From positions 68,794 to 132,793 of the forward strand of contig CBDUKN010000003.1 in NCBI GenBank assembly GCA_965367815.1: DNA of 64,000 nucleotides. The letters run 5' to 3'. The DNA is from an uncultured Thermoprotei archaeon. GTDB lineage: Archaea; Thermoproteota; Thermoprotei; Thermofilales; B15-G2. This document shows, in pieces, positions 1 through 64,000 of this stretch. Below the pieces are notes generated by a model, which saw only the letters and a program-made list of their open reading frames with translations, did not search any database and was not told the origin of the DNA. How positions within the stretch are numbered: the first letter of the stretch is position 1; every line of letters starts with the position of its first letter. A program made the position numbers and the translations under genes.

Positions 1-35
1 AGAGAATTCGGTATCTATAAGCTGTACTCAACTTT

Positions 36-290
36 CTAGACTATTACGGGAATATTTGCTTCTCTTAATAACTTTCTGAAAACCGATATGCTTATTTTAG
101 CTATTTTACAAGCTCTCCTAATATCTCCTGTTTCTATGTAGTATTTTAGTGCTGCTTTTATTCTAGGTGGCTGTTTTTCAATAAAATTCCAGTCAGCATA
201 CTTACGCCTAATCTCCCTAAACTCCTCTTCTTCTCTACGGATTTTTTCAAGTAGTTCTTTTTCATAGTCTTTTACTTCAGCTTCAGACAT
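36..290 (-). CDS. UPF0175-like HTH antitoxin, downstream copy in an antitoxin-PIN-antitoxin triad (cassette A)
   Basis: 84-aa ORF whose start overlaps the PIN gene end by 19 nt. The central block EEEEFREIRRKYADWNFIEKQPPRIKAALKYYIETGD is identical to ORF 825..1064. The C-terminal tail (...ISVFRKLLREANIPV) resembles the HTH tail of UPF0175 antitoxins that pair with DUF3368-type PIN proteins. Family name is from memory of the pattern. Confidence 0.6.
   Translation of the reverse strand: MSEAEVKDYEKELLEKIRREEEEFREIRRKYADWNFIEKQPPRIKAALKYYIETGDIRRACKIAKISISVFRKLLREANIPVIV
124..241. repeat. 118-nt perfect direct repeat, copy 1 (inside antitoxin gene 36..290)
   Basis: Aligned by hand: 124..241 matches 913..1030 at 118/118 positions. 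The flanking bases differ immediately on both sides. Confidence 0.9.
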
Positions 291-835
291 TTAATCACCT
301 TATCGATAGCGTATTTTAGATCAGAGCGGGGGAAAATATGCTTTGTGTCGTTTTCATACTCTCTAAATACTCTTTCAACATCTTCTCTCTTTTTCACCTT
401 AATTGTTTTTCTAATAATTGCTTCAGTTAGTACTTCAAGAGCTCTCCACACTACTACGTTTTTCAGTTCACTTAGTGTTCTTGTAGCTAGTAAAGCTCCT
501 CTATTTTCCGTTAAAACTATAGCATTAAGCCTCTGCCCCACTACTAAGCAAATAGCCTCAGGCAAGTCTACTTTCCTTAAAAAAGGCTTCGAGGATATCT
601 TCAATACGAGTTCTTCAGCTTTTCTTAAGTCGAGGGGGGAAGGAGTAAACAGTAACATGTTTCCTTTAGCTAGCTGCGCAGAAACCCATGAAATACTCTT
701 CTCGTCTTCTATCTCAGCTAATACTTGTTCTGGTACTAGTATAGTTTTGAAGATTTCTGTAAGGATACTTCTTCTACGATAGTAGGCCCAGTCGATAATA
801 AAACAGGTGTCAGATATAGCTAGTTTAAGCGACAT
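272..835 (-). CDS. PIN-domain protein (DUF3368-like predicted nuclease), toxin of cassette A
   Basis: 187-aa ORF with N-terminal LAISDTCFIIDWA (acidic PIN residue) and a later D-x-PEA motif. It is flanked on both sides by overlapping small antitoxin-like ORFs and is a paralog of ORF 6312..6818. Confidence 0.65.
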   Translation of the reverse strand: MSLKLAISDTCFIIDWAYYRRRSILTEIFKTILVPEQVLAEIEDEKSISWVSAQLAKGNMLLFTPSPLDLRKAEELVLKISSKPFLRKVDLPEAICLVVGQRLNAIVLTENRGALLATRTLSELKNVVVWRALEVLTEAIIRKTIKVKKREDVERVFREYENDTKHIFPRSDLKYAIDKVIKCLKLK

Positions 836-1064
836 TTGGTATCCCGGCTTTTCTTCTTAGCTCATTCATTTTTCCTACAGTTACTCCAGCTATTCTCGAG
901 GCTACGTAGAGGTCTCCTGTTTCTATGTAGTATTTTAGTGCTGCTTTTATTCTAGGTGGCTGTTTTTCAATAAAATTCCAGTCAGCATACTTACGCCTAA
1001 TCTCCCTAAACTCCTCTTCTTCTCTACGGAACTTTTCTAGAATTTTATTTACTTTTTTCTCCAA
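825..1064 (-). CDS. UPF0175-like HTH antitoxin, upstream copy of cassette A
   Basis: 79-aa ORF that overlaps the PIN start by 11 nt. It has the same central block as ORF 36..290 but a different C-terminal tail (GDLYVASRIAGVTVGKMNELRRKAGIPNVA). Confidence 0.6.
   Translation of the reverse strand: MEKKVNKILEKFRREEEEFREIRRKYADWNFIEKQPPRIKAALKYYIETGDLYVASRIAGVTVGKMNELRRKAGIPNVA
913..1030. repeat. 118-nt perfect direct repeat, copy 2 (inside antitoxin gene 825..1064)
   Basis: Identical to 124..241 and lies 789 nt away in direct orientation. The PIN gene sits between the two copies. Confidence 0.9.
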
Positions 1065-1178
1065 GAGGTTCCCCAGTAGACATTCTTTTTTCTCTAATTA
1101 ATTTATTTGTTGCTTAAAGGAAACCCCTAAATTCCTTTTCTAGTCGAAGAATATTACTTTATTTTGTATTGAAAATAA

Positions 1179-1638
1179 TTGAATGGTGAGAGTATCTCGG
1201 GTAAAGAATTAAGAATTTACCGCGACACTTTAATGGCGGTTATGGGTCATATTCTAGTAATGCTTTATGACGAAGAGGCTTTAGATATGTTATCGGACTG
1301 GCTTTACCGTAAGAGAAGAGTGGAGAGAAAAGTCTAAAGCTATTAAAGATAAAAGTGCGGAATTTTTTTTAAGATTCTTTAGTAATGAAGCACATGAATA
1401 TGAAATTGTTAGAAAAGATAAAGATGTTTTAGAAGTTAAAGTCTACAAATGTATTCACGCAGAGGTATTTAGAAAACTAAACGCCACGAATATAGGCTAT
1501 AAGCTAATATGTAGAGGAGACGATGCTGCAACAGAAGGATTTAGCCCGGATATAGAGCTTATACGTCCTAAAATTTTAATGAAAGGAGACGACTGCTGCC
1601 ACTTTATATGGAGACGTAAAAAGAGAGCCGAAAGCTAG
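1179..1638 (+). pseudogene. Frameshifted gene, possibly of the L-2-amino-thiazoline-4-carboxylate (ATC) hydrolase-like family
   Basis: Manual translation gives two frames. Frame 1 (1179-1337) reads ...ESISGKELRIYRDTLMAVMGHILVMLYDEEALDMLSDWLYRKRRVERKV*. Frame 2, open from 1285 to the stop at 1636-1638, reads KAIKDKSAEFFLRFF...VYKCIHAEVFRKLNATNIGYKLICRGDDAATEGFSPDIELIRPKILMKGDDCCHFIWRRK. The C..H..F / C.GD / G..C.F pattern recalls Pfam ATC_hydrolase. One frameshift lies near 1320-1337. Confidence 0.45.
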
Positions 1639-1647
1639 CGTAGGCGC

Positions 1648-2721
1648 TCAAGGTACTATTTCGACTGTATTATTGAATGGAGGATACTTAATATCGTTCA
1701 ATGAAACAACGCCTGCTTTCAGAGACTCAGCAATTTTAATACATGCTTTCTTTAAGAGGTCTATTAAGTACATTGTTGTGCTACAGACTTTTCTAAAGCC
1801 TTTTTCTCCCCAAAGTCTCTCTACGTGTGCATAGAGACATCGTCCTCCACAGTAATCTAAATAAGAGCACTGGGTGCAAGGGGGTCCTATATAATACTTT
1901 TTAAGGGTTCGAGGTGTATCGCGGGAAATATGGCCTGCTTCAGCCCACTTCTCGTATACTGCTATAGGGCAGGCTAATATTCTCCCATCTGTAGAGATAG
2001 CATAAGCTGAAACGCCGGCTCCACATGGAGGTTTCTCGAGAGGAGTTTTTGTTAGAATAGCATAAGCTATTGCTTTAAACGGCGCTATTCCAGGCACGGT
2101 TCCCTTCTCTATTTCACTAGTCCAGTACTCTATTAGCTTAGCTAAGCCAGGCATATATGTTGAATAGAGCCATTTATCGAAGTTTCGCCACCTATTGCTC
2201 CAAATTACGTCAAGCTGCCAGTGCACGTGATCGAACAGCTTTAGTGAAAGAAGATGCATTACATCTCGGTAAATATCGCTTTCTTCACTTACAGCCATTC
2301 TGGCAATTAAGTCTCCCTTAAAGCCTATTTTCCTCAACCACTTAGCTGCGGCTAATACTTTGTCGTAAATACCCCTGCCTCTATAGTAGTCTGTAACTTC
2401 TTTAACTCCGTCAATTGAAAGCAATACTGCGTCAAAACGTCTCCAATATTTCTCGTGAAGCCTATGTACGAGAGTAGCGTTAGTCTGAATAACGTATTTC
2501 GCCCAGCCAATAGAATCCATTACTTTCTCTATAAAGACATGATTTAAGAGTGGCTCGCCTCCATAGAAAGCAATAATGGGATCTGGGTCTTCTTCAATAA
2601 ACTTAATGAGGTCTCTCAAAGAATACTTTATCTCCCAAGGAACTACTTCAGGCGGAAAACTTCCACCACAGTAAATACATTTTAAGTTACATTGACCAGT
2701 AGTAAGTACTATATATAACAC
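1648..2721 (-). CDS. Radical SAM enzyme with C-terminal SPASM domain (AF0577/TIGR04084-like putative peptide-modifying enzyme)
   Basis: 357 aa. The N-terminal CNLKCIYC is the CxxxCxxC radical-SAM cluster motif. The C-terminal Cys-rich segment (PPCGAG...ILACP...CTQCSYLDYCGGRC) is typical of SPASM auxiliary clusters. Confidence 0.85.
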   Translation of the reverse strand: MLYIVLTTGQCNLKCIYCGGSFPPEVVPWEIKYSLRDLIKFIEEDPDPIIAFYGGEPLLNHVFIEKVMDSIGWAKYVIQTNATLVHRLHEKYWRRFDAVLLSIDGVKEVTDYYRGRGIYDKVLAAAKWLRKIGFKGDLIARMAVSEESDIYRDVMHLLSLKLFDHVHWQLDVIWSNRWRNFDKWLYSTYMPGLAKLIEYWTSEIEKGTVPGIAPFKAIAYAILTKTPLEKPPCGAGVSAYAISTDGRILACPIAVYEKWAEAGHISRDTPRTLKKYYIGPPCTQCSYLDYCGGRCLYAHVERLWGEKGFRKVCSTTMYLIDLLKKACIKIAESLKAGVVSLNDIKYPPFNNTVEIVP

Positions 2722-2933
2722 AGCTAGCTGTGAAAAACAAAATTTATTTCTTGCGTCTAACTACCTTATATTCCAGTCACAACTTTAATGAGCAAAATCT
2801 TACAATTTATTTTATTTAAATAAGTTAATGTCAAGCAAAGTGTATTAAATATAGGTTTTTATAAGCAAACATTAGCTTAATTTTATTCAAGTATAGATAG
2901 AAATAAATAAGTTGTGTAGCTAAAGTAAGTGTT

Positions 2934-3962
2934 ATGGTTTCCGCGGAATTTAAAAGAATTAAGCTTATCTTTGCGCCTAGAACAGTAGTCACTTTTTCTA
3001 ATAGAATTGAAGAATTGAAGAAATTACTGAATCTTGCTCGCAGGGGGCATGCCTTTCCAGTAGTAGTATTTGGGCCCGAAGGATGCGGTAAAACAGCATT
3101 GCTTAAGCAGCTGGTATTATTGTTGAAAGAAGAAGGTATAGAGGTAGTTTATGTGGATACTTTAGAGGAAAATATAGATAGAGCAATATTAGCTTCGCCA
3201 GAATTAAAAGAAGCATTAGTTTCGCTTTCAGAGGCCGTTATGGGGCCTTTAGGGAAAACATTAGCATATGCAGCAATAGCTGTAGTATCAAAGATTCTTT
3301 CTAAAGTAAAGAGTGAAAACTTAGTAATTATTGTGGATGAAGTCTTTCAAGCAGTAGGTTTAGATAACGCAGCCATATATATTAAAAAGGCTTTAAATTT
3401 GCTTGAGTATCCTCCTGACTTACGTAAAAGAATACTAATTATTCTCACAACATCGGAGGGAATTTCTCGAAAAGAAGTAGCTAGACATGGGTGGGCTGAT
3501 ATAAAAGAGATATGGAATTTAAGTTTCACTGGACTAAAAGAACTTTATGACCAGCTACCAGAGCCAAAGCCGGACTACAGTCAAGTATGGAGAATTACTG
3601 GAGGAAATCCTCGTATACTAAAACAATACTATATTAGAGACTGGAGTGTAGAAAATCTCATTAAGTGGCTTATAGTGGAAAGAGGCTTAGAAACAGAGAT
3701 TGCTAAAATAGTAAAAGAACACGGAAAAACTCTACTGATCGAGGGATTAGAGGATCCCGACCTACTACTTAACGATTATCAGCTTTATTTAAAGCTCGAA
3801 AAACTAAACTTAATAGTAGATCTTCATGACAGAAGCTATAGCGAAGGGTGGATAGGAGCACCACCGCCTAAAAACCCGGAACTAGGTGTAGGAAATAAAA
3901 TAGCTTGGCAAACACCTTTACATAAGGAAGCTGTACAAAAAATTATTCAACAAATAGCATAA
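2934..3962 (+). CDS. Archaeal ATPase family P-loop NTPase (Arch_ATPase-like)
   Basis: 342 aa with Walker A VVVFGPEGCGKTALLKQ and Walker B LVIIVDEVFQ. The N-terminal F..R..E...L context is typical of PF01637-type archaeal ATPases. Confidence 0.7.
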   Translation: MVSAEFKRIKLIFAPRTVVTFSNRIEELKKLLNLARRGHAFPVVVFGPEGCGKTALLKQLVLLLKEEGIEVVYVDTLEENIDRAILASPELKEALVSLSEAVMGPLGKTLAYAAIAVVSKILSKVKSENLVIIVDEVFQAVGLDNAAIYIKKALNLLEYPPDLRKRILIILTTSEGISRKEVARHGWADIKEIWNLSFTGLKELYDQLPEPKPDYSQVWRITGGNPRILKQYYIRDWSVENLIKWLIVERGLETEIAKIVKEHGKTLLIEGLEDPDLLLNDYQLYLKLEKLNLIVDLHDRSYSEGWIGAPPPKNPELGVGNKIAWQTPLHKEAVQKIIQQIA

Positions 3963-3974
3963 AACAATAGAAAT

Positions 3975-5048
3975 TTATACTGCTAAATATTCTGCTACAT
4001 ATATATGTGCTGGAGTTTTAGACGGCTTATATATGATCCTCGCTAATAGGGCTTCATGATTTACTTTCTCTTTAAGTAACTTATTCCCGAGTACACTAAC
4101 AGTATCGTATTCTTCCCATGTTCCTGATAGAGTGTATATTTCGATGCGGAGTGTTCCAGGAGCACTTGCCTTGAAGAGTACTGTTTTATTCTTTAAGTCG
4201 TAGGCGGGTACTGGATGGCTTATTATTTCGCTTTCTATAGTGCTTCCCGCTAATGTTTCATCTGAGCCATATTTACAGAACTTTAAAGCAAACTTTGGCT
4301 CAGGGTTTCCTGGAAGAACTCTTAGGTTCCATGGATGTAGGTCTTCCCAAACGTATTCTCCTTCAGGGCATCCATCGATGTCTAGCAGTATAGAGAGATG
4401 TGTTGACGGCTTTACTGGAGCTAGTGCTACCGCGTAGGGAGGCTTGTTTGTAATCACATGTTTACCTAAGTTGTGTTCTGGGTAGAGTATTATGCCTCGT
4501 ATTTTCCCGTCTATTAGCCAGACTGCCATAGACCTGTATACGTGTATAGAGTACACGTGTCTTTTCTCAGCATAGTCTAGGGGAAATCCGGGTAGCTCTA
4601 CGCAGACTGGCTCAGGAAATGCTCCAGCGCACGCAGCTAAGCTTCCAGGCGTTCCCGGCACAAATCTGTAATGTATTACTCCTCCTCCGAACAAGTCTTC
4701 TATTTCGAAGCCAAACCAGAGTGTCGGTCCTTTAGGCCAGGGTGGGAGCTTTACAGTGAGGTCGAAGACTCCGTAGGGGAAAGTGTCTTTAGATCGGAGA
4801 GATACTGTGACTACTTCCTTGGGCTTAATGTACGCAGCTTTAGTGAACACTGTGTACTGTTTTTCACGATAGTCGAAAAGCCAGTACCGTGAAGCCTTAT
4901 CGAGAATAAATTCTTCGCCAAAGTCTTCTCCTCCACGTCTCCTTATCCAGCAGTAGAAGATCTCATCTACGCTTTCATGCATAAATCTAGCTAGCCTTAT
5001 TCCTCTGTGGCTCATGTAGCATTTTCTTTCAGAAAGTATATATAACAA
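3975..5048 (-). CDS. Hypothetical protein, beta-rich (possible jelly-roll/lectin-like fold)
   Basis: Long 357-aa ORF with a non-repetitive composition. I recognise no motif with confidence. The true start may be the internal Met at 5015 (MSHRG...). Confidence 0.45.
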   Translation of the reverse strand: MLYILSERKCYMSHRGIRLARFMHESVDEIFYCWIRRRGGEDFGEEFILDKASRYWLFDYREKQYTVFTKAAYIKPKEVVTVSLRSKDTFPYGVFDLTVKLPPWPKGPTLWFGFEIEDLFGGGVIHYRFVPGTPGSLAACAGAFPEPVCVELPGFPLDYAEKRHVYSIHVYRSMAVWLIDGKIRGIILYPEHNLGKHVITNKPPYAVALAPVKPSTHLSILLDIDGCPEGEYVWEDLHPWNLRVLPGNPEPKFALKFCKYGSDETLAGSTIESEIISHPVPAYDLKNKTVLFKASAPGTLRIEIYTLSGTWEEYDTVSVLGNKLLKEKVNHEALLARIIYKPSKTPAHIYVAEYLAV

Positions 5049-5117
5049 ACGTTAGCAGAAAGTTTCTTACACTAAAACTCATTTATAGCTGAGTCAAGAA
5101 GAAAAAGCGGCGAGTAA

Positions 5118-6047
5118 ATGCTAGAAAAGAGGCTTTTTTACCTTATTATAGACCAGTTTCCAGGACACTGGGCTGAAGGAATATACGTCGACGAAGAAAA
5201 GAAAATTCCTCCTGTAAATGTCTTAGACTACCATGAGAGAGGACTAATACCTAATTTCTCTGAACTAATAAAAACAGGGATATGGATCAAGAGACCATGG
5301 AATAGAGGAGTCTGCAAAACGGGGTATGGTCTGAAATACTTGTCTACAGGAACATATAATACTAAAGTAGATGTAGGTTTCTTCGAATATGTAGCAAATA
5401 ATTATGAGAAAGCTAAAGTAGCTACTTTTTTCACACTCCCTTGGGGTACAAAAGGATACCTTTATGTGCCAGGCTACATGATTAGCTTGCCACCATACTA
5501 CCCTGATGACATAATGTGGAGAGATTTCGTGGAACCCTATCTCAAAGATCATTCTGACTGGGACATAGTATGCGTTTATTTCCCGACAAACGACCAAGTA
5601 CTCTTCTGTCCATCATATCAAGAGAAAAATGCTCACCCTAAATCTTCTAAACACGCCTACATGCTCTACTTAGATAAACTGCTAGGAGAAATAGTTAAGC
5701 TACTTAAATGCGAAGGCTACTGGAAAGATACAGTATTCGTAATAGCGTCAGACCACGGTTATCATCTTGGATGTGAAGTCTGCTATATGAAAGGAGCAAG
5801 AACAGCGAACTTTGTCTACGACCACATAGAGCCATATGACTGCTACATATGGGATTTTAAGGAAAATAAGAAAACAGTAAAGTACAGCGGCGGACCTAGG
5901 AGAATAACATTCATAGTGTCTGGAGAAGGACTTGAGGGACATTTAAGAGGAACTATCATTGAAGAAGCAGAGATAATTGATGTAATTCCAACAATAGCTA
6001 AACTACTCAATATACCCTACAAGTGTGAAGGAAAAAGTGTAGTGTAG
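5118..6047 (+). CDS. Alkaline-phosphatase superfamily protein (type I phosphodiesterase/nucleotide pyrophosphatase- or sulfatase-like)
   Basis: 309 aa with N-terminal LIIDQFPGHW and C-terminal VFVIASDHGYHLG (the SDHG motif of the AP superfamily). No C/S-x-P-x-R sulfatase signature was found. Confidence 0.6.
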   Translation: MLEKRLFYLIIDQFPGHWAEGIYVDEEKKIPPVNVLDYHERGLIPNFSELIKTGIWIKRPWNRGVCKTGYGLKYLSTGTYNTKVDVGFFEYVANNYEKAKVATFFTLPWGTKGYLYVPGYMISLPPYYPDDIMWRDFVEPYLKDHSDWDIVCVYFPTNDQVLFCPSYQEKNAHPKSSKHAYMLYLDKLLGEIVKLLKCEGYWKDTVFVIASDHGYHLGCEVCYMKGARTANFVYDHIEPYDCYIWDFKENKKTVKYSGGPRRITFIVSGEGLEGHLRGTIIEEAEIIDVIPTIAKLLNIPYKCEGKSVV

Positions 6048-6087
6048 CCAGACAGAAATATTTAGTTCATAATGCTTAATTAAAGAC

Positions 6088-6312
6088 GTGAAGATAGAAG
6101 AGTATTTGAAAGAGCTTGAGAAGGCTCGTGAGTTTCGTAGACGTATGGCTGACTGGAAGTATATTGAATCAAGGCCAGAACCACTAAAAACAGCCCTAAA
6201 GCTTCTCGTAGAAACAGGAGATCTATGGTATTCTGCTACAATGACAGGAATACCTGTTGACTTGCTTAACGAGGAAAGAATTAAAGCAAAAATACCGCTC
6301 ACGGTGATTTAG
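6088..6312 (+). CDS. UPF0175-like HTH antitoxin, upstream copy of cassette B
   Basis: 74-aa ORF. Its stop overlaps the GTG start of the PIN gene (TAGTG). The central block ELEKAREFRRRMADWKYIESRPEPLKTALKLLVETGD is identical to ORF 6808..7110. Confidence 0.6.
   Translation: MKIEEYLKELEKAREFRRRMADWKYIESRPEPLKTALKLLVETGDLWYSATMTGIPVDLLNEERIKAKIPLTVI
6110..6221. repeat. 112-nt perfect direct repeat, copy 1 (inside antitoxin gene 6088..6312)
   Basis: Aligned by hand: 6110..6221 matches 6908..7019 at 112/112 positions, with mismatches immediately outside. Confidence 0.9.
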
Positions 6313-6818
6313 TGGAGTTAGCTATAGTAGATACATGTTTTCTAATAAACTGGGCTAAATTCAGACAGAAAAACGATATATTTAATATTTTCTCAAAACT
6401 AATCATACCATCTATTATATATACTGAAGTGAGAAGTGAGTCAGCACGAAGCTTTATAGCAAGACTTATGGCTGAGAAGCGGATTCTCCTTGCTCCGCGA
6501 ATAAGTCAAGTAGATATCCTCGCTTTAAAGATCTACGATTTGATAAACTCTCATCCATCTCTTCCTTCAATAGATCCTCCGGAAGCATACGCTTTAGCTT
6601 TAGCCAAGTATCTAGAGAAACCTCTGCTAACGGATAATGCTTCACCCAGACTAGCAGTAGAGGTGATAAATGAAGTTAAAGGAGTGAGAGTCTATGATTC
6701 TTTAATGCTTTTAGCTAAACTATATAAAGGTAATCTGTTCAGAAGAAAGGTTAAAGAATTTATAGAAGATACACATATATTTTTCTCAGAAAAAAGGCTA
6801 AGAGAATATGGACTCTGA
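6312..6818 (+). CDS. PIN-domain protein (DUF3368-like), toxin of cassette B
   Basis: 168 aa with a GTG start. Contains LAIVDTCFLINWA and D-P-PEA motifs. It is a paralog of 272..835 and is flanked by antitoxin-like ORFs on both sides. Confidence 0.65.
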   Translation: MELAIVDTCFLINWAKFRQKNDIFNIFSKLIIPSIIYTEVRSESARSFIARLMAEKRILLAPRISQVDILALKIYDLINSHPSLPSIDPPEAYALALAKYLEKPLLTDNASPRLAVEVINEVKGVRVYDSLMLLAKLYKGNLFRRKVKEFIEDTHIFFSEKRLREYGL

Positions 6819-7110
6819 GGAATTAAAGTATTTTAAGAAAGTAGTTGAAGAAACTGGGCTCACTATAAACTGGAAGCTCTTTGAAAAAAGGATTAAGGAG
6901 CTTGAAGAAGAGCTTGAGAAGGCTCGTGAGTTTCGTAGACGTATGGCTGACTGGAAGTATATTGAATCAAGGCCAGAACCACTAAAAACAGCCCTAAAGC
7001 TTCTCGTAGAAACAGGAGACTTAAAAAAAGTATCTTATCTTTACTCTATACCGCTAGATACTTTAAATGAAGAAAGAATTAAGGCAAGAATACCTATTGT
7101 TGTAGTATAA
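6808..7110 (+). CDS. UPF0175-like HTH antitoxin, downstream copy of cassette B (N-terminally extended)
   Basis: 100-aa ORF overlapping the PIN end by 11 nt. It has the same core as 6088..6312 but a different tail (GDLKKVSYLYSIPLDTLNEERIKARIPIVVV). Confidence 0.6.
   Translation: MDSEELKYFKKVVEETGLTINWKLFEKRIKELEEELEKAREFRRRMADWKYIESRPEPLKTALKLLVETGDLKKVSYLYSIPLDTLNEERIKARIPIVVV
6908..7019. repeat. 112-nt perfect direct repeat, copy 2 (inside antitoxin gene 6808..7110)
   Basis: Identical to 6110..6221 and lies 798 nt away in direct orientation, bracketing the PIN gene. Confidence 0.9.
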
Positions 7111-7251
7111 TATCATAGACTTTGATTATCATTAAATTGTAATTAAATGTCAGCAAAATCAGACTATCTTTTGTGACATAAACTGAATGTAGTTTACTAA
7201 ACTGCTTACAGAGAAGATTAGTTATTTAAATATTAAACCGATTAATTAAAC

Positions 7252-8140
7252 ATGAGTATATATGAAAGTCTTCTAAGAGAGATTAGAGCATTACCCACAG
7301 TAGGTGCCCACGAGCACTTAGCACCGAAAAAGTCAGGCTTTCACTTAAACCCGATGTATGCTTCCTTTTCTCACACTATTCTGTAAACGACTTAATTTCA
7401 GCTGGCTGTCGTCCATGGGGTATATCTGCTCGAGAAAGATGAAAGCTAATACATTTTCTGAGAAATACTTCTATATCTTTAGAAGAGCGCTTTAAAGTAA
7501 TTGAGCCTTACATTAAGTATATAAAGTATGGCACTTACTATAGAGCGCTTAAAATAGCGTTGAAAGAGGTGTATGGCTATGATGAAGTAACTGGAGCAAC
7601 TATAAAGAAATTTCTAATAAAATGAAGGAGGAAAAAAGCCTAGAATATATGATAAAATTCTTGTAGAAAAATGTAGAGCAAGATATGTCTTACCTCAGTG
7701 GAGCGAACTATGTGATGATTTCAGGCAACTAGACCCAAGACACAACATACCTTTATTCCAAAAGTACCTTGAGACGAAGTTCGATTTATATCATATGGGC
7801 ATGCCTTGGGTACGTGACACTGCCTTTATAGCCAAAAACTACCACAACGTGTACTTGAATTTATGCTGGAGTCACATAGTTTCCTCACATATGACTGTAT
7901 CAGGGCTCCTAGAGTACTTTGATATTGTTCCAGTCAATAAGATAATAGCTTTCGGCGGCGACTACACAGTCTACTCTCTCGAGAAAAATTGTAAGTCACT
8001 TAAGAATAGCTGAAGAAAATATCGCTGAGGTATTAACTAAACTAGTAGAAGAGAGGAGGATAAGCGGCTTAAATGAGGCAGTAGAAGTCGCTAAAATGCT
8101 GTTCTATGAAAACCCTGTCGAGATCTATGGACTTAAGTAG
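7252..8140 (+). pseudogene. Amidohydrolase-family (Amidohydro_2-like) gene disrupted by multiple frameshifts
   Basis: Manual translation needs at least 4-5 frame changes. The pieces are MSIYESLLREIRALPTVGAHEHLAP... (metal-binding HxH); FLFSHYSVNDLISAG...; NTSISLEERFKVIEPYIKYIKYGTYYRALKIALKEVYGYDEV...; KPRIYDKILVEKCRARYVLPQW...NVYLNLCWSHIV...IIAFGGDYTVYSLEK; and VSHLRIAEENIAEVLTKLVEERRISGLNEAVEVAKMLFYENPVEIYGLK*. Only a 72-aa piece appears in the ORF track. Confidence 0.6.
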
Positions 8141-8558
8141 ATTCCTTTAAGACAAGTTTTTCTAATAGCTTAAAGTCAAGATATTCTCTAATAGTAGTGT
8201 CGACAGCAAGAGCTCTCAAGTACTCGTCTCTAGAAAACAGCAGTTTTCCTCTAGTGAAAACATGATACTTGAATGATAGAGGAGCTTCATTTAAAACATG
8301 AATGTCTACTGGAAAGCCTATTTCTAGCTCCAGCTTAGCCGAGTAGTCGACAGTATAGTAGAAAGCTTTTTCAATAGACTTAATCCATATTGCTACATCG
8401 ATATCTCTAAAGAAGCTTCTTTCAAGAAAACCTCCGTGAACATACGCAAATACTATTTCTTCTTCGCTGAGAAGCTTTTCTTTAAGTCTCTCAAGTATGA
8501 ACTCCTTTTCTTCCTTCCTTAATTCATAGTACTTAAACACAGGTATCATGTTTTTCAA
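8133..8558 (-). CDS. Minimal nucleotidyltransferase (MNT) domain protein, antitoxin partner of a HEPN/MNT pair
   Basis: 141 aa with VHGGFLERSFFRDIDVAIW (G-x-nucleotidyltransferase motif with DxD). It lies directly downstream of a DUF86/HEPN remnant on the same strand. Confidence 0.7.
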   Translation of the reverse strand: MKNMIPVFKYYELRKEEKEFILERLKEKLLSEEEIVFAYVHGGFLERSFFRDIDVAIWIKSIEKAFYYTVDYSAKLELEIGFPVDIHVLNEAPLSFKYHVFTRGKLLFSRDEYLRALAVDTTIREYLDFKLLEKLVLKEST

Positions 8559-8566
8559 TAAATTTT

Positions 8567-8934
8567 CTAATATAGGATATATTCTTCAAAGTCTTTTAAA
8601 CCTTTCTTAGAGCTCTCGTAGACTTTCTCATCTATTATCTCTCAGTACCTATGTATAAGCAAATTTCTTAATCTAGCAGCTAAGACTAGTCTACGAGCTA
8701 GTTCTCAGGAATAACGCCTTTTAAGCCAAGTCTGCTAAAGCAGTCAGGGTATCCTATTGCTTTTTCACTAAAAATATTTGCTAAAATATGTATACAGATA
8801 GCAGCGGCTGCTTCAACAAGCTGGATTATAAGATATCTTAAAGAAATTTTTTCATAAATACTTAGCTTACCGAAATCTTTATTGGTAATTTCACGAATTA
8901 TTTGAGCAGCATCATTTATCTCTCTTATGTGCAT
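8567..8934 (-). pseudogene. HEPN (DUF86) toxin gene, disrupted
   Basis: ORF 8698..8934 (...IIQLVEAAAAICIHILA...GVIPEN*) ends prematurely. After a 1-nt frame change the sequence reads ELARRLVLAARLRNLLIHRY, which is the HEPN R-x4-6-H motif. An in-frame TGA follows at 8642..8644, then EIIDEKVYESSKKGLKDFEEYILY* ending at 8567. Confidence 0.6.
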
Positions 8935-9051
8935 TTCAAGGTAATCTTTATTTACTTTTGGAATTTCAAGCCACCAATTTTCATCTAACCAGGCTAATAA
9001 ATTATTTATTTTCTTGCCGAAAACCCTAGTTGTCCTTAAATAGTTTAATAA

Positions 9052-9861
9052 ATGCTACACTTGATAATAGTCACTGTGCAGGAAATCCGCAATCCTCTTA
9101 AGGACAAATTCAGAAACAAGGATGTAGCCCTAGGTGTAGCTGTAACTATTCCTTGCCCTGAAGTAGCTGAAGCTTTAGCCCATATTGGTTTTGACTGGCT
9201 TTTCATAGATATGGAGCATGCTCCCTTAGAGCTAACCGACGTGAAGCTCATTTTACAGGCAGTAGCAGGAACAAATACAGTACCAGTAGTCAGAGTTCCT
9301 TGGAACGACTTCGTTATAATAAAAAGAGTACTCGACTTAGGAGTATTCAATATTATCGTCCCGTGGATAAATAGCCGTAAAGAAGCAGAAGAAGCCGTAA
9401 AAGCATGCAAATACCCACCTGAAGGAATTAGAGGATGCGGGCCTCTAAGAGCCTCACTGTACGGCCTTAAGACTAAAGAATACTTAGAGAAAGCTAATTT
9501 TGAAGTAGCAGTTATTGTTCAAATAGAAACAGCTAAAGCAGTACAGAATATCAATGAAATACTATCAGTTAAAGGAGTAGACGCCACTTTCGTCGGGCCA
9601 ATGGATTTATCTGTTTCACTAGGTTATCTAGGGAACCCACAACATCCCGAAGTAAAAGCCGCCATAGAGAAAATAGCTGAAGCCCACGAAAATACAAAAG
9701 TATGTCCAGGCATAGCCTCATCAATAGAACAGCTTAAAGAACACCTCGAGCTAGGATACAGATTCATCAACATTGGAAGCGACATAGGCTTAATAAGAGG
9801 AGGAGCGAGAAAACTCCTTCAATCAGCTAAAAACATACTAAAAGAATCAGCCTTCTCTTAA
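9052..9861 (+). CDS. HpcH/HpaI family aldolase (2-keto-3-deoxy-sugar-acid / 2,4-dihydroxyhept-2-enedioate aldolase-like)
   Basis: 269 aa with GFDWLFIDMEHAP, VRVPWND...IKRVLDLG and KYPPEGIRG, all characteristic of the HpcH/HpaI aldolase family. Confidence 0.8.
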   Translation: MLHLIIVTVQEIRNPLKDKFRNKDVALGVAVTIPCPEVAEALAHIGFDWLFIDMEHAPLELTDVKLILQAVAGTNTVPVVRVPWNDFVIIKRVLDLGVFNIIVPWINSRKEAEEAVKACKYPPEGIRGCGPLRASLYGLKTKEYLEKANFEVAVIVQIETAKAVQNINEILSVKGVDATFVGPMDLSVSLGYLGNPQHPEVKAAIEKIAEAHENTKVCPGIASSIEQLKEHLELGYRFINIGSDIGLIRGGARKLLQSAKNILKESAFS

Positions 9862-10021
9862 ACTCCATAACTAAATAGTATTTCAGCAAAATTCAATTTA
9901 ATAAGCCCTATATATTTACTCTAAAATTCTTAACCTATTTATTTAATCTATCTATTTAATTCTACCTAATGTTGATTTACTTAAATAAAAAATTAAATAT
10001 CTCATTTGTTCTAGAACAATA

Positions 10022-10444
10022 GTGATGCGGATGAAAATCACTAAATACAATGTAGTATCTATACTCATAATATTGGCACTAGTGAGCACATGGATTTCAC
10101 AATTAGCTGTAACGTATCCTACAATAGAGCCTCACTCTGAAGCTCCTCCCAATCAATGCTGGCCTGTGAAACTCTGCTCAGACTCAAGTTTTCAGGTTTG
10201 TGTCGATAACTGCTATAAAGAGGCAGGATTTACCGGATGGGAGTGCGGAGAGTGGGTCATTTTAGTCGCATCTGTTGTAGCAATTGAAATAGAAGGACCA
10301 TACTTAGCTAAAGTAGGAATCATAGCAGAAAAGGTAATTGCGGCAGCAAGGGTATCTACTGAGATATATTTGACGTTTAAAGCAAGTTCTCCGTGTGCAG
10401 GTTATATTAATCATGCAAGTGCGGCCCTTAACTGTATCTTGTAG
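10022..10444 (+). CDS. Small secreted cysteine-rich protein (no recognised family)
   Basis: 140 aa with an N-terminal hydrophobic signal/anchor (VVSILIILALVSTWISQLAV) followed by eight Cys residues. It lies in a very AT-rich region with no recognisable homology. Confidence 0.4.
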   Translation: MMRMKITKYNVVSILIILALVSTWISQLAVTYPTIEPHSEAPPNQCWPVKLCSDSSFQVCVDNCYKEAGFTGWECGEWVILVASVVAIEIEGPYLAKVGIIAEKVIAAARVSTEIYLTFKASSPCAGYINHASAALNCIL

Positions 10445-10487
10445 TCGGTGAAGAGATACTTTAATCTGTTCTACACGTAGATTAAGG

Positions 10488-10802
10488 GTGATGAAAATGA
10501 AAAATATTATTTCAAAAATAAGGAATAGTCTTTTAGTAATAAAGGAATTTAAAACTGCTCCTTTAGTAATCAAGCTTCAATGCTTCTGCTCTATTCTTTT
10601 ATTCTTTTCACTTTTTACCAGAAATCGTATAATTATTTTATTAGTTTTAATATACTACGCTACCTTAGAGTATTTAGACCTCGAAGTATTTCCTAAACGC
10701 ATTAAGTCTCCTAACTACTCAAAGTGGTTTAAAAGAACTGCTAAGTTGAACCATCTTTTAGAGTTTATACTTATCTTAATAGCCGTATTTACAGTAACTT
10801 AG
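10488..10802 (+). CDS. Small predicted membrane protein (no recognised family)
   Basis: 104 aa with two to three hydrophobic helices. It sits directly downstream of the Cys-rich ORF. Coding status is uncertain. Confidence 0.3.
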   Translation: MMKMKNIISKIRNSLLVIKEFKTAPLVIKLQCFCSILLFFSLFTRNRIIILLVLIYYATLEYLDLEVFPKRIKSPNYSKWFKRTAKLNHLLEFILILIAVFTVT

Positions 10803-11144
10803 TGCGAAACGAGGAATCTGGCTAATGAAGGTGAAGAATGTAAAAGATACTTCCTGTAAATTTATGCTCTACATTTTTATGAACCCAGTATTGCTAGTGA
10901 TAATAGCACTTTTACCCTTATGGTATCCTAATAGTTTGTTCTATAAAATACTTCTTTAACGCAGAGTAAAGTTTTCGAGAAATATAAGATGAGTGGAGTA
11001 CTGTAGAGACTATTGTTGAAGCAATACTGACTATGATTCTTAAATAGCTATCACTATGAGTCTAGTAAGCTCGCTCACTAATTTACACAGAAAATGTATT
11101 AGTTGATGAAGGTTATTTGAGAGTACTGTAAAACTGTTTCTTAG

Positions 11145-11702
11145 TCACTTAGGTTGCAGTATAGCTGATAGTGCAGGAACATCTCTTTTAGTTTCGTCGA
11201 AAATACGTCCCCATGCGTGATATATTTCATGTATTTCAATAACTTTAAATGCTTTTGCGAATACTTTGTAGAGAGTGTGCTTGAGTTCGCTGTGAGGAAC
11301 GATGTGCGGCTCTTCATCGAATTCTAGGAGGAGAAGTCCTCTCGGTTTAAGTATTCTGTATAGCTCGCCTACGTAGAGTCTGTGGTTTTTAATGAAAGTG
11401 AAGGTGTAGGAGTCTACAACTGCATCGAAAGAGTTTTCTCTAAAGGGTAGAGTTAAGTCAGCTGTTGCCATAATTTTGTCACATTCTATTGAAAGATTGA
11501 GCAGGGGTATCGAAGCTATATCCAGCGCGACTACATGAAAATTCATTTTCCTTAGGAAAAGCGTGTTTCGTCCTGACCCACACCCTATGTCAAGTACTCT
11601 AGCGCGTTTATCTAGCATTTGCACTAGTCTTTCTAGTCTGGGAGAATGCCTTCCATTAAGTCCTTCAAATAGCTCTTTGCTGTGAGTTCTCCATGAGTGC
11701 AT
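11145..11702 (-). CDS. Class I SAM-dependent methyltransferase
   Basis: 185 aa with SAM-binding motif I VLDIGCGSGRNTLFL and a downstream acidic loop VVALDI. Confidence 0.75.
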   Translation of the reverse strand: MHSWRTHSKELFEGLNGRHSPRLERLVQMLDKRARVLDIGCGSGRNTLFLRKMNFHVVALDIASIPLLNLSIECDKIMATADLTLPFRENSFDAVVDSYTFTFIKNHRLYVGELYRILKPRGLLLLEFDEEPHIVPHSELKHTLYKVFAKAFKVIEIHEIYHAWGRIFDETKRDVPALSAILQPK

Positions 11703-11712
11703 AGCTCTTGAG

Positions 11713-12013
11713 CTACGGTCGCCTGCTATTAAACTTAGCGCTCAACATTTTCTCTAGGCTGTCTATGTTACTTCTAATGTACTTTAGAGTAGCCAGTAGC
11801 TCGTTTATATGCTTCTCGTTGATGTAGTAAGCTACTCTAGGCCTATCGGCAGTAATCCATTTCTTAGAGACTATTTCTATCTTAATCATTGTTTTCAAAT
11901 GGCTATGGTATAGTCTGCCTAGGTACACCGAGTATTTTCTCTAGCTGGCTAAGAGTTACCGGCACATCAGCTGCAGCCAGTATTACTAGTAACGCTAGCC
12001 TAATAGGATGCAT
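11713..12013 (-). pseudogene. Winged-helix (ArsR/MarR-like) transcriptional regulator with a single frameshift
   Basis: The N-terminal frame from ATG 12013 reads MHPIRLALLVILAAADVPVTLSQLEKILGVPRQTIP*. After a 1-nt shift near 11905-11915 it continues as ORF 11713..11928 (...YHSHLKTMIKIEIVSKKWITADRPRVAYYINE...). Joined, the sequence gives a canonical HTH ...LGVPRQTIYHSHLKTM.... Confidence 0.5.
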
Positions 12014-12024
12014 AAGCAGTTTCT

Positions 12025-12549
12025 TCAAGTCTCTTGGAGTCTTTTTCTCGTGAACCAATAGTAACCACCTGCTGACGCTGATACCAGTAGAGCATAGAGG
12101 AGAATAAGATATGAGGCAACTAAAGCAAATCCTTCTTTTCCAGCAGGAAGGGCCAATGCTGCTGAAACACTAGCTACAACAGGTACAGTAATTGCGACGG
12201 TAATTAATGTTAGCCAAGATAATCTTACTTTATAGCCGCATATATTTAGAGCGGCGAGTATTGCACATAGTTCAGCGAGAAAGCAGCTTAATAACATCAA
12301 GTTTATTTGTACTGTTTCTTCACTTATCTTTACAAGCTGTGAAGGCAAGCTTAGTCTTCTACTCATAAAACGCAGATACCATGTGAAGCTGAGTACAAGC
12401 ACTACGAATAAAGCTATGAAAGTTAATCCATAAAGAGGAGATGTTTCAGCGAGTTTGTCGACTTTATATAGTATTGTGGTAGTGTATACGGTGATCATCG
12501 ATGATAGCAAGAAGAGCTGATATACAGCTGAAAACAGTGAGTACAACAA
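12025..12549 (-). CDS. Predicted multi-pass membrane protein
   Basis: 174 aa with about five hydrophobic helices. It lies upstream of, and co-oriented with, the HTH and methyltransferase genes. The start is uncertain: TTG at 12549, internal ATGs, and an overlapping 74-aa ORF at 12464..12688 in another frame. Confidence 0.5.
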   Translation of the reverse strand: MLYSLFSAVYQLFLLSSMITVYTTTILYKVDKLAETSPLYGLTFIALFVVLVLSFTWYLRFMSRRLSLPSQLVKISEETVQINLMLLSCFLAELCAILAALNICGYKVRLSWLTLITVAITVPVVASVSAALALPAGKEGFALVASYLILLYALLVSASAGGYYWFTRKRLQET

Positions 12550-12726
12550 AATAGTTTCTGTAAACTAAAGCATCTTCAGCATCAGCAAAACTAATAGCCT
12601 TCTCTAAAATCTCTTGACTCATTTTATCACAGCATTTTATCTCGATACTGCTTATATTAGCGTCCATTAGAGTCGAAAACTCCGACAAAAAAGAATATAA
12701 TTATGTAATTACTTAATTACCTAGTT

Positions 12727-12957
12727 ATGAGAAAGTATTCTACAATATCTATTCCTGTAGAAGTAAAAAGAGTCTTGGAGAAAGATAAAGGTAAGGAGAG
12801 CTGGGGAGAATACCTTATGAAACTATATAATGACTCCCGCATATACAGGAAAAAGAAGGCATTTCAAGAGCTCGTCAAGCTACTTGACGAAGAAGACTTA
12901 AGAAACATTGAAATAGAGAGTAAAAAGTTTAGAGAGAACTTTAAGCTTCGAACATGA
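12727..12957 (+). CDS. vapB: VapB-type antitoxin
   Basis: 76-aa ORF with a 4-nt ATGA overlap onto the following PIN gene. The N-terminal STISIPVEVKRVLEK strand-helix is typical of small archaeal antitoxins. Confidence 0.6.
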   Translation: MRKYSTISIPVEVKRVLEKDKGKESWGEYLMKLYNDSRIYRKKKAFQELVKLLDEEDLRNIEIESKKFRENFKLRT

Positions 12958-13304
12958 TTTACGATACAAGTATAGTAATAGAAATGATACGTAGGAATAG
13001 ATTTGCAGAAGGCAGTATTTCTGTTTTAACTTTAATTGAGGTATTAAGGGGAGTTAAGTCTAGTAAAAGAGAAAAAACTAAAAAACTTTTAGAGGAAATA
13101 TTTGATATATATTATTTGGATAATGAAATTATTTTAAAATATTGTGAATTATATAATTTTCTAAAGAAAGAAGGCAAATTAATACCAGATGCAGACCTAA
13201 TAATAGCGGCTACAGCATTAACATACGGAGAAGAATTGATTACAAAAGATAAACACTTTTTAGTACTTGAAAAAGCGGGCCTGAGAGTAACAGTTTTAGA
13301 TTGA
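12954..13304 (+). CDS. vapC: VapC-type PIN-domain toxin
   Basis: 116 aa with MIYDTSIVIE (first PIN Asp), a central E, and IPDADLIIAATAL...ITKDKHF (C-terminal PIN acidic residues). Confidence 0.7.
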   Translation: MIYDTSIVIEMIRRNRFAEGSISVLTLIEVLRGVKSSKREKTKKLLEEIFDIYYLDNEIILKYCELYNFLKKEGKLIPDADLIIAATALTYGEELITKDKHFLVLEKAGLRVTVLD

Positions 13305-14741
13305 GTTCTTTTCACATAATTCCTTAAAGCTCTCTAAGTATTCTTCAACATACTTATCGTCAATACTAAGTCTCTTTACTTCAATACTTTCAAGCTGAGG
13401 CAGTTCTACATCGAGGTCTTTTAAGCTCTTATCCTCCAGAGCAGCTTTGCCTACGAGTGCGGCTCCGAGGCTAGTTGCTTCAGTGTACTTGTAGTACACT
13501 ATAGTATTGTAGGGCATTAGCGTAGCTAAATACCTTAAGTAGTGGGGATTCTTGGCGAAACCTCCTTGAACAAGTATTCTTAAGCCCTTTTTGCCTCGAG
13601 TAAGCAGACTTAAAGCAAAGTATGTCTGCGCAGCCAAAGACAAGTTGAGCACATGGTATGCTGTCGCAGGATCTCTGAAGAACTCTTTTTCCTTTACTAT
13701 TCTACCTTTAGAGCAAGGGAACTGGCCAGTACCAGGAGTGAGAGTCGGCACAACATAAGCTGTTTGTTCCTTAATGATTTTAACTGCAAGCTTCTCGTCA
13801 AAAGGTATTTTGAGAGGATCTACGTTAAACCTTTTCCTAGTAATGTTAATGTAGTATTCGAATTCGTAGCCACACTTAAATCTCGCCGACTTAATGGGTC
13901 TACCATAAACATCAATGTAGTACAATATATCCCGATAAACGTCTTCTTTAGCTGGAGAATATTCTGCGCTAGGGTACATGAAAACACACCATGTTCCAGT
14001 AGAAGCTAACACGAATTCCTTTTTCTCGGCGAGAAGGAAAGGTACGAGAGACGCGTTAGAGTCATGTATTCCTGCCGCGACTTTAACTCCCTTATATTTG
14101 CCAATACAGTCCCAGACGTTGTAGAAAGGCGGAGATTTCTCCGGGACATCTAGGCCTTTAGCTACAATACTCCAGTCTTTATCTACTATATCGTAGAGAT
14201 ATGTGTGGCAGCCAACTGAAGTTATTTCAGTAGCTTTACCTCCACTCAAAATAAATGAAAAGTATTCTGGAAGAAACAGAATAGTCTTCGTTTTCTCGTA
14301 GACTTCAGGGAACTCGTTTTTAATCCAGTAAAGCTGAAGACCAACATTCAGCAACTGGCCTAGAGGAGGAGTTCCTGTACGTACGTAAAGTTCTTCAGGC
14401 GAACCGTATTCCTCGAAGAACTTCTGCCTTACCTCGGGTTCTATTTCCTGATTATATGATACAACAGGGAATGCAAGCTTATCTTCAGCATCAAGAAGAA
14501 CTACTGTAGCACCGAAAGTCGTGAAAACAATCGAACCTATGTTAAACCTGCTCAAAGCACTATCTAGTACAGAAAGCACCCACGAATTAATTGCATCAAC
14601 ATCGTCACAGATTATGCCGTTAGTTTTCTTTTCCTCTATTTTAGTAGAAGTAGTGTATGCGACATTCAGCTCCTCGTCAAAAACAGTGAACTTCTTGTTA
14701 GTTTTACCAATATCGAAGACAGCTATATTCTTTCCAACCAT
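13296..14741 (-). CDS. FGGY-family carbohydrate kinase (rhamnulokinase/fuculokinase-like)
   Basis: 481 aa with N-terminal IAVFDIGKTNKKF (phosphate-1 motif), GIHDSNASLVP, ASTGTW and a C-terminal GGFAKN motif typical of FGGY kinases. Confidence 0.8.
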   Translation of the reverse strand: MVGKNIAVFDIGKTNKKFTVFDEELNVAYTTSTKIEEKKTNGIICDDVDAINSWVLSVLDSALSRFNIGSIVFTTFGATVVLLDAEDKLAFPVVSYNQEIEPEVRQKFFEEYGSPEELYVRTGTPPLGQLLNVGLQLYWIKNEFPEVYEKTKTILFLPEYFSFILSGGKATEITSVGCHTYLYDIVDKDWSIVAKGLDVPEKSPPFYNVWDCIGKYKGVKVAAGIHDSNASLVPFLLAEKKEFVLASTGTWCVFMYPSAEYSPAKEDVYRDILYYIDVYGRPIKSARFKCGYEFEYYINITRKRFNVDPLKIPFDEKLAVKIIKEQTAYVVPTLTPGTGQFPCSKGRIVKEKEFFRDPATAYHVLNLSLAAQTYFALSLLTRGKKGLRILVQGGFAKNPHYLRYLATLMPYNTIVYYKYTEATSLGAALVGKAALEDKSLKDLDVELPQLESIEVKRLSIDDKYVEEYLESFKELCEKNSI

Positions 14742-15356
14742 AGGCCTCTATCTATAATACATTCTAGGAAATAAATCCCTTAAACAAGAAACTGAAAGCA
14801 TGTTAAGCAATAAATATGTTAATCTATGAGAATTTTTACTGAGTTTATCATCAATAAAGCTAGTTTTAAGAGATAATACATATCTGTTATAGTGTTTTAT
14901 AGTAGCCATTGTTCTACTTACACAAGTTTCAGGGACCAGTAAGTTTAAAATATAGTGTTTCAGCTTACTCGGAAAATTCATTTCAGTTCTTGCTACAGTG
15001 TTTTCAGGAATAGAGGCGATACTTTATACATTCCCTGAAACAACAGTAGACAGGCCGCTGATAATATACGCTAAACTAAGATACGAAGTCCTAGCAATAC
15101 CAGTAGTAATTATTGTAATAGCTATTGCTGCAGTAGTTCTTTTAGTAAGGAAGAGAAAACAAGTGTAATACTAGTTAATCTAATTAAATTTATTCATATT
15201 TTTATTTCTACTAACATATAGCCTAGCTACGTGCAAAGAAATTACTAAAATAGTATAAGTGCTTATTTCTGTTTCTTTATTAAGGATTATATAGTGAAAA
15301 CTATTCGAAATATTAAATATTTAAGAAAGTAGCGTTCTCTAATTGAAAGAATAGAG

Positions 15357-16118
15357 TTACTTTAGTCTTTTGATAAGCCTGTATTCTACTCCAGTTACTT
15401 TAAATCCAACATTAATTAATGTTGATATGAAAGCTTCTTTAGTTGAGTCTACTGGAATTACTATACTTTTAATTCTCCACTTATGTGAACATATTTTGAG
15501 GCCTTCGAGGAGAGCGCTTAGAGCTTCTTTTGGACACTGATAAGGTAAGGCAAGGTAGTCTATTACTGTAATAGTATCTGGCTCAAATTCCATTAATCCC
15601 TTAAATCTTCTCTTCTTGTAGACTGCTAGTATCTTCTCGTTTTTTATTCTACTGTATATCTGTGAATCAGCTTCCTCCGTTATAAGAGACCACCAGACTG
15701 AAGGCTTAGCTTTAATTCTAGCACGTAGCTTTGATGCCTTACTCGAGTCAATTAACTTTACTTTAAACTCTGTGTTCTGCGAAAACTTTACTTTACTCAA
15801 GTCTAGTGATAAGAGCAGTACTACGCCCTTAATACTGTACTTTTGTTTCAGATAAAAGCCTAGTGCACTCGTATTGCCTGATTTTACGCTAAGCTCTACT
15901 TTCTCTGCTCCAGCTTTCTTAGCCTTATTTTCAAATGCTCTAAGGAGACTAGAGCCTAGACCTAGTCCACGGTACTGAGGGTGCACTGCCAAGGCCTCTA
16001 CATAGCTTTCCTTTTTATTCAAGTATCCTAAGAGAAATCCTGCTACTTTACTGCCTACAGCAGCTACAAGGAGCACTATGTTCTTTGGCTTTGATTCAAG
16101 TAAAGCCTGAAACCACAC
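15357..16118 (-). CDS. GNAT family N-acetyltransferase (two-domain)
   Basis: Acetyl-CoA motif A is present: LAVHPQYRGLGLGSSLLRAFENKAKKAG. The ORF-track start is a GTG at 16118. The frame stays open 33 codons further upstream (to 16217) and there encodes a typical GNAT N-terminus (IREAQLRDLSDILAVYN), but without any ATG/GTG/TTG. Confidence 0.75.
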   Translation of the reverse strand: MWFQALLESKPKNIVLLVAAVGSKVAGFLLGYLNKKESYVEALAVHPQYRGLGLGSSLLRAFENKAKKAGAEKVELSVKSGNTSALGFYLKQKYSIKGVVLLLSLDLSKVKFSQNTEFKVKLIDSSKASKLRARIKAKPSVWWSLITEEADSQIYSRIKNEKILAVYKKRRFKGLMEFEPDTITVIDYLALPYQCPKEALSALLEGLKICSHKWRIKSIVIPVDSTKEAFISTLINVGFKVTGVEYRLIKRLK

Positions 16119-16372
16119 AGGATCTTCTTCATCCAGTTCTCTCAGGCTATAATTGTAGACGGCAAGAATATCGCTTAAGTCTCTTAACTGGGCTTCTCTA
16201 ATATAAATACTGTTTATTCAAGAGGCTTTACATGCCATAATCTCGGCTCGCCTAAGGCTACAGCTACCCTAAATATATTATTTTCGCACAATAATTGTTT
16301 CAGTATTAGGGAAAATATAATAAGGAAGCTTCTGCACTAGAAGACTGCACTTTCAGGTGCAGATGAAGTAGA

Positions 16373-16783
16373 ATGGGTAGTAGCGAGTTAATAAAAGTAA
16401 GAGACTTAATGCCTAATTCTAAGCATGTAAATATTCGAGTAAAAGTATTGAGCGTAGGAGAAGAGAGAAGCGTAATATCTAGATTTGATGGATCTGAACA
16501 TAGGGTAGCTGAAGCTCTTGTAGGAGACGAGACTGGAGTAATTTTACTCACTCTCTGGAACGACAACATTGACTTAATTAGAGAAAAAGAAGACTCTACG
16601 ATTATAATCAGAAACGGCTACATATCGATATTCAGGAACACAATGCGCCTTAACTTGGGGCGGAGAGGAACAGTAGAAGACAGCGACGTCGAAATAGAAG
16701 AAGTCAATACGGACAACAACTTATCTGAGCAAGTAATACCCGGCAGACCCAGATTCCAGAGAAGACGCAACAGACGAAGATAG
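16373..16783 (+). CDS. ssb: Crenarchaeal-type single-OB-fold ssDNA-binding protein, paralog 1, with a basic C-terminal tail
   Basis: 136 aa. VNIRVKVLSVGEER...RVAEALVGDETGVILLTLWND...LNLGRRG aligns by eye with Sulfolobus SSB (VTVRVLE...ISEAIVGDETGRVKLTLWG...LNAGSK). The tail is PGRPRFQRRRNRRR. Confidence 0.65.
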   Translation: MGSSELIKVRDLMPNSKHVNIRVKVLSVGEERSVISRFDGSEHRVAEALVGDETGVILLTLWNDNIDLIREKEDSTIIIRNGYISIFRNTMRLNLGRRGTVEDSDVEIEEVNTDNNLSEQVIPGRPRFQRRRNRRR

Positions 16784-16928
16784 CAGTAAAACATTCCTAT
16801 TCAAAGTTTCATTAACATTTTTTACTAAATATGTTTTGCTTTAAAGACAGTTTACTGCTATTAAATACTTTATAAGAGAGATAAGTTTATAAGCAAGAGT
16901 TTCCCTAAAGGTTATACAAAGTGGTAGC

Positions 16929-17306
16929 ATGGGGGAAGACAACTTAGTAAAAATAAAAGACCTAAAACCATATGCTAGAAACGTAAATGTTCGAGTAAAG
17001 ATAGTGAGAGTAGGTGAAGAAAGAAAGGTTATATCAAGGTTTGATAGAGCTCAGCACAGGCTAGCAGAAGCATTAGTAGGCGATGAAACAGGCTCGATAA
17101 TATTAACTTTGTGGAATGAGGCAATAGACTTAGTTAGAGAAAAGGAAAATACAACAGTAGTGATTAAAAATGGTTTCGTATCGGTATTCAGGAACTTTAT
17201 GAGACTTAATTTAGGAAAAAAGGGCAGAATAGAAGACAGCGACACTGAAATAGAAGAAGTCAACATAAAAAATAATTTATCTGATAGATGCGTAAGAAGA
17301 TACTAG
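16929..17306 (+). CDS. ssb: Crenarchaeal-type single-OB-fold ssDNA-binding protein, paralog 2 (short tail)
   Basis: 125 aa, closely similar to ORF 16373..16783 along the whole OB fold (same EALVGDETG.I.LTLWN core). It has its own TATA-like upstream boxes. Confidence 0.65.
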   Translation: MGEDNLVKIKDLKPYARNVNVRVKIVRVGEERKVISRFDRAQHRLAEALVGDETGSIILTLWNEAIDLVREKENTTVVIKNGFVSVFRNFMRLNLGKKGRIEDSDTEIEEVNIKNNLSDRCVRRY

Positions 17307-17683
17307 CATTTAAATAGCTTTGAAAAAACTTCAATAAAATACTTTATTTTATTCACATCAGCTTCATATATTCTCATTCTGGCTCTAGAAGAAACTTTAA
17401 CTAATCCGCATTCCTTCAGTCTGGCTAAATGATGGGAAACTAGAGTGATGTCGAGTTTAGTCAAGTAAGATAATACGCAGACGCAGTGAGGCTTACGTAA
17501 AAGAAGAAGTAGCTTAAGTCTAATAGGATTAGCTAAGCACTTAAATACTGAAACAAGGTACTCTACGTCTTCATCTGAAACAACTTCAATTTTTTCACTT
17601 AATCGACCTTGTTCACTATAAAACTCGAATACTTCTTCGGGAGCATTCATTTTCTCGAGAACATCCTTTAGTTTCATAGCCAA
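17303..17683 (-). CDS. ArsR-family winged-helix transcriptional regulator
   Basis: 126 aa with LANPIRLKLLLLL...CVCVLS...LDITLVSHHLARLKECGLV, the canonical ArsR/SmtB HTH including the SHHL motif. Confidence 0.75.
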   Translation of the reverse strand: MAMKLKDVLEKMNAPEEVFEFYSEQGRLSEKIEVVSDEDVEYLVSVFKCLANPIRLKLLLLLRKPHCVCVLSYLTKLDITLVSHHLARLKECGLVKVSSRARMRIYEADVNKIKYFIEVFSKLFKC

Positions 17684-17768
17684 CTACCCATTACTATAGC
17701 AAGCTAATGAAAATAAGCGTTAGGCGGCGAGAGGTAGGTTTATATACTTCATTTGAAAAAAGTTTCAA

Positions 17769-18581
17769 ATGATCTCTATGGACCCCATACTCTACTGGAT
17801 TTACGTACTGCTAACAGCACTAATACCCGGGTTCCTTGCAACATGGCTCGGAGTCGGGGGATGTTTCCTCAGAATACCAATGATAATGTACTTCTTCGGA
17901 GTCTCAATAAAAGAAGCCTACTGCATAAACCAAGCAGTAATAGCTTTAACAACAATACCCGGCGTAATAGTCCACTACAAACACAAATATGTCTACAAGA
18001 AGGGTCTAGTAGTCGCAGCAGCGGCAGCCTGCCTAGGAGTAGCTCTAGGAGCATATGTAGTAGCAAAATACGTTCCACGACTAGTACTCCGCGTAATTTT
18101 CGGCACCGCGTGCACATTCATAGGAATATATGTTTTCTACAATACTTTAAAGAAGAAAGCTAAATTAAAGAAAGCTATAAGCGTAGAAGAAGTCGGGAGC
18201 CTCCTAGAACACGGAGCAAAGCTCTTTACACTAATGTTTCTAGCGGGCTTCGCTACAGGAATTTGCGGCTTCGGCGGAGGAATATACTACGTGCCAGCAT
18301 TCATGGGCCTAGGCTACCCAACACACATAGCTGTGGGCACATCGAGTGCAGAAATGATATTTACGGCAGGCCTAGGATCAAGCATACTAACATACTATGG
18401 ATTCATGAACATACCATTATTTCTCAGCATAGGAATACCTACACTAATAGCATCATACTTGGGAGCCAAAATGGCTAAAAAATCTCCACCATATGTACTT
18501 AGATTAGTTTACGCTATACTAATAAGCTTAGTAGGACTCTATGTTGCTGTAAATGCGCTTATAGCATTGAAAATAATGTAG
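17769..18581 (+). CDS. TauE/SafE (DUF81) family anion exporter membrane protein
   Basis: 270 aa, polytopic. It has the duplicated signature LGVGGCFLRIPMIMYFFG and GFGGGIYYVPAFM...AVGTSS. Confidence 0.75.
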   Translation: MISMDPILYWIYVLLTALIPGFLATWLGVGGCFLRIPMIMYFFGVSIKEAYCINQAVIALTTIPGVIVHYKHKYVYKKGLVVAAAAACLGVALGAYVVAKYVPRLVLRVIFGTACTFIGIYVFYNTLKKKAKLKKAISVEEVGSLLEHGAKLFTLMFLAGFATGICGFGGGIYYVPAFMGLGYPTHIAVGTSSAEMIFTAGLGSSILTYYGFMNIPLFLSIGIPTLIASYLGAKMAKKSPPYVLRLVYAILISLVGLYVAVNALIALKIM

Positions 18582-18686
18582 AGCATATAGGTGTCCCGTT
18601 TTCAATAAATTTTATAGCATTTTTAATACATTATTTAGTCCTAAACTCTTCAAGTAGTTATATATCTGCTTAAGTAATGTTTAGCT

Positions 18687-19766
18687 GTGTATAGTGATCC
18701 TAAGTTTATTAGAGAGAACTATTTGAGGACTATTGAGTTTAGAGAGCCTTGGTTTATTCCCTGTGGCGTTTACGCTCTTCAAGCTACTTGGGCTAAGTAC
18801 CGCGAGAAACTCGAGGAGATATTTCTGCGTCATCCTAAGCTTTTTCCGTGGTTCAAGAAAGGGTCTGTTAAGTTCAATGACTTCGGTATTAGGAGGAAAG
18901 GCAATATTTATGTAGATGAGTGGGGCTGTGTCTGGAAGTTTTCTGCTGACGGTATGCAGGGCCAGGTTGTCGAGCACCCTCTGAGAGACTGGAGTAAGCT
19001 GAAGGAACTTAAAGTTCCTGACCCGGATAAAGGCTTGCCTGTAGAAGGAGAACCTTTTGTTCCATGGGATAAGGTTGAAGAGGGCGTTAGGAGGACTAAG
19101 GAGAGAGGAGCACTTGCTGTAGTAGGTGTAGGTCACGGCTTCTTTTTCCAGCGGCTCTACTACTTGAGGGGCTTCGCTAACCTCATGGTGGATTTCATTA
19201 AGGAGCCTCCTGAGCTGCAGGAACTCATAGATATCTTGACGGAATATAACCTGGAGATAGTTAAGCGTATTGTTAAAATGGGTGTAGATGTAGTTACCTT
19301 CGGAGACGACTTAGGGCTACAGAACCGTATGCCTATAAGCCCTAAGACCTTCAGAAAGTACATTTTCCCTGCATACAAGAAGATTTTCGGCTACGTTAGA
19401 TCTCATGGAGCACACGTATACCTCCACACAGATGGCCACGTTATGGAAGTTGTAGACCAGTTAATAGAGGCAGGAGTCTCAGTGTTGAACATACAGGATA
19501 GAGTAAACGGTATTAAGAATATTAAAAAGAAGTGTAAAGGTAGAGTATGCATAGACCTAGATATCGATAGACAGCATCTTCTTCCCTTCGCAACACCGGA
19601 GGAAATTAAGCAGCACATCGAGTACGCTGTAAGAGAACTTGGCTCAAGGAAAGGAGGACTAATGTTCAAAGCAGAAATAGGGCCGGATGTACCACTAAAA
19701 AACGCTGAAGCAGTCTGCAAAACGCTAGAGGAAATAATGGAGAAGGTTCGGGAACTGCCCTACTAA
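18687..19766 (+). CDS. Uroporphyrinogen decarboxylase (URO-D) family protein
   Basis: 359 aa with a GTG start. VVTFGDDLGLQNRMPISPKTFRKYIFPAYKKIF...VYLHTDGHV...LNIQD matches the URO-D/MtaA-like TIM-barrel pattern. Confidence 0.65.
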   Translation: MYSDPKFIRENYLRTIEFREPWFIPCGVYALQATWAKYREKLEEIFLRHPKLFPWFKKGSVKFNDFGIRRKGNIYVDEWGCVWKFSADGMQGQVVEHPLRDWSKLKELKVPDPDKGLPVEGEPFVPWDKVEEGVRRTKERGALAVVGVGHGFFFQRLYYLRGFANLMVDFIKEPPELQELIDILTEYNLEIVKRIVKMGVDVVTFGDDLGLQNRMPISPKTFRKYIFPAYKKIFGYVRSHGAHVYLHTDGHVMEVVDQLIEAGVSVLNIQDRVNGIKNIKKKCKGRVCIDLDIDRQHLLPFATPEEIKQHIEYAVRELGSRKGGLMFKAEIGPDVPLKNAEAVCKTLEEIMEKVRELPY

Positions 19767-19817
19767 ACAATTTAGCAAAACTTTATTTACCGACAAATAT
19801 ATTACTTTCCTTAGAAT

Positions 19818-20022
19818 ATGCACACAGTAAAACTTGAAGAATTATTAAAGGAAATTAGGGAAGTGAACGAGAGACTTAAAAGAATAGAAATGATGCTGGA
19901 AGAGCGATTGATAGGATTAGATGAGCCTTTGCCCGATGAATTAGAAGAAATAAAAAATACGGAAATGAGAAAAATCAGGAAAACTTGAGCTTATATCATT
20001 AGAAGAAGTAGTCAAGAAGTGA
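19818..20022 (+). pseudogene. RelB/antitoxin-like gene with a frameshift
   Basis: ATG 19818 gives MHTVKLEELLKEIREVNERLKRIEMMLEERLIGLDEPLPDELEEIKNTEMRKIRKT*. The expected C-terminus, GKLELISLEEVVKK* ending at 20022, is in another frame. The shift lies within an A-rich stretch. The end overlaps the toxin GTG (GTGA). Confidence 0.45.
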
Positions 20023-20307
20023 GAAAATTGCATAGATATAGTATATTTTTAACAAAGCGTGCGCTTAGACAGCTAAATAAACTAGATAGTAAAATTAAGA
20101 ATAGAATTTTGCAAACATTAAAAATATTGAAGAATTATGTTTTTTTCTCAACTAGATATAAAGAAGCTTAAAGGATTTAAAAAATACCATAGAATAAGAA
20201 TAGGCGACTATCCTATTTTATTTGAATTACAAAAACCTAGTACTATTATACTTTATGCTATTTTACACAGAAAATGGTCTATAAGCATTAATGTAGTATT
20301 GTCTTAA
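20019..20307 (+). pseudogene. RelE/ParE-superfamily toxin gene with a frameshift
   Basis: GTG 20019 gives VRKLHRYSIFLTKRALRQLNKLDSKIKNRILQTLKILKNYVFFSTRYKEA*. After a frame change at the T7 run (20140-20146) it reads LDIKKLKGFKKYHRIRIGDYPILFELQKPSTIILYAILHRKW..., the RelE signature (kkLkG..yRiRvGdYRi...hRk). Confidence 0.5.
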
Positions 20308-20360
20308 AATTATTTAATTAAAATGAGTAAATTTTAAAAAGACTTTTAATTTATTTTCTT

Positions 20361-21899
20361 TTACCTTTCTATTATTGGTAGTCTCTCATGAAGTTTTGGC
20401 ACATGTATTAATTCTATTAGCATTTCTTTTCCAGGTACTCCTAGTCCTATTGGCGGGTTTTCTTCAAGGAACTTTTCTGCTGCCTGTAGTTTTGTCGAGT
20501 ACTCTGAGTATACTGTAAGGAGAGGGTCTCCTTTCCTTACAGTATCTCCTAGTTTAGCATGTAACAGTATTCCTGCTCCCTTATCTTTTGGCGCTCCAGC
20601 AAGCCTAGCTGTATTTGCGATAAGCTTATTGTTTATCCAAACTACTATTCCGTCTCGCTCCGCGTAAAGCTTATACGTGTATTCTCCTACTTCGATGTCA
20701 TCTGGTGTTACATTAGGATCTCCTCCCTGCGCCTCAATTATTTCTCTTAACTTTGAGAGAGCTTTTCCTTTACGGACTGCTTCGAGTGCTACTTGTTTGC
20801 CGTTCTCTACTCCTACTGTTTCGAGAAGAGCTCCAGCTATGCTTGTGGCTTTGTCTAAGAGGTCTACTGGTCCTCTACCCATTAGCGTTAATAGAGCTTC
20901 TCTTGCTTCAAGCGCTGGACCAGCCGCGTAGCCTATTGGCTGTTCTCCGAAAGTAATAGCGCAGGCTACTTTCATTCCGAGCTTAGAGCCTACTTCCATC
21001 ATTTCCTTAGCTAAGTCATGTGCTTCGCCTATCGTCTTCACTTTAGCTCCTCTTCCTGTCGGAATATCTATGATAACGTGTGTAGAGCCCACTGCTTTCT
21101 TCTTAGCCATAATTGAGGGTATTAAGAAGGGGTCTATTGAGAGAGGATACTCCACTCTAATGATTTTGTCGTCTGCTGGAGCCATGCTGAGCGCTCCTCC
21201 CCAAACAAGGCAGCCATTAGTCTTCAGCACTACTTCTTTCATTTCCTCAAGCGTGAGCGTAACAGGCATTAGTACCTCTGCTCTATCAGCGGTACCAGCT
21301 GGGCTAGTTATAGCTCTTGAACTAGTCTTAGGTATAGTGTAGCCTAAAGAAGCAATAATCGGAACCGCTATTAAAGAAGTCTTATCTCCCGGTACGCCAC
21401 CTATGCTATGTTTATCTAAAATGGGTTTTCTGTTTAATTCTAGTCTTTCTCCAGTCTCGACCATTGCCAGCGAGAAGTAATATGCTTCATCGATACTTAG
21501 TTTCCTCAAGTAAGCTGCTGTCACTAGCGCAGTGAGCTCAACTTCACTTATTTTGTCTTCAACAATATCTTTCACTATAGCTTTTATTTCTCTGTAGCCG
21601 AGCTTAGCTCCACGCAGATAGTCTCTAATATAGCGAATAGACTCGGGAGCCAGCGCAGGCTTGACTTCAACTATATCTTCTTCCTCAACACCAATAGTTT
21701 TCACCACTTCGTCGCTCACTAAAACAAGATCTCTAGGAATCTGCAAAGCAACACTCACTAAAGCTACCACTTCTTTACCTCTGTAGCTGAGAAGAACTCT
21801 CTCGTGAGGCCTGACTCCAAGGCTAGAAGCGGTTTCATCGTCGATAACTACTGTAGGCTTACCGCTCGAAAAATTAAGTCTCTTCACTTTCAGTTTCAC
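20361..21899 (-). CDS. deoA: AMP phosphorylase (thymidine phosphorylase family, archaeal DeoA type)
   Basis: Strong by-eye match to Thermococcus kodakarensis AMP phosphorylase: HSIGGVPGDKTS, PKTSSRAITSPAGTAD, LVWGGAL..APADD, IIDIPTGRGAKV, EAQGGDP, AGAPKDKGAGI. The GTG at 21899 is preceded by GAGGTGGTGGG (Shine-Dalgarno-like), so I prefer it over the longest-ORF start at 21935. Confidence 0.85.
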   Translation of the reverse strand: MKLKVKRLNFSSGKPTVVIDDETASSLGVRPHERVLLSYRGKEVVALVSVALQIPRDLVLVSDEVVKTIGVEEEDIVEVKPALAPESIRYIRDYLRGAKLGYREIKAIVKDIVEDKISEVELTALVTAAYLRKLSIDEAYYFSLAMVETGERLELNRKPILDKHSIGGVPGDKTSLIAVPIIASLGYTIPKTSSRAITSPAGTADRAEVLMPVTLTLEEMKEVVLKTNGCLVWGGALSMAPADDKIIRVEYPLSIDPFLIPSIMAKKKAVGSTHVIIDIPTGRGAKVKTIGEAHDLAKEMMEVGSKLGMKVACAITFGEQPIGYAAGPALEAREALLTLMGRGPVDLLDKATSIAGALLETVGVENGKQVALEAVRKGKALSKLREIIEAQGGDPNVTPDDIEVGEYTYKLYAERDGIVVWINNKLIANTARLAGAPKDKGAGILLHAKLGDTVRKGDPLLTVYSEYSTKLQAAEKFLEENPPIGLGVPGKEMLIELIHVPKLHERLPIIER

Positions 21900-22459
21900 T
21901 CCCACCACCTCGACAGTAACATATATATGGTACAAGAAGAAAAATAAACTATTCTATAGAATAGACTCGTTAACGCGGCTCTAGTAAAATTTAACGTTAA
22001 TCTAGCAGTCTATATGAGTGGAACAATTGCTTCTGTTCTCATAGGCTTAGTCTACTACTCACCTACAGTATACTTTATTTCGAGAAAGAGGCTGAGACGC
22101 TTCGGTAAAAGAAATGTTATGAAAATAGACTTAACCACATTAAGCATACTGGCAGAATGTATTGTAGCTCAGCTGGTAGGCTTATCAGTTATGGCTACTT
22201 CAGCCTGTGTTCCCATGGTAAATAGCTTTAACTGCGTGCCCAGCTACAATAGTAATCGATAGCATAGTAAAAAGTCGACAAAATATTAAATGAATTTCTT
22301 TAAGAAATATTTTTACACCAAGGCATAAAATGTTCTGTTAACAGTAAGTATTATGTCGAGCTGGCTCATGTAAAAATTAATTTAAGTAATTACATGAAAA
22401 TTCTCCAGATTTTAAGCGAAAATTTTATATATTTTCTAATCGTTGTTGAGGAAGGCTTC

Positions 22460-23596
22460 GTGGGGTTACATGCAGTACTAGTGCTCGAAGATGGCTCGGT
22501 TTTCAGAGGCAAGGGTTTCGGGGCTGTCGGCGAGGCTATAGGTGAAGTGGTCTTTACTACCGGAATGGTTGGATACTGTGAGTCGTTAACAGATCCCTCT
22601 TATAGAGGGCAGATTCTGTGTTTTACTTACCCGCTTATAGGGAATTATGGTGTTCCCAGCTATTCTCATGTAGATTATTACAAGCTTCCATTATTCTTTG
22701 AGTCACATCAAATACACGTTACTGGAGTAATAGTCCACGAGGCCTGTAAGACTCCTAGTCACTGGGCTTCAGTTAAGAGTTTTCCTGAGTGGCTTGAAGA
22801 AGAAGGTATTCCAGGTATAGAGGGAATTGATACGCGGATGCTTGTTCAGAAGCTGAGAGAGCATGGAGTAATGATGGGTATATTGAGTGTCTCAGAGGAG
22901 GAAGTCAATGAAGCGGAGCTTTACAGAAAGCTCTGTAAAGCCGAGAAATATAGTGCTAGGCGCTTTGTGGAAGAAGTTTCGCCTAAGGAGCCCGTTTTCC
23001 ACGAAATCGAGGATTCTAGAGGCACGGTCGTGGTTTTAGACTGCGGCGTGAAACTAAGTATTGTCAGATGTCTTTTGAAGAGGAAGTTTTCTGTAGTTAG
23101 AGTTCCTTACTACTATCAGCTACATGATATAATGGAGTTTAAGCCGTGTGGAATAGTTGTAAGCAATGGGCCAGGCAACCCTGTTCTCTACGAGGAAACA
23201 GTAAGTACTATAAGAGACATTATTGATGAAAAATTGCCTATACTAGGTATCTGCTTGGGAAATCAGCTTATCGCACTAGCTCTCGGAGCATCTACTTTTA
23301 AGCTGAAGTACGGCCACAGGGGCTTAAATAAGCCGTGTGTTGACTTGACTACAGGAAAAAGCTACGTTACTAGCCAAAACCACGGCTATGCTGTTGACGC
23401 TAAGAGCCTGAAGGGAACTGGTCTTAAAGTATGGTTCATTAACGCAGACGACAAGACTATCGAAGGACTGCGCCACGAAAAGCTCCCCGTTATCTCTGTC
23501 CAGTTCCACCCGGAGGCCTCTCCCGGCCCCTTAGATACTGCCTGGGTTTTCGACTTATTCGCTGAAATGGTGGTTAAGTATGGAGTTTCCAAGTAA
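22460..23596 (+). CDS. carA: Carbamoyl-phosphate synthase small (glutaminase) subunit
   Basis: Contains LVLEDGSVFRGKGFGA, TDPSYRGQIL.FTYPLIGNYG, the GATase motif LGICLGNQL, and the HGYAV...QFHPE triad region. GTG 22460 matches the conserved N-terminus; the longest ORF starts at 22394. Confidence 0.9.
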   Translation: MGLHAVLVLEDGSVFRGKGFGAVGEAIGEVVFTTGMVGYCESLTDPSYRGQILCFTYPLIGNYGVPSYSHVDYYKLPLFFESHQIHVTGVIVHEACKTPSHWASVKSFPEWLEEEGIPGIEGIDTRMLVQKLREHGVMMGILSVSEEEVNEAELYRKLCKAEKYSARRFVEEVSPKEPVFHEIEDSRGTVVVLDCGVKLSIVRCLLKRKFSVVRVPYYYQLHDIMEFKPCGIVVSNGPGNPVLYEETVSTIRDIIDEKLPILGICLGNQLIALALGASTFKLKYGHRGLNKPCVDLTTGKSYVTSQNHGYAVDAKSLKGTGLKVWFINADDKTIEGLRHEKLPVISVQFHPEASPGPLDTAWVFDLFAEMVVKYGVSK

Positions 23597-26500
23597 AGTA
23601 CTCTTACTGGGGTCTGGCGCCATTAAAATAGCTGAAGCAGCGGAATTCGACTACAGCGGCTCACAGGCAATTAAGGCCCTTAAAGAAGAGGGAATCAAAG
23701 TAGTCTTAGTGAACCCTAATATAGCTACTATTCAGACAGATCCTAGGCTAGCTGATAAAGTGTACTTGCTTCCAGTAAGATCTTTCTTCGTAGAAAAAGT
23801 GATAGAAAAGGAGAGGCCCGATGGAATACTTTTGGGCTTCGGGGGACAAGCGGCACTAAACTGCGGCGTAGAGCTGTATAAGCGTGGTGTTTTAGCGAAA
23901 TACGATGTCAAGGTTCTAGGAACACCTATTGAGGCAATAGAGAGAGCTTCGAATAGAGAGCTTTTCCGCAAAACAATGATCGAGGCCGGGCTTCCTGTCC
24001 CTCCATCTAGAGCGGTTTCTTCCCTTGAGGAAGCCTTGGAAGCTGCTGAAGAGCTAGGCTATCCTCTAATAATGAGAGTAGCGTACAACTTGGGTGGAAG
24101 AGGCTCCTCTATACTCTTCTCAGAGAAAGATCTCAGAGAACGTGTCCCGAAGGGTCTTGCACAAAGTATGATTAGACAAGTGTTGCTAGAGAAGTACCTG
24201 GGTAAGTGGAAGGAAATAGAGTACGAGGTAGTTAGAGACTGTAAAGGCAATGTCGTAGTCCCGGTGTGCTTAGAGAACGTAGACCCTATGGGTGTTCACA
24301 CAGGAGACTCTATTGTAGTAGGACCTTCGCAGACAATCAGCAATAGAGAGTACTACGCTATGAGAGAGGCCTCAATCAAAGCGGCGGGGGCAGTAGGTAT
24401 CATAGGTGAGTGCAATATACAGTTTGCCTTGAGCCCGATTAGCGAAGACTTCTATGTTATTGAAATGAACCCGCGTATGAGCAGGTCTTCAGCGCTAGCC
24501 AGTAAGGCTTCAGGATATCCCTTAGCCTATATCGCAGCAAAGCTTGCACTAGGATACACTCTCCCGGAGCTTATCAACACTGTTACTGGAGCGACTACAG
24601 CGGCTTTCGAGCCTTCACTAGACTACGTAGTAGTGAAAATACCTAGATGGGATTTCAGTAAATTTAGCAAAGTTGACAGAAGGCTATGTACGCAGATGAA
24701 GAGCGTCGGCGAGGTAATGGCTATAGGGAGGTGTTTCGAGGAAGCACTGCAGAAAGCAATAAGAATGCTAGATATAGGTAAAATAGGGCTAGTCTGCAAC
24801 GATGAGGACAAGTACACGGACCCACGGGAGCTTTTAGAAAGGCTTAAGGAGAGAGACGATGAGTGGATTTTTCTTGCAGCTAGAGCACTTGAGCTAGGGG
24901 TGCCAGTCGACGTTATAAGTGAAGTAACTGGAGTAGATAGGTGGTTTATCTATAAGATAAAGAATATTGTTGAAATGAAGAAAAAGCTTCTGAAAGCAAG
25001 AGGGCTTAGTGAAAGAGAACTAAGAGAGCTTATTAGAGAAGCTAAGAGACTGGGTTTCAGCGACAAACAGATAGCTAAGTGCCTTGGCTGCAGTGAAAGC
25101 GAGGTCAGAAAGTTTAGGAAAAGACTCGGTGTAGTGCCTGTAGTGAAGAAAATAGATACATTGGCTGCTGAGTGGCCTGCTAAAGCAAATTACCTTTACG
25201 TAACCTATGGAGGCTGCGTAGACGACGTCGACTTCGGCGAAAGAAGCAAGGTCATAGTGCTGGGCTCGAGCACTTTCCGCATAGGAGTATCAGTTGAATT
25301 CGACTGGGCTACAGTAAATGCGGTATGGGCTTTAAGGAAGCATGGAGTAAAAGAAGTAATAGTAGTTAACTGCAATCCCGAGACTGTTTCAACAGACTGG
25401 GATATAGCGGATAAACTCTACTTCGAGGAAGTAACTCTCGAGAGAGTTCTAGATATATATGAGAAGGAAAAGCCTCACGGAGTTGTAGTCTCAATGGGAG
25501 GGCAGACACCAAACAATATAGCATTGAAGCTATACAAAAACGGAGTCTCTGTTTTAGGAACAAGCCCCGTAAATATTGATGAAGCAGAAGACAGATCAAA
25601 GTTCAGTAAAATTCTAGCAGAACTCAAAATAAAGCAGCCTCCTTGGATCGAAGCCAGCGACCTCGAACAGGTACTAGAGTTCGCGAGAAAAGTAGGCTAT
25701 CCTGTCGTAGTTCGTCCCTCCTATGTGATAGGAGGAGCCGCTATGAAAACATGCTACAGTGAAAAAGAGTTAATTAAGTACTTGAACGAAGCCGCTAAAA
25801 TATCTCCTGAGCACCCGGTTGTAGTATCTAAGTTCATTGAAGGCGCAGCTGAAGTAGAAGTAGACGCCGTTTCTGACGGAGAAAAAGTCCTAGTTGGAGC
25901 TGTTATAGAGCACATCGAGCCCGCTGGAGTACATTCTGGAGACGCGACAATGGTTATTCCTCCAGTTACTTTAAGCAGGGAGGCTTACACGAAAATACTG
26001 GACTATACTCTGAAAATATGCCGTAGGCTTAAAGTCCGAGGACCGATAAATATACAGTTTCTAGTAAAGAACGGTGAAGTATATGTCATTGAAGCAAATG
26101 TTAGAGCCTCGCGCTCAATGCCTTTTGTAAGCAAATCTGTTTCAGTAAACTTGGCTGAAGAAGCAGTTAAAGTAATGCTAGGGAATAAGCTGGAAATAGA
26201 GGGAGACATAGCTGTAGCTAAGCCTAAGTACTATGCAGTCAAGTACCCCCAGTTTTCTTGGATGCAGCTCACTGGAGCAGACCCACAGCTAGACGTAAAC
26301 ATGAGGTCCACCGGAGAAGTAGCAGCACGTGGCCGTAGCCTGTACGAAGCATTTATTAAAGCTTGGCTGGCTTCAGAGCCAAGTAAGTATCCTGTCAAAA
26401 AAGTACTAATATACTCGGAAGACACAGCTACCAAAGAATTAGCTAAAATAGTGCCACCTAAAATCAAAGTGTACTTAGTGGACAGAAATGAAGGAGCATT

Positions 26501-26678
26501 CAGCAAAGCCTTAGTTCTCTTAAAGAGGCGTGAAGTAGACGTAGCAATAATACTCGGCAATGGAGATAAAGCATACTTGCTTAAAAGAGCTGCAGCAGAC
26601 TATAATGTCCCTCTTATTCTGCACAGAGATACTGCAAAAATGCTGTTAATATCATTAAAGCTCTGCAAACTACACTAG
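23580..26678 (+). CDS. carB: Carbamoyl-phosphate synthase large subunit
   Basis: 1032 aa with duplicated ATP-grasp halves (VLLLGSGAIKIAEAAEFDYSG..., IEMNPRMSRSSALASKA; VIVLGSSTFRIGVSVEFDW..., IEANVRASRSMPFVSK) and a C-terminal MGS-like domain. It overlaps the carA end by 17 nt. Confidence 0.95.
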   Translation: MEFPSKVLLLGSGAIKIAEAAEFDYSGSQAIKALKEEGIKVVLVNPNIATIQTDPRLADKVYLLPVRSFFVEKVIEKERPDGILLGFGGQAALNCGVELYKRGVLAKYDVKVLGTPIEAIERASNRELFRKTMIEAGLPVPPSRAVSSLEEALEAAEELGYPLIMRVAYNLGGRGSSILFSEKDLRERVPKGLAQSMIRQVLLEKYLGKWKEIEYEVVRDCKGNVVVPVCLENVDPMGVHTGDSIVVGPSQTISNREYYAMREASIKAAGAVGIIGECNIQFALSPISEDFYVIEMNPRMSRSSALASKASGYPLAYIAAKLALGYTLPELINTVTGATTAAFEPSLDYVVVKIPRWDFSKFSKVDRRLCTQMKSVGEVMAIGRCFEEALQKAIRMLDIGKIGLVCNDEDKYTDPRELLERLKERDDEWIFLAARALELGVPVDVISEVTGVDRWFIYKIKNIVEMKKKLLKARGLSERELRELIREAKRLGFSDKQIAKCLGCSESEVRKFRKRLGVVPVVKKIDTLAAEWPAKANYLYVTYGGCVDDVDFGERSKVIVLGSSTFRIGVSVEFDWATVNAVWALRKHGVKEVIVVNCNPETVSTDWDIADKLYFEEVTLERVLDIYEKEKPHGVVVSMGGQTPNNIALKLYKNGVSVLGTSPVNIDEAEDRSKFSKILAELKIKQPPWIEASDLEQVLEFARKVGYPVVVRPSYVIGGAAMKTCYSEKELIKYLNEAAKISPEHPVVVSKFIEGAAEVEVDAVSDGEKVLVGAVIEHIEPAGVHSGDATMVIPPVTLSREAYTKILDYTLKICRRLKVRGPINIQFLVKNGEVYVIEANVRASRSMPFVSKSVSVNLAEEAVKVMLGNKLEIEGDIAVAKPKYYAVKYPQFSWMQLTGADPQLDVNMRSTGEVAARGRSLYEAFIKAWLASEPSKYPVKKVLIYSEDTATKELAKIVPPKIKVYLVDRNEGAFSKALVLLKRREVDVAIILGNGDKAYLLKRAAADYNVPLILHRDTAKMLLISLKLCKLH

Positions 26679-26728
26679 CTCAAGCAGCGTTCTACGCTGA
26701 CTTCCATGAACATAAATACTCTATACAG

Positions 26729-27124
26729 CTAACGAGAACTATTTAGTACTTCTAACACTTGCTGAGGACCATCCAGTAAAATCTTCAGCTTATTTAGTAT
26801 TTCGCGGCCAACTAACTTTTTCCTAATATAGGGCGATGAATAAACATACGCGTACAAAATCTTGTTCTCTAATTCTATTTTAGTGAAAGCTCTATACAAC
26901 TTAATAGTATTGCCTGTAGCGAACCGCCCTACTAGAGGATAAGGTTCTTCAGCTAACATTAGCTCTAGTTTTAAGTAAATGTCATAGGGTACTAGAATTC
27001 CTCCGGCAAAGCCTGTATCTACTTTAAAAGTTAATGTAAGGCTTTTATCGTCGTATGGAGAGTAGACTTTGAGTACTAGTACTGGCACTGGAGGATCTTC
27101 GGCAGTACTATAAGGCTCTCTCAC
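26729..27124 (-). CDS. Retropepsin-like clan AA aspartic protease (AF_0612/TIGR03698-like)
   Basis: 131 aa with the catalytic FKVDTGFAGGILVP (D-T-G) and a C-terminal LVGREILNKLKILLDG flap/dimer motif. Its GTG start overlaps the upstream gene's stop (GTGA at 27121-27124). Confidence 0.6.
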   Translation of the reverse strand: MREPYSTAEDPPVPVLVLKVYSPYDDKSLTLTFKVDTGFAGGILVPYDIYLKLELMLAEEPYPLVGRFATGNTIKLYRAFTKIELENKILYAYVYSSPYIRKKLVGREILNKLKILLDGPQQVLEVLNSSR

Positions 27125-27528
27125 TCAACCACCTCAAATAAAGACATACCGAGCTCAATTATCCTAATTTTCTTGGGCTCAACTCTAGTGACTATCGCGT
27201 GCCGAGGCTTTACTTCTTTAATAGCTTTAAGCGCCTCTTCTCTACTATCAAATATTCCTAAAAGTTTTCCGCGGGCTATAGCTACATACTTATTCATGTG
27301 GTTTCTAATCAAATAGTCTTCAAGCTCTCTGTAAACTCTTCTATTAGCTTCAGCTTCCTTTTTGATCTCCAAGTACTCTACAACATCAATATTCTCAGAA
27401 GCCTTGATCCACAGACTTAGAGCCTGATTAAGCGCTTCACCTAAAGTCAAACCCTTTAACGCAACCATAGCCTTAAACTTCCTATAAAGTTCCTCATCCA
27501 CATTCTTGAAGGCAACTACTTTACCCAC
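27121..27528 (-). CDS. Ribbon-helix-helix plus DUF5678-like two-domain protein (antitoxin-like)
   Basis: 135 aa. The N-terminal VVAFKNVDEELYRKFKAMVALKGLTLGEALNQALSLWI has an RHH pattern. The C-terminal NKYVAIARGKLLGIFDSREEALKAIKE...AIVTRV has a DUF5678-like pattern. It is translationally coupled to the retropepsin gene. Confidence 0.5.
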   Translation of the reverse strand: MGKVVAFKNVDEELYRKFKAMVALKGLTLGEALNQALSLWIKASENIDVVEYLEIKKEAEANRRVYRELEDYLIRNHMNKYVAIARGKLLGIFDSREEALKAIKEVKPRHAIVTRVEPKKIRIIELGMSLFEVVE

Positions 27529-27588
27529 AGTAAACTAGAATACTTATAAGGTAATAAGTTTAACCATAGTTTACCTTATTAACAACTT

Positions 27589-27999
27589 TCAATCTGCGAA
27601 CTTAATTTCATGGTAAACATCAAGCCAGTACAGTATAGTCGGAATAACTAATATAACTAAAATAGATGGGTCTAGTGAATTGATATTTATTATCAAATAA
27701 GATAGCAAAAAGACCGTAAAGAATACTGCATGAGGAACATGCCTAGGTATAAGTAGTTTCCCCAGAGTAATATACATTACAGCAATTTTTCTAGGTAAAA
27801 CAGGTTTAGCAAGATATCCTCCAGGTACTTTCTTAGCTAAATTGAGTTCAACGAGACGTTCTAAGTGATAATGAGCAGTGCCGGGGCTTTTAAAACCGAG
27901 AGCTTTCTGAATTTCAGAAATAGACATTGCTCTACCGCGTTTAAGTAAAACTAAATATACTTTGAGAGTAGTTTCACCTAACTTTACTTTCTTGCACAT
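27589..27999 (-). CDS. Membrane-tethered winged-helix DNA-binding protein
   Basis: 136 aa. The N-terminal wHTH is TLKVYLVLLKRGRAMSISEIQKALGFKSPGTAHYHLERLVELNLAKK. Two C-terminal hydrophobic helices follow. Confidence 0.55.
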   Translation of the reverse strand: MCKKVKLGETTLKVYLVLLKRGRAMSISEIQKALGFKSPGTAHYHLERLVELNLAKKVPGGYLAKPVLPRKIAVMYITLGKLLIPRHVPHAVFFTVFLLSYLIININSLDPSILVILVIPTILYWLDVYHEIKFAD

Positions 28000-28092
28000 T
28001 CACTTAGTATATAATAAAGCTACCTTAATTTCGATACTTTCGAATATTTCTTCGAAACTATAGAAATAAGTTAACCTGCAAATCAAGTAATA

Positions 28093-28773
28093 TTGATGGA
28101 AAAAGTGCTAATGGTAGCTTTATTGTTGTTAACTTTAACTCCAGTTTATGCAACACCTGTTAAAGTAAATGTATTTTATAAAGGAAAGCTTGCTGAAGAT
28201 ATTATAGTAGTATGGTTTACTATCAATAATTTAAGTAAACAAAGCTATTCAGTTAATATTTACTTAAAATATATTAAACAAGGACATACTACCATAAATG
28301 CAACAATAGATAAAACTTATATTTTCGCCGTAAAAATATTAAATAATTCACTATCTAATGCAAGCCCAGTAATACTGATAAAGGGCTCCGAAGTAAAACT
28401 AGAAATATTTAGAGAAGTCGAGAGGAAGATATATGGAACAAAATCTTACCGCCTAATATTCTACACCCTAAACATAATTCTCCAAAAAATTACAGAAGAG
28501 TATACTACAAAAAGCGGCGTTATAAAAGTAGGGTTCTCTGTGTCTCATAAAGAAGGTTTTCCAGCAACTATTGAAGAACTAGAGCCTAACAAAGTCTACT
28601 CAGTTACTGTTACTATTGAAATTGCTGAAGAACACGGACTTTACGAAAAATACTACACGCCTACTAGAACTATGTGGCAAATAATAATTCCTTTAACTAT
28701 AGCAATAATAGCTGCAGCTATAGTAGTATTGCTCAAGAAGAAACTATCAAGCAGATTTTTCTCGTATTACTGA
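28093..28773 (+). CDS. Secreted protein with C-terminal membrane anchor (unknown function)
   Basis: 226 aa with a signal-like N-terminus (LMVALLLLTLTPVYA) and a C-terminal TM followed by a basic tail (IIIPLTIAIIAAAIVVLLKKK). Confidence 0.45.
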   Translation: MMEKVLMVALLLLTLTPVYATPVKVNVFYKGKLAEDIIVVWFTINNLSKQSYSVNIYLKYIKQGHTTINATIDKTYIFAVKILNNSLSNASPVILIKGSEVKLEIFREVERKIYGTKSYRLIFYTLNIILQKITEEYTTKSGVIKVGFSVSHKEGFPATIEELEPNKVYSVTVTIEIAEEHGLYEKYYTPTRTMWQIIIPLTIAIIAAAIVVLLKKKLSSRFFSYY

Positions 28774-28877
28774 AACAACAGTACTACATAAGATATTTTG
28801 CTTTTTATATTGCTTAATTACTCCATAATTTATCTCAGCTAATTCATTAATATTAAGTAACTAAGTAGTTAGTTAAA

Positions 28878-29339
28878 TCACCATATCACATGTAGCCCTA
28901 GTTTTAAAGCAACATAAGTTAGGTCTCTATCTCCCGTTAAAATGGGGCATTTTTCGCTGAGAGCTACAGTCAGTACAGTAGAATCCACTAGACTAAGTCT
29001 TCTCTGCATTAAGTTCTCGTCTCCTGACTCTGCAAGAAGCTTATCTCCCATGACCTTAATTTCCGCGGCTTTGATATAGTCTTCAAACTCCAGTTTTCTG
29101 ACAATGAAATAGGTCTTGAGAAATGCTTTAACTTCATCAATATTCTTTAAGGCAGGTATTCTCCCCTTATACCACTGTATAGTATACTCGTATGCAACGG
29201 TCTCTGGGACTATTCCAGTAACTTCGCCTTTGTATATTGAGCACATAATATTCTCTGCTTTTGAAGACAGTTCTCCAAAAACCATTGCCATGAGCGCATA
29301 AGTATCTACAACTACTTTCCTATTCTTTTCTCCTCCCAT
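28878..29339 (-). CDS. vapC: VapC-type PIN-domain toxin
   Basis: 153 aa with VVVDTYALMA (first Asp), LVDSTVL and ILTGDRD PIN acidic motifs. It overlaps the upstream AbrB-type antitoxin gene. Confidence 0.65.
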   Translation of the reverse strand: MGGEKNRKVVVDTYALMAMVFGELSSKAENIMCSIYKGEVTGIVPETVAYEYTIQWYKGRIPALKNIDEVKAFLKTYFIVRKLEFEDYIKAAEIKVMGDKLLAESGDENLMQRRLSLVDSTVLTVALSEKCPILTGDRDLTYVALKLGLHVIW

Positions 29340-29560
29340 ATTTTCTCCTCTTTATCCAATTCTCTCTCTACATCTTCTGCACTACCTTTGCCTTTACAGC
29401 AGCCCCAGACTCTCCACCACAAGTCTAAAGGAGACAAAATAATTTCTCTGTCTTTAACTCGGGCAACGAGCATCATTCCCTCTCTGATACCAGCTTTCTC
29501 TCGAATACTTTTTGGGAGCACGATAATACCTTTCTTATAAACCTTTACAACAGCTGACAC
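29312..29560 (-). CDS. vapB: AbrB/SpoVT-type antitoxin (VapB)
   Basis: 82 aa. VKVYKKGIIVLPKSIREKAGIREGMMLVARVKDREIILSP is the swapped-hairpin AbrB/MazE fold signature. Confidence 0.7.
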   Translation of the reverse strand: MSAVVKVYKKGIIVLPKSIREKAGIREGMMLVARVKDREIILSPLDLWWRVWGCCKGKGSAEDVERELDKEEKIWEEKRIGK

Positions 29561-29656
29561 AAGTTTAACACTTCAGTTAAACTTATAAGTTTAACTTAGA
29601 GCTTAATGCCAGAATGTAAAACTGTGTGCCAGTAACTTTTGATTCAGATAGAGCAG

Positions 29657-30148
29657 TTAAGATTTCGAAGAACTACTGTTTTTGAATATACGAGGAAACG
29701 GTATTAACATAGGTGTTTTCTTCATGTAGTTGATGTATTTTTCGCCCCAGTACTCTATTAGCTCTTTTTCCTTTACTTTAATGAACAGTATCCAAGCTGG
29801 CAAGAATAGTACCCAGACTATGAAGCCCCACAAGCTTGTCATAAATAATGGTATCGACAGTTAAGCAAGAAGAAGTAGAAAGTAAAGTGGATGTCTACAG
29901 AGCGCGTACGGGCATTCACAGAAAAGTTCTCCTATGTCTTCTGGCTTATCGTGTCTACTTGGATACTTTCTATGTATTGCTGCCATAAGAGCGACTGAAG
30001 TAAAAAAGAGTATAGAGGCTATAGTTTGAGCAAAATCTTTCACTAAATTTTGTGCTTTAAGACTATTTACTGTAGTGCAGGAAATAGCTATCAGTAGAAT
30101 AAAGCCTGAGCTTATTACTATTCTACGTAAAGTAGCTGACTTAACCAT
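29657..30148 (-). pseudogene. Isoprenylcysteine carboxyl methyltransferase (ICMT/PEMT)-family membrane protein interrupted by one in-frame TAA
   Basis: ORFs 29861..30148 (...CRHPLYFLLLLA*) and 29657..29842 (MTSLWGF...KEKELIEYWGEKYINYMKKTPMLIPF) are in the same frame. A single TAA at 29861..29863 separates them. Joined, they give the RHP.Y...EE..L...FG..Y..Y family signature. Confidence 0.55.
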
Positions 30149-30566
30149 AAATTATCACCCTAATGACTGCTAGAATAAGAAACACTAGAAGTGATATAGA
30201 GAAAAACCGTTTAGGGTAGTTTACAGTATTTTTCCATGAGCTATAGAGATCTTTGCTTTCTTTTTGAATACTATAGAATCTTGATACATAAAACCATAAC
30301 AGTAAATATGCTTGTGATTTCACAATACTGTAAATCAAGTATACTAAAGGATAATTACTTCTAAAATATAGCACCAATATTTCATAGTCTGTTTTTGCAA
30401 TTAATAGAGTTGAGAGCACTCCTATTGCTGGATGCAAAATTGTAAACGAGCTACTTAAGAAAAGCGAAGTGACACTATTTAGCCACAGCAAGACTATTGA
30501 GTAAAATACACTATGTTGTCCAACAGAAGCAGTACATTTAGTAAAGCCTACATGATAAGTCTTCAT
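30141..30566 (-). CDS. Predicted multi-pass membrane protein (unknown function)
   Basis: 141 aa with about four hydrophobic helices. It overlaps the start of the ICMT-like gene by 8 nt on the same strand. Confidence 0.4.
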   Translation of the reverse strand: MKTYHVGFTKCTASVGQHSVFYSIVLLWLNSVTSLFLSSSFTILHPAIGVLSTLLIAKTDYEILVLYFRSNYPLVYLIYSIVKSQAYLLLWFYVSRFYSIQKESKDLYSSWKNTVNYPKRFFSISLLVFLILAVIRVIIYG

Positions 30567-30872
30567 TAAGCTAGCTGCCGTGAAGATTCATGAAACTCTC
30601 CATCAGGTGGATAAATTGTTACTCTATTTAATACCTCCTTGAACAATTCATCTCAGCAGTGCGCCTATATTCCAATTAATATACCATTATTTACTAAAAC
30701 CATATGGGTAGAATAGAATAAAAGAACTAGAGTAATTGAAGTATTTCTTAAGTCCCGCTAAGAGAGCTTACCTAGAGTAAAGAAGAAAATGCAAACTGAT
30801 GTACAGTAGATTTCGGCAAACATTTTCGTAAAGAGCTTTAAAAGTAGCTACGTTTAATGATATGGTGATTTA

Positions 30873-31643
30873 ATGGTATTTAAGGCATCTGACTACTGGT
30901 TTAAAATGATTTTCGAAATAATGATTAAAGACGGCGATTTAAGATTGCTTGGAGACTACTTTATTATAGGGCTTGGGGGAGGCTTTACTACGCTACACAA
31001 GTACCTAGAGAGTCCAGTTGATGTCACTGGAAGTGGGCGTATAGCGAAAGCTTTTACTGGAACCTATAGGGGAGTCAAGCTGTCTGCCATAGCTATAGCA
31101 GGTGGAGGAATATATGCTGAGTGGATACTAGGTCTTGCATACAAGAAGAAAGCTAAAGCGGTAGTAGGCGTAGGCTGGTGCGGCGGACTAGCAGACTTCA
31201 TTGAAGTAGGAGACATAGTTATTCCAGTAGCGGCAGTTAGAGACGAAGACACTACAAAACACTATGTTTGTGACTCTTATCCAGCTGTAGCAGACTTTAC
31301 TTTAGCAAATACTCTATACGAGACTCTAAAAGAACTTTCCGCGAATACGGGTATAAGGGTTCACGAAGGCTTGCTAATAACTACTTCATCTACTCTCACA
31401 GAGAATCCTGAGTGGGGACATGAGTGGGCTTCGTGGAGAGTTCTTGGAGTAGACTGTGAGACTTCAGTAGTATATACCTTAGCAACTTTAGCTGGAATAC
31501 CTGCAGTAAACGTACTTGTCGTAAGCGACCACGTCGTTAAAAGAAAGGCTGCCGAAGAAACTCAGCTAGAAGAAAAAATGATTAAGGCATATGACTTAGC
31601 TCTAAAGGCCTCCTACGAGACTTTAGCAAAACTATCTGTATAA
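30873..31643 (+). CDS. Nucleoside phosphorylase family 1 (PNP/UDP) protein, uridine/purine nucleoside phosphorylase-like
   Basis: 256 aa with VGWCGGLADFIEVGDIVIPVAAVRDEDTTKHY and LGVDCETSVVYTLATLAGIPAVNVLVVSD, typical of the PNP_UDP_1 family. Confidence 0.7.
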   Translation: MVFKASDYWFKMIFEIMIKDGDLRLLGDYFIIGLGGGFTTLHKYLESPVDVTGSGRIAKAFTGTYRGVKLSAIAIAGGGIYAEWILGLAYKKKAKAVVGVGWCGGLADFIEVGDIVIPVAAVRDEDTTKHYVCDSYPAVADFTLANTLYETLKELSANTGIRVHEGLLITTSSTLTENPEWGHEWASWRVLGVDCETSVVYTLATLAGIPAVNVLVVSDHVVKRKAAEETQLEEKMIKAYDLALKASYETLAKLSV

Positions 31644-32585
31644 ATCCTTAGTGACTCTACTTAAGTCGAATTTCTTTTTCAACAAGTATTCAGCTACTCT
31701 ATCTAGGCTTCTCTTATCTTTTAGTTTCCTTATTTTTCTATGTCTTATTACACGTTTCAGAGCAGGCGACCAGCCTTCTTTAGCAGCTTGACAAAGTCTA
31801 CTTAATTCACATACTCTAGAAGCATTGAATACAAAAAGGTATCCGTGATAGTTTTTAATACAGACTTCAGCATGAAGATACGCTACATCATACCTTCTTG
31901 TACCCAGCTTCCCTAAAAGAGCGTCACGGTAAAGAGTAAGCATAGCTGATTTCTCTCTACTAAGTAAGTAGTTTATCGCAGAAATAACTTCACTTAGTGT
32001 TTTTTGAGAAGGTTTATATGAGCCGAGATAAGCGCCCGATTCATTTAATTCAATTAAATTATCTGCCAAATACTCGGGATCTATGTCCTTTCCCTCCTCC
32101 CTCCAAGCCTAAAGCACCTACCGCTAAGTATGTCTTTACTCCCAGATCTCTAGAAATAGTGCTCAGCGACGCAAGACCTAAAGTATCTGTTTCAAAGCTT
32201 CCTAAAAGAGGCTCATCGCCGAAAATAAGCGAGTCTCCACCAAGATCAACTGATATAAATATCTTAACATTTAGCTCTGAGAGCAGTTTTTCTAACCCAT
32301 CGACTACGTCTTTCCCTTTTTCTTTAAGACAAATAACGTATGTTTTAAAGCCCAGTAAAGCGATATGAGACTCGAAAAACCTCCTGTTGCTCCACGAAAA
32401 AGAAGTTACTTCAACTACTGCCTTCGAGTACTTTTTTGCACGAAGAATAGTATCACTATGGCACTTAGCAAAAGAGATAAACACAGGGTCTATTCCTAGG
32501 CGACGTAAAGGAACAGCGAAGGCTAAAGTTCCTCCAGAGTCTCCTCTCCACCTAAGCCTCCTAAAGCTATCTTATATGATTTCAT
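31632..32585 (-). pseudogene. Conserved archaeal hypothetical gene (DUF1152-like by recollection) with two frameshifts
   Basis: ATG 32585 gives MKSYKIALGGLGGE. A shift follows, then GDSGGTLAFAVPLRRLGIDPVFISFAKCH... (ORF 32059..32484) up to ...GLEGGGK. A second shift near 32065 follows, then DIDPEYLADNLIELNESGAYLG... (ORF 31632..32069). Confidence 0.45.
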
Positions 32586-32595
32586 ATAGTCTAAA

Positions 32596-32832
32596 TTACT
32601 TTAGTATATCTTTCACCTTATCTACAATATCGTCTATTTTGTCTGGAGGAAATACTAAGAATTTCCGAGAAGTCTCGTCAAGTACTCTCAAGTTACCATA
32701 GCTCAGAAAAATTCTAGCTCCTTTATCTCCCTTCTTCACATGGAGGTAGCGAGAATACTCATATACTTCTACTCCAGGAACGCTTTCCTCGATTTTCTTC
32801 TTTAATTTGCTTTTAATAGTCTCCCAATCCAT
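32596..32832 (-). CDS. Small hypothetical protein
   Basis: 78-aa ORF with a balanced, charged composition, immediately upstream of the DUF1152-like pseudogene on the same strand. No motif recognised. Confidence 0.35.
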   Translation of the reverse strand: MDWETIKSKLKKKIEESVPGVEVYEYSRYLHVKKGDKGARIFLSYGNLRVLDETSRKFLVFPPDKIDDIVDKVKDILK

Positions 32833-32967
32833 AATAATATGACGTACTCTAAGTGATATTTCTATCTAACAACAGACTCCGCTAAGCACCTTACTTGATT
32901 TCAGTGAAATACATTGTTTGCACTAGCTAACTTTGCTGCTGAAGCAGAAGTTCGGAATCCTATGGAG

Positions 32968-33915
32968 TTAGTACTTGTACTTTATCGCTATTTCTCTTCT
33001 CTCAATCATTGATTTAAGCGAAGCATCATTTATAACTTGAGCTCTATAGCCGTCTATTTCATTAACAAACGGCTTTTCTCCTTTTTCAATACACTCCAAG
33101 AAGTACTTGTCTTCCTTTTCGTAGGGCCTCCACTGCCTGCACTCTACTTTATTTTCATTGAAGTATATTTCGCCGCCTCTAACTAATATTGTTCCTTCAG
33201 TACCTACTATTCCTAGGTCTCTTGATGAAGCTTTAGCAGTAATACTTGAAATAAGAGTTACTAGCGCACCTTTGCTTGTTTTCATAGCGTAGACCATGTT
33301 ATCCTCGTAGTCGAATTCCTCGATTACGTAGCGTCCGCCCATACAGTAGACGCTAACAGGTTCTCCTACAATCCATCTAATAATATCTACCTCGTGTACA
33401 GTCTGCTCAAATAATCCAGCATTAAGTTTTCTCTTAGTTCTCCAGCCTCCAATCCCCTTAATATAAGGAGGCCTAATATCAAAAAACCAGGCATTAACAA
33501 TGCGGCCTACTTTCTCAGAAAGCTCTTTAACCTTATTGTATACTGGGAAAAATCTTAAAACAAATCCCATCATAAACAATATGCCTGATTTTTTCACATA
33601 GTCAACTATTCTCTCAGCTTCTTCTACTGTAACACACAGCGGTTTTTCGCAGAATATGTGTTTTTCTTCTTCACATGCTCTTTTAATAACTTCTTCATGT
33701 GTAAAAGGAGGAGTACAGACATAAACTGCGTCGACTTTACTTAAAAGTTCATCTAAGCTACTACAGTACTCTAAACTAAGTTCACTTGAAGCATGTTTAG
33801 CTGCATCTAATCGAATATCGTATACAGCTACTTCGGCGCCCAGATTCTTGAGTATTTTAGCGTGAGTCTTGCCAATAGCACCTAAACCGACAACACCTAC
33901 CTTAATATTCATCAA
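32968..33915 (-). CDS. Gfo/Idh/MocA family NAD(P)-dependent oxidoreductase
   Basis: 315 aa with the N-terminal Rossmann motif IKVGVVGLGAIGKTHAKIL and the EKPL motif (FCEKPLCVTVEEAERI). Confidence 0.8.
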   Translation of the reverse strand: MMNIKVGVVGLGAIGKTHAKILKNLGAEVAVYDIRLDAAKHASSELSLEYCSSLDELLSKVDAVYVCTPPFTHEEVIKRACEEEKHIFCEKPLCVTVEEAERIVDYVKKSGILFMMGFVLRFFPVYNKVKELSEKVGRIVNAWFFDIRPPYIKGIGGWRTKRKLNAGLFEQTVHEVDIIRWIVGEPVSVYCMGGRYVIEEFDYEDNMVYAMKTSKGALVTLISSITAKASSRDLGIVGTEGTILVRGGEIYFNENKVECRQWRPYEKEDKYFLECIEKGEKPFVNEIDGYRAQVINDASLKSMIERREIAIKYKY

Positions 33916-34015
33916 GTCTCTCCGTAGACAAAAGTCTTCATTAGAGTATTTAACACTACTCGAAAGCTAAACCGAAGTATAAAATGTTTTATAGGCATTT
34001 AACGTTGAAGAGACT

Positions 34016-34729
34016 ATGAGCGAAGTAAAGTTAGGTGTTCAAAGCTACTCTCTTAGAAAATTTTCGCTAGAAAAAGCTCTCGAATACATAGCTAGCTTAG
34101 AGCTAAAGTATGCTGAAGTTTATCCAGGACACTTGCCTCCCGAACTAAATGAAGTAAGTAAAGCTAAAGAGCTCATAGAAAAGTATGGCGTCAAAATAGC
34201 TGCACACGGCGTAAACCACATGCCTCGAGATGAAGAAAAACTAAAGAAGCTCTTTGAGTTCGCGCATAAAGTAGGCATAGAAGTTCTTACAGCAGACCCT
34301 GATCCAGATGCATTTGATCTGCTAGACAAGCTAGTTGAAGAATACGGTATAGCAGTAGCAATACACAACCACGGACCAGGCCACAGATACGCTACAGTAG
34401 AAGATGTGCTCAAAGCAGTAGAAAATCGCAGTCCACTTATAGGAATGTGCCTCGACACAGGGCATTTAGCTAGAGCAGGGCAAGACCCAGCTGAAGCAGC
34501 GCGCAAACTAGGCAAAAGACTACACGGAATACACTTAAAAGATATTAATAAAGAAAAGAAAGACGTAGTGCTCGGAGAAGGAATAGTAGATTTCAAAAAA
34601 CTCTTCGAAGTAATCAAGGAAAGTGGTGTATATTCAAAAGCAGTAATAGTAATAGAATACGAACTAGAGCCAGAAAACCCACTACCAGGAATACGTAAGT
34701 CGTTAAACCACATACGAGCACTAATCTAA
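34016..34729 (+). CDS. Sugar phosphate isomerase/epimerase (xylose isomerase-like TIM barrel)
   Basis: 237 aa with IAIHNHG, CLDTGHLARAG and HGIHLKD metal-ligand motifs typical of the AP_endonuc_2/xylose-isomerase-like family. It is divergent from the oxidoreductase gene. Confidence 0.75.
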   Translation: MSEVKLGVQSYSLRKFSLEKALEYIASLELKYAEVYPGHLPPELNEVSKAKELIEKYGVKIAAHGVNHMPRDEEKLKKLFEFAHKVGIEVLTADPDPDAFDLLDKLVEEYGIAVAIHNHGPGHRYATVEDVLKAVENRSPLIGMCLDTGHLARAGQDPAEAARKLGKRLHGIHLKDINKEKKDVVLGEGIVDFKKLFEVIKESGVYSKAVIVIEYELEPENPLPGIRKSLNHIRALI

Positions 34730-35083
34730 TAACAATAGAAAGATCTATTAATGTTAAACATAGGATAGCAAAAAGAGTTAGAGAAAATACTTTTAAACTA
34801 TTATCTTGTTTTTCTCAGTTTAAGACTAAGCTGGCTAAAAGTGTCGTTAATTAATGCTAATTTACTGCTAGCAGAAGAACTAGCAGAGACTAAAGTGGAT
34901 ACTTTGCTCTTCGATGCTAATCCAAAGAATTAAGAAAAGACTTATATGATAAAGAGGGAGAGCTCAACAGATCTTTGACAAAACTCTAAACACTACTAAA
35001 ATAATACCGACTCCTTTAAATAATTTAAGAATTATTCTAATTTACGAAAATCTATAAAATATTTTCACATACTGTAAATAGTG

Positions 35084-35518
35084 TTACGAAAATATAGTGC
35101 CTAGAAGGTATTCCTCTGGAGTCAATACTTCAAAAGAACCTTTATTCATAAAATGCTTCTTATTCCATGTAACTAAAGTATTTACGCCCTGTTCTTCTAA
35201 AATCCACGCTACTTGAGCATCGCCAAAACTCATTTTCCTGTAAATGTAGTTTAAAGACTTCATTATGTAGTTGGAAAGAGACGGCCATTCTTTCCAGTAA
35301 AGTATTTCGAAGTCGCGTCTTCTATGAAGTAGTGTAAAAAGTTGACGTGCCTTAGTGGCACCCTGAGCAATAGCCATTAATCCTGTGAGTTCGAGTACAT
35401 TGACAATAGTGGTAGCTTTCACTAAGTCAGACTCAATTAGTTTTGCAGCAGTTTTGTATCTTTTATCCCATTTGAAAATAAAATATACGGCTAAGACATC
35501 TGTATCTAGAGCTATCAT
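35084..35518 (-). CDS. vapC: VapC-type PIN-domain toxin
   Basis: 144 aa starting MIALDTDVLAVYF (first Asp), with FGDAQVA and LVTWNKKHF downstream. There is a 4-nt overlap with the upstream RHH gene. Confidence 0.65.
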   Translation of the reverse strand: MIALDTDVLAVYFIFKWDKRYKTAAKLIESDLVKATTIVNVLELTGLMAIAQGATKARQLFTLLHRRRDFEILYWKEWPSLSNYIMKSLNYIYRKMSFGDAQVAWILEEQGVNTLVTWNKKHFMNKGSFEVLTPEEYLLGTIFS

Positions 35519-35838
35519 AAAGATTCTCCTCTAACTTTTCTTAATACTTTCTCTACTTCATCTGTGCCAAAAAACTTGCGCAGATTTTTTCTTGCTTCAT
35601 CTACATTCACTTCAACAACATCACTCGGACCTAGGTCCTTCTTTAATTTACCTAACAAATATAGCGTTATGACAAATTCTTCTTCAGTAGCAAGTCTAGA
35701 GTACTCTAGCAAAAGCTTTCTTAGTGACTCAGCCACGGCTTCGCTTCTAGACCTAAATATACCTAGTTCAATAAGTCTATCGAGCTCCTTAACAATTTCC
35801 TCAGAAACTCTGACTTGAAGAAGAATAGTTTTCTTCAT
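35515..35838 (-). CDS. vapB: CopG/RHH-type antitoxin
   Basis: 107 aa. LQVRVSEEIVKELDRLIELGIFRSRSEAVAESLRKLL is a ribbon-helix-helix signature. Confidence 0.65.
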   Translation of the reverse strand: MKKTILLQVRVSEEIVKELDRLIELGIFRSRSEAVAESLRKLLLEYSRLATEEEFVITLYLLGKLKKDLGPSDVVEVNVDEARKNLRKFFGTDEVEKVLRKVRGESL

Positions 35839-35908
35839 ACATGTATGATAAAATCATACGTGTATTTATTTCTTAATATTCATGCATCCTACAATATTTA
35901 CAGTGTTC

Positions 35909-36290
35909 TTATCCGGATCTTTTAGCTCTAGTAAACTCACCTACTCCAATAGCGTCTACATCCATTTCATTTCCTTTATACACTATTTCCCCAGTCCATT
36001 TGATAAACGCTCCTATTCACACGCATATAACTTTGTTATCCCACCATGTGCCTCTTGATGTAATTACCCAGTGTTTAGAAGGCCGGTAAGCAAATACTTT
36101 TTCAGTTAAATTGAAAATTTCCTTGAAATTCTCCGCTAAGAGTAAATTCTCTACACATATACCCAAATAAAATTCCAGCTAGTATTGTCAGGAAAATAAT
36201 GTTCCCAGAGACTATTACAGAAAAGTGGTAACTCAATAGGAAACAATCTAGCTAGCTTCTCCGCAACTGCGGCACTCAAACAATATTCAA
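35909..36290 (-). pseudogene. Degraded gene remnant (unknown family)
   Basis: No ORF of 60 aa or more is present. Manual minus-strand translation gives coding-like pieces in different frames, separated by stops: ...LAGILFGYMCREFTLSGEFQGNFQFN* / EKVFAYRPSKH / WVITSRGTWWDNKVICV*IGAFIKWTGEIVYKGNEMDVDAIGVGEFTRAKRSG*. Confidence 0.25.
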
Positions 36291-36362
36291 GTAAATTATA
36301 CACAATACTTTATTATCTTTCAGTAGACAGAAAATTAAAATTTCTATATATAGACTGTATAT

Positions 36363-36590
36363 ATGATGGTTAAAACCATTATGATTAGAGACGAAGTATA
36401 CAAACTACTCGTTGAGCTAAAAAACACTAACGAAAGTTTCAGCGACATAATTCTAAGACTAATAAAAGAGTCTGCTGAAGCAAGAAAGAGAAGAATAGAA
36501 AAATATTTTGGTTCCTTAAAAGAAGACGAAGCAAAAATACTTGAAGAAATAACAGAAAAAAGCAGAAAAGAATTCAAAACTAGAATATGA
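36363..36590 (+). CDS. VapB-like antitoxin, now effectively orphan
   Basis: 75 aa. TIMIRDEVYKLLVELKNTNESFSDIILRLI resembles small archaeal VapB antitoxins. There is an ATGA overlap with a truncated PIN remnant. Confidence 0.5.
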   Translation: MMVKTIMIRDEVYKLLVELKNTNESFSDIILRLIKESAEARKRRIEKYFGSLKEDEAKILEEITEKSRKEFKTRI

Positions 36591-36701
36591 GAATACTACT
36601 CGTCAGCTATAATCGAATTTCTAAAAGGAAATCTAAAAGTCAAAGAAATTATTGAAGAATCCATCTCTTTAAATCATCATAGAAGTCTTCTCTGCTCTTA
36701 A
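36587..36701 (+). pseudogene. N-terminal stub of a PIN-domain toxin gene (frameshifted and truncated)
   Basis: ATG 36587 gives MRILLVS. A shift follows, then AIIEFLKGNLKVKEIIEESISL...*. This matches a PIN N-terminus (xILLDTSAIIEFLKG) but with Val in place of the first catalytic Asp. The stub ends inside the convergent gene 36649..37122. Confidence 0.35.
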
Positions 36702-37122
36702 AGCCTCGGAAATTAAAGCTATAGACTCTTGGAGTATTTCCTTGAATAAAGCCTACTGTTAAAGTAGAGCCTCCGAAATACTTACGATACTCTACAAACC
36801 TTATATCTTTAAGAGGTATTATTAAGCTACCGGGAGTCTTAATACCCCTATATACGTCTTCTAAGCTAAGTTTCCTGCTCATAACTACTTTTCTACCTAT
36901 ACCGAATGGTGTCCTAGCGCCAAGTGCTGCTACCGTTACTCCTTCGCCTATGCTTAACGCAACGTAATACAGATTTTTGTTTGTCAGAACGAGGTATCCC
37001 GGCTTATATGCGCTCATGAAGCCTCTAACATAGGCTTTAGCTACACGTTGAGCATGACCTGTGGGAAGAGTAGTTTCATAAGCAGCTACATCTCCTTCTT
37101 GTTTAATAATATATTCCTTCAC
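36649..37122 (-). CDS. Hypothetical protein, possible PH/GRAM-like domain
   Basis: 157-aa ORF. GYLVLTNKNLYYVA resembles the beta-strand signature of bacterial PH/GRAM-like domains. This is weak evidence. Confidence 0.4.
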   Translation of the reverse strand: MKEYIIKQEGDVAAYETTLPTGHAQRVAKAYVRGFMSAYKPGYLVLTNKNLYYVALSIGEGVTVAALGARTPFGIGRKVVMSRKLSLEDVYRGIKTPGSLIIPLKDIRFVEYRKYFGGSTLTVGFIQGNTPRVYSFNFRGFKSREDFYDDLKRWILQ

Positions 37123-37240
37123 GATTAAAAACTAGAATAAAGATTATAAAAATTTTATTAACTGTCAGTGCAGAGTTTTCATTGAAGTAGAATTTAGTGT
37201 ATATGAGAAGTATTTTATTTTATTTGCGTGAGAATTAGTC

Positions 37241-39712
37241 ATGGATACCGAAGTCTATGTAGTGCTCTACTCTCATATCGACGTCGGCTGGGGTTACTAT
37301 TGGGGGCCGTCGCTCGAGTATATTGAGCGCCAAAATAATGTTATTGCTTTCAGTGCGCTGAACTTAATTAAAAATGACCTTGACTTTAAGTGGACAATAG
37401 ATAACGTCTATGTTATTAAAAGACTTTTGAGAGATTTTCCTGCTCTACGAGACTTTATCATATCTGCTTTGAAGGAAGGCAGGATAGAAGTTTCTCCACC
37501 AGCTGTCGCTATTTCGCCGCTCTATATTGACGGCGAATCTCTCATAAGAAATGTGTTGCTTGGAAGGGAGTTTTATAAGAACCTTGGCGTGAAAAAACAT
37601 TCACCAGTATTCATTGCTTTTGATGTCACTTGTCATCATCCGCAGTTGCCGCAGATACTTCGTAAGCTAGGCTTCGAATACTATGTTCCAGGAAGACCAG
37701 ACATGAAAGCATATAAGCTGAAAGGAGTACCAATAGAATTTATTTGGGAAGGACTCGATGGAAGCCGTATTTTATGCAATAGGGTTGGTTACGGGTGGGC
37801 TTACGTTGAGCTTAAAGAGCCTTTGGGCATAAAGACTTGGAGTGAAGGAGCAGAGGAGATAGTACAGCACTTAGAGAAAAAGGTAGCCGATATTTATGAG
37901 GGAGTAGAGTCTCCTTACATAATATACATTGGCAGAGACTGGCATGAATTTCACCCAGCTATATGCGAGCTAATAAGGTACTGGAGGAGCAAAGGAAGGA
38001 AGGTAGTCGTAGCTACTCCAAGCGAGTACTTCAAGCACCTACCCAAGAAGAAGCTTAAAGTAGTTAAAGGAGACCTCGACCCTGTCAGCTGGGCAGCTAT
38101 ATATGGTGTTGGGGGAGACATAGTACGCTATAACATAATTAAAGCAGTAGGCGCTTTACTCAACTGCGAGAAAACATGTACTATAGCTTCTCTCTACGGA
38201 AGAAAATATCCTTACAGGAAAATAAAGAAGGCGTGGTACTATATAGCCATCAGCTGGCACCACGATATGTCGCACGGCTATGTTTCTCAAACAGACTGCG
38301 AGAAATGGATCAAAATACTCAAGAATATTCGATTCTGGGCTCTCAGCGAAACAAAGCGCGCTATAAATTACATTGCGTTGAAAATAAACACAGTCTGGGC
38401 CAAAGGAACACCACTAGTAGTCTTCAATACTCTGCCGTGGAGACGAACAGACAAAGCATCGCTGAAAATAACGCTGCCAGAAAACCTTGTTCCAAGAATA
38501 TATGACTATGAAGGAAACTCTGTACCATGCCAAGTAAAAGTCCTCAAAAAACTTGGAGACAAAAAGTTAGTCAAAGTAGAGTTCATAGCAGAAGTCCCTG
38601 GACTAGGCTACCGAGTCTACGACTTAAGACTCGAGAAAGGAGAATACAGCGAGGAGATATCGGGTGAGAAAAGTGTTGAAAACAAGTACTTTAAAGTAGA
38701 GTTCAGTAAAGGATGTATTTCAAGCCTATACGACAAGCAGACTGGAATACAGGTGCTCGAGACAAGCAAGTATCTCGGAAACGATCTCGTTTTGCAGAAA
38801 GTCAAATTCAGGCCTCCAGATGGACTAGCTATAGACGAAGTCCTCTCTGAGACAAAAAGCAGTGACTATATCGCTGAAAAAGAAGTACTAATTAAAGGAG
38901 AACTCTACACAACTTATGTCTCGGATAAAAGCTTTGAGAAAATAAAAGTAAAGCAGAAAATACTTGTACACAACTACAAGCCTGTAGTAGAGTTCTTTAC
39001 TACAATCGAGGACCACCACTACGACCACAGAATAAGAGCAGTATTTCCACTGAATTTCAAAGGCAAAGTCTATAGAAGCATACCTTTCGGCGTAGTAGAA
39101 TTTGAGCCAGAAAAAGAGCCCTACGTGGGCTGGGAAAGAAGCAACGGTAAGCTACCAGGAGTCTTCTGGGCCAGTACTTGGGCAGACTATTCTTCAGAAA
39201 ACTACGGAGTAACGTTGGCCAATAGAGCTAGAATAGGATACCAAATTGAAGAAAACGTTCTATCAACAGTTCTACTAGCCACAAGAGACCCATCTGTACT
39301 AACTAGATTTGCCTATCCACATCTCATAGGAACAGGCAAATACACTTTCAACTACATACTAGTGCCTCATACCGAAGACTGGAAGCATGCTAAACCATAC
39401 CTCACAGTAGAAGAGTGGCTAAACCCGTTAATCGTAGTTGAAGCAACAAGACACGATGGCCTGCTGCCTCCAGAGAAAAGCATAATAGAGGTCTCTGGAA
39501 ATGCAGTGCTATTGAGCGCACTCTACAAGGATCTTCAGGGAATAGTAATGAGGCTCTATGAAGTAGACGGCGAAGAAAAAGAGTACAGCGTAAAGCTAGA
39601 CGGTAAAGGAGTAGAATTACTGGAAACAGATATGCTCGGAAAAATCATAAGTAAAGTGCCTAGGGTCTTGAAACCTTACGAGATAAAAACACTGCTAATT
39701 AGACGTACTTAA
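37241..39712 (+). CDS. Glycoside hydrolase family 38 alpha-mannosidase
   Basis: 823 aa. N-terminal VVLYSHIDVGWGY (GH38 H-x-D metal site), the domain size and the central/C-terminal beta-rich regions are consistent with archaeal GH38 enzymes. Confidence 0.8.
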   Translation: MDTEVYVVLYSHIDVGWGYYWGPSLEYIERQNNVIAFSALNLIKNDLDFKWTIDNVYVIKRLLRDFPALRDFIISALKEGRIEVSPPAVAISPLYIDGESLIRNVLLGREFYKNLGVKKHSPVFIAFDVTCHHPQLPQILRKLGFEYYVPGRPDMKAYKLKGVPIEFIWEGLDGSRILCNRVGYGWAYVELKEPLGIKTWSEGAEEIVQHLEKKVADIYEGVESPYIIYIGRDWHEFHPAICELIRYWRSKGRKVVVATPSEYFKHLPKKKLKVVKGDLDPVSWAAIYGVGGDIVRYNIIKAVGALLNCEKTCTIASLYGRKYPYRKIKKAWYYIAISWHHDMSHGYVSQTDCEKWIKILKNIRFWALSETKRAINYIALKINTVWAKGTPLVVFNTLPWRRTDKASLKITLPENLVPRIYDYEGNSVPCQVKVLKKLGDKKLVKVEFIAEVPGLGYRVYDLRLEKGEYSEEISGEKSVENKYFKVEFSKGCISSLYDKQTGIQVLETSKYLGNDLVLQKVKFRPPDGLAIDEVLSETKSSDYIAEKEVLIKGELYTTYVSDKSFEKIKVKQKILVHNYKPVVEFFTTIEDHHYDHRIRAVFPLNFKGKVYRSIPFGVVEFEPEKEPYVGWERSNGKLPGVFWASTWADYSSENYGVTLANRARIGYQIEENVLSTVLLATRDPSVLTRFAYPHLIGTGKYTFNYILVPHTEDWKHAKPYLTVEEWLNPLIVVEATRHDGLLPPEKSIIEVSGNAVLLSALYKDLQGIVMRLYEVDGEEKEYSVKLDGKGVELLETDMLGKIISKVPRVLKPYEIKTLLIRRT

Positions 39713-39758
39713 TAGCAAATATTTAGCTTTTCTTTAGAAGATTTAGGTGTAAAAAACA

Positions 39759-42620
39759 TTAAACTACTTTAATTGATATTTCAGCTTTCTCTGGAGGCTT
39801 CTCTACTTTAAATACGACTTTTCTTCTCTCTCCTGGCTCTAAGTCTACACGCTTAACTGAGACTTCTTTTCCGTTGACTAGTAGCTTTACTTGAGCGATA
39901 TCAGAGATCTTGCCAATATTTTCTACTACACCTGTTACTGCTAGTTTGTCTCCCTTGTACTCTTTTTCTATTTTAATGCATTCGAATTTCGCTCTATGTT
40001 CTTTAGCTATATTAATTGTCTTTACTAGCCTTATGTCCTCTGAAGAACTGCCGACCATTATTTTGAATTCTCCTGGCTCAACTACTCTCCTCATATCTGG
40101 CCCGAAGTACGCTAAGTCGTCGAGTGTCAACTTGAATACCACGGTTTTCTTTTCGCCGGGCTTCAGTGTTACTCTCTTGAAGCCTTTAAGCTCTTTTACT
40201 GGTCTAGCTACTCTAGACACTACGTCCCGTATATACAGCTGGACTACTTCATCGCCTTCTCTGTCGCCCACGTTTTCTACGTCGACGCTGACTACGATAC
40301 GACCCTTTTCTTCGTCGACTTCTACAGATAAGTTGCTGTACTTGAATTCAGTGTAGCTCAAGCCGTAGCCGAACGGGAAGAGAGGTGTAGCCGGCATGTC
40401 TACGTAGTCGTATGATCTTCCAGTAGGCTTGTAGTTGTAGTATAGCGGTAGCTGGCCTTCGCATCGAGGCCAAGTGAAAGGCAGTCTTCCTCCTGGATTA
40501 TATTCTCCGAAAAGTACTTCAGCTATAGCTGTTCCTCCCTCCTGTCCTGGATACCATGCCTGAACAACAGCTGGCACTTTTTCTAGCCAATCGCCTACAA
40601 CAGCACTACCTGTTATCAATACTACTACTGTAGGTGTTCCTGTCTTCCACACTTCCTCAATCAGTTTCTCCTGTACTCTAGGAAGCCTCAGTATAGCTCT
40701 GTCTCTACCCTCACCTTCATCTATTCCTACGAAAATTATCGCTACGTCGGCTTCCCTAGCTAGCTCAACAGCTTTCTTTACGCCAACTGGCACTTCATCA
40801 GCATAGTCCCAGCAGAGCCTTAAGGAAGCGTAGCCGGCTCCAATTCTCCTGTACTCTAGCCTCAAATCGTATTTGCGGCCTTTCTCTAAATCTACTACTG
40901 CTCTCAGCGGGAAGCTAGTAGGCTTGTCCCATGAGTCTATTAGGAGCTTGCCGTCTAGCCATAGTCTAACTCCGCCTCCGTCTGCCAGCACTATTAACTC
41001 GAATCTACCTGTCTCGGGTGCGACTAGTCTAGCAGTAATTCTAGCTGAAAACCTGTCGAAAGGTATGCGCGAGTCCGGCGGGTTGTGGGCCCAGTCGAAT
41101 CTAATATCTCGGCCTCTAACTATCACTACTGGCTCTCCAGCTAAATCAGGGTTGTCGAAGTACTCTATTTTTACTCCATTTTCATCTGAGTCTGGGAGAA
41201 GCAGGTATTCGCGTGAAATACGGATAAACTCGCTTACATCAGGTATACAGGCTTTCTCGTGGAGCACTTCTATGCCCGCTTTCTCTGCTTTCTCTTTTAT
41301 AGCTTCTAGTGGAGAGATTTTTCTGCAGGGTATACCGCTGTAGCCGCCTAGCCTCAATTCATCTGAGAGAGGCCCTAGTACAGCTATTTTCTTCACTTTG
41401 CTTTTATCTAATGGAAGCACTTTGTTCTCGTTCTTAAGGAGAACTATCGCTTTCCTCGCGGCCTCTAAAGCCAGTTTTCTGTGTTCTTCACAGCAGCATA
41501 TTTTCTCCGCCCTATCTGGATCAGTGAAGGGGTTGTCGAAAAGCCCTATGAGGAACTTTACTCTGAGTACTCTTCTTACAGCTTCGTTTAATACTTCTTC
41601 TGAAATAAGTCCTTCTTTAACTGCTTTCAGTAGAGCTTCTCCATAGACTTCTACTCTAGGTAATTCCACGTCCAAACCGGCCTCTAAAGCCAGCTTAGCT
41701 GTTTCCTCCAGGGAAGATGCTACTTTATGTTTTTCGTAGATGCCTATTACAGAGCGGTAATCTGAGACAACAAAGCCTTCGAAGCCCCACTCGTCTCTAA
41801 GCACTTCAGTTAGCAGCCACTTGTGGCAGGAGCAGGGTGTTCCGTCAAGAGAATTGTAGGCCGCCATTACTGACAGCGCTCCCGCTTTAAAGCATGCTTT
41901 GAAGCCAGGGAAGTATATTTCGCGGATTATGCGCTCAGAGAAGTGTATTTCGTTGCTGTCTCTACCGCCGTCGCCTACGAAGTTGGCGACGTAGTGTTTT
42001 GGAGTAGCTATTACTCCTTCTTCTCTCAGAGCTCTGCAGAAAGCAGCCCCCATAACGGCTGTTAGATATGGGTCTTCGCCGTAGCTTTCCTCGGTTCTCC
42101 CGGCTCTAACGTCTCGTACTATATTGACTACAGGTGATAAGCACTGGTGTATTCCTCTTGCTCTAGTTTCTTTAGCTATAGCTTTAGCCACACGGTACAT
42201 TAAGTCGGGATCCCATGTAGCTGCTAGTGCAATTGCTTGAGGAAAGCTAGTAGAGTACTTAGCCATACAGCCGTGAAGACATTCGTCGTGAATAATAACA
42301 GGTATTCCGAGCCGAGTATTCTCGATAGCCTGTATCTGATAGTCATTAGACTTGATTGCTCCTTCTTTAGGAGGCAGGTTTCTAATAACTAGAGTGAGAT
42401 TGCCCATACCGTGCTCAGGAACAGTGGTTCCAGACTGAAGTTGAGCAACTTTTTCCTCTAGAGTCATTCGAGACAATAAGTCTTCGACTCTCTCTTCGAT
42501 AGGTAGCTCGGGGTTCTCGTAGGGATCCATTACACCATTTTTATTGAAATCAATCCAGTTTTCATGATATATTTCAGGCTTCTTGACATTAGGTGGAAGA
42601 TAGTATTTCCTTGAAGTCAT
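39759..42620 (-). CDS. Glycoside hydrolase family 3 beta-glucosidase/xylosidase with PA14 insertion and an extra C-terminal beta-sandwich domain
   Basis: 953 aa with the GH3 nucleophile motif GFEGFVVSDY. A PA14-like insert is present (IEYFDNPDLAGEPVV...RFELIVLADGGGVRLWLDGKLLIDSW), as is the Fn3-like GYGLSYTEFKYS. About 100 additional C-terminal residues (KLAVTGVVENIGKISD...) follow. Confidence 0.9.
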   Translation of the reverse strand: MTSRKYYLPPNVKKPEIYHENWIDFNKNGVMDPYENPELPIEERVEDLLSRMTLEEKVAQLQSGTTVPEHGMGNLTLVIRNLPPKEGAIKSNDYQIQAIENTRLGIPVIIHDECLHGCMAKYSTSFPQAIALAATWDPDLMYRVAKAIAKETRARGIHQCLSPVVNIVRDVRAGRTEESYGEDPYLTAVMGAAFCRALREEGVIATPKHYVANFVGDGGRDSNEIHFSERIIREIYFPGFKACFKAGALSVMAAYNSLDGTPCSCHKWLLTEVLRDEWGFEGFVVSDYRSVIGIYEKHKVASSLEETAKLALEAGLDVELPRVEVYGEALLKAVKEGLISEEVLNEAVRRVLRVKFLIGLFDNPFTDPDRAEKICCCEEHRKLALEAARKAIVLLKNENKVLPLDKSKVKKIAVLGPLSDELRLGGYSGIPCRKISPLEAIKEKAEKAGIEVLHEKACIPDVSEFIRISREYLLLPDSDENGVKIEYFDNPDLAGEPVVIVRGRDIRFDWAHNPPDSRIPFDRFSARITARLVAPETGRFELIVLADGGGVRLWLDGKLLIDSWDKPTSFPLRAVVDLEKGRKYDLRLEYRRIGAGYASLRLCWDYADEVPVGVKKAVELAREADVAIIFVGIDEGEGRDRAILRLPRVQEKLIEEVWKTGTPTVVVLITGSAVVGDWLEKVPAVVQAWYPGQEGGTAIAEVLFGEYNPGGRLPFTWPRCEGQLPLYYNYKPTGRSYDYVDMPATPLFPFGYGLSYTEFKYSNLSVEVDEEKGRIVVSVDVENVGDREGDEVVQLYIRDVVSRVARPVKELKGFKRVTLKPGEKKTVVFKLTLDDLAYFGPDMRRVVEPGEFKIMVGSSSEDIRLVKTINIAKEHRAKFECIKIEKEYKGDKLAVTGVVENIGKISDIAQVKLLVNGKEVSVKRVDLEPGERRKVVFKVEKPPEKAEISIKVV

Positions 42621-42747
42621 TTGCTCACATTAGTTACGCAAATTTGTCATTTTTAACACTTTCCACGCTGAAACATTTCACTGAAGATACTTTAATTAAT
42701 ACTAGCTGTGCATTAAAGAAGGAAACATATTACTTTATGGTCTACAA

Positions 42748-43575
42748 ATGGGAGTAGTTCTCATAGGAAGAAGCTTTGAAGAAGAAGTAAAAGACTACTT
42801 AAAGCTAGCAGAAATTCTTAAACTAAAATCAATTGAGCTCGACTTTTCTCATCCAGAACTATGCTTCGATGGACTTAAAGCCAGAATATATTTACCAGAG
42901 CTAAGCCACTTGCGCAAAAAGAAGCTAGTGAAAGATTTTGCGCAAAATTTCGAAGCAAAGGGAGCACACTTACCTTTTGCCTCCATGGAGGTATATTCAG
43001 CAGCATCTGATAAGAAACTAGAGGAAGCTTCACGCAAGCTAATAAAATTCGGCATAGAATGTGCTGCTGAAATAACCTAGACTTCGTTACAATACACCTT
43101 GATTCAAAAAATCTAAATGACGAAGAGGAAAAATAGAGAAAACTAAAAAGCTGTTGAGGAATACCTCGATGTAGTAAAACAGTATAACATAGTACTAGCC
43201 TTGGAAAATACTTTCGGCAATTTTACTAAAATACCTGAGCTAGTACATGAGCTGAAAAATCCTCTAGTTAAAATGACATTAGACACAGGACACGCCTACT
43301 TAACACTGAGAAGCGAATTCCATAAGAAAATAGTTCAGTACCTAGAGAACAACAAAGACATAATATGCAACATACATGTACACGACAGCACACTGAAAAG
43401 AGATCATTTAATGATAGGCAGAGGAGAAATAGACTTCAAGCCAATAATCAAAGTTCTAAAGAAAGCAAATAAAAGATATACACTTAATCTCGAAAGCGAG
43501 CCAAGTAGTCCCCAGACAGCACTAGAAGAAACAATAAAAAGCATAACGCTGTTAAAGCAGTTCGAAAACTCGTAA
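42748..43575 (+). pseudogene. Xylose isomerase-like TIM-barrel (sugar phosphate isomerase/epimerase) gene with three or more frameshifts
   Basis: ORF 42748..43080 (...KGAHLPFA...GIECAAEIT*) and ORF 43201..43575 (LENTFGNF...TLDTGHAYL...IHVHDS...) are two parts of one gene. The connecting segment reads DFVTIHLDSKNLNDEEEK / IEKTKK / AVEEYLDVVKQYNIVLALENTF only after frame changes in A5 runs (about 43075-43160). Confidence 0.6.
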
Positions 43576-43656
43576 ATTAACATAGCGAAGCTTAGCAGTT
43601 ATCTACTTTCTAAATAGTAATACATATATTACGCTAATAGTATACAGTATGAGCAT

Positions 43657-43905
43657 ATGAGTGTAGTAGTGAGTTTTAGAATAGATAAGAATTTGAAGCG
43701 CAAAATGGAAGAGTATAGTTACATTAATTGGAGTGAAGTTGTCCGCAGAGCTATAGCTGAAGTGATCGAAAAAGAAGAATCAAAAAGAAGAGGAAAAGAC
43801 TACGAGAGAATTAAGAGAGCAGCTCTGAGAACTAGAAAACTCATTAGAAAAATTGAGGGATGGAGTAGTGTAGAGGAGATTAGAAGATGGAGAGAAAAAT
43901 TGTAG
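43657..43905 (+). CDS. vapB: VapB-type (RHH-like) antitoxin
   Basis: 82 aa. VVSFRIDKNLKRKMEEYSYINWSEVVRRAIAEVI has a strand-helix-helix pattern. It overlaps the following PIN gene by 19 nt. Confidence 0.6.
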   Translation: MSVVVSFRIDKNLKRKMEEYSYINWSEVVRRAIAEVIEKEESKRRGKDYERIKRAALRTRKLIRKIEGWSSVEEIRRWREKL

Positions 43906-44315
43906 TTGTAGACGCAAGTGTTGTTGTTAAATGGTTTGTAGAAGAAAAATACTCGGAGGAAGCAAACTTGCTTAAAGACGCTTATGTCAGTGGCCTATTA
44001 GACCTAGCTGCGCCAGCTCTTCTGCCATACGAGGTTCTTAATGCATTAAAGTACTCAGGGCATTTTGGAGAAGATGAGCTTAAAGAAGTAGCAAGCATTC
44101 TTGAAGACTATCAGATAACACTCTATATTATCGAAGGAGATCTGGGCTCAAAAACTGTAGAGATAGCTATGAGAAAAGGCTTAACTATTTATGATGCAGC
44201 TTATGTAGCGTTAGCAGATAAACTAAAGACAGTACTATATACAGCAGATGAAAAGCTAATAAGAAAAGTAAGTGACGAGAATCTAGTAAAGCACATAGCG
44301 GATCTAGAAATATAG
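43887..44315 (+). CDS. vapC: VapC-type PIN-domain toxin
   Basis: 142 aa with IVVVDASVVVKWFVEE, LPYEVLNAL, IYDAAYVALA and LYTADEKL, the four canonical PIN acidic positions. Confidence 0.75.
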   Translation: MERKIVVVDASVVVKWFVEEKYSEEANLLKDAYVSGLLDLAAPALLPYEVLNALKYSGHFGEDELKEVASILEDYQITLYIIEGDLGSKTVEIAMRKGLTIYDAAYVALADKLKTVLYTADEKLIRKVSDENLVKHIADLEI

Positions 44316-44355
44316 ATAAGGACCAGTAAATAATTCGAGTAAATAAACTACTATC

Positions 44356-45144
44356 TTAAAGTTGCCAGAGTAAATCTCTGGCTCTATCTAGCATTTTGCG
44401 GGCAGCCAGTGCTTTTGCTTTAGCTTCTTTAGGATTCTTAGAGGCTATCGCCTTCTTCGCGTCGCTACACAGTTTTTCTGCTACTTCAAGTCTTCTCTTA
44501 ACAGTTGAAACATTTTTGCCTTCGCTAGCTAGTATTTCTGCTTCTTCTTTGAGAGCAAGCAAGTCTGCTTCAATATTACTTAACTCCCATTCAACATCCT
44601 CTAGTTCCCGCTTAAGCTCCTCTAAACGCTCTAGCTCAATTCTTTTCTGCTCCTCAATTTTCATCCTAATATAGTTCTCAGTATCTCTAATAGTCTCGGC
44701 AAGAAGTCTAGCAAACTCTGTTTGCTCTTCAATAGAACGCTCGTATCCGTGATATGCTCCAAGAGCTCCTCCAGCAGCTGCTCCAGCAATAGTATCTACT
44801 ACGGCTTCAGCGTCTCTATTCAGAAGTCCGCTGATAATTCCTCCGAGAGCTCCTCCAGTAATAGCTCCAACAACACCTTCCTTGATCTCCTTTCTTTCTC
44901 TCTCAACAGTATAGGTTATCTTAATGTTATTTCCTTCAATAAATATTGTTAAGTGTCCTTTCTCACCAGTATGCTCAGTACTCATATCTACTCTGCTTTC
45001 AGAGCGCGATAAACCAGTTATCTGTGTACCTCTGAGAGCTAGCTCCGAAACAAGTCTTTCAGAGAACTCGGCGAAGTAAGGCGCTAATCCTTCAACAGTA
45101 TATATGAAGGGCATTCTAGCACCTTCACTACTACTTAGAAACAA
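44356..45144 (-). CDS. Hypothetical protein with a glycine-zipper segment and a long C-terminal coiled coil
   Basis: 262-aa ORF; the likely start is the internal MPFIYTVEG at 45114. It has a Gly/Ala zipper (GVVGAITGGALGGIISGLL...IAGAAAGGALGAYHGY) followed by heptad-like E/K/L-rich sequence. Confidence 0.45.
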   Translation of the reverse strand: MFLSSSEGARMPFIYTVEGLAPYFAEFSERLVSELALRGTQITGLSRSESRVDMSTEHTGEKGHLTIFIEGNNIKITYTVERERKEIKEGVVGAITGGALGGIISGLLNRDAEAVVDTIAGAAAGGALGAYHGYERSIEEQTEFARLLAETIRDTENYIRMKIEEQKRIELERLEELKRELEDVEWELSNIEADLLALKEEAEILASEGKNVSTVKRRLEVAEKLCSDAKKAIASKNPKEAKAKALAARKMLDRARDLLWQL

Positions 45145-45413
45145 TCACTATTTATTTTTTATTTATTTTTTATCTATGATAAGTATATGTTGTCTAATAT
45201 ATTCTCTAGTACTCTAACATAGTATTTTCTAGTTAATGGGAATAAAGAATTTGTTTAAGTAAATACATTTAAAGCAATAGAAAGTAGTTACAAGAAGTAG
45301 CTAGTATAGCAAATCTTAAACTTAAATTCTAAATAAATGCACTTAATTCTAAGAAAATACCAGTAAACGATACATACATTCACTTTATTTAAAGCAAACT
45401 CAAAGAATACTTC

Positions 45414-47465
45414 GTGAAGAAAAAGCTGGCTATCGTTTTATTCTCATTAATTGCACTAGCTTTATGTGCAATATACTTTACTCAACAATATTTTCTCCCG
45501 AGGAAAGAGCATAAAGTAACTATAATCAGGGATATCTACGGTATACCGCACATCTACGGCGAGACAGACGCCGACGTAATGTTTGGATTCGGCTACGCTC
45601 AAGCAGAAGACCACTTGCTGGACATGATATTCAATTACCTTACTGCTACAGGCAGACTCTCCGAATTCTACGGCAAGAAGTATCTGAAAAGCGATTTCAT
45701 TGTACACTTATTTGGTGTCCCCGAGGCGGCTTCAAAGTACCGTGAGCAGCTTTCAGGCGAAGTAATAGAGCTAATTGAAGCATTTTACTGCGGAGTAAAC
45801 AAGTATATTGAAGAGCACTTAAACGAGCTTCCAGCCGAACTACAGTCCTACAGAGTTACTGTAAAAGATGTAGTAGCTTGGTGCTACTATATCCAGCTTT
45901 CGAGGCCATTGGGAGACGCTTTCAAAGAGCTTAATGTAAGCATAGGTTATAAGATTCCATTAGTCGCCGACTACTCTAATGAGTGTGCTTTAGCTCCCTG
46001 GAAAACAGCAGTTAACGCAACAATGCTGCTAGGAGACCCTCATCTGCCTTGGTACGGTATGAACAGGTGGTATGAAGCACATCTCATTGGAGACAAGCTC
46101 AATGTCTATGGAGCAACTTTCTACGGAGTACCCTTCATAATAATAGGTTTTAACGATAAAATAGCATGGACTTTCACAAGAAACAGTGTAGACCTCGCAG
46201 ACATTTTCATAGAAAAACTCAATCCAAGTGATCCCCGAAAATACTTAATTGGAAATAAGTGGCTTGAACTTAAAGAAAAAATTATTGAAATAAGAGTAAA
46301 AACTAGCAGCGGATACGAGTACTATAAGCAGAAAGTCTATTACTCAATACACGGACCAGTAGTCCACGTAGACTTAGAGAGACTTAAAGCATACAGCGTA
46401 GCACTAGAAGGAATAGAAGTACTAACTTTCATAGAGCAGCTCTACCGAATGAATACTGCGAGAAACCTAAAAGAATTCATCAGCGCTCTAAAGCTCAGAG
46501 GAGTTCTTCTATGGAATATTCTCTACGCCGACGTAGAAGGCAACATCTTCTACCTATACAACGCCAGAATACACGTTAAATCAGAGAAATACCACCCAGA
46601 AAAACCTAGACCCGGGTGGCTTGAGGATGCTCAGTGGGGCGAAACATACCCCTTCGAGAAACTACCCTCAATACTCAACCCTAAGTCAGGCTTTATTCAA
46701 AATAATAACGTCGCGCCGTGGAATACTACAGTAGACCACGGACTAAATCCAGCAGACTACCCTGTCTACCTAGTTGAAGGAAGAGGAACTAATGATAGAG
46801 GTATAAGAGCATTCAATGTACTCAAAGAAGCACGCAACTTCACAGTAGAAGACGCGCTAGCTTTAGCGACAGACACTTATCTAATTAGAGCAGAAAAATA
46901 CATACCGCTAATACTTGAAGCAGCTAAAAACAAGAGTCTTTCAGGAGAATTAAAGAAGGCAGTAGAGCTTCTCGGAGAATGGGACTACAGAGCAGACGCT
47001 AATTCAACAGCCATAACTATTTTCTACTACTGGTGGAAGTACTACACTAAAACCGGCGACATTTGGGAGAGCTTGGTGAAAGCCGTAGACTTTATTAAAA
47101 GAAATTATGGTCGAATTGAAGTAAAGTGGGGTGAGGTACACGTAATAGAGAGAGGAGGTGTGAGACTGCCTTTATCAGGTGGAACAAAAGGCTTGCCGGC
47201 ACTATGGATGGCTACGGGGCCCGTGAAAAACAACATTATGGTATGTAACAGCGGGTCGTCTTTTACAATGCTAGTAGTATTGAAGAAAAATAATGTTACG
47301 GCATATACGCTCATACCCTATGGCGAAAGCGAGGATCCTTCATCAAAGCACTACATGGACCAAATGTTCCTTAAAAGCAGATCAAAGCTCAAGAAAGTAT
47401 TCTTTTACTATAATGAAGTAGTGAAGTATTCAGAGAGAACAACAGTACTTTACTTTAAGAGCTAG
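45414..47465 (+). CDS. Penicillin amidase/acylase family Ntn hydrolase (peptidase S45), secreted or membrane-anchored
   Basis: 683 aa with an N-terminal hydrophobic anchor. It contains IIRDIYGIPHIYGETDADVMFGFGYAQAEDHLLDM (alpha-chain signature) and a putative autoprocessing/nucleophile Ser188-Asn (SNECALAP...LLGDPHLPW). The Ser codon is at 45975-45977. Confidence 0.85.
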   Translation: MKKKLAIVLFSLIALALCAIYFTQQYFLPRKEHKVTIIRDIYGIPHIYGETDADVMFGFGYAQAEDHLLDMIFNYLTATGRLSEFYGKKYLKSDFIVHLFGVPEAASKYREQLSGEVIELIEAFYCGVNKYIEEHLNELPAELQSYRVTVKDVVAWCYYIQLSRPLGDAFKELNVSIGYKIPLVADYSNECALAPWKTAVNATMLLGDPHLPWYGMNRWYEAHLIGDKLNVYGATFYGVPFIIIGFNDKIAWTFTRNSVDLADIFIEKLNPSDPRKYLIGNKWLELKEKIIEIRVKTSSGYEYYKQKVYYSIHGPVVHVDLERLKAYSVALEGIEVLTFIEQLYRMNTARNLKEFISALKLRGVLLWNILYADVEGNIFYLYNARIHVKSEKYHPEKPRPGWLEDAQWGETYPFEKLPSILNPKSGFIQNNNVAPWNTTVDHGLNPADYPVYLVEGRGTNDRGIRAFNVLKEARNFTVEDALALATDTYLIRAEKYIPLILEAAKNKSLSGELKKAVELLGEWDYRADANSTAITIFYYWWKYYTKTGDIWESLVKAVDFIKRNYGRIEVKWGEVHVIERGGVRLPLSGGTKGLPALWMATGPVKNNIMVCNSGSSFTMLVVLKKNNVTAYTLIPYGESEDPSSKHYMDQMFLKSRSKLKKVFFYYNEVVKYSERTTVLYFKS

Positions 47466-47545
47466 CGCAGGAGTAGAGATTTCTTTGATACCTAGAAATA
47501 CTTGATACATAGAAAAGTTAATATTTATGAATTTCGGTAGGGTGA

Positions 47546-50500
47546 TTGATGTTAAACAAGAGTAAAGCGACTTCTTTACTTCTAGCAACTCTACTTGTAT
47601 TCGGCTTCTATTACGCTGAAGCTGTTCTCTCTCAGCCCAACATACTTAAGCTCCTCGCTGGATCCTGGAGAGCAACTAAAGCTGGCTGGATAATAGTTCA
47701 CATAGAAGGAGACCCCTACAGAAGAGGTTTCCAGCACGGCTACTGGCTGGCAGACGAAATAGTAGAGTCTATTGGCGCACTCAAGCTATACCTTCAACAC
47801 TACCACGGTATTTCCTGGAAACAGGCAGTAAATCTCTCGGTTAGCTTAATGTGGTCTAAAGTCCCTGCAGAGCTTCAGAGCGAAATCTTCGGCATAGCAG
47901 ATGGAGTAAGAATAAGAGGCTACGATATTACTTGGAAAGATATTTTTACAAGCAATGCTTTCATGGACCTCGAAAGCTACCTTAATTCAAGGCGCCTCAG
48001 TAGTACTTCACACTACTTGTTCCTAGAGCTCCACTCAAGGTGCTCCGGCTTCATAGCCACGGGAAGCGCTACTAAAGACGGAGGAATAGTAGTAGCCCAC
48101 AATACTTGGTTTGCGTACTTCGTAGCCAGGTACTTCAATGTATTCATACACATTAAGCCCGATAAAGGCTACGAAATCTTCATGCAGAGCTTTCCCGGCT
48201 ACATGTGGAGCGGCACAGACTGGTACATAACTAGTGCAGGGCTAGTTATATCTGAGACAACTATCTCTATGTCGCTTTTCAATGAGTCAGGAATACCTGT
48301 ATTCGTTAGAGCGAGAATGGCCGCCCAGTACGCGTCCAGTATAGACGAGTGGGTAAACATAATGCTCACAGGAAACAACGGAGCATACTCCAATAGATGG
48401 TACCTCGGAGACATCAAAACAGGTGAAATAGCTGTAGTAGAAATAGGGCTCTCAACTTATGCAATCAACAGAACCAAAAACGGGTACTTCGTTTCAACAA
48501 ACATGGCTGTCAACCCGAAAGTAGCACAGGAGACAAGAAGTCTCTGCAGAAGCCTCGTCTGCAGCGGGTACGCCAGGTACGTGCGCCTTAATCAGCTTTT
48601 TGAAGAATACTACGGTAAAATAGACCTTGAGCTAGCTAAGAAGTTTATTTCAGACGACTACGACGTCTACCTTCAGAAAAAGACTCCTACTCATCGAACA
48701 GTAAGCATGTGCGGTGAAGTAATTGGAACTCCGTGGGGAGCAGTAGACGCGAAAGTAGCAGACTCTAGTTTAATTAAGAAGCTTCAAACACTAGCTATTT
48801 GGGGTCACCCGAACAAAATGGCTTTCGATGCTGAAGATTTTCTCAAAAAGAACCCCAAGTGGAGCTGGCAGAAAGACTACTTAGTAGATTTCCCATCTAA
48901 TGAGTGGGTTCTTCTCGAGCCTTCACCTAAAGTAGGCAATTTAGCTGAACTCGAAATAGGAGTAGAGAAAGCTAAAGAGTACTTGTCAAAAGCAGTAAGT
49001 GAACTAGCTACACTGAGATCAGTAGGCATTTACTTAAAGAGACTCGAAGACCAGGCTAGCTACGCCGCCAGCTTACTTGATGAAGCGCGGAATTTAAGCG
49101 AAATAGGCGACATGTACTCTTCAGTTGTTCTTTCCCTTAGAGTAATAGCTATCTCTAAAACAATTACTAAGATGTGTGAAGTACTGGAAACGCAAGCAAT
49201 ATCTTCTTTGCCTCTGTACACATTTCTAGCAGCAATACCTATTGTTTCCCTACCGAAAGTACTTGTAGAAGAAAAAGCTAGTAGAAAAACAAGAATAGCA
49301 GTAGCTGCAGTTCTCACAATAATAATATTTTTGCTACATCCTGGAGCTCTGCTAGCCTTAAAGAAAACAGAGTACAGTGTATTCTATGACTCCCTGCTAT
49401 GGTTTATTTTCGCTGCAGTATTCTTCTACACGCTAGTAGAGCTACTTCCATCTAAAGCTCCAGAAAAACCCAATCCAAGTGGATTCCAGCTACTATCAGC
49501 TTTCTTCGCGTACCTAAATATGAGCTTCCGGAACTTCAGAAAACGCAAACTCCGCTTCTTCTTAACGCTCACTACAATAGTTCTAGCTCTATCAGGTATA
49601 CTGGCTTTTACTTCAACTGAAGTAAGCCCGGGCCCAATGCTACTAGAAAGTATGCCGAGCGGTACTTGTGAAAACTTTATTGTAGTTAGGGGAAGAAGCT
49701 ACCGGCCAGTACCTTCAAGTATACTCGACTTAACTAAAGACCTTCCGCACACGGAAATAAGGTACGGCACCGGAATATCTTCGTACTACAGAGCTAGAGT
49801 CTACTTGCCTAAAGGAAGAGTATGGTTCTACGGAATACTAGCTGTTGAAGACAAGTACACTTCCAGTATGCTGAAGAAATATATTGTTGAGGGAAGACTG
49901 CCGGAGAACTCGGGTGAAATAGCACTACCTTCATATACTAAAAACTATGGAGCAAAGCTAGGCTCTAAGATAACAGTATACATTGGAGGCGCGGGCTGGT
50001 ATAAGCTCACAATAGTAGGCTTCTTCAGCAATAAGATAAACGAAATAAAAGATGTCGACTTAAAGTCGCCGCTACCCTACTACATTGAAACAATATATAC
50101 TGAAGGAGGAACAATTTACAGAACTAGGCCAGTCGACGGAGACCGCTTAATAATAGTATCCAGCAAAGACGTCGGCAGATTCAATTTAAGAATACTGTCA
50201 GTGCTCATACCGACGACTTCTATGGAAGACAGCTACAGGCTAATGAAAATTATACTAGACTCTGTACCCGACGTCGCAGTATACGTTGTCGGCGGAGGCT
50301 GGGTCAAAGGCTTCGTTAAAGCGGAAGTAATGAAGCTTAGAGGAGGAGAAGCAATAGTACTGCTAATCTTCGCGGGCTTAATGATGTTCGCCACAATGTC
50401 TGCGTCGCTGTACGAGAGGCTAGATGAGCTCAGAACAATGTCTGTTCTAGGGCTATCTCCGACACAGCTCCAAGTACTAGGCCTCACAGAAGACTTTATC

Positions 50501-51148
50501 TACGCCCTCCTCACAACACCTTTCTCCTTCATAGTAGGAATGTTTCTCAGCACTACTGCAGCCTACATGGGCGTAGAAGTATTAGCCTACAAGTTCTCCG
50601 CAACGTCGGCAGCAATGGTCTTCTTCTTCTCCTTCGTAATATGTGTTCTAGCATCCTATCCCGCTATCAGAAAAGCCTCTGTAGCAGCCACACCTTCACT
50701 TGAGCTGAAGTGGAAGCTCGAAGCAAAGAAAGTCAAAGGCTACAGAGGCCTACCGCTCTTCATAATAAATGTCCCCATAAGGTTCCCTGAAAAAGAAATA
50801 GACGAGGTTCTGAAAAATGTCGTCTCATACTTCAAGAGAGCTTTTAGCGAATATGGTGTTTTCGAGAGAGTAGACAATATAAGCTACGAAAAGAAGCCTG
50901 ACGAAAGAGTGCTCAAATTCAGGTACATGAGAATGAGCGAAAGAGACTTCGAAGTAGAAATCAAAGTAGTGGCCAAGAAAATACTAGAGGAAGACAGACC
51001 ATACTACAAAATGACAATATACCTTCAGCAGCTCGGCGCAGGAGCAGGCTACCGCGAATTCAACTACAGAGTGCTCTCAATGGTAAGAGAAGTGCTCCTT
51101 AAAAGTAGAGTACTGAGTTCTAAAGGCTACAAGCTTTTCAGAGACTAG
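47546..51148 (+). CDS. Fusion protein: signal peptide, C45-type Cys-Ntn hydrolase head, helical stalk, TM bundle, FtsX/MacB-type permease module, and a conserved cytoplasmic C-terminal domain
   Basis: 1200 aa. The ATG at 47549 is preceded by a GGTGAT SD. The head has WIIVHIEGDPYRRGFQHGYWLADEI and HSRC166SGFIATGSATKDGGIVVAHNTW (Cys codon 48041-48043), typical of peptidase C45/acyltransferase-like Ntn hydrolases. FtsX TM1 is FRNFRKRKLRFFLTLTTIVLALSGILAF. The MacB-PCD-like loop is VEGRLPENSGEIALPSYTKNYGAKLGSKITVY...KLTIVGFF. TM2-4 include LYERLDELRTMSVLGLSPTQL. About 155 aa follow the last TM. Confidence 0.75.
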   Translation: MMLNKSKATSLLLATLLVFGFYYAEAVLSQPNILKLLAGSWRATKAGWIIVHIEGDPYRRGFQHGYWLADEIVESIGALKLYLQHYHGISWKQAVNLSVSLMWSKVPAELQSEIFGIADGVRIRGYDITWKDIFTSNAFMDLESYLNSRRLSSTSHYLFLELHSRCSGFIATGSATKDGGIVVAHNTWFAYFVARYFNVFIHIKPDKGYEIFMQSFPGYMWSGTDWYITSAGLVISETTISMSLFNESGIPVFVRARMAAQYASSIDEWVNIMLTGNNGAYSNRWYLGDIKTGEIAVVEIGLSTYAINRTKNGYFVSTNMAVNPKVAQETRSLCRSLVCSGYARYVRLNQLFEEYYGKIDLELAKKFISDDYDVYLQKKTPTHRTVSMCGEVIGTPWGAVDAKVADSSLIKKLQTLAIWGHPNKMAFDAEDFLKKNPKWSWQKDYLVDFPSNEWVLLEPSPKVGNLAELEIGVEKAKEYLSKAVSELATLRSVGIYLKRLEDQASYAASLLDEARNLSEIGDMYSSVVLSLRVIAISKTITKMCEVLETQAISSLPLYTFLAAIPIVSLPKVLVEEKASRKTRIAVAAVLTIIIFLLHPGALLALKKTEYSVFYDSLLWFIFAAVFFYTLVELLPSKAPEKPNPSGFQLLSAFFAYLNMSFRNFRKRKLRFFLTLTTIVLALSGILAFTSTEVSPGPMLLESMPSGTCENFIVVRGRSYRPVPSSILDLTKDLPHTEIRYGTGISSYYRARVYLPKGRVWFYGILAVEDKYTSSMLKKYIVEGRLPENSGEIALPSYTKNYGAKLGSKITVYIGGAGWYKLTIVGFFSNKINEIKDVDLKSPLPYYIETIYTEGGTIYRTRPVDGDRLIIVSSKDVGRFNLRILSVLIPTTSMEDSYRLMKIILDSVPDVAVYVVGGGWVKGFVKAEVMKLRGGEAIVLLIFAGLMMFATMSASLYERLDELRTMSVLGLSPTQLQVLGLTEDFIYALLTTPFSFIVGMFLSTTAAYMGVEVLAYKFSATSAAMVFFFSFVICVLASYPAIRKASVAATPSLELKWKLEAKKVKGYRGLPLFIINVPIRFPEKEIDEVLKNVVSYFKRAFSEYGVFERVDNISYEKKPDERVLKFRYMRMSERDFEVEIKVVAKKILEEDRPYYKMTIYLQQLGAGAGYREFNYRVLSMVREVLLKSRVLSSKGYKLFRD

Positions 51149-51183
51149 AAGATTAATTTAAGACAGCTGTTTTTAATTACTCG

Positions 51184-53097
51184 ATGAATAAAACCAAGTA
51201 TTTATATACACTAGTAGCTTTACTGGCATTGAGTATATTTCTAAACGCCTTCTTAGCTGCACAGCCCATACCAAAGCTATTTTTCTGCAGAAGCAAGTCG
51301 TCGTTTTTAACACTAGTACCTGTTTCAGCGGCTACAGATACGCTCTTAATTCTGAGCGCCAACAGCTCTGAGGAAGCAGTACTCATAGCTAACTTCAAGA
51401 AGTACTACAGCGCTGAAGTAGTCGAAGCACCAGAAAATCCCCTTAAAATAGCTTTCTCGACATTAGGCACAAGTACAATAATTTTCGCTAACGTCAGCTC
51501 TCTGAAAAGCGTTCTCTACGGAGCATACTTAGCTGGAATACTCAAAAAACCTGTAGTTTTCTGCCGCGAATACAGAGTATTCAGCCAGTACTTAGCTCAG
51601 TACTCTCCCAAGAAAATATACCTAGTAGAGCTCTCTTGGAAAACAAGTGTAGAAGCGGTCTACTTCAAGAAAAGCGAAGCCGTAGTAGACTATGTCCTAA
51701 AAGAAAACCTCGCTAGAAAATTCATTGTCGTAACTAATCTAGGAGACGAGTACGCTGTAGTAGCCCCGTACTACGCTGCAATTAAAAAAGCAGTACTCTA
51801 TGTATCAAGCGACGTCACTAAAGACGAGAAGCTAGTAGAGCTCATTAAGAGAGTAGAACCAGAGTACGTAGTATACATTGCTTCCCTAAAGTACCTTAAG
51901 GGAGAAAAATATAGCACTATCAAAGACATCTACGGAGCATGCCTCAAAGGATTCGACAAAGACTACTTAATTCCAGCAGTATCTCTTCTCTCAGGAATAA
52001 GCATATTCGATGTCACTATGCTTATTGCTAAAGCAAAACTATACAACTTAGCTAAAGGAGACTGGAAGCATAGAGTAGCTCAAATCTACATGTATAACTC
52101 GTGGCCAATAGCAGTAAAGATGGCCTGGCTTCTCAAAATGTGCAATTACAGCGTAGTGTGGGTGTCATCAAACTTTAAGGGAACAAACTTGACTGCTGCA
52201 GACGTAAGCAAAGTGCTTAGAGAAAGCGGAGTACTAACTTACATAAACTTACATGGATCCCCTTACTCTATGGCTCCTACGACAGCAGGTCCCTCAGTCA
52301 TAACTCCTCGCACACTACCGCTTCTTCCTCCGACAGTAGTCTTCACTCTATCGTGTAGCACATGCGACTTCCAAGAACTGATCAGTGCCGAAAAAAGCAT
52401 AGCTTTTAGCTTCATTAGAATGGGGGCATTAGCCTACATAGGCTCACTTTACGTCGAGCTCGGAGGAGCAGAAACAAGTACAGCTCACCCAGAGCTACTG
52501 CTCATAAGTATTCTCAAGGGAAAAACTCTAGGAGAAGCAGTAAAATACGTGCTAAATCTCCACATAGGAGAGAGGAAGGAAAAAGATATTGCAGCTAGAA
52601 TACACGCAGTACTCATAGGAGACCCCGAGCTAAAAACATTCCCCAACGTAAATCTCTCCCTCTACAAGTTTAGAGTACTAGAAAAGAACAGGAAATTCGA
52701 AATAGTTCTAACTAAATCGACTACAGTAGTCTTCATAGACGAAATTGTCGTCAACGCTAAGAAAGAAGACATTAAGAAAATAGATATTCAGGGGCAGAGC
52801 GTACTCAGGTGGATTGTATACGAAGAGAAAGGTAGTAAAACAAGAATATTGGTATTCTTGTCTAGAGCTTTCTCAGAAATGGGCAATATTGTTGCTGGCG
52901 AGAAATTCATTATAACGATATATTATAAGAACCCTATGGCCCAGTACATGATAGTCTTAATAATTCTCCTAGTAGCATTATTTATAGCTGCAATAATACT
53001 AAAAGAAAGAATGAAAGCCAAGAAAACTCGAACGCGTTCAGTAGAGACCGGGCTGGATCGCTTGCCATGCGAAGGTGATACCAGTGCCCAGCGCTAG
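51184..53097 (+). CDS. Secreted, C-terminally membrane-anchored protein with a gingipain-like (peptidase C25, clan CD) catalytic core
   Basis: 637 aa with a signal-like N-terminus. KFIVVTNLGDEY...EPEYVVYIASLKYL resembles the C25 N-terminal region. The His-Gly (YINLH357GSP, codon 52252-52254) and Cys (VVFTLSC391STC, codon 52354-52356) lie 34 residues apart and are followed by GALAYIGS, as in clan CD peptidases. The C-terminal TM is YMIVLIILLVALFIAAIIL. Assignment is by eye. Confidence 0.5.
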   Translation: MNKTKYLYTLVALLALSIFLNAFLAAQPIPKLFFCRSKSSFLTLVPVSAATDTLLILSANSSEEAVLIANFKKYYSAEVVEAPENPLKIAFSTLGTSTIIFANVSSLKSVLYGAYLAGILKKPVVFCREYRVFSQYLAQYSPKKIYLVELSWKTSVEAVYFKKSEAVVDYVLKENLARKFIVVTNLGDEYAVVAPYYAAIKKAVLYVSSDVTKDEKLVELIKRVEPEYVVYIASLKYLKGEKYSTIKDIYGACLKGFDKDYLIPAVSLLSGISIFDVTMLIAKAKLYNLAKGDWKHRVAQIYMYNSWPIAVKMAWLLKMCNYSVVWVSSNFKGTNLTAADVSKVLRESGVLTYINLHGSPYSMAPTTAGPSVITPRTLPLLPPTVVFTLSCSTCDFQELISAEKSIAFSFIRMGALAYIGSLYVELGGAETSTAHPELLLISILKGKTLGEAVKYVLNLHIGERKEKDIAARIHAVLIGDPELKTFPNVNLSLYKFRVLEKNRKFEIVLTKSTTVVFIDEIVVNAKKEDIKKIDIQGQSVLRWIVYEEKGSKTRILVFLSRAFSEMGNIVAGEKFIITIYYKNPMAQYMIVLIILLVALFIAAIILKERMKAKKTRTRSVETGLDRLPCEGDTSAQR

Positions 53098-54960
53098 AGC
53101 TAGGCTTCCTCCAGCCCAGATTCCTGCAACTATGCTCAATAGGTAGTTTCTGGTCCACTCGTCTCCTTTTTTCCTCCTGATTATTTCTTTAATTATCCAG
53201 CCTATAAACGGCGAAGTAACTGAGCTCGGTAGAGCGCCTATACCCCAAGCTAAACCTATAGTAGACAGTACAGATGAAAGGAATGGCACTAGTTCCCACA
53301 CTACTCCGAAAATGAATCCTGCTATTAGCCAGTCTGGCCTAATGTAAGTGAATTTCTTTGTAATGAACATTACTAGCATCGCGGCGTCAGGGTAGAATGT
53401 TGGTGCTGGAAGTATACGTGAGGGGATGTCGTAGAGGTGCCAGAAGAGGTAGCCGAAGAACAGTCCGCTGATGCTAGCCATTATTCCTCCGATGACGTGT
53501 GCCTTGATAATGCTCATAGGCTTTGTTCTAGTGAGCTCAGCTGCCTTGAAGCCTATGCAGATTAATCCAGGGTCGCCTGTTACACCTGGACCTCCTAGGA
53601 ACGGCAGGAACCATCCTTCTACACCGTTGTAGAAGGCTATTAGTAGGGCTTGCTGAGCATACGGAATTGTTATACCTGAACCCATTAAGCCCGCGAAACG
53701 CCCAGCGCTCAGCGAGTTTACTAGTGCTAGACCTATTGTAATAGTCGGTATAAGCCATACTGGGAGATTGTCGTCGGGGTAGAACGTTATATCTACTATG
53801 TAGCTTAGTATACAGAGTCCAAGCGAGCCTATAAGCCACACTATTATACACTTCTTAGCAGACCATATTCCAAGCTCGCTTTCCTGCTCTTTGCTCAGCG
53901 AGAAAATACTCATTATTCCTTTAACAACGCCCTTAATGTTCTTGACGAAGGGCACTATTGCTGCAGCAACAGTTATTCCAATACTAATGCTTAGCCAGAA
54001 GTGGAGCATTGTCTCCATCCACACGCCTGTTAGACCAGGCCCCATCATCGGTGTACCTGGCTTCCACTTGTAGAGCCCTAGTCTCACTAGGATATTGTTT
54101 CCAAAAATCATTGTAGCTACGTAGCTTACTACAGCGCCGTAGATTACTGCGTCAGGTATAATCATTCCAATGCTTATAGCCAGAATATCGGCAGTAAAGC
54201 TCAGTGTTGCTCCGAAGAGAGGAGTATAGTCAAACATTGTTGTTAAGTCGATGTGTGTCGGGAAAATCTGTATTGGAACAGGGGATCCTGTAATAACCAT
54301 TAGCAGAGCTGGGGCAATATAGTAGGCTGTTCCGTAGAGAAATGCTATGAATGCTGAGAGACAGAAGATTTCATATCTCTTCGACTCGCCTTCCTCGGCT
54401 GCCAGGCTTTTAGCTAGCTCGGCTGCTAGAGCACCGGTTGGGAATGGAAGTTTCTCGATTTCAATGAAGATCTGTCTCATTAGGAAGGATAAGCCTACTA
54501 AGACGAGTATGCTGAAAGGTAGGCCTATGTAGCCTAGTGTAATTGGGAGAATCCAGTCTGGGTGGAAGATTGTTCTCTGTATTAAGGCGGGCGAGTTCGC
54601 TGGAGGTACTACGTATATAGGTATTTTGTCTGCTATGCCTGCCTGCCTAGTTATGGGAGATTTTCTCAAGAAGACGTTGTACGCTATTCCTGTTACAGCG
54701 CCTACTGCGGCGCTAGCGCCCCACCTTATTGTAGCTAGCTCGCTTTCGCTAAGGGGGCTTCTCATGAGTCTGGCGAGTTCTCCGAAAATAACCATTGTGA
54801 CGTAGGCGGCGTAAATAGGGCCTACGCCTATTCCTGTCGATAAAAGAACCCAGCCGAAGGCTGGGGTCATTATTAGGCTGCTGAAAATCATTGCGAGAAT
54901 AACTCTGTCAGTAAATCCTTCTCTGAGACCAGTTACGCTGGCTTCAGTCTTACCTGACAT
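53038..54960 (-). CDS. Polytopic membrane transporter-like protein (possible OPT oligopeptide-transporter superfamily), paralog 1
   Basis: 640 aa with many hydrophobic helices. The N-terminal GFTDRVILAMIF...L.TGIGVG and the later KAAELTRTKPMSIIKAHVIGG...LPAPTF resemble OPT-family patterns. It sits 57 nt downstream of the 1494-aa gene on the same strand, and GGTGAG lies 4 nt before its ATG. Confidence 0.45.
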   Translation of the reverse strand: MSGKTEASVTGLREGFTDRVILAMIFSSLIMTPAFGWVLLSTGIGVGPIYAAYVTMVIFGELARLMRSPLSESELATIRWGASAAVGAVTGIAYNVFLRKSPITRQAGIADKIPIYVVPPANSPALIQRTIFHPDWILPITLGYIGLPFSILVLVGLSFLMRQIFIEIEKLPFPTGALAAELAKSLAAEEGESKRYEIFCLSAFIAFLYGTAYYIAPALLMVITGSPVPIQIFPTHIDLTTMFDYTPLFGATLSFTADILAISIGMIIPDAVIYGAVVSYVATMIFGNNILVRLGLYKWKPGTPMMGPGLTGVWMETMLHFWLSISIGITVAAAIVPFVKNIKGVVKGIMSIFSLSKEQESELGIWSAKKCIIVWLIGSLGLCILSYIVDITFYPDDNLPVWLIPTITIGLALVNSLSAGRFAGLMGSGITIPYAQQALLIAFYNGVEGWFLPFLGGPGVTGDPGLICIGFKAAELTRTKPMSIIKAHVIGGIMASISGLFFGYLFWHLYDIPSRILPAPTFYPDAAMLVMFITKKFTYIRPDWLIAGFIFGVVWELVPFLSSVLSTIGLAWGIGALPSSVTSPFIGWIIKEIIRRKKGDEWTRNYLLSIVAGIWAGGSLALALGTGITFAWQAIQPGLY

Positions 54961-55017
54961 TATCTCACCAGACCGAAAAAGAGTGCTTTTGAAAGTATTT
55001 AAGTTTTCCTATAAGAG

Positions 55018-58000
55018 CTACTCTTCTTTCAGATACTTTGACAGCTCTTCTTTAGCTGTCTTGATGTAGCGCTTGCGGTCGGCTAGAGTCAGTGCTCTCC
55101 ACATCAATAGCTGCTTTCTTACAGCGTCGGCGAACTTTCTTACTCCTCTCCTGTAGACGTAGTCTATTCCGCTTACTCTATTTATGTCAAGTGTTGTTTT
55201 AACTATTTGTGAGCCAGCTGGTACGTGGAAGTGCAGATCGCTGGTCATTACTACTCCGCTGTCGAAAGGCTTCACTTTAACGGTAGTGTGCAGTATAGTT
55301 GTCTCGCCTTCGGCCGAGACTTTCTTGCATAACTCGATTTTATCTATCATGAAGTCTGCTGCTGTCTCAGATCTGTGCAGGTTGAAGTATTCTATGAGGT
55401 AGTTTATTAGACCGTCTAGCTCAAGTGGGCTTACCACTACTGGGATATTAATCATGTAGCGGTCTCCTCTTTTGATACCTACTGTCTCTATACGCCATCT
55501 GCGCTCGAAGGACGGCGTTACTGCTTTAGATGCGACTGATACAGGGTATATTGCGGCTGTAAGCGTAATGAGTATTGATAGTCCTACTGCACCAGCTACC
55601 CATGAAGATGAGGTGTTCAACACTAGGCCTGGTATTAGCTTAGGCAGTACTATTCCGCAGAGGTAGCCTAGTACTCCTGAGACGACACCTATAATCATGA
55701 ATTCTAGTAGGAACAGTCCAGCCACGTGTGTCGGCGACAGACCTATAGAGCTCAGTATAGAGACTTCTCTTTTGCGCTCGTAGACTGCGCTCAGACATGT
55801 GTTGAGTATAATGAACACTAGTATTCCCACAGGAATTAGTGCTTCTCTACCGATAACCTGTTCTGAGAGTATTTTAGCATATACTCTTACTTCCTTGTCT
55901 TTTGCAGCACATATCTTGTATTTAATTCTGTAAGTTAATCTCTGGGCAATTTCATACACTTTACTTGGGTCTTCGAGCACTACTGCTACAGAGAAGACCG
56001 CGCCGTGGTGTCTTAAAACAACCTTGTAGGGGACTATGATTATTTCCTCGCCTTCAAGTCTACGCGCCTCTAAAGCCTGTACACGGCCGCCTCCAGGAGC
56101 CTCTATAGCTAGAGGTGTCACTAAGTCGTTATTCGGGTCTCTAATCGACTCAAGCCACTCTGCATTGAATATTCCTACTACTTTGAGTGCTTCTCCTTCG
56201 AACGTTAAGTAGTCTCCTATACTTATATTATACTGAGTTGCCAGTATGTCAGGTATTAAACACTCTTTTACATCGTCTGAAGAGAAGTACTGGCCTATAA
56301 TATAGCCTTTCTTGAGAGCGTCTTCAATATATGTGTACCTCTCTCCTTGAGAGAGCCCTAAAATACCCTTTACAAAAATCATTCTTCCCTTATAGATTAG
56401 CTCGTATCCTTCTTTTCTCTCACCGCCTCTCATTACTTCGGGCCTAATAAACTGTATTAGTCCCCTTTCAAGATACGCTCTAGGAGCTATTGCTTTAATA
56501 ATGTCTGAGAGCTCTCCTTTAAACTGTGTTATGGCCTCAAGTGGAACAGGAGCTATTTCTCCACGTACTATCAGTAGGCCGTCGTAGGTTATGGCGTGTT
56601 CGGGTAGTTTGTAGTGTTCTATAAGAGTTACGATTTTAGTAGTTGTAACCGAGAGTGTACTGACTAGAGTAGCTACTACGACCATTAGCGAGACCATTGT
56701 TAGTCCTGTTCTAAGTTTACGTCTCCTGAGGTTACCCGCGCCTAGAGAAGCAGCCATTATTAGTGCGCTAGCTCTGCTTATGTCAGAGAAGTGTACTCCC
56801 GTAGTTTTCAGGCGGAACTTCTTTGCCGTTTCAATAACCCTTGACAGTATTAGCCCGAGAGGTGCCATTATAACAAATATCAGAACAAAAGCTATCACAA
56901 CTAGGGGCGCATTTGATGCTAGCGCAAGGGCTGGGTGCACAAAGTACATTATAGAAGTCGAAGTGACTAGGAGAAGTGCTATTGCGAGAGCTCTCTTGCG
57001 CAGCGACTCGAAGTTAAAGAACAGTCTTTCGGCGAGAAACGCGAATGGTAAGGCTAGTAGAAGGAAGATTGCTGCCGCGAAGCTTGTATCTATCATTGTT
57101 CTCCTGAGGTCGTCGTATACTGCTCTATAGTAGCTCCAAGCAGCAATAGCTAGAGCTATGCCTTTCTCATACTTCTTCTTGGCTATAGCTTCTTCTGCTT
57201 TCTTGAGAGTCTCGTTGGCTATCTCAAAGTAATGTAATATTGTAGGCAAGTAGAGCTGATGAGCCAATGCTTTGTGCATGTACTGGCTACATAGTAGCTG
57301 GAACTCCTTGGCGTAGACTAGTGGAGAGCACTTGATTAATACTTGCTCACAGCCTGTAGGTGTTATACCGTATCCACTATTAGTGAGTACTACTAGGTGG
57401 TATGTTGAGTAAGATGGGAATATTATAACATCCCATGGAGGACCAGGAGGTATTGAGGGATCTGCACTGACATAAATTGCAACGTAAGGTCTCAGAGTTT
57501 CTCTAGACATTGTGTGCCACTTGAGGTCATAGTTTAAGCCAAAGTATCTTGTGCTGCTCTTAGTGTTGTGGTTCACTACGAGTATAACCGGTATCAGTGG
57601 CTGTAGAGACTCTGGGTCAAGGAGGTCGGAGAGTATTATTGTAGCAGCCTTGAAGAGCGAGGTTCTCACTGTATATTCAGGGGCATTTATTCTAACGCGG
57701 AAGCTTGGGAGAGCTGTATCACCCATGTTAGGCATGTATCTATCTCCGGTCTTGTAGTCAAACTTGTATGCATAGAAGCTGTAAGGACCTCTATTGTGTG
57801 GAGCAAGCGCCTTAAGCACAGCAATACCATGTTCATCTGTCTTAACTATAATTTGGTGGTTTACACTAGATGAAATAAAGTTAAACTGCGCCACTACTAA
57901 TGCCTCGGGCACCGGGTGATACCTCTGCTCTGCCTCTGAGTACTCTTCGACAGAAACTATTGCTTTCGGTATGTTACGCTGGTCTACTCTACTGAACTCT

Positions 58001-59502
58001 AGTGGGAAGGGCGCGTCAGCTGAAGCAAGTTTCTCTAGCCATACTACGGCAATAAACGCGTAGTAAATAGAGTTAGATAGCCGTGAAGCCGTGCTCATGT
58101 AGGTGTCCGCTGGAGTGCCTCTGAGTGGAGAATACGTGTCTGCGGTTATAGCTATACCGTATCCTCCAGCCTGCACAAGAGGCTCTATTTCAAAGTATTT
58201 TCTCCAGAGGAGCTGGTAACTATCTGGGTTATAGTAGGGTGAAGCTGTTATTATTCCTTCTTGTGTAATAAGGTTAAAGAGAACAGATTTTTCTTTATAT
58301 AGGAATTCTATTAGATCCAGTATACCAAAGTCGGGGTTGCTGAAGAAACTTTCTTCGGTGAGCCTCTTACTTTCGGGAGTTGCTCCATAGAAAGCTCCAG
58401 CGTCGAGTAAGGCTATACGTGTTTCGCCTTTAGGCTCGTAGTATGCAGATGGGTCTAAGTGAATCATTAGCTTAATGTCTGTTAAGTTTATTGGAGCCAG
58501 AGGCTTTTCAAAAGCATGAGAGAAAGCAAATTCTCTCGCACCCGCGAGAGCTTGGTGATGTCCTGAGAAAGCAATAAAAGCTACAGTACGTAAAGGCTTT
58601 TCGTCCTTAAATAGCTTAGCTATAGCCAGTAGAGAGGATATGCCTAGTGCTTCATCTGCACCAGGAGACCAGGCCGGAGCAACAGACCATGAATCAAAGT
58701 AAGCTGTCAATGCGACAACTTCATCAGAATATTTAGAGCCTTTCTTGAGCGCTATAATGTTATATGCTGCAACATTCTCGAAAGTCATATTCACTACTAT
58801 TTTTGCCTTAACTCTTTCTCCAGCATCGAGCTCTGAGAGGATATCCTTGAAGTCGTTCCAGTCTACAGCGAGCCTAGGAGCGTATATAGGTAGCTCAGAA
58901 AACTTGTCTGCTGCCTCAATTTGAGTTACACTTCCTGAAAGAGGATTAACTACAAAGATAATTGCTTTAGCGCCTAGAGAAATAGCTCTCATCCACTCAT
59001 ATCCGCTGTCGAACTCCATGACCACGATCTTGTTGTCAATATCCTTCCCGTTCATTTCTTCTTTGCCGTGTCCAATGTAAACTAGCTCAGCTGTAATACC
59101 GTTAGGAGTATAGCATGTTTCAACAAGGTTAGGGACCAAAGCATAAGCTTTAATGACCTTATGATAAGGAGACAGGATCTCAACATAAGAGCCATAGTCT
59201 ATTGGAACCGTTACAGTAAAGTTCTCTACATAAACATCATACCCATAGCTTTTGAGAGATTCGACAATGTAGTTTACTGACTCGTAGTAGCCCGGATAGC
59301 CTACAACTCTAGAGCCTCTCGAGGCGAAGAACTCTAAGTGTGTCCTTACTTCAGTCGAATAGTACTTGGAAAATTCATTTAGCTTAGTTTCATAGGCGTC
59401 TCCCGCGGACAGAAGAGGTAGTTGCATTTGGGGTATACATAGTATAGTTAGTACTAGAATTAATGCAATGGTCTTTATGTTACCGGATCTTACAACCGGC
59501 AT
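55018..59502 (-). CDS. Fusion protein: signal peptide, PA-domain/M28-like head, beta-rich region, helical stalk, TM bundle, FtsX/MacB-type permease module, and a conserved cytoplasmic C-terminal domain
   Basis: 1494 aa. PA domain: NGKDIDNKIVVMEFDSGYEWMRAISLGAKAIIFV. M28-like: LTAYFDSWSVAPAWSPGADEALGISSLLAIAKLF and FIAFSGHHQALAGAREF. FtsX TM1: GAGNLRRRKLRTGLTMVSLMVVVATLVSTL. PCD-like loop: ...ECLIPDILATQYNISIGDYLTFEGEALKVVGIF. TM2-4 include VYERKREVSILSSIGLSPTHV. The 166-aa C-terminal domain is homologous to that of ORF 47546..51148. Confidence 0.75.
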   Translation of the reverse strand: MPVVRSGNIKTIALILVLTILCIPQMQLPLLSAGDAYETKLNEFSKYYSTEVRTHLEFFASRGSRVVGYPGYYESVNYIVESLKSYGYDVYVENFTVTVPIDYGSYVEILSPYHKVIKAYALVPNLVETCYTPNGITAELVYIGHGKEEMNGKDIDNKIVVMEFDSGYEWMRAISLGAKAIIFVVNPLSGSVTQIEAADKFSELPIYAPRLAVDWNDFKDILSELDAGERVKAKIVVNMTFENVAAYNIIALKKGSKYSDEVVALTAYFDSWSVAPAWSPGADEALGISSLLAIAKLFKDEKPLRTVAFIAFSGHHQALAGAREFAFSHAFEKPLAPINLTDIKLMIHLDPSAYYEPKGETRIALLDAGAFYGATPESKRLTEESFFSNPDFGILDLIEFLYKEKSVLFNLITQEGIITASPYYNPDSYQLLWRKYFEIEPLVQAGGYGIAITADTYSPLRGTPADTYMSTASRLSNSIYYAFIAVVWLEKLASADAPFPLEFSRVDQRNIPKAIVSVEEYSEAEQRYHPVPEALVVAQFNFISSSVNHQIIVKTDEHGIAVLKALAPHNRGPYSFYAYKFDYKTGDRYMPNMGDTALPSFRVRINAPEYTVRTSLFKAATIILSDLLDPESLQPLIPVILVVNHNTKSSTRYFGLNYDLKWHTMSRETLRPYVAIYVSADPSIPPGPPWDVIIFPSYSTYHLVVLTNSGYGITPTGCEQVLIKCSPLVYAKEFQLLCSQYMHKALAHQLYLPTILHYFEIANETLKKAEEAIAKKKYEKGIALAIAAWSYYRAVYDDLRRTMIDTSFAAAIFLLLALPFAFLAERLFFNFESLRKRALAIALLLVTSTSIMYFVHPALALASNAPLVVIAFVLIFVIMAPLGLILSRVIETAKKFRLKTTGVHFSDISRASALIMAASLGAGNLRRRKLRTGLTMVSLMVVVATLVSTLSVTTTKIVTLIEHYKLPEHAITYDGLLIVRGEIAPVPLEAITQFKGELSDIIKAIAPRAYLERGLIQFIRPEVMRGGERKEGYELIYKGRMIFVKGILGLSQGERYTYIEDALKKGYIIGQYFSSDDVKECLIPDILATQYNISIGDYLTFEGEALKVVGIFNAEWLESIRDPNNDLVTPLAIEAPGGGRVQALEARRLEGEEIIIVPYKVVLRHHGAVFSVAVVLEDPSKVYEIAQRLTYRIKYKICAAKDKEVRVYAKILSEQVIGREALIPVGILVFIILNTCLSAVYERKREVSILSSIGLSPTHVAGLFLLEFMIIGVVSGVLGYLCGIVLPKLIPGLVLNTSSSWVAGAVGLSILITLTAAIYPVSVASKAVTPSFERRWRIETVGIKRGDRYMINIPVVVSPLELDGLINYLIEYFNLHRSETAADFMIDKIELCKKVSAEGETTILHTTVKVKPFDSGVVMTSDLHFHVPAGSQIVKTTLDINRVSGIDYVYRRGVRKFADAVRKQLLMWRALTLADRKRYIKTAKEELSKYLKEE

Positions 59503-59703
59503 CGAATCCTATTCTTTTAAACAATCTAATTAAATTTTCGCCGACAAATAAATTCCTTTCTAACTTTAACTTAAAGAAGAAGCCCTAGACTACGTATAGT
59601 TCTACTTCTACTGAGTACTCAGCCGGATAAACACACTGAAAACACTTTCAACTGAATACTTATTTAACTATGTAAAATTCAATATATTAAGTGGTAACTG
59701 TAG

Positions 59704-59720
59704 CAGACTCCACCAGTCTG
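59704..59720. promoter_or_regulatory. Perfect 6-5-6 palindrome CAGACT-N5-AGTCTG in the divergent intergenic region
   Basis: cagactccaccagtctg, read directly from the sequence. It lies about 27 bp upstream of the TATA-like box for the 59783 gene, within the 280-bp region between the divergent genes 55018..59502 and 59783..61768. It is a candidate operator only. Confidence 0.2.
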
Positions 59721-59746
59721 TTCAGTATATATACTTTACTGTAGGG

Positions 59747-59754
59747 TTTAAATA
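59747..59754 (+). promoter_or_regulatory. TATA-like box (TTTAAATA) for gene 59783..61768
   Basis: TTTAAATA ends 28 nt before ATG 59783. This spacing is consistent with an archaeal TATA box at about -26 and a leaderless or short-leader transcript. It supports ATG 59783 over the TTG at 59756 used by the ORF track. Confidence 0.35.
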
Positions 59755-59782
59755 GTTGAGTTGTTATAACTCTGCGACCCGT

Positions 59783-61768
59783 ATGTCTGAAGGAACTGGT
59801 AAGACCGAAGTGACCGAGAAGGGACTAGCTGCCTACAGACTGCCCATAAAGGGTCTAATACTAGGCATAATCGGAATGCTCCTCGCTGTATGGATTATCA
59901 AAATAATCGGCCCTGTCAGCGGCTTCCTACCCACAGCTGAAACATCATTAATGTTCATTATCCTCATAGCCTTAATAACATCATTCCTGCCTCCTAAGCT
60001 CAGGCTATCAATGGAAGACTATGTAGTAATCTTCGCTATGATCTACGCGGCTCCAGCTGTGAGCGATGGTTCATTATTCTTCTCTCTACCAATATGGATT
60101 CATACAGATGTATATTCCTGGCTCAACAGTATGAAGGCACAAGGCCTAGTGCCTTCTTGGGTCTTCGGACCCAAGGAACTATACGACTTAGCTCTTAAAG
60201 GAGGAGTATCTCCACCATGGGGACAGCTAACCCCATGGATACTGACAGGATTTGTTGTCACAATAGCTTACGCTCTAGCCTACATGCTCGCCGCCGCTGC
60301 CTTCAGAAGGCAGGTAATTGAAGTAGAGAGAATAGTCTTCCCGGTAGCTACAGCCACATACACTTCAGTAATAAGCGCTTACGCGGTGGGAGAAGAAGCC
60401 AAGGCCCCTCTACTAGGCACTAAGAGAAACTGGATGATTGTAGGACTCTTAGTAGGATTCCTCCTAACAGCCTTCACTGAAGGATACTTAGTCTCAAGAG
60501 TAGCACCCTGGCTACCAGTAATACCAGGCACCACTGATCTCTCGCCACAACTATGGAAAGCCGTGCCCGGCCTAATGCTAGACATGTATTGGAACAGCTT
60601 CTTCCCATGGAGCTTCTTTGGATTCTTCTTCCCAATGGAGAGCCTGATAGGCATCAGTATAGGCGCTATCGTAACATACATGATACTGCTACCACTAGAA
60701 ATTAGAATGGGACTAATACCTTCGTTCGACATGTCCATGAGCAAAGAAGACGTATGGTTCTATGCGTTCAGAGTTGAGGGTTTCAAGTTCTTCTTCGGAG
60801 CAGTAGCTATGATCAACGCTGTAGTGATCGCATACTATATTACAGGTCTCAAGTCACTAAGAGAAACATGGAAAGAGAACCCTGAAGACGCATTCGGCCG
60901 CTACAGAACAACAGCCATACTAGCTATTGTAGGCATACTTGTGTTCCTAGCAGTAGGCGTAATTTTTGGAGGATTCCTCCCAGCAATATTCCTCATAGCA
61001 CTAGACATACTGTTCCTCGCCAACATGTTCTGGATTCGCGGCATTGGAGAATGTAACTTAATGTGGAGTGTCTGGGCCGTCTACTTTATGGATGCACTAC
61101 AGATTTGTGAAGTAATGGGTGTTGTCCAGAGAGGTGTAGGTGAAGTAACACCTATGCTAGTAGGAACATACGCTCCAATGATGCTAGCATTAGAGACTTC
61201 AAGTATGGCTGGAGTAGCCTACATGGAGACAAGCAGATTCGCTTTCTTAGCCAAAGTCAGTCCCAAGAAAGTTGCAGCAGCTCTCATAGTAGGCTTCATT
61301 ATTGCATACTTCATTGAATCCATTATTTCAGCTCAGTTAACATTCCAGTTCGGCATAAGGCACGACTACTTTGGTGCATGGGGCTACGGATACTACATAT
61401 TCTTCTATCCATATAGAGCTATTCACCAAGTAGACGTTATTGAGGCCTGGTACTCGCTAAGCGGCGCAGCTATACCCTTCTATGCCTTCTGTTTCATACT
61501 AGGCTTCGCATTAACGTTCGCTAGATACAGGTGGGCTATACCAATAAGCGCTATCGGTCTAGCCTTCGGCATGGGCCTAGATCCATGGAGCTTCGGCTAC
61601 ACGTTCATACCATACCTCGTCATCAAGTGGCTAATGCTCAAGCTAGGTGGCACTAAGCTAGTAGAGCAAGTAGGTGCACCATTCTTCGCCGGTGCCTCTG
61701 CCGGAGGAATGCTAGCAGCCTTCTTCGCAGGCATTGCTGCATACTACCAGGCAATATACGGAGGATAG
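59783..61768 (+). CDS. Polytopic membrane transporter-like protein (possible OPT superfamily), paralog 2
   Basis: 661 aa from ATG 59783 (MSEGTGKTEVTEKG...), comparable to the paralog's N-terminus MSGKTEASVTG.... Size and polytopic character are similar. An oligo-T run follows the stop. Confidence 0.45.
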   Translation: MSEGTGKTEVTEKGLAAYRLPIKGLILGIIGMLLAVWIIKIIGPVSGFLPTAETSLMFIILIALITSFLPPKLRLSMEDYVVIFAMIYAAPAVSDGSLFFSLPIWIHTDVYSWLNSMKAQGLVPSWVFGPKELYDLALKGGVSPPWGQLTPWILTGFVVTIAYALAYMLAAAAFRRQVIEVERIVFPVATATYTSVISAYAVGEEAKAPLLGTKRNWMIVGLLVGFLLTAFTEGYLVSRVAPWLPVIPGTTDLSPQLWKAVPGLMLDMYWNSFFPWSFFGFFFPMESLIGISIGAIVTYMILLPLEIRMGLIPSFDMSMSKEDVWFYAFRVEGFKFFFGAVAMINAVVIAYYITGLKSLRETWKENPEDAFGRYRTTAILAIVGILVFLAVGVIFGGFLPAIFLIALDILFLANMFWIRGIGECNLMWSVWAVYFMDALQICEVMGVVQRGVGEVTPMLVGTYAPMMLALETSSMAGVAYMETSRFAFLAKVSPKKVAAALIVGFIIAYFIESIISAQLTFQFGIRHDYFGAWGYGYYIFFYPYRAIHQVDVIEAWYSLSGAAIPFYAFCFILGFALTFARYRWAIPISAIGLAFGMGLDPWSFGYTFIPYLVIKWLMLKLGGTKLVEQVGAPFFAGASAGGMLAAFFAGIAAYYQAIYGG

Positions 61769-61945
61769 GGTAATAAAATCTTAATTATTTACCATTATTT
61801 TTTCCAAATCTACTTTCTGACATAAGATTGCGTTTACTTGTTTTTAATGTAGAAAGATATAGCTCTAATTTACTCTAATTATTCTAACAAGAATTTCTAT
61901 CGATGATAAAATATTTATTGAGGAGGTTAATTCAGAATAATAGCT

Positions 61946-64000
61946 ATGATGACTTCAAAATATTTGCTAATGGGGCTAGCAGCAGTAATACTAGTTCAGC
62001 TAGCTCTAGTCCATAGTCAGCCTAGCATATATATTGAAGTAAAGGGTGTCGTAAGAGATGCTGTAACAGGTAAGCCTCTGGGAGATACAATTATCGTAGT
62101 CTACAATAGGAGCGCGGCAAAAGCTTCTCCAGTGCTCATTAAGACCGACAGTGAAGGCCGTTTCTCTATAGGGCTTATTCCTCAGTTGAGCTATACTCTG
62201 CACTTTATTCATGCCAATGAAAAAGGTTTAATAGACTATGTTCCTGCATGCCTTACTATAGAGAAAAACGCGGTGTCAGTAGAGTGTGAAGTGAAGCTCT
62301 ATCCTGGTGCAGTTCTATGCATTAAAGGAGACCTATACTATATTGGCGGAGAGGTTTCGCGGTGGAGGCGCTACGTTGTCTTAAATGTTGAGAACCGGAG
62401 GTACTCTGAGGTATTTTCCTGTGGAGAAGCTGTAGTCAAGACTATTACTGGTGAATCTGGTCGAGTTAAAGTAAGTCTGCTAGACGAGTACGGATCTGTA
62501 CTGTACTTTGTGCTGAAGAACAGTCCTATATCGAAAACACTCAACGAAAGTATTGTTGTAGTTCCCGCAGACTCGCCTATAGTTATTTTAGCTACAGCGC
62601 CCGCTAAGAACTACAGGACAGGCTACTTCGATGAAGTACACTTCTACGTAGATAATCCTACTCTAAGGAAGGGGCTTTCTCAGGGAACTTTCCTCGTATA
62701 CGATATTACAGCTGACTCTCTCAGCTACTGTATTAAGCTAGTTGAAGAGGATATAAGGAAGCTCGAGTCTATGGTAAACGAGTTCGAGAGTATAGGCTTC
62801 TATGTCGCTGAGGAGAGGTACAGGTATCTTGACGAAGCGAAGAGGCTTGTAGAGAGAGCTAGAAGCTACATTATAGAGACTGGAGTTGAAGAAGCCTTAA
62901 CTATGCTGGAGAAAGCTGACGCTATTGTCTGGCCAGGTGAGAGAGGTATACTTTACAACAGGCTGATGTTCATGAAGCTCGTCGCTAAAGAAAGTGCAGC
63001 AGTACTCCCAGTGTTACTTGCTGTATTCGCTATAGCTATGGGCATGTTCTTTCACGAAGACTTGAAGAAAAAAATAGCTACGACGGTAGCTTTCTATGTG
63101 TTGTTCCTCGTGCTCTTCATATATTCTTATCCAGGCTTTAAGCTAATAGATGCAACTAAGTTCACTGTAAGCACTATAGGCTCGCTGGCTGGGGCGCTAG
63201 CACTTTTCTTCGTGCTTCCGCGCTACTTTAAGGAACTCGAGGTTCCGGGTAAGGCGTCGTTTTCAAGTATTGTGGCAATAACAGCGTCTATTGCTAAGAG
63301 ATATGCTAGAGTAAGGAAGCTGAGGACAACGATTACTATTTTCTCGCTGGCGATACTGATATGGGCTTTCACAGTACTCACATCTGTCTCTACAATACAC
63401 ACTATTGTTTCAGAAGCCCCAGTCAACGTACTCTACTCGGGTACAGCAGTTGTTGTTAGAGCATACTACAAGGATATGCCTGAGTCGCTGTCTCTACAAG
63501 ATACTGGTCTCTGCGAGCACTTCTTTAAGCCGAAAGTACTCGCTGTTAGAGCCTACCTCAAGCCTACTTTTGCCGGAGAATCTAAGATCTATGTTGGCGG
63601 CAGGAGAATAGTATCTATTATGGGTATAGGGCCTGAGGAACGTGAGTTCTGGCTTAAAGGAAACGTGGTTGAAGGAGATTTAGCTAAACTCGATGATGAG
63701 GGAGTGCTGCTACCAAAGTCTCTTGCATACAGGATTGGAGCAAAGGTAGGCGATAAAGTAGTGCTCTACATAGAGAACAGGATCTACGGTGTTTACAAAG
63801 ATACTTTGACAGTAGTAGGCATATACGACGATGCTGCTGTAGGGAACTTGGACATAGATAAGAAGCCGGTACTGCCCTTCATTCTCTCTGGAGAAAATAT
63901 CGTTTACTGTAATGCGTCTAGTACAGTTATTGTCAGCTGGAAGTACTTGATGTACAGGCTGTTCCCCGACACGAAGACAGGTATTTCCCGCGTATCGAGC
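61946..64000 (+). CDS. Partial (3'-truncated by the window end) fusion protein: signal peptide, CarboxypepD_reg-like beta-sandwich head, coiled-coil stalk, TM bundle, FtsX/MacB-type permease module
   Basis: Absent from the ORF track because no stop occurs in the window. I translated 61946..64000 by hand and found 685 codons with no stop. The N-terminus is MMTSKYLLMGLAAVILVQLALVHS. The head is IEVKGVVRDAVTGKPLGDTIIVVYN...TDSEGRFSIGL. The stalk is DIRKLESMVNEFES...EAKRLVERARSYI. Three TM helices follow. FtsX TM1 is AKRYARVRKLRTTITIFSLAILIWAFTVL. The PCD-like loop is VEGDLAKLDDEGVLLPKSLAYRIGAKVGDKVVLY...LTVVGIYDD. Confidence 0.7.
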   Translation, partial: MMTSKYLLMGLAAVILVQLALVHSQPSIYIEVKGVVRDAVTGKPLGDTIIVVYNRSAAKASPVLIKTDSEGRFSIGLIPQLSYTLHFIHANEKGLIDYVPACLTIEKNAVSVECEVKLYPGAVLCIKGDLYYIGGEVSRWRRYVVLNVENRRYSEVFSCGEAVVKTITGESGRVKVSLLDEYGSVLYFVLKNSPISKTLNESIVVVPADSPIVILATAPAKNYRTGYFDEVHFYVDNPTLRKGLSQGTFLVYDITADSLSYCIKLVEEDIRKLESMVNEFESIGFYVAEERYRYLDEAKRLVERARSYIIETGVEEALTMLEKADAIVWPGERGILYNRLMFMKLVAKESAAVLPVLLAVFAIAMGMFFHEDLKKKIATTVAFYVLFLVLFIYSYPGFKLIDATKFTVSTIGSLAGALALFFVLPRYFKELEVPGKASFSSIVAITASIAKRYARVRKLRTTITIFSLAILIWAFTVLTSVSTIHTIVSEAPVNVLYSGTAVVVRAYYKDMPESLSLQDTGLCEHFFKPKVLAVRAYLKPTFAGESKIYVGGRRIVSIMGIGPEEREFWLKGNVVEGDLAKLDDEGVLLPKSLAYRIGAKVGDKVVLYIENRIYGVYKDTLTVVGIYDDAAVGNLDIDKKPVLPFILSGENIVYCNASSTVIVSWKYLMYRLFPDTKTGISRVSS

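Follow-up and report, generated by a model that had tools for sequence, protein, structure and literature searches.

Sequence evidence for long-lasting, segment-limited concerted evolution of the small genes flanking a VapC-like PIN gene in archaea

Cassette A, near the start of the window (the whole 64,000-nt stretch of DNA analysed, from an uncultured Thermoprotei archaeon), is one copy of a conserved archaeal module in which a VapC-like PIN gene lies between two paralogous small genes, S1 upstream and S2 downstream. Comparison of such loci indicates that gene conversion has long kept one segment, the core shared by S1 and S2, evolving in concert. The initial annotation of this DNA had described cassette A as departing from the canonical two-gene layout and had proposed a survey for triads in other archaea. 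Three genes are indeed present, but this is not an oddity of the window: small gene-PIN-small gene is the standard layout of the family, found at 59 of 62 PIN-anchored genome loci from many orders of Thermoproteota and neighbouring archaeal groups, in varied genomic contexts. PaREP6-PIN-PaREP6 is a widespread archaeal three-gene architecture, absent from the two-gene surveys examined, and in the toxin-antitoxin (TA) and PIN literature searched we came across neither the triad nor its identical core. At about 40 triad loci the two small genes share a run of 60 nt or more (up to 132 nt) without a mismatch, and at 36 of about 59 the S1 stop and the PIN start have 11 nt in common. Most triad loci come from metagenome assemblies, with MEGAHIT, SPAdes and JGI contigs among them; in the two isolate genomes of the set, the longest intra-locus match was 11 nt (P. 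oguniense) and 43 nt (Thermoproteus sp. CP80). The PIN protein had no relatives in the plasmid and phage collections.

The two cassettes and their proteins

Recomputation reproduced the 118/118 match between the direct repeats of cassette A and their spacing of 789 nt, and the gene overlaps (from the ORF coordinates) and the peptides quoted for the small proteins were likewise correct (Table 1). Independent gene callers returned the same 79-aa product for the upstream small gene. The sequence had been said to diverge immediately outside the repeat. This is so on the 3' side, where the change after the GD codons is abrupt, but on the 5' side of the genes a weaker similarity continues for ~20 nt, giving an extended repeat of 138 nt at 95% identity. 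Upstream and downstream cores of different loci have a mean identity of 64%, so for paralogues of such ancient divergence 118 matching nucleotides in a row are not expected by chance. A second triad, cassette B (6088-7110), has a perfect repeat of its own, 112 nt long, where the corresponding part of the small proteins is encoded, and the cores of the two cassettes share ~75% of their bases. The TATA-like, A/T-rich stretch upstream of the S1 start in cassette A is a possible operon promoter. A sigma-70 promoter and terminator scan of the locus was set aside, as the sigma-70 model is uninformative for an archaeon; the 'terminators' that it called map within the repeat, in antisense orientation.

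Table 1. Features of the two cassettes in the window
Feature	Position	Strand	Description
Cassette A upstream small gene (S1 type, PaREP6-like)	825..1064	-	79 aa, TTG start
Cassette A S1 tail			GD followed by LYVASRIAGVTVGKMNELRRKAGIPNVA; S1 stop overlaps PIN start by 11 nt (825-835)
Cassette A PIN-domain gene	272..835	-	187 aa; VapC-like PIN core (predicted) plus three-helix C-terminal extension
Cassette A downstream small gene (S2 type, PaREP6-like)	36..290	-	84 aa
Cassette A S2 tail			GD followed by IRRACKIAKISISVFRKLLREANIPVIV; S2 start overlaps PIN end by 19 nt (272-290)
Cassette A core repeat, upstream small gene copy	913..1030	-	118 nt; encodes ..RREEEEFREIRRKYADWNFIEKQPPRIKAALKYYIETGD
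Cassette A core repeat, downstream small gene copy	124..241	-	118 nt; identical to 913-1030 at 118/118
TATA-like A/T-rich stretch AAATAAATTAATTAG	1092..1106	-	28-42 nt upstream of S1 TTG start
Cassette B upstream small gene (S1 position)	6088..6312	+	74 aa, GTG start
Cassette B PIN-domain gene	6312..6818	+	168 aa; 32% identical to cassette A PIN
Cassette B downstream small gene (S2 position)	6808..7110	+	100 aa from first ATG; start position tentative
Cassette B core repeat, upstream copy	6110..6221	+	112 nt
Cassette B core repeat, downstream copy	6908..7019	+	112 nt; identical to 6110-6221 at 112/112, spacing 798

Profile searches matched the small proteins to UniRef entries named 'PaREP6' from Ignisphaera and Thermofilum (E 1e-34 to 1e-32, 58-77% identical). 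These matches cover both the S1 and the S2 type, and close homologues also bear the name 'predicted HTH domain antitoxin'. Pfam and NCBIfam scans of the small proteins gave nothing above cut-off, and profile searches of solved structures gave no meaningful match for either the small protein or the PIN family. The UPF0175 and DUF3368 labels used in the initial annotation proved weak. UPF0175 (PF03683) scored 14.9 bits against the downstream gene (E 0.021; gathering cut-off 27.9), did not match the upstream gene, and fell below E 0.01 in 9 of 76 family members (best 3.7e-4). DUF3368 (PF11848) did not match the window PIN protein at E <= 10 or any of its 36 homologues at E < 0.01, and a precomputed DUF3368 match to the cassette A protein is itself graded 'weak'. 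UPF0175 is known as the partner of COG2405/DUF3368 (Matelska et al., 2017; PMC5499597), and the COG2405 structure 2mdt was absent from the top 50 fold matches to PIN. The sub-threshold scores suggest that the small genes are a distant relative of UPF0175/COG2886, in agreement with what Makarova et al. (2009; PMC2701414) said of paREP6. They found COG2886/paREP6 small proteins adjoining PIN genes and, with PSI-BLAST, a weak resemblance between COG2886 and the Fis family.

The AF2 model of S2 (pLDDT 96.3) has a long helix followed by a tri-helical helix-turn-helix. When Foldseek was used to compare the small protein with structures, the best matches, to the helix-turn-helix domains of Fis, NtrC and sigma-4, were non-significant (E > 1). 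Of the long N-terminal helix, the core includes the C-terminal half; a short helix and helix 1 of the helix-turn-helix domain complete it, so that in the model the border between core and tail falls inside this domain, between helix 1 and helix 2, and not between domains. S1 and S2 differ in helices 2-3. By position, the upstream tail reads GD then LYVASRIAG...IPNVA, and the downstream tail GD then IRxAAKLAG...IPVVV. The two had been described as diverging DNA-binding tails; they do differ from each other, but each is strongly conserved by position, suggesting an ancient split of function.

The middle protein of cassette A models as a VapC-like PIN fold with a Rossmann-like alpha/beta/alpha core (AF2, pLDDT 95.6, pTM 0.90). 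The top Foldseek matches in the PDB are the VapC/PIN proteins 1w8i, 3zvk, 4chg and 2lcq (E 1e-4 to 1e-3), and among the top 50 nearly all are VapC, PIN or Nob1 proteins with a probability of ~1.0, eight of them at E <= 1e-3 and the others up to ~1e-2. Pfam PIN_6 matches with an E of 3e-4, below its cut-off. Across 36 PIN homologues the candidate acidic active-site residues D9, E41, E93 and E110 (a D in cassette B) vary little or not at all, and the conserved residues in the alignment also include T109-E110-N111.

Evidence for concerted evolution of the core, and PIN-less alleles

Core and tail give opposite answers when each copy is compared with all others at 54 loci. A core has its own partner as nearest neighbour in 86 of 108 cases; a tail, in 103 of 108, has the tail of the same position from a different locus. 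Synonymous sites follow the same division: within loci, pS is 0.285 in the core (median 0.20; 0.04-0.05 in the window) and 0.647 in the tail, and between the S1 and S2 cores of different loci it is 0.79. Per column, within-locus nucleotide identity is 0.85-1.0 across the core and, in the column after GD, drops to the level seen between S1 and S2 of different loci. Relative to the GD codon, the 3' end of the identical run lies at -1 to +2 nt in 18 of 40 loci, and at no locus does it pass that codon; the 5' start varies among loci. Patchy partial tracts also occur, for example in L011 and L003.

Related loci have substitutions shared by both copies, the products that conversion would leave behind. 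Within the 118-nt repeat, all four differences between cassette A and its syntenic counterpart in a sister taxon (L066) are identical in the two copies; in other locus pairs the same was true of 11/14, 21/26 and 22/30 differences. Not every locus is homogenised: shared substitutions are lacking in some lineages, as in the pair L055/L062 (0/31), and in 13 of the 54 loci the two copies of the 102-nt core differ at 20 or more positions. Across 46 locus pairs, the core pS of 0.53-0.55 equals that of PIN (0.51) and of the tails. For the window and its sister taxon alone, core pS is 0.00 against 0.45 for PIN, which plain neutral conversion does not predict.

The nearest neighbours, pS values and shared substitutions bear out the localised gene conversion or concerted evolution proposed in the initial annotation. 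Concerted evolution in the sense of Wang and Chen (2018; PMC6053082) describes paralogues that are closer to each other than to their orthologues in many lineages, are alike at synonymous sites as well, and stem from a duplication older than the homogenised lineages. Here, paralogues are closer than orthologues in many lineages in the core only, the likeness extends to synonymous sites (core pS 0.285 vs. 0.79), and the position-specific tails, common to all lineages, place the duplication before them.

Recombination between the repeats had also been predicted to delete the PIN gene and leave one chimeric small gene. A scan of metagenomes with an S2-only alignment recovered such alleles at four loci, in syntenic flanks: L078 vs. 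L002; L137, L140 and L142 vs. L003; L138 and L127 vs. L006; and L124 vs. L059. Each chimera joins the upstream N-terminus, the core and the downstream tail, with clean loss of PIN and flanks as in the triad, and aligning the alleles of each pair gives two blocks whose overlap is exactly the repeat. PIN-less chimeras account for roughly 14 of ~60 S2-anchored metagenome loci with enough upstream flank. These deletion alleles show the repeat recombining in real genomes. The reciprocal crossover product (small-PIN-chimera-PIN-small) was not seen among 142 loci; one candidate, L087 with L088, was rejected as two complete triads ~0.9 kb apart.

Explanations for the shared core

We give a probability of roughly 0.82 to an explanation that combines an ancient S1/S2 duplication, converted cores, loss of PIN by crossover and a TA-like module. 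The duplication is ancient, each version having been kept by position across Thermoproteota and related archaea. Recurrent non-reciprocal homologous recombination between the direct copies, ~0.75-0.8 kb apart, would overwrite one core, and such recurrent gene conversion would leave the cores identical or near-identical within a locus, synonymous sites included, while they drift between loci. On the 3' side, conversion tracts entering the tails would not be retained, likely because the tails do different jobs and because the PIN start codon is embedded in the final codons of S1 (..N-V-A-stop). The 5' limit of identity would arise because the S2 N-terminus is locked into the end of the overlapping PIN gene. 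If resolved by crossover, the recombination would remove everything from the S1 tail through PIN to the S2 N-terminus, and one chimeric gene of S1 N-terminus, core and S2 tail would remain.

The module is probably a PIN-type toxin-antitoxin-like operon, with S1 in what appears to be the classical, translationally coupled antitoxin position. S1 and S2 may both be Fis-like, pairing or contacting PIN by way of the core they have in common, with helix-turn-helix heads that differ between them. Of the two, S2 is more basic and keeps an Arg right after GD-I, which would make it the better candidate for operator binding; S1 would be the better candidate for toxin neutralisation. The repeats might themselves be selected as part of the function of the module, with ~100 nt of exact homology kept on either side of the toxin gene, the PIN unit popping out fairly often as a 0.75-0.8 kb circle that solo alleles could possibly recapture and the chimera giving immunity against related triads. 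We regard this as unlikely; if true, the locus would be an integrase-free, recombination-driven on/off or mobile toxin cassette.

A circle is also central to a very unlikely alternative, a mobile cassette in which the solo small gene is the resident and a ~0.75-0.8 kb circle (core, S1 tail, PIN and S2 N-terminus) integrates Campbell-type at the core, integration giving rise to the identical direct repeats and excision restoring the solo gene. Solo and triad alleles do occur in the same flanks with junctions exactly in the repeat, triads are found in varied contexts, and crossover deletion necessarily releases such a circle. However, the unit has no integrase or replication function, relatives are lacking in the plasmid and phage collections, and integration would need a near-identical core already present. 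The patchy partial tracts of L011 and L003 fit conversion better than a single integration, and the syntenic triads of the window and the sister taxon were inherited by descent yet changed in parallel in both copies, so that conversion would still be required. It is also quite unlikely that the repeats are kept as a switch by which lineages often shed PIN in bet-hedging, the chimera serving as an anti-addiction or immunity factor. Such a switch would suit the PIN-less chimeras, which recur at four or more independent loci and make up roughly 14 of the ~60 S2-anchored loci with enough upstream flank, and the persistence of identity across very deep divergences. Against it, chromosomal deletion is irreversible, the between-locus synonymous divergence of the core is ordinary (0.53-0.55 vs. 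0.51 for PIN), and its outcome is indistinguishable from that of neutral recombination with purifying selection on the tails.

Constraint on both copies by a nucleotide-level element in the core, whether structured RNA, the target of an antisense RNA or a DNA site bound by protein, would fit the contrast between core and PIN in the window/sister-taxon pair. That pair is an exception: over the 46 locus pairs core synonymous divergence matches PIN and tails, so nucleotide-level conservation of the core between loci was rejected as a general rule, and cassettes A and B differ at about a quarter of core bases within one genome. An RNA-level explanation was rejected on the unremarkable folding z-scores of the core (-0.52 to +0.85, both strands, both cassettes) and the lack of any Rfam match at E <= 1 in window positions 1-8000. 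We consider such an element extremely improbable, and equally so that each lineage duplicated the small gene recently and independently, or that assembly copied one segment onto the other as an artefact. Recent duplication is refuted by the tails, which are orthologous by position in 103/108 cases with saturated synonymous divergence. An artefact, which the initial annotation had named as fatal to its reading, is suggested by the predominance of metagenome assemblies and by L024, where a run of N falls exactly in the downstream core, showing that the repeat can trouble assemblers. Yet the cassette A locus is identical in four independent assemblies, base for base in L063-L065 (0 mismatches), and the pattern recurs in cassette B and ~40 other loci and in contigs from MEGAHIT, SPAdes and JGI alike. 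The repeat is shorter than typical reads, the reading frame is kept, and the deletion alleles reveal recombination at the repeat in real genomes.

Comparison with known systems

On the conversion-and-crossover explanation, the locus is a compact and unusually clear case, with a sharp, conserved tract border, conversion products (the co-substitutions) and crossover products (the toxin-less alleles). Because all three are visible, rates of conversion and deletion in uncultured hyperthermophile populations should be measurable from metagenomic reads. A shared body with different helix-turn-helix heads offers a natural experiment for assigning toxin neutralisation and operon regulation to one part or the other. 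The repeats can break scaffolds, as the N run of L024 illustrates, and they are the reason that PaREP6-type genes were once catalogued as 'repetitive' elements.

In three-component TA systems such as omega-epsilon-zeta, paaR-paaA-parE and TAC (antitoxin-toxin-chaperone), a third gene, encoding an unrelated regulator or chaperone, modulates the pair. The triad likewise has a third gene in an operon with a probable toxin-antitoxin pair, but here this component is a paralogue of S1 with an identical N-terminal two-thirds. The predicted long helix followed by a C-terminal helix-turn-helix resembles E. coli Fis and dimers of the Fis/NtrC type, with Foldseek matches at E > 1.

In the module, as in the VapBC-type pairs (the predicted COG2886/paREP6-PIN and the UPF0175-COG2405 pairs), the gene for a PIN fold is preceded immediately upstream, with an overlap, by a small gene of the helix-turn-helix type. 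Like these pairs, the module is abundant in thermophilic archaea, with several paralogous copies per genome in varied contexts. It differs from two-gene VapBC-type pairs in the second, paralogous small gene that follows PIN in 59/62 loci and in the recombination-homogenised core that the small genes share, and from UPF0175/DUF3368 pairs in that its scores stay below the Pfam cut-offs.

Long-lasting concerted evolution in prokaryotes has been described as exceedingly infrequent (PMC6053082). Domain-limited cases are known from mtrA-1/mtrA-2 in methanogens (PMC4632066) and from 26 genes (Wang & Chen, 2018). The small genes resemble these in being ancient paralogues of one operon in which one segment is homogenised, synonymous sites included, in many lineages and the other is divergent owing to distinct function. 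Unlike those core metabolic complexes, the module here is a small, accessory, toxin-antitoxin-like one; its converted tract is only ~100 nt long, with a border inside a domain, and its repeats flank a third gene, so that the toxin-loss crossover product exists as a natural polymorphism.

Layout and distribution of the triad

In cassette A, a PIN-like gene lies between two paralogous small genes, S1 upstream and S2 downstream. The initial annotation had described a perfect direct repeat shared by S1 and S2 and gene overlaps of 11 nt and 19 nt; re-alignment of the window reproduced the repeat, and the gene coordinates gave the same overlaps. We refer to the near-identical middle segment of S1 and S2 as the core, and to the C-terminal part after the GD codons as the tail. 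Similarity fades over ~20 nt on the 5' side of the repeat, in gene orientation, and ends directly past the GD codons on the 3' side. Base for base, the locus is the same in three further assemblies of this organism, made independently (L063-L065). A tblastn search of the window with the three cassette A proteins returned a second triad, cassette B; the two cores are only ~75% identical.

Table. Features of cassettes A and B and neighbors of cassette A, in window positions
Feature	Position	Strand	Details
S2, cassette A	36-290	minus	84 aa
PIN-like gene, cassette A	272-835	minus	187 aa
S1, cassette A	825-1064	minus	79 aa, TTG start
Direct repeat, cassette A core	124-241 = 913-1030	minus	118/118 bases, 789 nt apart
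ORF, neighbor	1179-1337	plus	52 aa, no family match
Radical SAM protein, neighbor	1648-2721	minus	PF04055, E 5e-15
Archaeal ATPase, neighbor	2934-3962	plus	PF01637, E 1e-53
Upstream small gene, cassette B	6088-6312	plus	
PIN gene, cassette B	6312-6818	plus	
Downstream small gene, cassette B	6808-7110	plus	
Direct repeat, cassette B	6110-6221 = 6908-7019	plus	112/112, spacing 798, same protein segment as cassette A

Using an alignment of PIN homologues, we retrieved 62 loci, all in species-representative genomes, which are spread over Desulfurococcales, Pyrodictiaceae, Ignisphaera, Thermofilaceae, Thermoproteaceae, Bathyarchaeia, Nitrososphaeria and Methanomethylicia. Small homologues flank the PIN gene on both sides in 59 of them, and the other three are partial or at contig ends. 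The triad is the standard layout of this PIN family, beyond the window. The longest exact S1-S2 match is at least 60 nt in ~40 of these loci, with a maximum of 132 nt, and the two repeat copies lie 662-827 nt apart, depending on the locus. An uncultured Thermoproteales genome, CAZCFI01, carries at least five paralogous triads (L001, L015, L035, L056, L058), each with its own core sequence, so modules do multiply inside a genome, each remaining insulated from the others. Two complete triads (L087 3-2722 and L088 17-2561) stand in tandem on the same strand, ~0.9 kb apart. At one locus (L040 1878-2630) PIN and the downstream small gene are fused in a single 250-aa ORF, in which the C-terminal part of PIN is out of frame; this is probably a frameshift, due either to locus decay or to an error in sequencing. 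At another (L024 2961-3299), a stretch of N (X in translation) covers exactly the core of the downstream small gene, and the repeat can apparently mask or break assemblies.

Core and tail evolution

In the translated genes, upstream copies end in GD followed by LYVASRIAGLTVEEFNELRIKARIPNVA, and downstream copies in GD followed by IRxAAKLAGLSLEEFRELLRKARIPVVV. Conservation per tail position reaches 98-100% within a class, and certain positions never match between classes. The S1/S2 duplication is thus ancient, with a core homogenized since. Within loci, nucleotide identity per codon column is 0.85-1.0 in the core and drops in the tail to the between-locus S1-S2 level; between loci, it is mostly 0.35-0.8 in the core and, in the tail, close to the within-locus values. 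The nearest neighbor of a core is its own partner in 86 of 108 cases, that of a tail the same position in another locus in 103 of 108. Within-locus synonymous divergence (pS) is 0.285 in the core (median 0.20; 0.04-0.05 in the window) versus 0.647 in the tail, and between-locus S1-S2 pS of the core is 0.79. Because core identity extends to synonymous sites, protein-level selection cannot be its source.

The sister-taxon locus, L066, is a syntenic orthologue with an 87% identical PIN protein and the same flanking genes; it also has an additional ATC_hydrolase gene, which separates the radical SAM gene from the triad. Of 1080 bases aligned with the window, 156 differ. The 118-nt repeat has only four differences, and each of the four is present identically in both copies. 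In other related locus pairs, 11/14, 21/26 and 22/30 core differences are common to both copies, and in lineages without continued conversion 0/31 and 5/39. In their number of core differences, loci form a continuum from 0 to 32 of 102, a spread as would be expected for episodic conversion.

On its 3' side, the identical run stops between -1 and +2 nt relative to the GD codon in 18 of 40 loci, and in none does it go further; its 5' start varies over ~30 codons. S1 stop and PIN start overlap by 11 nt in 36 of ~59 loci, the PIN ATG being formed from the Asn-Val codons of S1 (..IPNVA). Copying the S2 ending (..IPVVV) into S1 would abolish this start codon and so limit conversion at the 3' side; on the 5' side, the limit may be that the S2 N-terminus is encoded inside the 3' end of PIN. 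Residues directly past GD, L-Y-V in S1 versus I-R-x in S2, never match between copies, and S2 tails are the more basic in the mean, at +2.4 versus +1.4 for S1 (higher in S2 in 33 of 52 loci). One subfamily (L055, L057, L062, also L136, L150, L143) shares the second half of the tail between copies as well (14/84 tail bases differ in L057), and the copies differ only in the helix directly after GD, LWI(A/C)SR versus RRGAA(K/R).

PIN-less alleles and competing explanations

With S2-type genes as the anchor, a scan of metagenomes returned mostly triads, plus ~14 solo small genes without PIN that had ample upstream flank. For four solo cases, a corresponding triad exists between the same flanks, the outcome foreseen in the initial annotation, which had predicted recombination deleting PIN and leaving one chimeric gene. 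Solo L078 lacks 783 nt of triad L002 (flanks 95-97% identical); the two alignment blocks overlap by exactly the 112-nt repeat, and its protein runs from an S1 N-terminus through the core to an S2 tail. Solos L137, L140 and L142 lack 758 nt of triad L003 (flanks ~97%), L138 and L127 lack 777 nt of triad L006 (flanks 94-99% for L138), and L124 lacks one repeat unit of triad L059, from the isolate Thermoproteus sp. CP80 (flanks 89-97%). L075 looks like the same chimera type in a relative of cassette A, and L143 like a PIN-less recombinant via a second homology block, the shared second half of the tail in its subfamily. A further solo S2-type gene (L113 2429-2722) retains the S2 N-terminus, with flanks 95% (downstream) but only 78% (upstream) identical to the L006 triad locus, and is a rearrangement of another kind than the clean chimeras. 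No reciprocal duplication product was found among the 142 loci examined. Loss of the putative toxin is a natural by-product of recombination between the repeats.

The comparative loci and deletion alleles together support the earlier proposal of localized conversion or concerted evolution. A recent small-gene duplication is ruled out by the S1 and S2 tails, and an assembly artefact by the independent assemblies and deletion alleles. An RNA or DNA element preserving the core is unlikely: between loci, the core diverges at synonymous sites to an ordinary degree (0.53-0.55 versus 0.51 for PIN), and, for an RNA element, folding z-scores are unremarkable and Rfam gave no match. Selection of the repeats as a toxin-loss switch adds assumptions, as does a PIN unit that excises and re-integrates; both seem very improbable. 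Conversion that is neutral does not predict one result: between the window and L066 (1772-2791), pS is 0.00 in the 35-codon core, 0.45 in PIN and 0.60 in the S2 tail. Recent gene flow of the segment or lineage-specific constraint are possible causes.

Protein models and comparison with known systems

The PIN protein model (pLDDT 95.6) best matches the solved VapC/PIN structures AF1683, VapC2, VapC15 and Nob1 (E 1e-4 to 1e-3), with D9, E41, E93 and E110 conserved among homologues and three additional C-terminal helices outside VapC coverage. Pfam scans gave PIN_6 alone, under the cut-off, and no DUF3368 match; a precomputed DUF3368 hit is graded weak. The small protein model (pLDDT 96.3) has a long helix at 3-31, followed by a short one at 34-38 and a tri-helical helix-turn-helix at 42-54, 57-64 and 68-77. 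The core would thus span the long helix's C-terminal half, the short helix and helix 1 of the domain, with helices 2-3 forming the tail. Structural similarity to Fis, NtrC4 and sigma region 4 did not reach significance. The UPF0175 score is under the cut-off (14.9 vs. 27.9 bits), and 9 of 76 family members reach E < 0.01. A profile search returned 1045 relatives. The close ones, of S1 and S2 type alike and with Korarchaeum and Methanodesulfokora among them, carry the name PaREP6 in UniRef or 'predicted HTH domain antitoxin' in JGI. According to Makarova et al. (PMC2701414), the paREP6 group is a distant COG2886 subfamily often adjoining PIN genes. Neither that paper, Matelska et al. (PMC5499597) nor the literature searched mentions the triad or the identical core.

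Toxin and antitoxin roles in the triad are putative. In our working model, S1 and S2 would pair, or bind PIN, through their common body, and their heads would have different jobs; S2 is the likelier of the two to bind DNA, and S1 the likelier to be the coupled antitoxin.

The closest analogue of the core conversion is mtrA-1/mtrA-2, where conversion is domain-limited and long-lasting (PMC4632066). A second is the set of 26 genes of Wang and Chen (PMC6053082), who call such cases "exceedingly infrequent" and list no toxin-antitoxin genes. The recombination mechanism is already known; new, for a toxin-antitoxin-like system, is a conserved module of three genes in which the paralogues on either side of PIN are kept identical over ~100 nt.

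Follow-up and report, generated by a model that had tools for sequence, protein, structure and literature searches.

In TRAP systems, an extracytoplasmic capture domain serves an elevator-type secondary transporter. Transport by the OPT family is proton-coupled, with oligopeptides, glutathione or metal-chelates as substrates. Among characterised OPT and Yellow Stripe-like (YSL) transporters we know of none that is co-encoded with a giant FtsX-type protein, and to our knowledge no prokaryotic OPT or DUF6785 protein of the lineages considered here has a known substrate. Our literature search found no paper on an OPT/YSL protein together with a giant FtsX-type protein, and a search for the names DUF6785 and DUF6784 (PF20581 and PF20580) returned nothing, leaving these families with no described function. 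The barley transporter HvYS1 is a homodimeric, elevator-type, proton-coupled importer with a substrate-binding lysine, Lys482, on TM9 (PMC9691689). We compared with these systems a locus in a 64-kb window (the whole stretch of DNA that was analysed), where two genes, A and B, flank a gene for a large M28-like/FtsX fusion protein. We lean, with a little better than even confidence, toward the reading that A, B and the fusion make up a conserved three-part surface-capture and uptake unit of Thermoproteota, maybe a physical complex, in which A and B would be secondary transporters of the OPT superfamily that separated long ago and share the elevator-type Yellow Stripe/OPT fold (A by model, B by profiles); the substrate, the direction of transport and the contact between the proteins are what we infer. 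Our literature search found no description of such a unit.

Protein A (53038..54960, minus strand; 640 aa from an ATG) is encoded on the same strand as the fusion gene at 55018..59502 and downstream of it, starting 57 nt past its stop. The original prediction had the frame, this gap and the GGTGAG before the ATG right, but the spacer is 3 nt (ATA) rather than 4. A is a true OPT-family protein, scoring 60 bits against Pfam PF03169 (gathering threshold 25.8 bits; E 2.4e-16; profile positions 120-615 of 623). Its AlphaFold model (pLDDT 82, pTM 0.87) is all-helical, and Foldseek matched it to the barley YS1 chains 7wsr/7wst (E about 2e-12 (2.3e-12), TM 0.65/0.69, sequence identity approximately 15-16%) and to no other PDB chain below E 1e-3. 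The HvYS1 fold combines a transport core with a scaffold and contains inverted repeats. A resemblance to OPT transporters first seen by eye is thereby borne out for A, which we predict to be an elevator-type secondary transporter. The polytopic character claimed for both proteins also stands, since A has 10 and B has 12 strongly hydrophobic 19-residue segments.

Two motifs tie A to YS1 at the level of individual residues. Residues 470-487 (GFKAAELTRTKPMSIIKA; 53500..53553, minus strand) form a nearly invariant family motif, with near-invariant columns at K472, A473, A474, E475, T477, T479, S483 and K486. This segment, picked out by eye in the original prediction (FKAAELTRTKP...), aligns with the equivalent YS1 motif DFKTSYLTQTSPKS; its best PDB match when searched by itself is 7wsr 494-537, at a weak E of 0.17. 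The YS1 motif probably includes Lys482, given a deduced offset between the chain numbering and that of the paper, and at the position that would correspond to this lysine both proteins carry a basic residue, K472 in A and R485 in B. The second motif, residues 167-180 (EIEKLPFPTGALAA; 54421..54462, minus strand), recurs in the families of A and B and in YS1, where it reads KLVYPSGTATA; it aligns with B 180-193 as well as with YS1, and E169, L171, P172 and P174 are invariant in the A family.

Protein B (59783..61768, plus strand) is encoded on the other side of the same fusion gene, in divergent orientation, and ends 177 nt before a third fusion gene (61946). The mechanically called frame starts at a TTG (59756); from the ATG at 59783 the product is 661 aa and identical to a 661-aa database 'hypothetical protein', and this start fits the N-termini of orthologues. 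B itself matches nothing in Pfam or NCBIfam, with no Pfam match even at E<=1, PF03169 and DUF6785/DUF6784 included, so the OPT likeness that had been extended to B fails at the family threshold. Its relatives are more informative. Two of seven close orthologues have weak OPT matches and two of seven match DUF6785, while in the 63-member family alignment (B plus 62 relatives) 59 match DUF6785, 48 match DUF6784 and 11 match OPT; the family also aligns to DUF6785/DUF6784 proteins of similar length, collinearly over the full length. The B-family profile matches the HvYS1 sequence (7wsr) at E 9.5e-12 over 378 residues. Because the structure model of B failed (pLDDT 37, unusable), its fold is assigned tentatively, by profiles. 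On this sequence evidence B is probably a divergent offshoot of the DUF6785/DUF6784 family, and because it misses the Pfam threshold while two of seven orthologues match OPT weakly, we place it in the OPT superfamily, outside PF03169.

When A and B are compared directly by BLASTP, the match is confined to 75 C-terminal residues (37% identity, E 4e-4). Comparing family profiles with hhalign gives a probability of 97.4% (E 1.4e-11, 509 columns, 19% identity), rising to 99.96% (E 7.7e-39) with the wider B family. As the DUF6785/DUF6784 branch ties to the A family and to YS1 by profiles, A and B read as homologues at the level of the superfamily (about 19% identity) rather than as close paralogues. 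In other words, the paralogy originally proposed survives as a significant but remote homology. The alike N-termini cited in its favour carry no weight, because the N-terminal consensus is all 'x' in both families. The marginal direct similarity and the lack of a family match for B might suggest two unrelated hydrophobic frames that happen to lie near FtsX genes. We give such chance proximity almost no credence and rejected it on the E of 7.7e-39 and on a linkage of 43/43 across several archaeal classes.

It had been proposed that A and B each adjoin an FtsX-fusion gene; this is literally true, but the window has only two OPT-like genes and three FtsX fusions, and both A and B flank the same fusion, so there is no repeated pairing. 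B was not seen next to the third fusion in the close-relative loci examined. The arrangement that is conserved in other genomes is the trio of A, M28-like/FtsX fusion and B. Our genome scan yielded 42 loci, all from uncultured Thermoproteota except one weak Bacillota match (L049), in Thermoproteales, Thermofilaceae, Bathyarchaeia, Brockarchaeota and Korarchaeia-like MAGs. Each of the 43 distinct A-type genes recovered from uncultured Thermoproteota shares a cassette with an M28-like/FtsX fusion (43/43), and 26 of the 43 lie directly 3' of it in the same orientation, at distances of -67 to 111 nt; the linkage to FtsX fusions for which the original prediction called is thus very strongly conserved. 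The pairing of A and fusion recurs in independent loci from the protein collection. A B-type gene lies within 6.5 kb in at least 33 of the 43 cassettes and was undetected in 10, several of them at contig ends; L053 is a further example without one. Behind one distant DUF6785 gene lies a PA+M28 gene. Because the three-gene set recurs in so many uncultured Thermoproteota, the three proteins are probably one unit.

The cassettes also diverge together. Distances among A-type proteins correlate with those among the adjacent fusions (Mantel r 0.87, reached by 0 of 2,000 permutations), a value that shared organismal phylogeny explains in part, and in genomes with three cassettes the same subtypes are paired. 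Paralogous cassettes thus co-diverge, and their number, up to three or four per genome, suggests an important role in these organisms. The tight operon spacing, the invariable linkage and this co-divergence, if anything, favour a physical complex, which the original prediction had offered as its alternative.

The partner gene (55018..59502, minus strand) encodes 1494 aa, which Pfam and hydropathy resolve into an N-terminal TM, an ectodomain of about 775 aa with an M28-like domain, three TMs, another TM, a MacB-type periplasmic core domain, three TMs (FtsX) and a C-terminal tail of about 170 aa. As judged from hydropathy (1+3 and 1+3 TMs), the single chain comprises two FtsX-type 4-TM modules. 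FtsX matches residues 1226-1326 at 46.7 bits (cut-off 25.5), MacB_PCD matches residues 932-1188 at 21.1 bits, below its cut-off of 27, and M28 matches residues 248-356 at 44.9 bits (cut-off 21.3), over positions 1-99 of 193, the first half of the profile. There is also a weak LolCE match. The tail (residues 1325-1494; 55021..55530, minus strand) is predicted to be cytoplasmic; it has invariant or near-invariant P, R, W, F.D..RKQ..W and Y columns and matched neither Pfam nor PDB sequences.

The M28-like domain (58435..58761, minus strand) appears degenerate at its active site. We read the site from HMMER alignments to the M28 aminopeptidases 3iib, 6hc6 and 2anp (AAP), and the canonical co-catalytic zinc ligands (His, Asp, Glu, Asp, His) and catalytic Glu were absent: a ligand His is replaced by Tyr and the catalytic Glu-Glu by His-His. 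Across the 39-sequence fusion family, the ligand His varies (H/Y/N), as does the bridging Asp (D/N/S), while the catalytic-Glu position holds a conserved His (H315) followed by an unconserved position. The domain is therefore probably not a canonical peptidase, although the conserved His could leave room for an altered enzyme. The partner had been called hydrolase-like, a name that the missing residues make doubtful. Without the canonical catalytic apparatus, the idea that a peptidase feeds a transporter is unsupported as such.

A different reading, the main one of the original prediction, sees the locus as a loose catabolic island. A and B would then be general oligopeptide importers that act independently and share no more than their regulation, without physical coupling, with amide and peptide hydrolases that are secreted or anchored (S45, C45-FtsX, C25-like and M28-FtsX). 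The window does contain a cluster of such genes. A 637-aa membrane-anchored protein (51184..53097, plus strand), convergent with A and overlapping its 3' end by 60 nt, has a weak C25 match (E 0.0016, below the Pfam cut-off) and no PDB sequence match; because its homologues adjoin the cassette in L003, L007, L009, L013, L014, L015 and L023, it is an accessory member of the cassette in the closest subfamily. The window also holds a Penicil_amidase gene and a C45/Phospholipase-B-like FtsX fusion, with GH38 and GH3 glycosidase genes upstream. That the genes nearby do not consistently relate to peptides is a point against the capture-and-uptake unit. Genes of the succinyl-CoA/acyl-CoA ligase type are found repeatedly in the vicinity of cassettes. 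The hydrolase cluster, the ligase-type genes and the OPT membership of A would all fit a catabolic island. However, the S45 and C45 genes are not kept beside A and B elsewhere, where the M28-like/FtsX fusion alone is constant; genes that overlap at start and stop or lie a few nucleotides apart, together with the cassette-wise co-divergence of paralogues, go beyond what co-regulation by itself usually preserves; and the M28-like domain is probably no canonical peptidase. We consider this explanation unlikely. Of the peptide/amide degradation and uptake locus originally proposed, the OPT assignment of A is upheld, while peptide degradation and uptake are deduced from family names.

The fusion could instead belong to a Type VII ABC (MacB/FtsEX-like) mechanotransduction system, driven by a LolD/FtsE-type ATPase in trans to remodel or export a surface component for which A and B supply or recycle material (export, flipping or salvage) instead of feeding on peptides. 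Bacterial FtsEX controls surface hydrolases, and the FtsX, MacB_PCD and weak LolCE matches in the fusion speak for such a system. Two Bathyarchaeia loci (L022 and L031) have an orphan 222-aa ATPase 2.2 kb upstream of the fusion that best matches LolD, MacB and FtsE models, and L054 has a small FtsX and ABC_tran pair 1.5 kb downstream. Yet no frame with a Walker-A and an LSGGQ motif was found in the 64-kb window or the 7 kb that follow. The cassettes themselves are free of ABC ATPase genes, and of 50 loci scanned just 5 have such a gene anywhere within about 10 kb. The single solved OPT-family member, moreover, imports. We regard an ATPase-driven system as quite improbable.

In the capture-and-uptake unit that we favour, the fusion ectodomains (PA/M28-like with a degenerate metal site, plus the MacB-type periplasmic core) would sit on the cell surface, anchored by eight FtsX-type helices, and would capture, and might also process, an organic substrate that carries a carboxylate and comes from outside the cell; peptides or amide-linked compounds are the most plausible candidates. 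A and B would take it up at the expense of the membrane potential or proton gradient. They may do so as a heterodimer, which we propose because the only OPT member with a solved structure dimerises through its scaffold. A bolder version, to which we attach only a small probability, joins all three proteins in one membrane machine of an undescribed kind: an FtsX/MacB-fold module that lost its ABC ATPase and is coupled to an OPT-superfamily elevator heterodimer. Either ion-gradient-driven elevator movements would power conformational work in the surface ectodomains, or the tethered pseudo-peptidase ectodomain would be an obligate substrate receptor, making the system an archaeal counterpart of binding-protein-dependent secondary transport. 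The cytoplasmic tail could then be a coupling or regulatory element. If the complex is physical, FtsX-type modules working with secondary transporters instead of an ABC ATPase would be a new coupling principle for the fold.

Bathyarchaeia are abundant in sediments. The named members of these families, from uncultured Thermoproteota including Bathyarchaeia, are all annotated 'hypothetical protein', and connecting DUF6785/DUF6784 with the OPT fold and with a fixed partner would provide their first functional context. Surveys may score such M28-like proteins as extracellular aminopeptidases, a reading that may be wrong here because the catalytic residues are missing; one study warns that peptidase gene counts fail to predict protein catabolism (PMC9123169).

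Several known systems can be compared with this locus. Transferrin receptor, nicastrin and nicalin are non-catalytic M28-fold proteins, and the M28-like domain resembles them in the loss of metal ligands, although its matches to these proteins are not significant (E 0.05-0.6) and stand alongside true aminopeptidases. With TRAP/TAXI systems the analogy is functional only, between a putative elevator fold served by a surface domain with a degenerate site and their capture domains; there is no relation in sequence or fold, and the capture domain here would be FtsX-tethered to the membrane. As in MacB, FtsEX and LolCDE, the fusion has FtsX 4-TM modules, a MacB-type core and, inserted between TM1 and TM2, a large extracytoplasmic domain, and as with FtsX it is tied to a hydrolase-fold ectodomain; it differs in carrying two modules per chain, in having the hydrolase-like domain fused rather than recruited, and in a cassette whose conserved partners are secondary-transporter-fold proteins instead of an ATPase. 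Most B relatives resemble DUF6785 and DUF6784 proteins in profile match, length and full-length collinearity, whereas B itself gives no match, and our analysis links the family both to the OPT fold, by profiles, and to a partner gene that is conserved. A is like the OPT/YSL transporters (PF03169, TC 2.A.67; HvYS1 7wsr/7wst) in passing the Pfam threshold and in the superposition of its model on HvYS1. L-x-[FY]-P...A-T-A and [KR]...L-T-x-T-x-P motifs are common to both families and YS1, the proteins are of similar size (640-690 aa), and A also has the all-helical elevator-type architecture. The differences are the low identity to YS1, a B that lies below every Pfam threshold, and the presence at one locus of two diverged members together with a giant FtsX-type surface protein.

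Gene A (window 53038..54960, minus strand) encodes a 640-aa membrane protein, the same as DRN04_04460, and gene B (plus strand) encodes a 661-aa membrane protein, the same as DRN04_04450; both database entries are labeled 'hypothetical protein'. The mechanical ORF of B opens at TTG 59756, but we prefer the ATG at 59783 because the database protein and all orthologues begin MSE.... Between A and B, on the minus strand, lies a gene for a 1494-aa M28-like/FtsX fusion (55018..59502). As originally predicted, only 57 nt separate the stop of this gene from the start of A, where we find GGTGAG-ATA-ATG. B is divergent from the fusion gene across a 280-nt spacer, which holds a TTTAAATA box approximately 37 nt ahead of B's ATG. 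On the other side, a T-rich run follows the stop of B, which indeed lies immediately upstream of a further FtsX-fusion gene, at a distance of 177 nt. In total, the window contains three FtsX-fusion genes and two OPT-like genes. The 3' end of A overlaps that of a convergent C25-like gene (51184..53097) by 60 nt (53038..53097); a PDB sequence search with the C25-like protein gave no match.

The resemblance to OPT transporters claimed for both proteins held up well for A. It matches Pfam OPT (PF03169) over most of the profile, with an E-value of 2.4e-16 and a score of 60 bits (cut-off 25.8 bits). AlphaFold, given 13 family sequences, produced a confident model (pLDDT 82, pTM 0.87), whose sole fold match in the PDB is the barley Yellow Stripe 1 transporter HvYS1 (7wsr/7wst; Foldseek E 2e-12, TM 0.65-0.69), the hits that follow having E > 8e-3 and TM of about 0.1. 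HvYS1 is a homodimeric importer for which an elevator-like, proton-coupled mechanism has been proposed, and its Lys482 on TM9 binds the substrate carboxylate (PMC9691689). The segment GFKAAELTRTKPMSIIKAHV, singled out in the original prediction, is almost invariant across A's family; in the PDB it best matches DFKTSYLTQTSPKSMMIAQV of YS1, at an E-value (0.17) that is weak by itself. Allowing for an offset in numbering that we infer, K472 of A is probably the counterpart of the substrate-binding lysine.

B required a broader profile. Neither A nor B had a match in NCBIfam, B itself has no Pfam match, and at pLDDT 37 the structure predicted for B from 7 sequences could not be used. Neither the A-family profile nor a narrow B-family profile matched any PDB sequence. 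Searched against 1.84 billion proteins, the 7-member B-family profile matched no more than 101 cluster representatives (E <= 1e-3), nearly all of them 630-710 aa long and matched end to end. When B was aligned with 62 relatives, 59 of the 63 sequences matched DUF6785, 48 matched DUF6784 and 11 matched OPT. The resulting DUF6785-level profile found the A family with a probability of 99.96% (E 7.7e-39, 578 columns), and it alone among the family profiles searched against PDB sequences reached HvYS1 (E 9.5e-12, 378 residues), in a match that includes the shared motifs ...E.LPFP.ATA... and ...K.A.LT...P..... By these profile matches, therefore, we place B in the DUF6785/DUF6784 branch of the OPT superfamily. 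The two proteins had been called paralogous. They are homologous, but at an identity of only about 19%, and profile methods are required to detect the relationship: direct pairwise alignment by BLASTP gives a marginal match over a 75-residue C-terminal stretch (E 4e-4). The look-alike N-termini offered as evidence of paralogy are conserved in neither family, and we discarded them.

Hydropathy and Pfam matches divide the 1494-aa fusion into an N-terminal part, with TM1, an M28-like ectodomain of about 775 aa and TM2-4, and a C-terminal part, with TM5, a MacB-type periplasmic core domain, TM6-8 (FtsX) and a tail of ~170 aa; a single chain thus holds two FtsX-type modules. The description of this partner as hydrolase-like is doubtful. 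There is a Pfam M28 match (58435..58761, minus strand), but it is confined to the first half of the profile, and compared with solved M28 aminopeptidases the fusion has Tyr in place of a zinc-ligand His and His-His in place of the catalytic/ligand Glu-Glu. Among 39 homologues, residues at the His and Asp ligand positions differ, and conservation is confined to the His that stands where the catalytic Glu would be, so the domain is unlikely to be a canonical di-zinc aminopeptidase and could instead be a pseudo-enzyme or receptor, or an altered enzyme. The tail after the last FtsX helix (residues 1325-1494; 55021..55530, minus strand) is well conserved, with motifs VTPS..RKW and F.D..RKQLL.WR, and is predicted from FtsX topology to be cytoplasmic; it matched no Pfam family and no PDB sequence.

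On contigs bearing orthologues, the M28-like/FtsX fusion, a B-type gene and an A-type gene occur together in shuffled order, often accompanied by a weak C25-like gene. We scanned a single genome of each species for A-family patterns and examined the resulting loci with tblastn and family HMMs. The scan yielded 42 loci, all from uncultured Thermoproteota (Thermoproteales, Thermofilaceae, Bathyarchaeia, Brockarchaeota and a Korarchaeia-like MAG) except for one weak Bacillota match (L049). The predicted synteny with FtsX-fusion genes was borne out for A-type genes: all 43 distinct ones share a cassette with an M28-like/FtsX fusion. In 26 cases the A-type gene is directly 3' of the fusion and co-oriented with it, the gap ranging from -67 to 111 nt; the others abut the fusion's 5' end or have only a B-type gene in between. 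A B-type gene lies within 6.5 kb of 33 of the 43, and several others are cut by contig ends. The same fusion is also immediately upstream of two further, remote A homologues from the protein collection, and a PA+M28 gene comes after one distant DUF6785 gene. The proposed pairing of B with the third fusion was rejected, this adjacency being absent from the close-relative loci examined; like the S45 and C45 genes, also named as locus members, it falls outside the conserved unit.

Pairwise distances among A-type proteins track those of the adjacent fusions (Mantel r 0.87, reached in 0 of 2000 permutations), and in genomes with three cassettes the A subtypes pair with matching fusion subtypes, so each cassette is duplicated, and then diverges, as a whole. 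Three or four paralogous cassettes of differing subtypes occur in individual MAGs (L012/L024/L050, L013/L025/L030, L009/L036/L041), implying that their functions have diversified, for instance in substrate range. Because of the tight spacing, the universal linkage and this co-divergence, we consider coupling that is physical, or functional and obligate, more likely than co-regulation alone.

Just upstream of the locus are a GH38 alpha-mannosidase-like gene (37241..39712, plus strand), a GH3 + PA14 glycosidase gene (39759..42620, minus strand) and a PIN-domain gene (43887..44315, plus strand), so the neighborhood is not purely peptide-related; in L001 the PIN gene is paired with an RHH gene, in a toxin-antitoxin-like arrangement. 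In several relatives, genes of the succinyl-CoA ligase or ADP-forming acyl-CoA synthetase type turn up repeatedly no more than a few kb from the cassette, and an M48 peptidase gene recurs in L003 and L005 (listed loci for both types: L002 926-1801, L003 12530-14521, L005 1932-3880, L007 1898-4018), a pattern that could reflect amino-acid fermentation or plain synteny. In one cassette sublineage a small PqqD-like gene (PF05402, peptide-binding RRE-type) directly follows the A-type gene (L016 5309-5659; L017 11800-12150; L018 6944-7336, equal to L053 9836-10231) or lies about 1 kb downstream of it (L054 11105-11650); the window has no such gene.

The rival readings are a loose catabolic island and a MacB/FtsEX-like machine with a distant ATPase. 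A motif scan found no ABC ATPase motif pair in the 64-kb window, in 7 kb beyond it, or inside any cassette. An ATPase may nevertheless act on the fusion in trans, since two Bathyarchaeia loci have, 2.2 kb upstream of the fusion gene, an orphan ABC ATPase of 222 aa (L022 2441-3109; L031 ~2511) whose highest scores are to LolD/MacB/FtsE models; an aldehyde:ferredoxin oxidoreductase gene stands in between. A small FtsX + ABC_tran pair is found just downstream of the cassette in L054 (11595-13024). The window's two further fusions share the overall architecture (signal/TM, ectodomain, three TM, TM, ectodomain, FtsX): one has a C45 autoproteolytic acyltransferase/hydrolase ectodomain (47546..51148, plus strand; NCBIfam 143.7 bits), and the third a CarboxypepD_reg-like ectodomain (61946..64000, plus strand; running on to 1012 aa in L055 12164-15202). 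Within the window, neither is paired with an OPT-like gene of its own.

The data are best fitted by a conserved three-part unit, an FtsX-anchored surface capture or processing protein with two diverged OPT-superfamily transporters. The surface-exposed fusion, held by its FtsX modules, would capture or process a substrate, and A and B would complete the unit, presumably as importers. The OPT family and the conserved basic residue suggest that the substrate may be peptide or amide-like and carboxylate-bearing and that it would be imported. We found no account of the cassette in literature searched for DUF6785, for DUF6784 and for FtsX, M28, archaea and OPT in combination; within the searchable literature, a trio that includes an FtsX-fold fusion but no ATPase in the cassette is undescribed. 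A and B themselves add new, divergent members to a known superfamily, and because HvYS1 is dimeric, an A/B heterodimer is a natural hypothesis.
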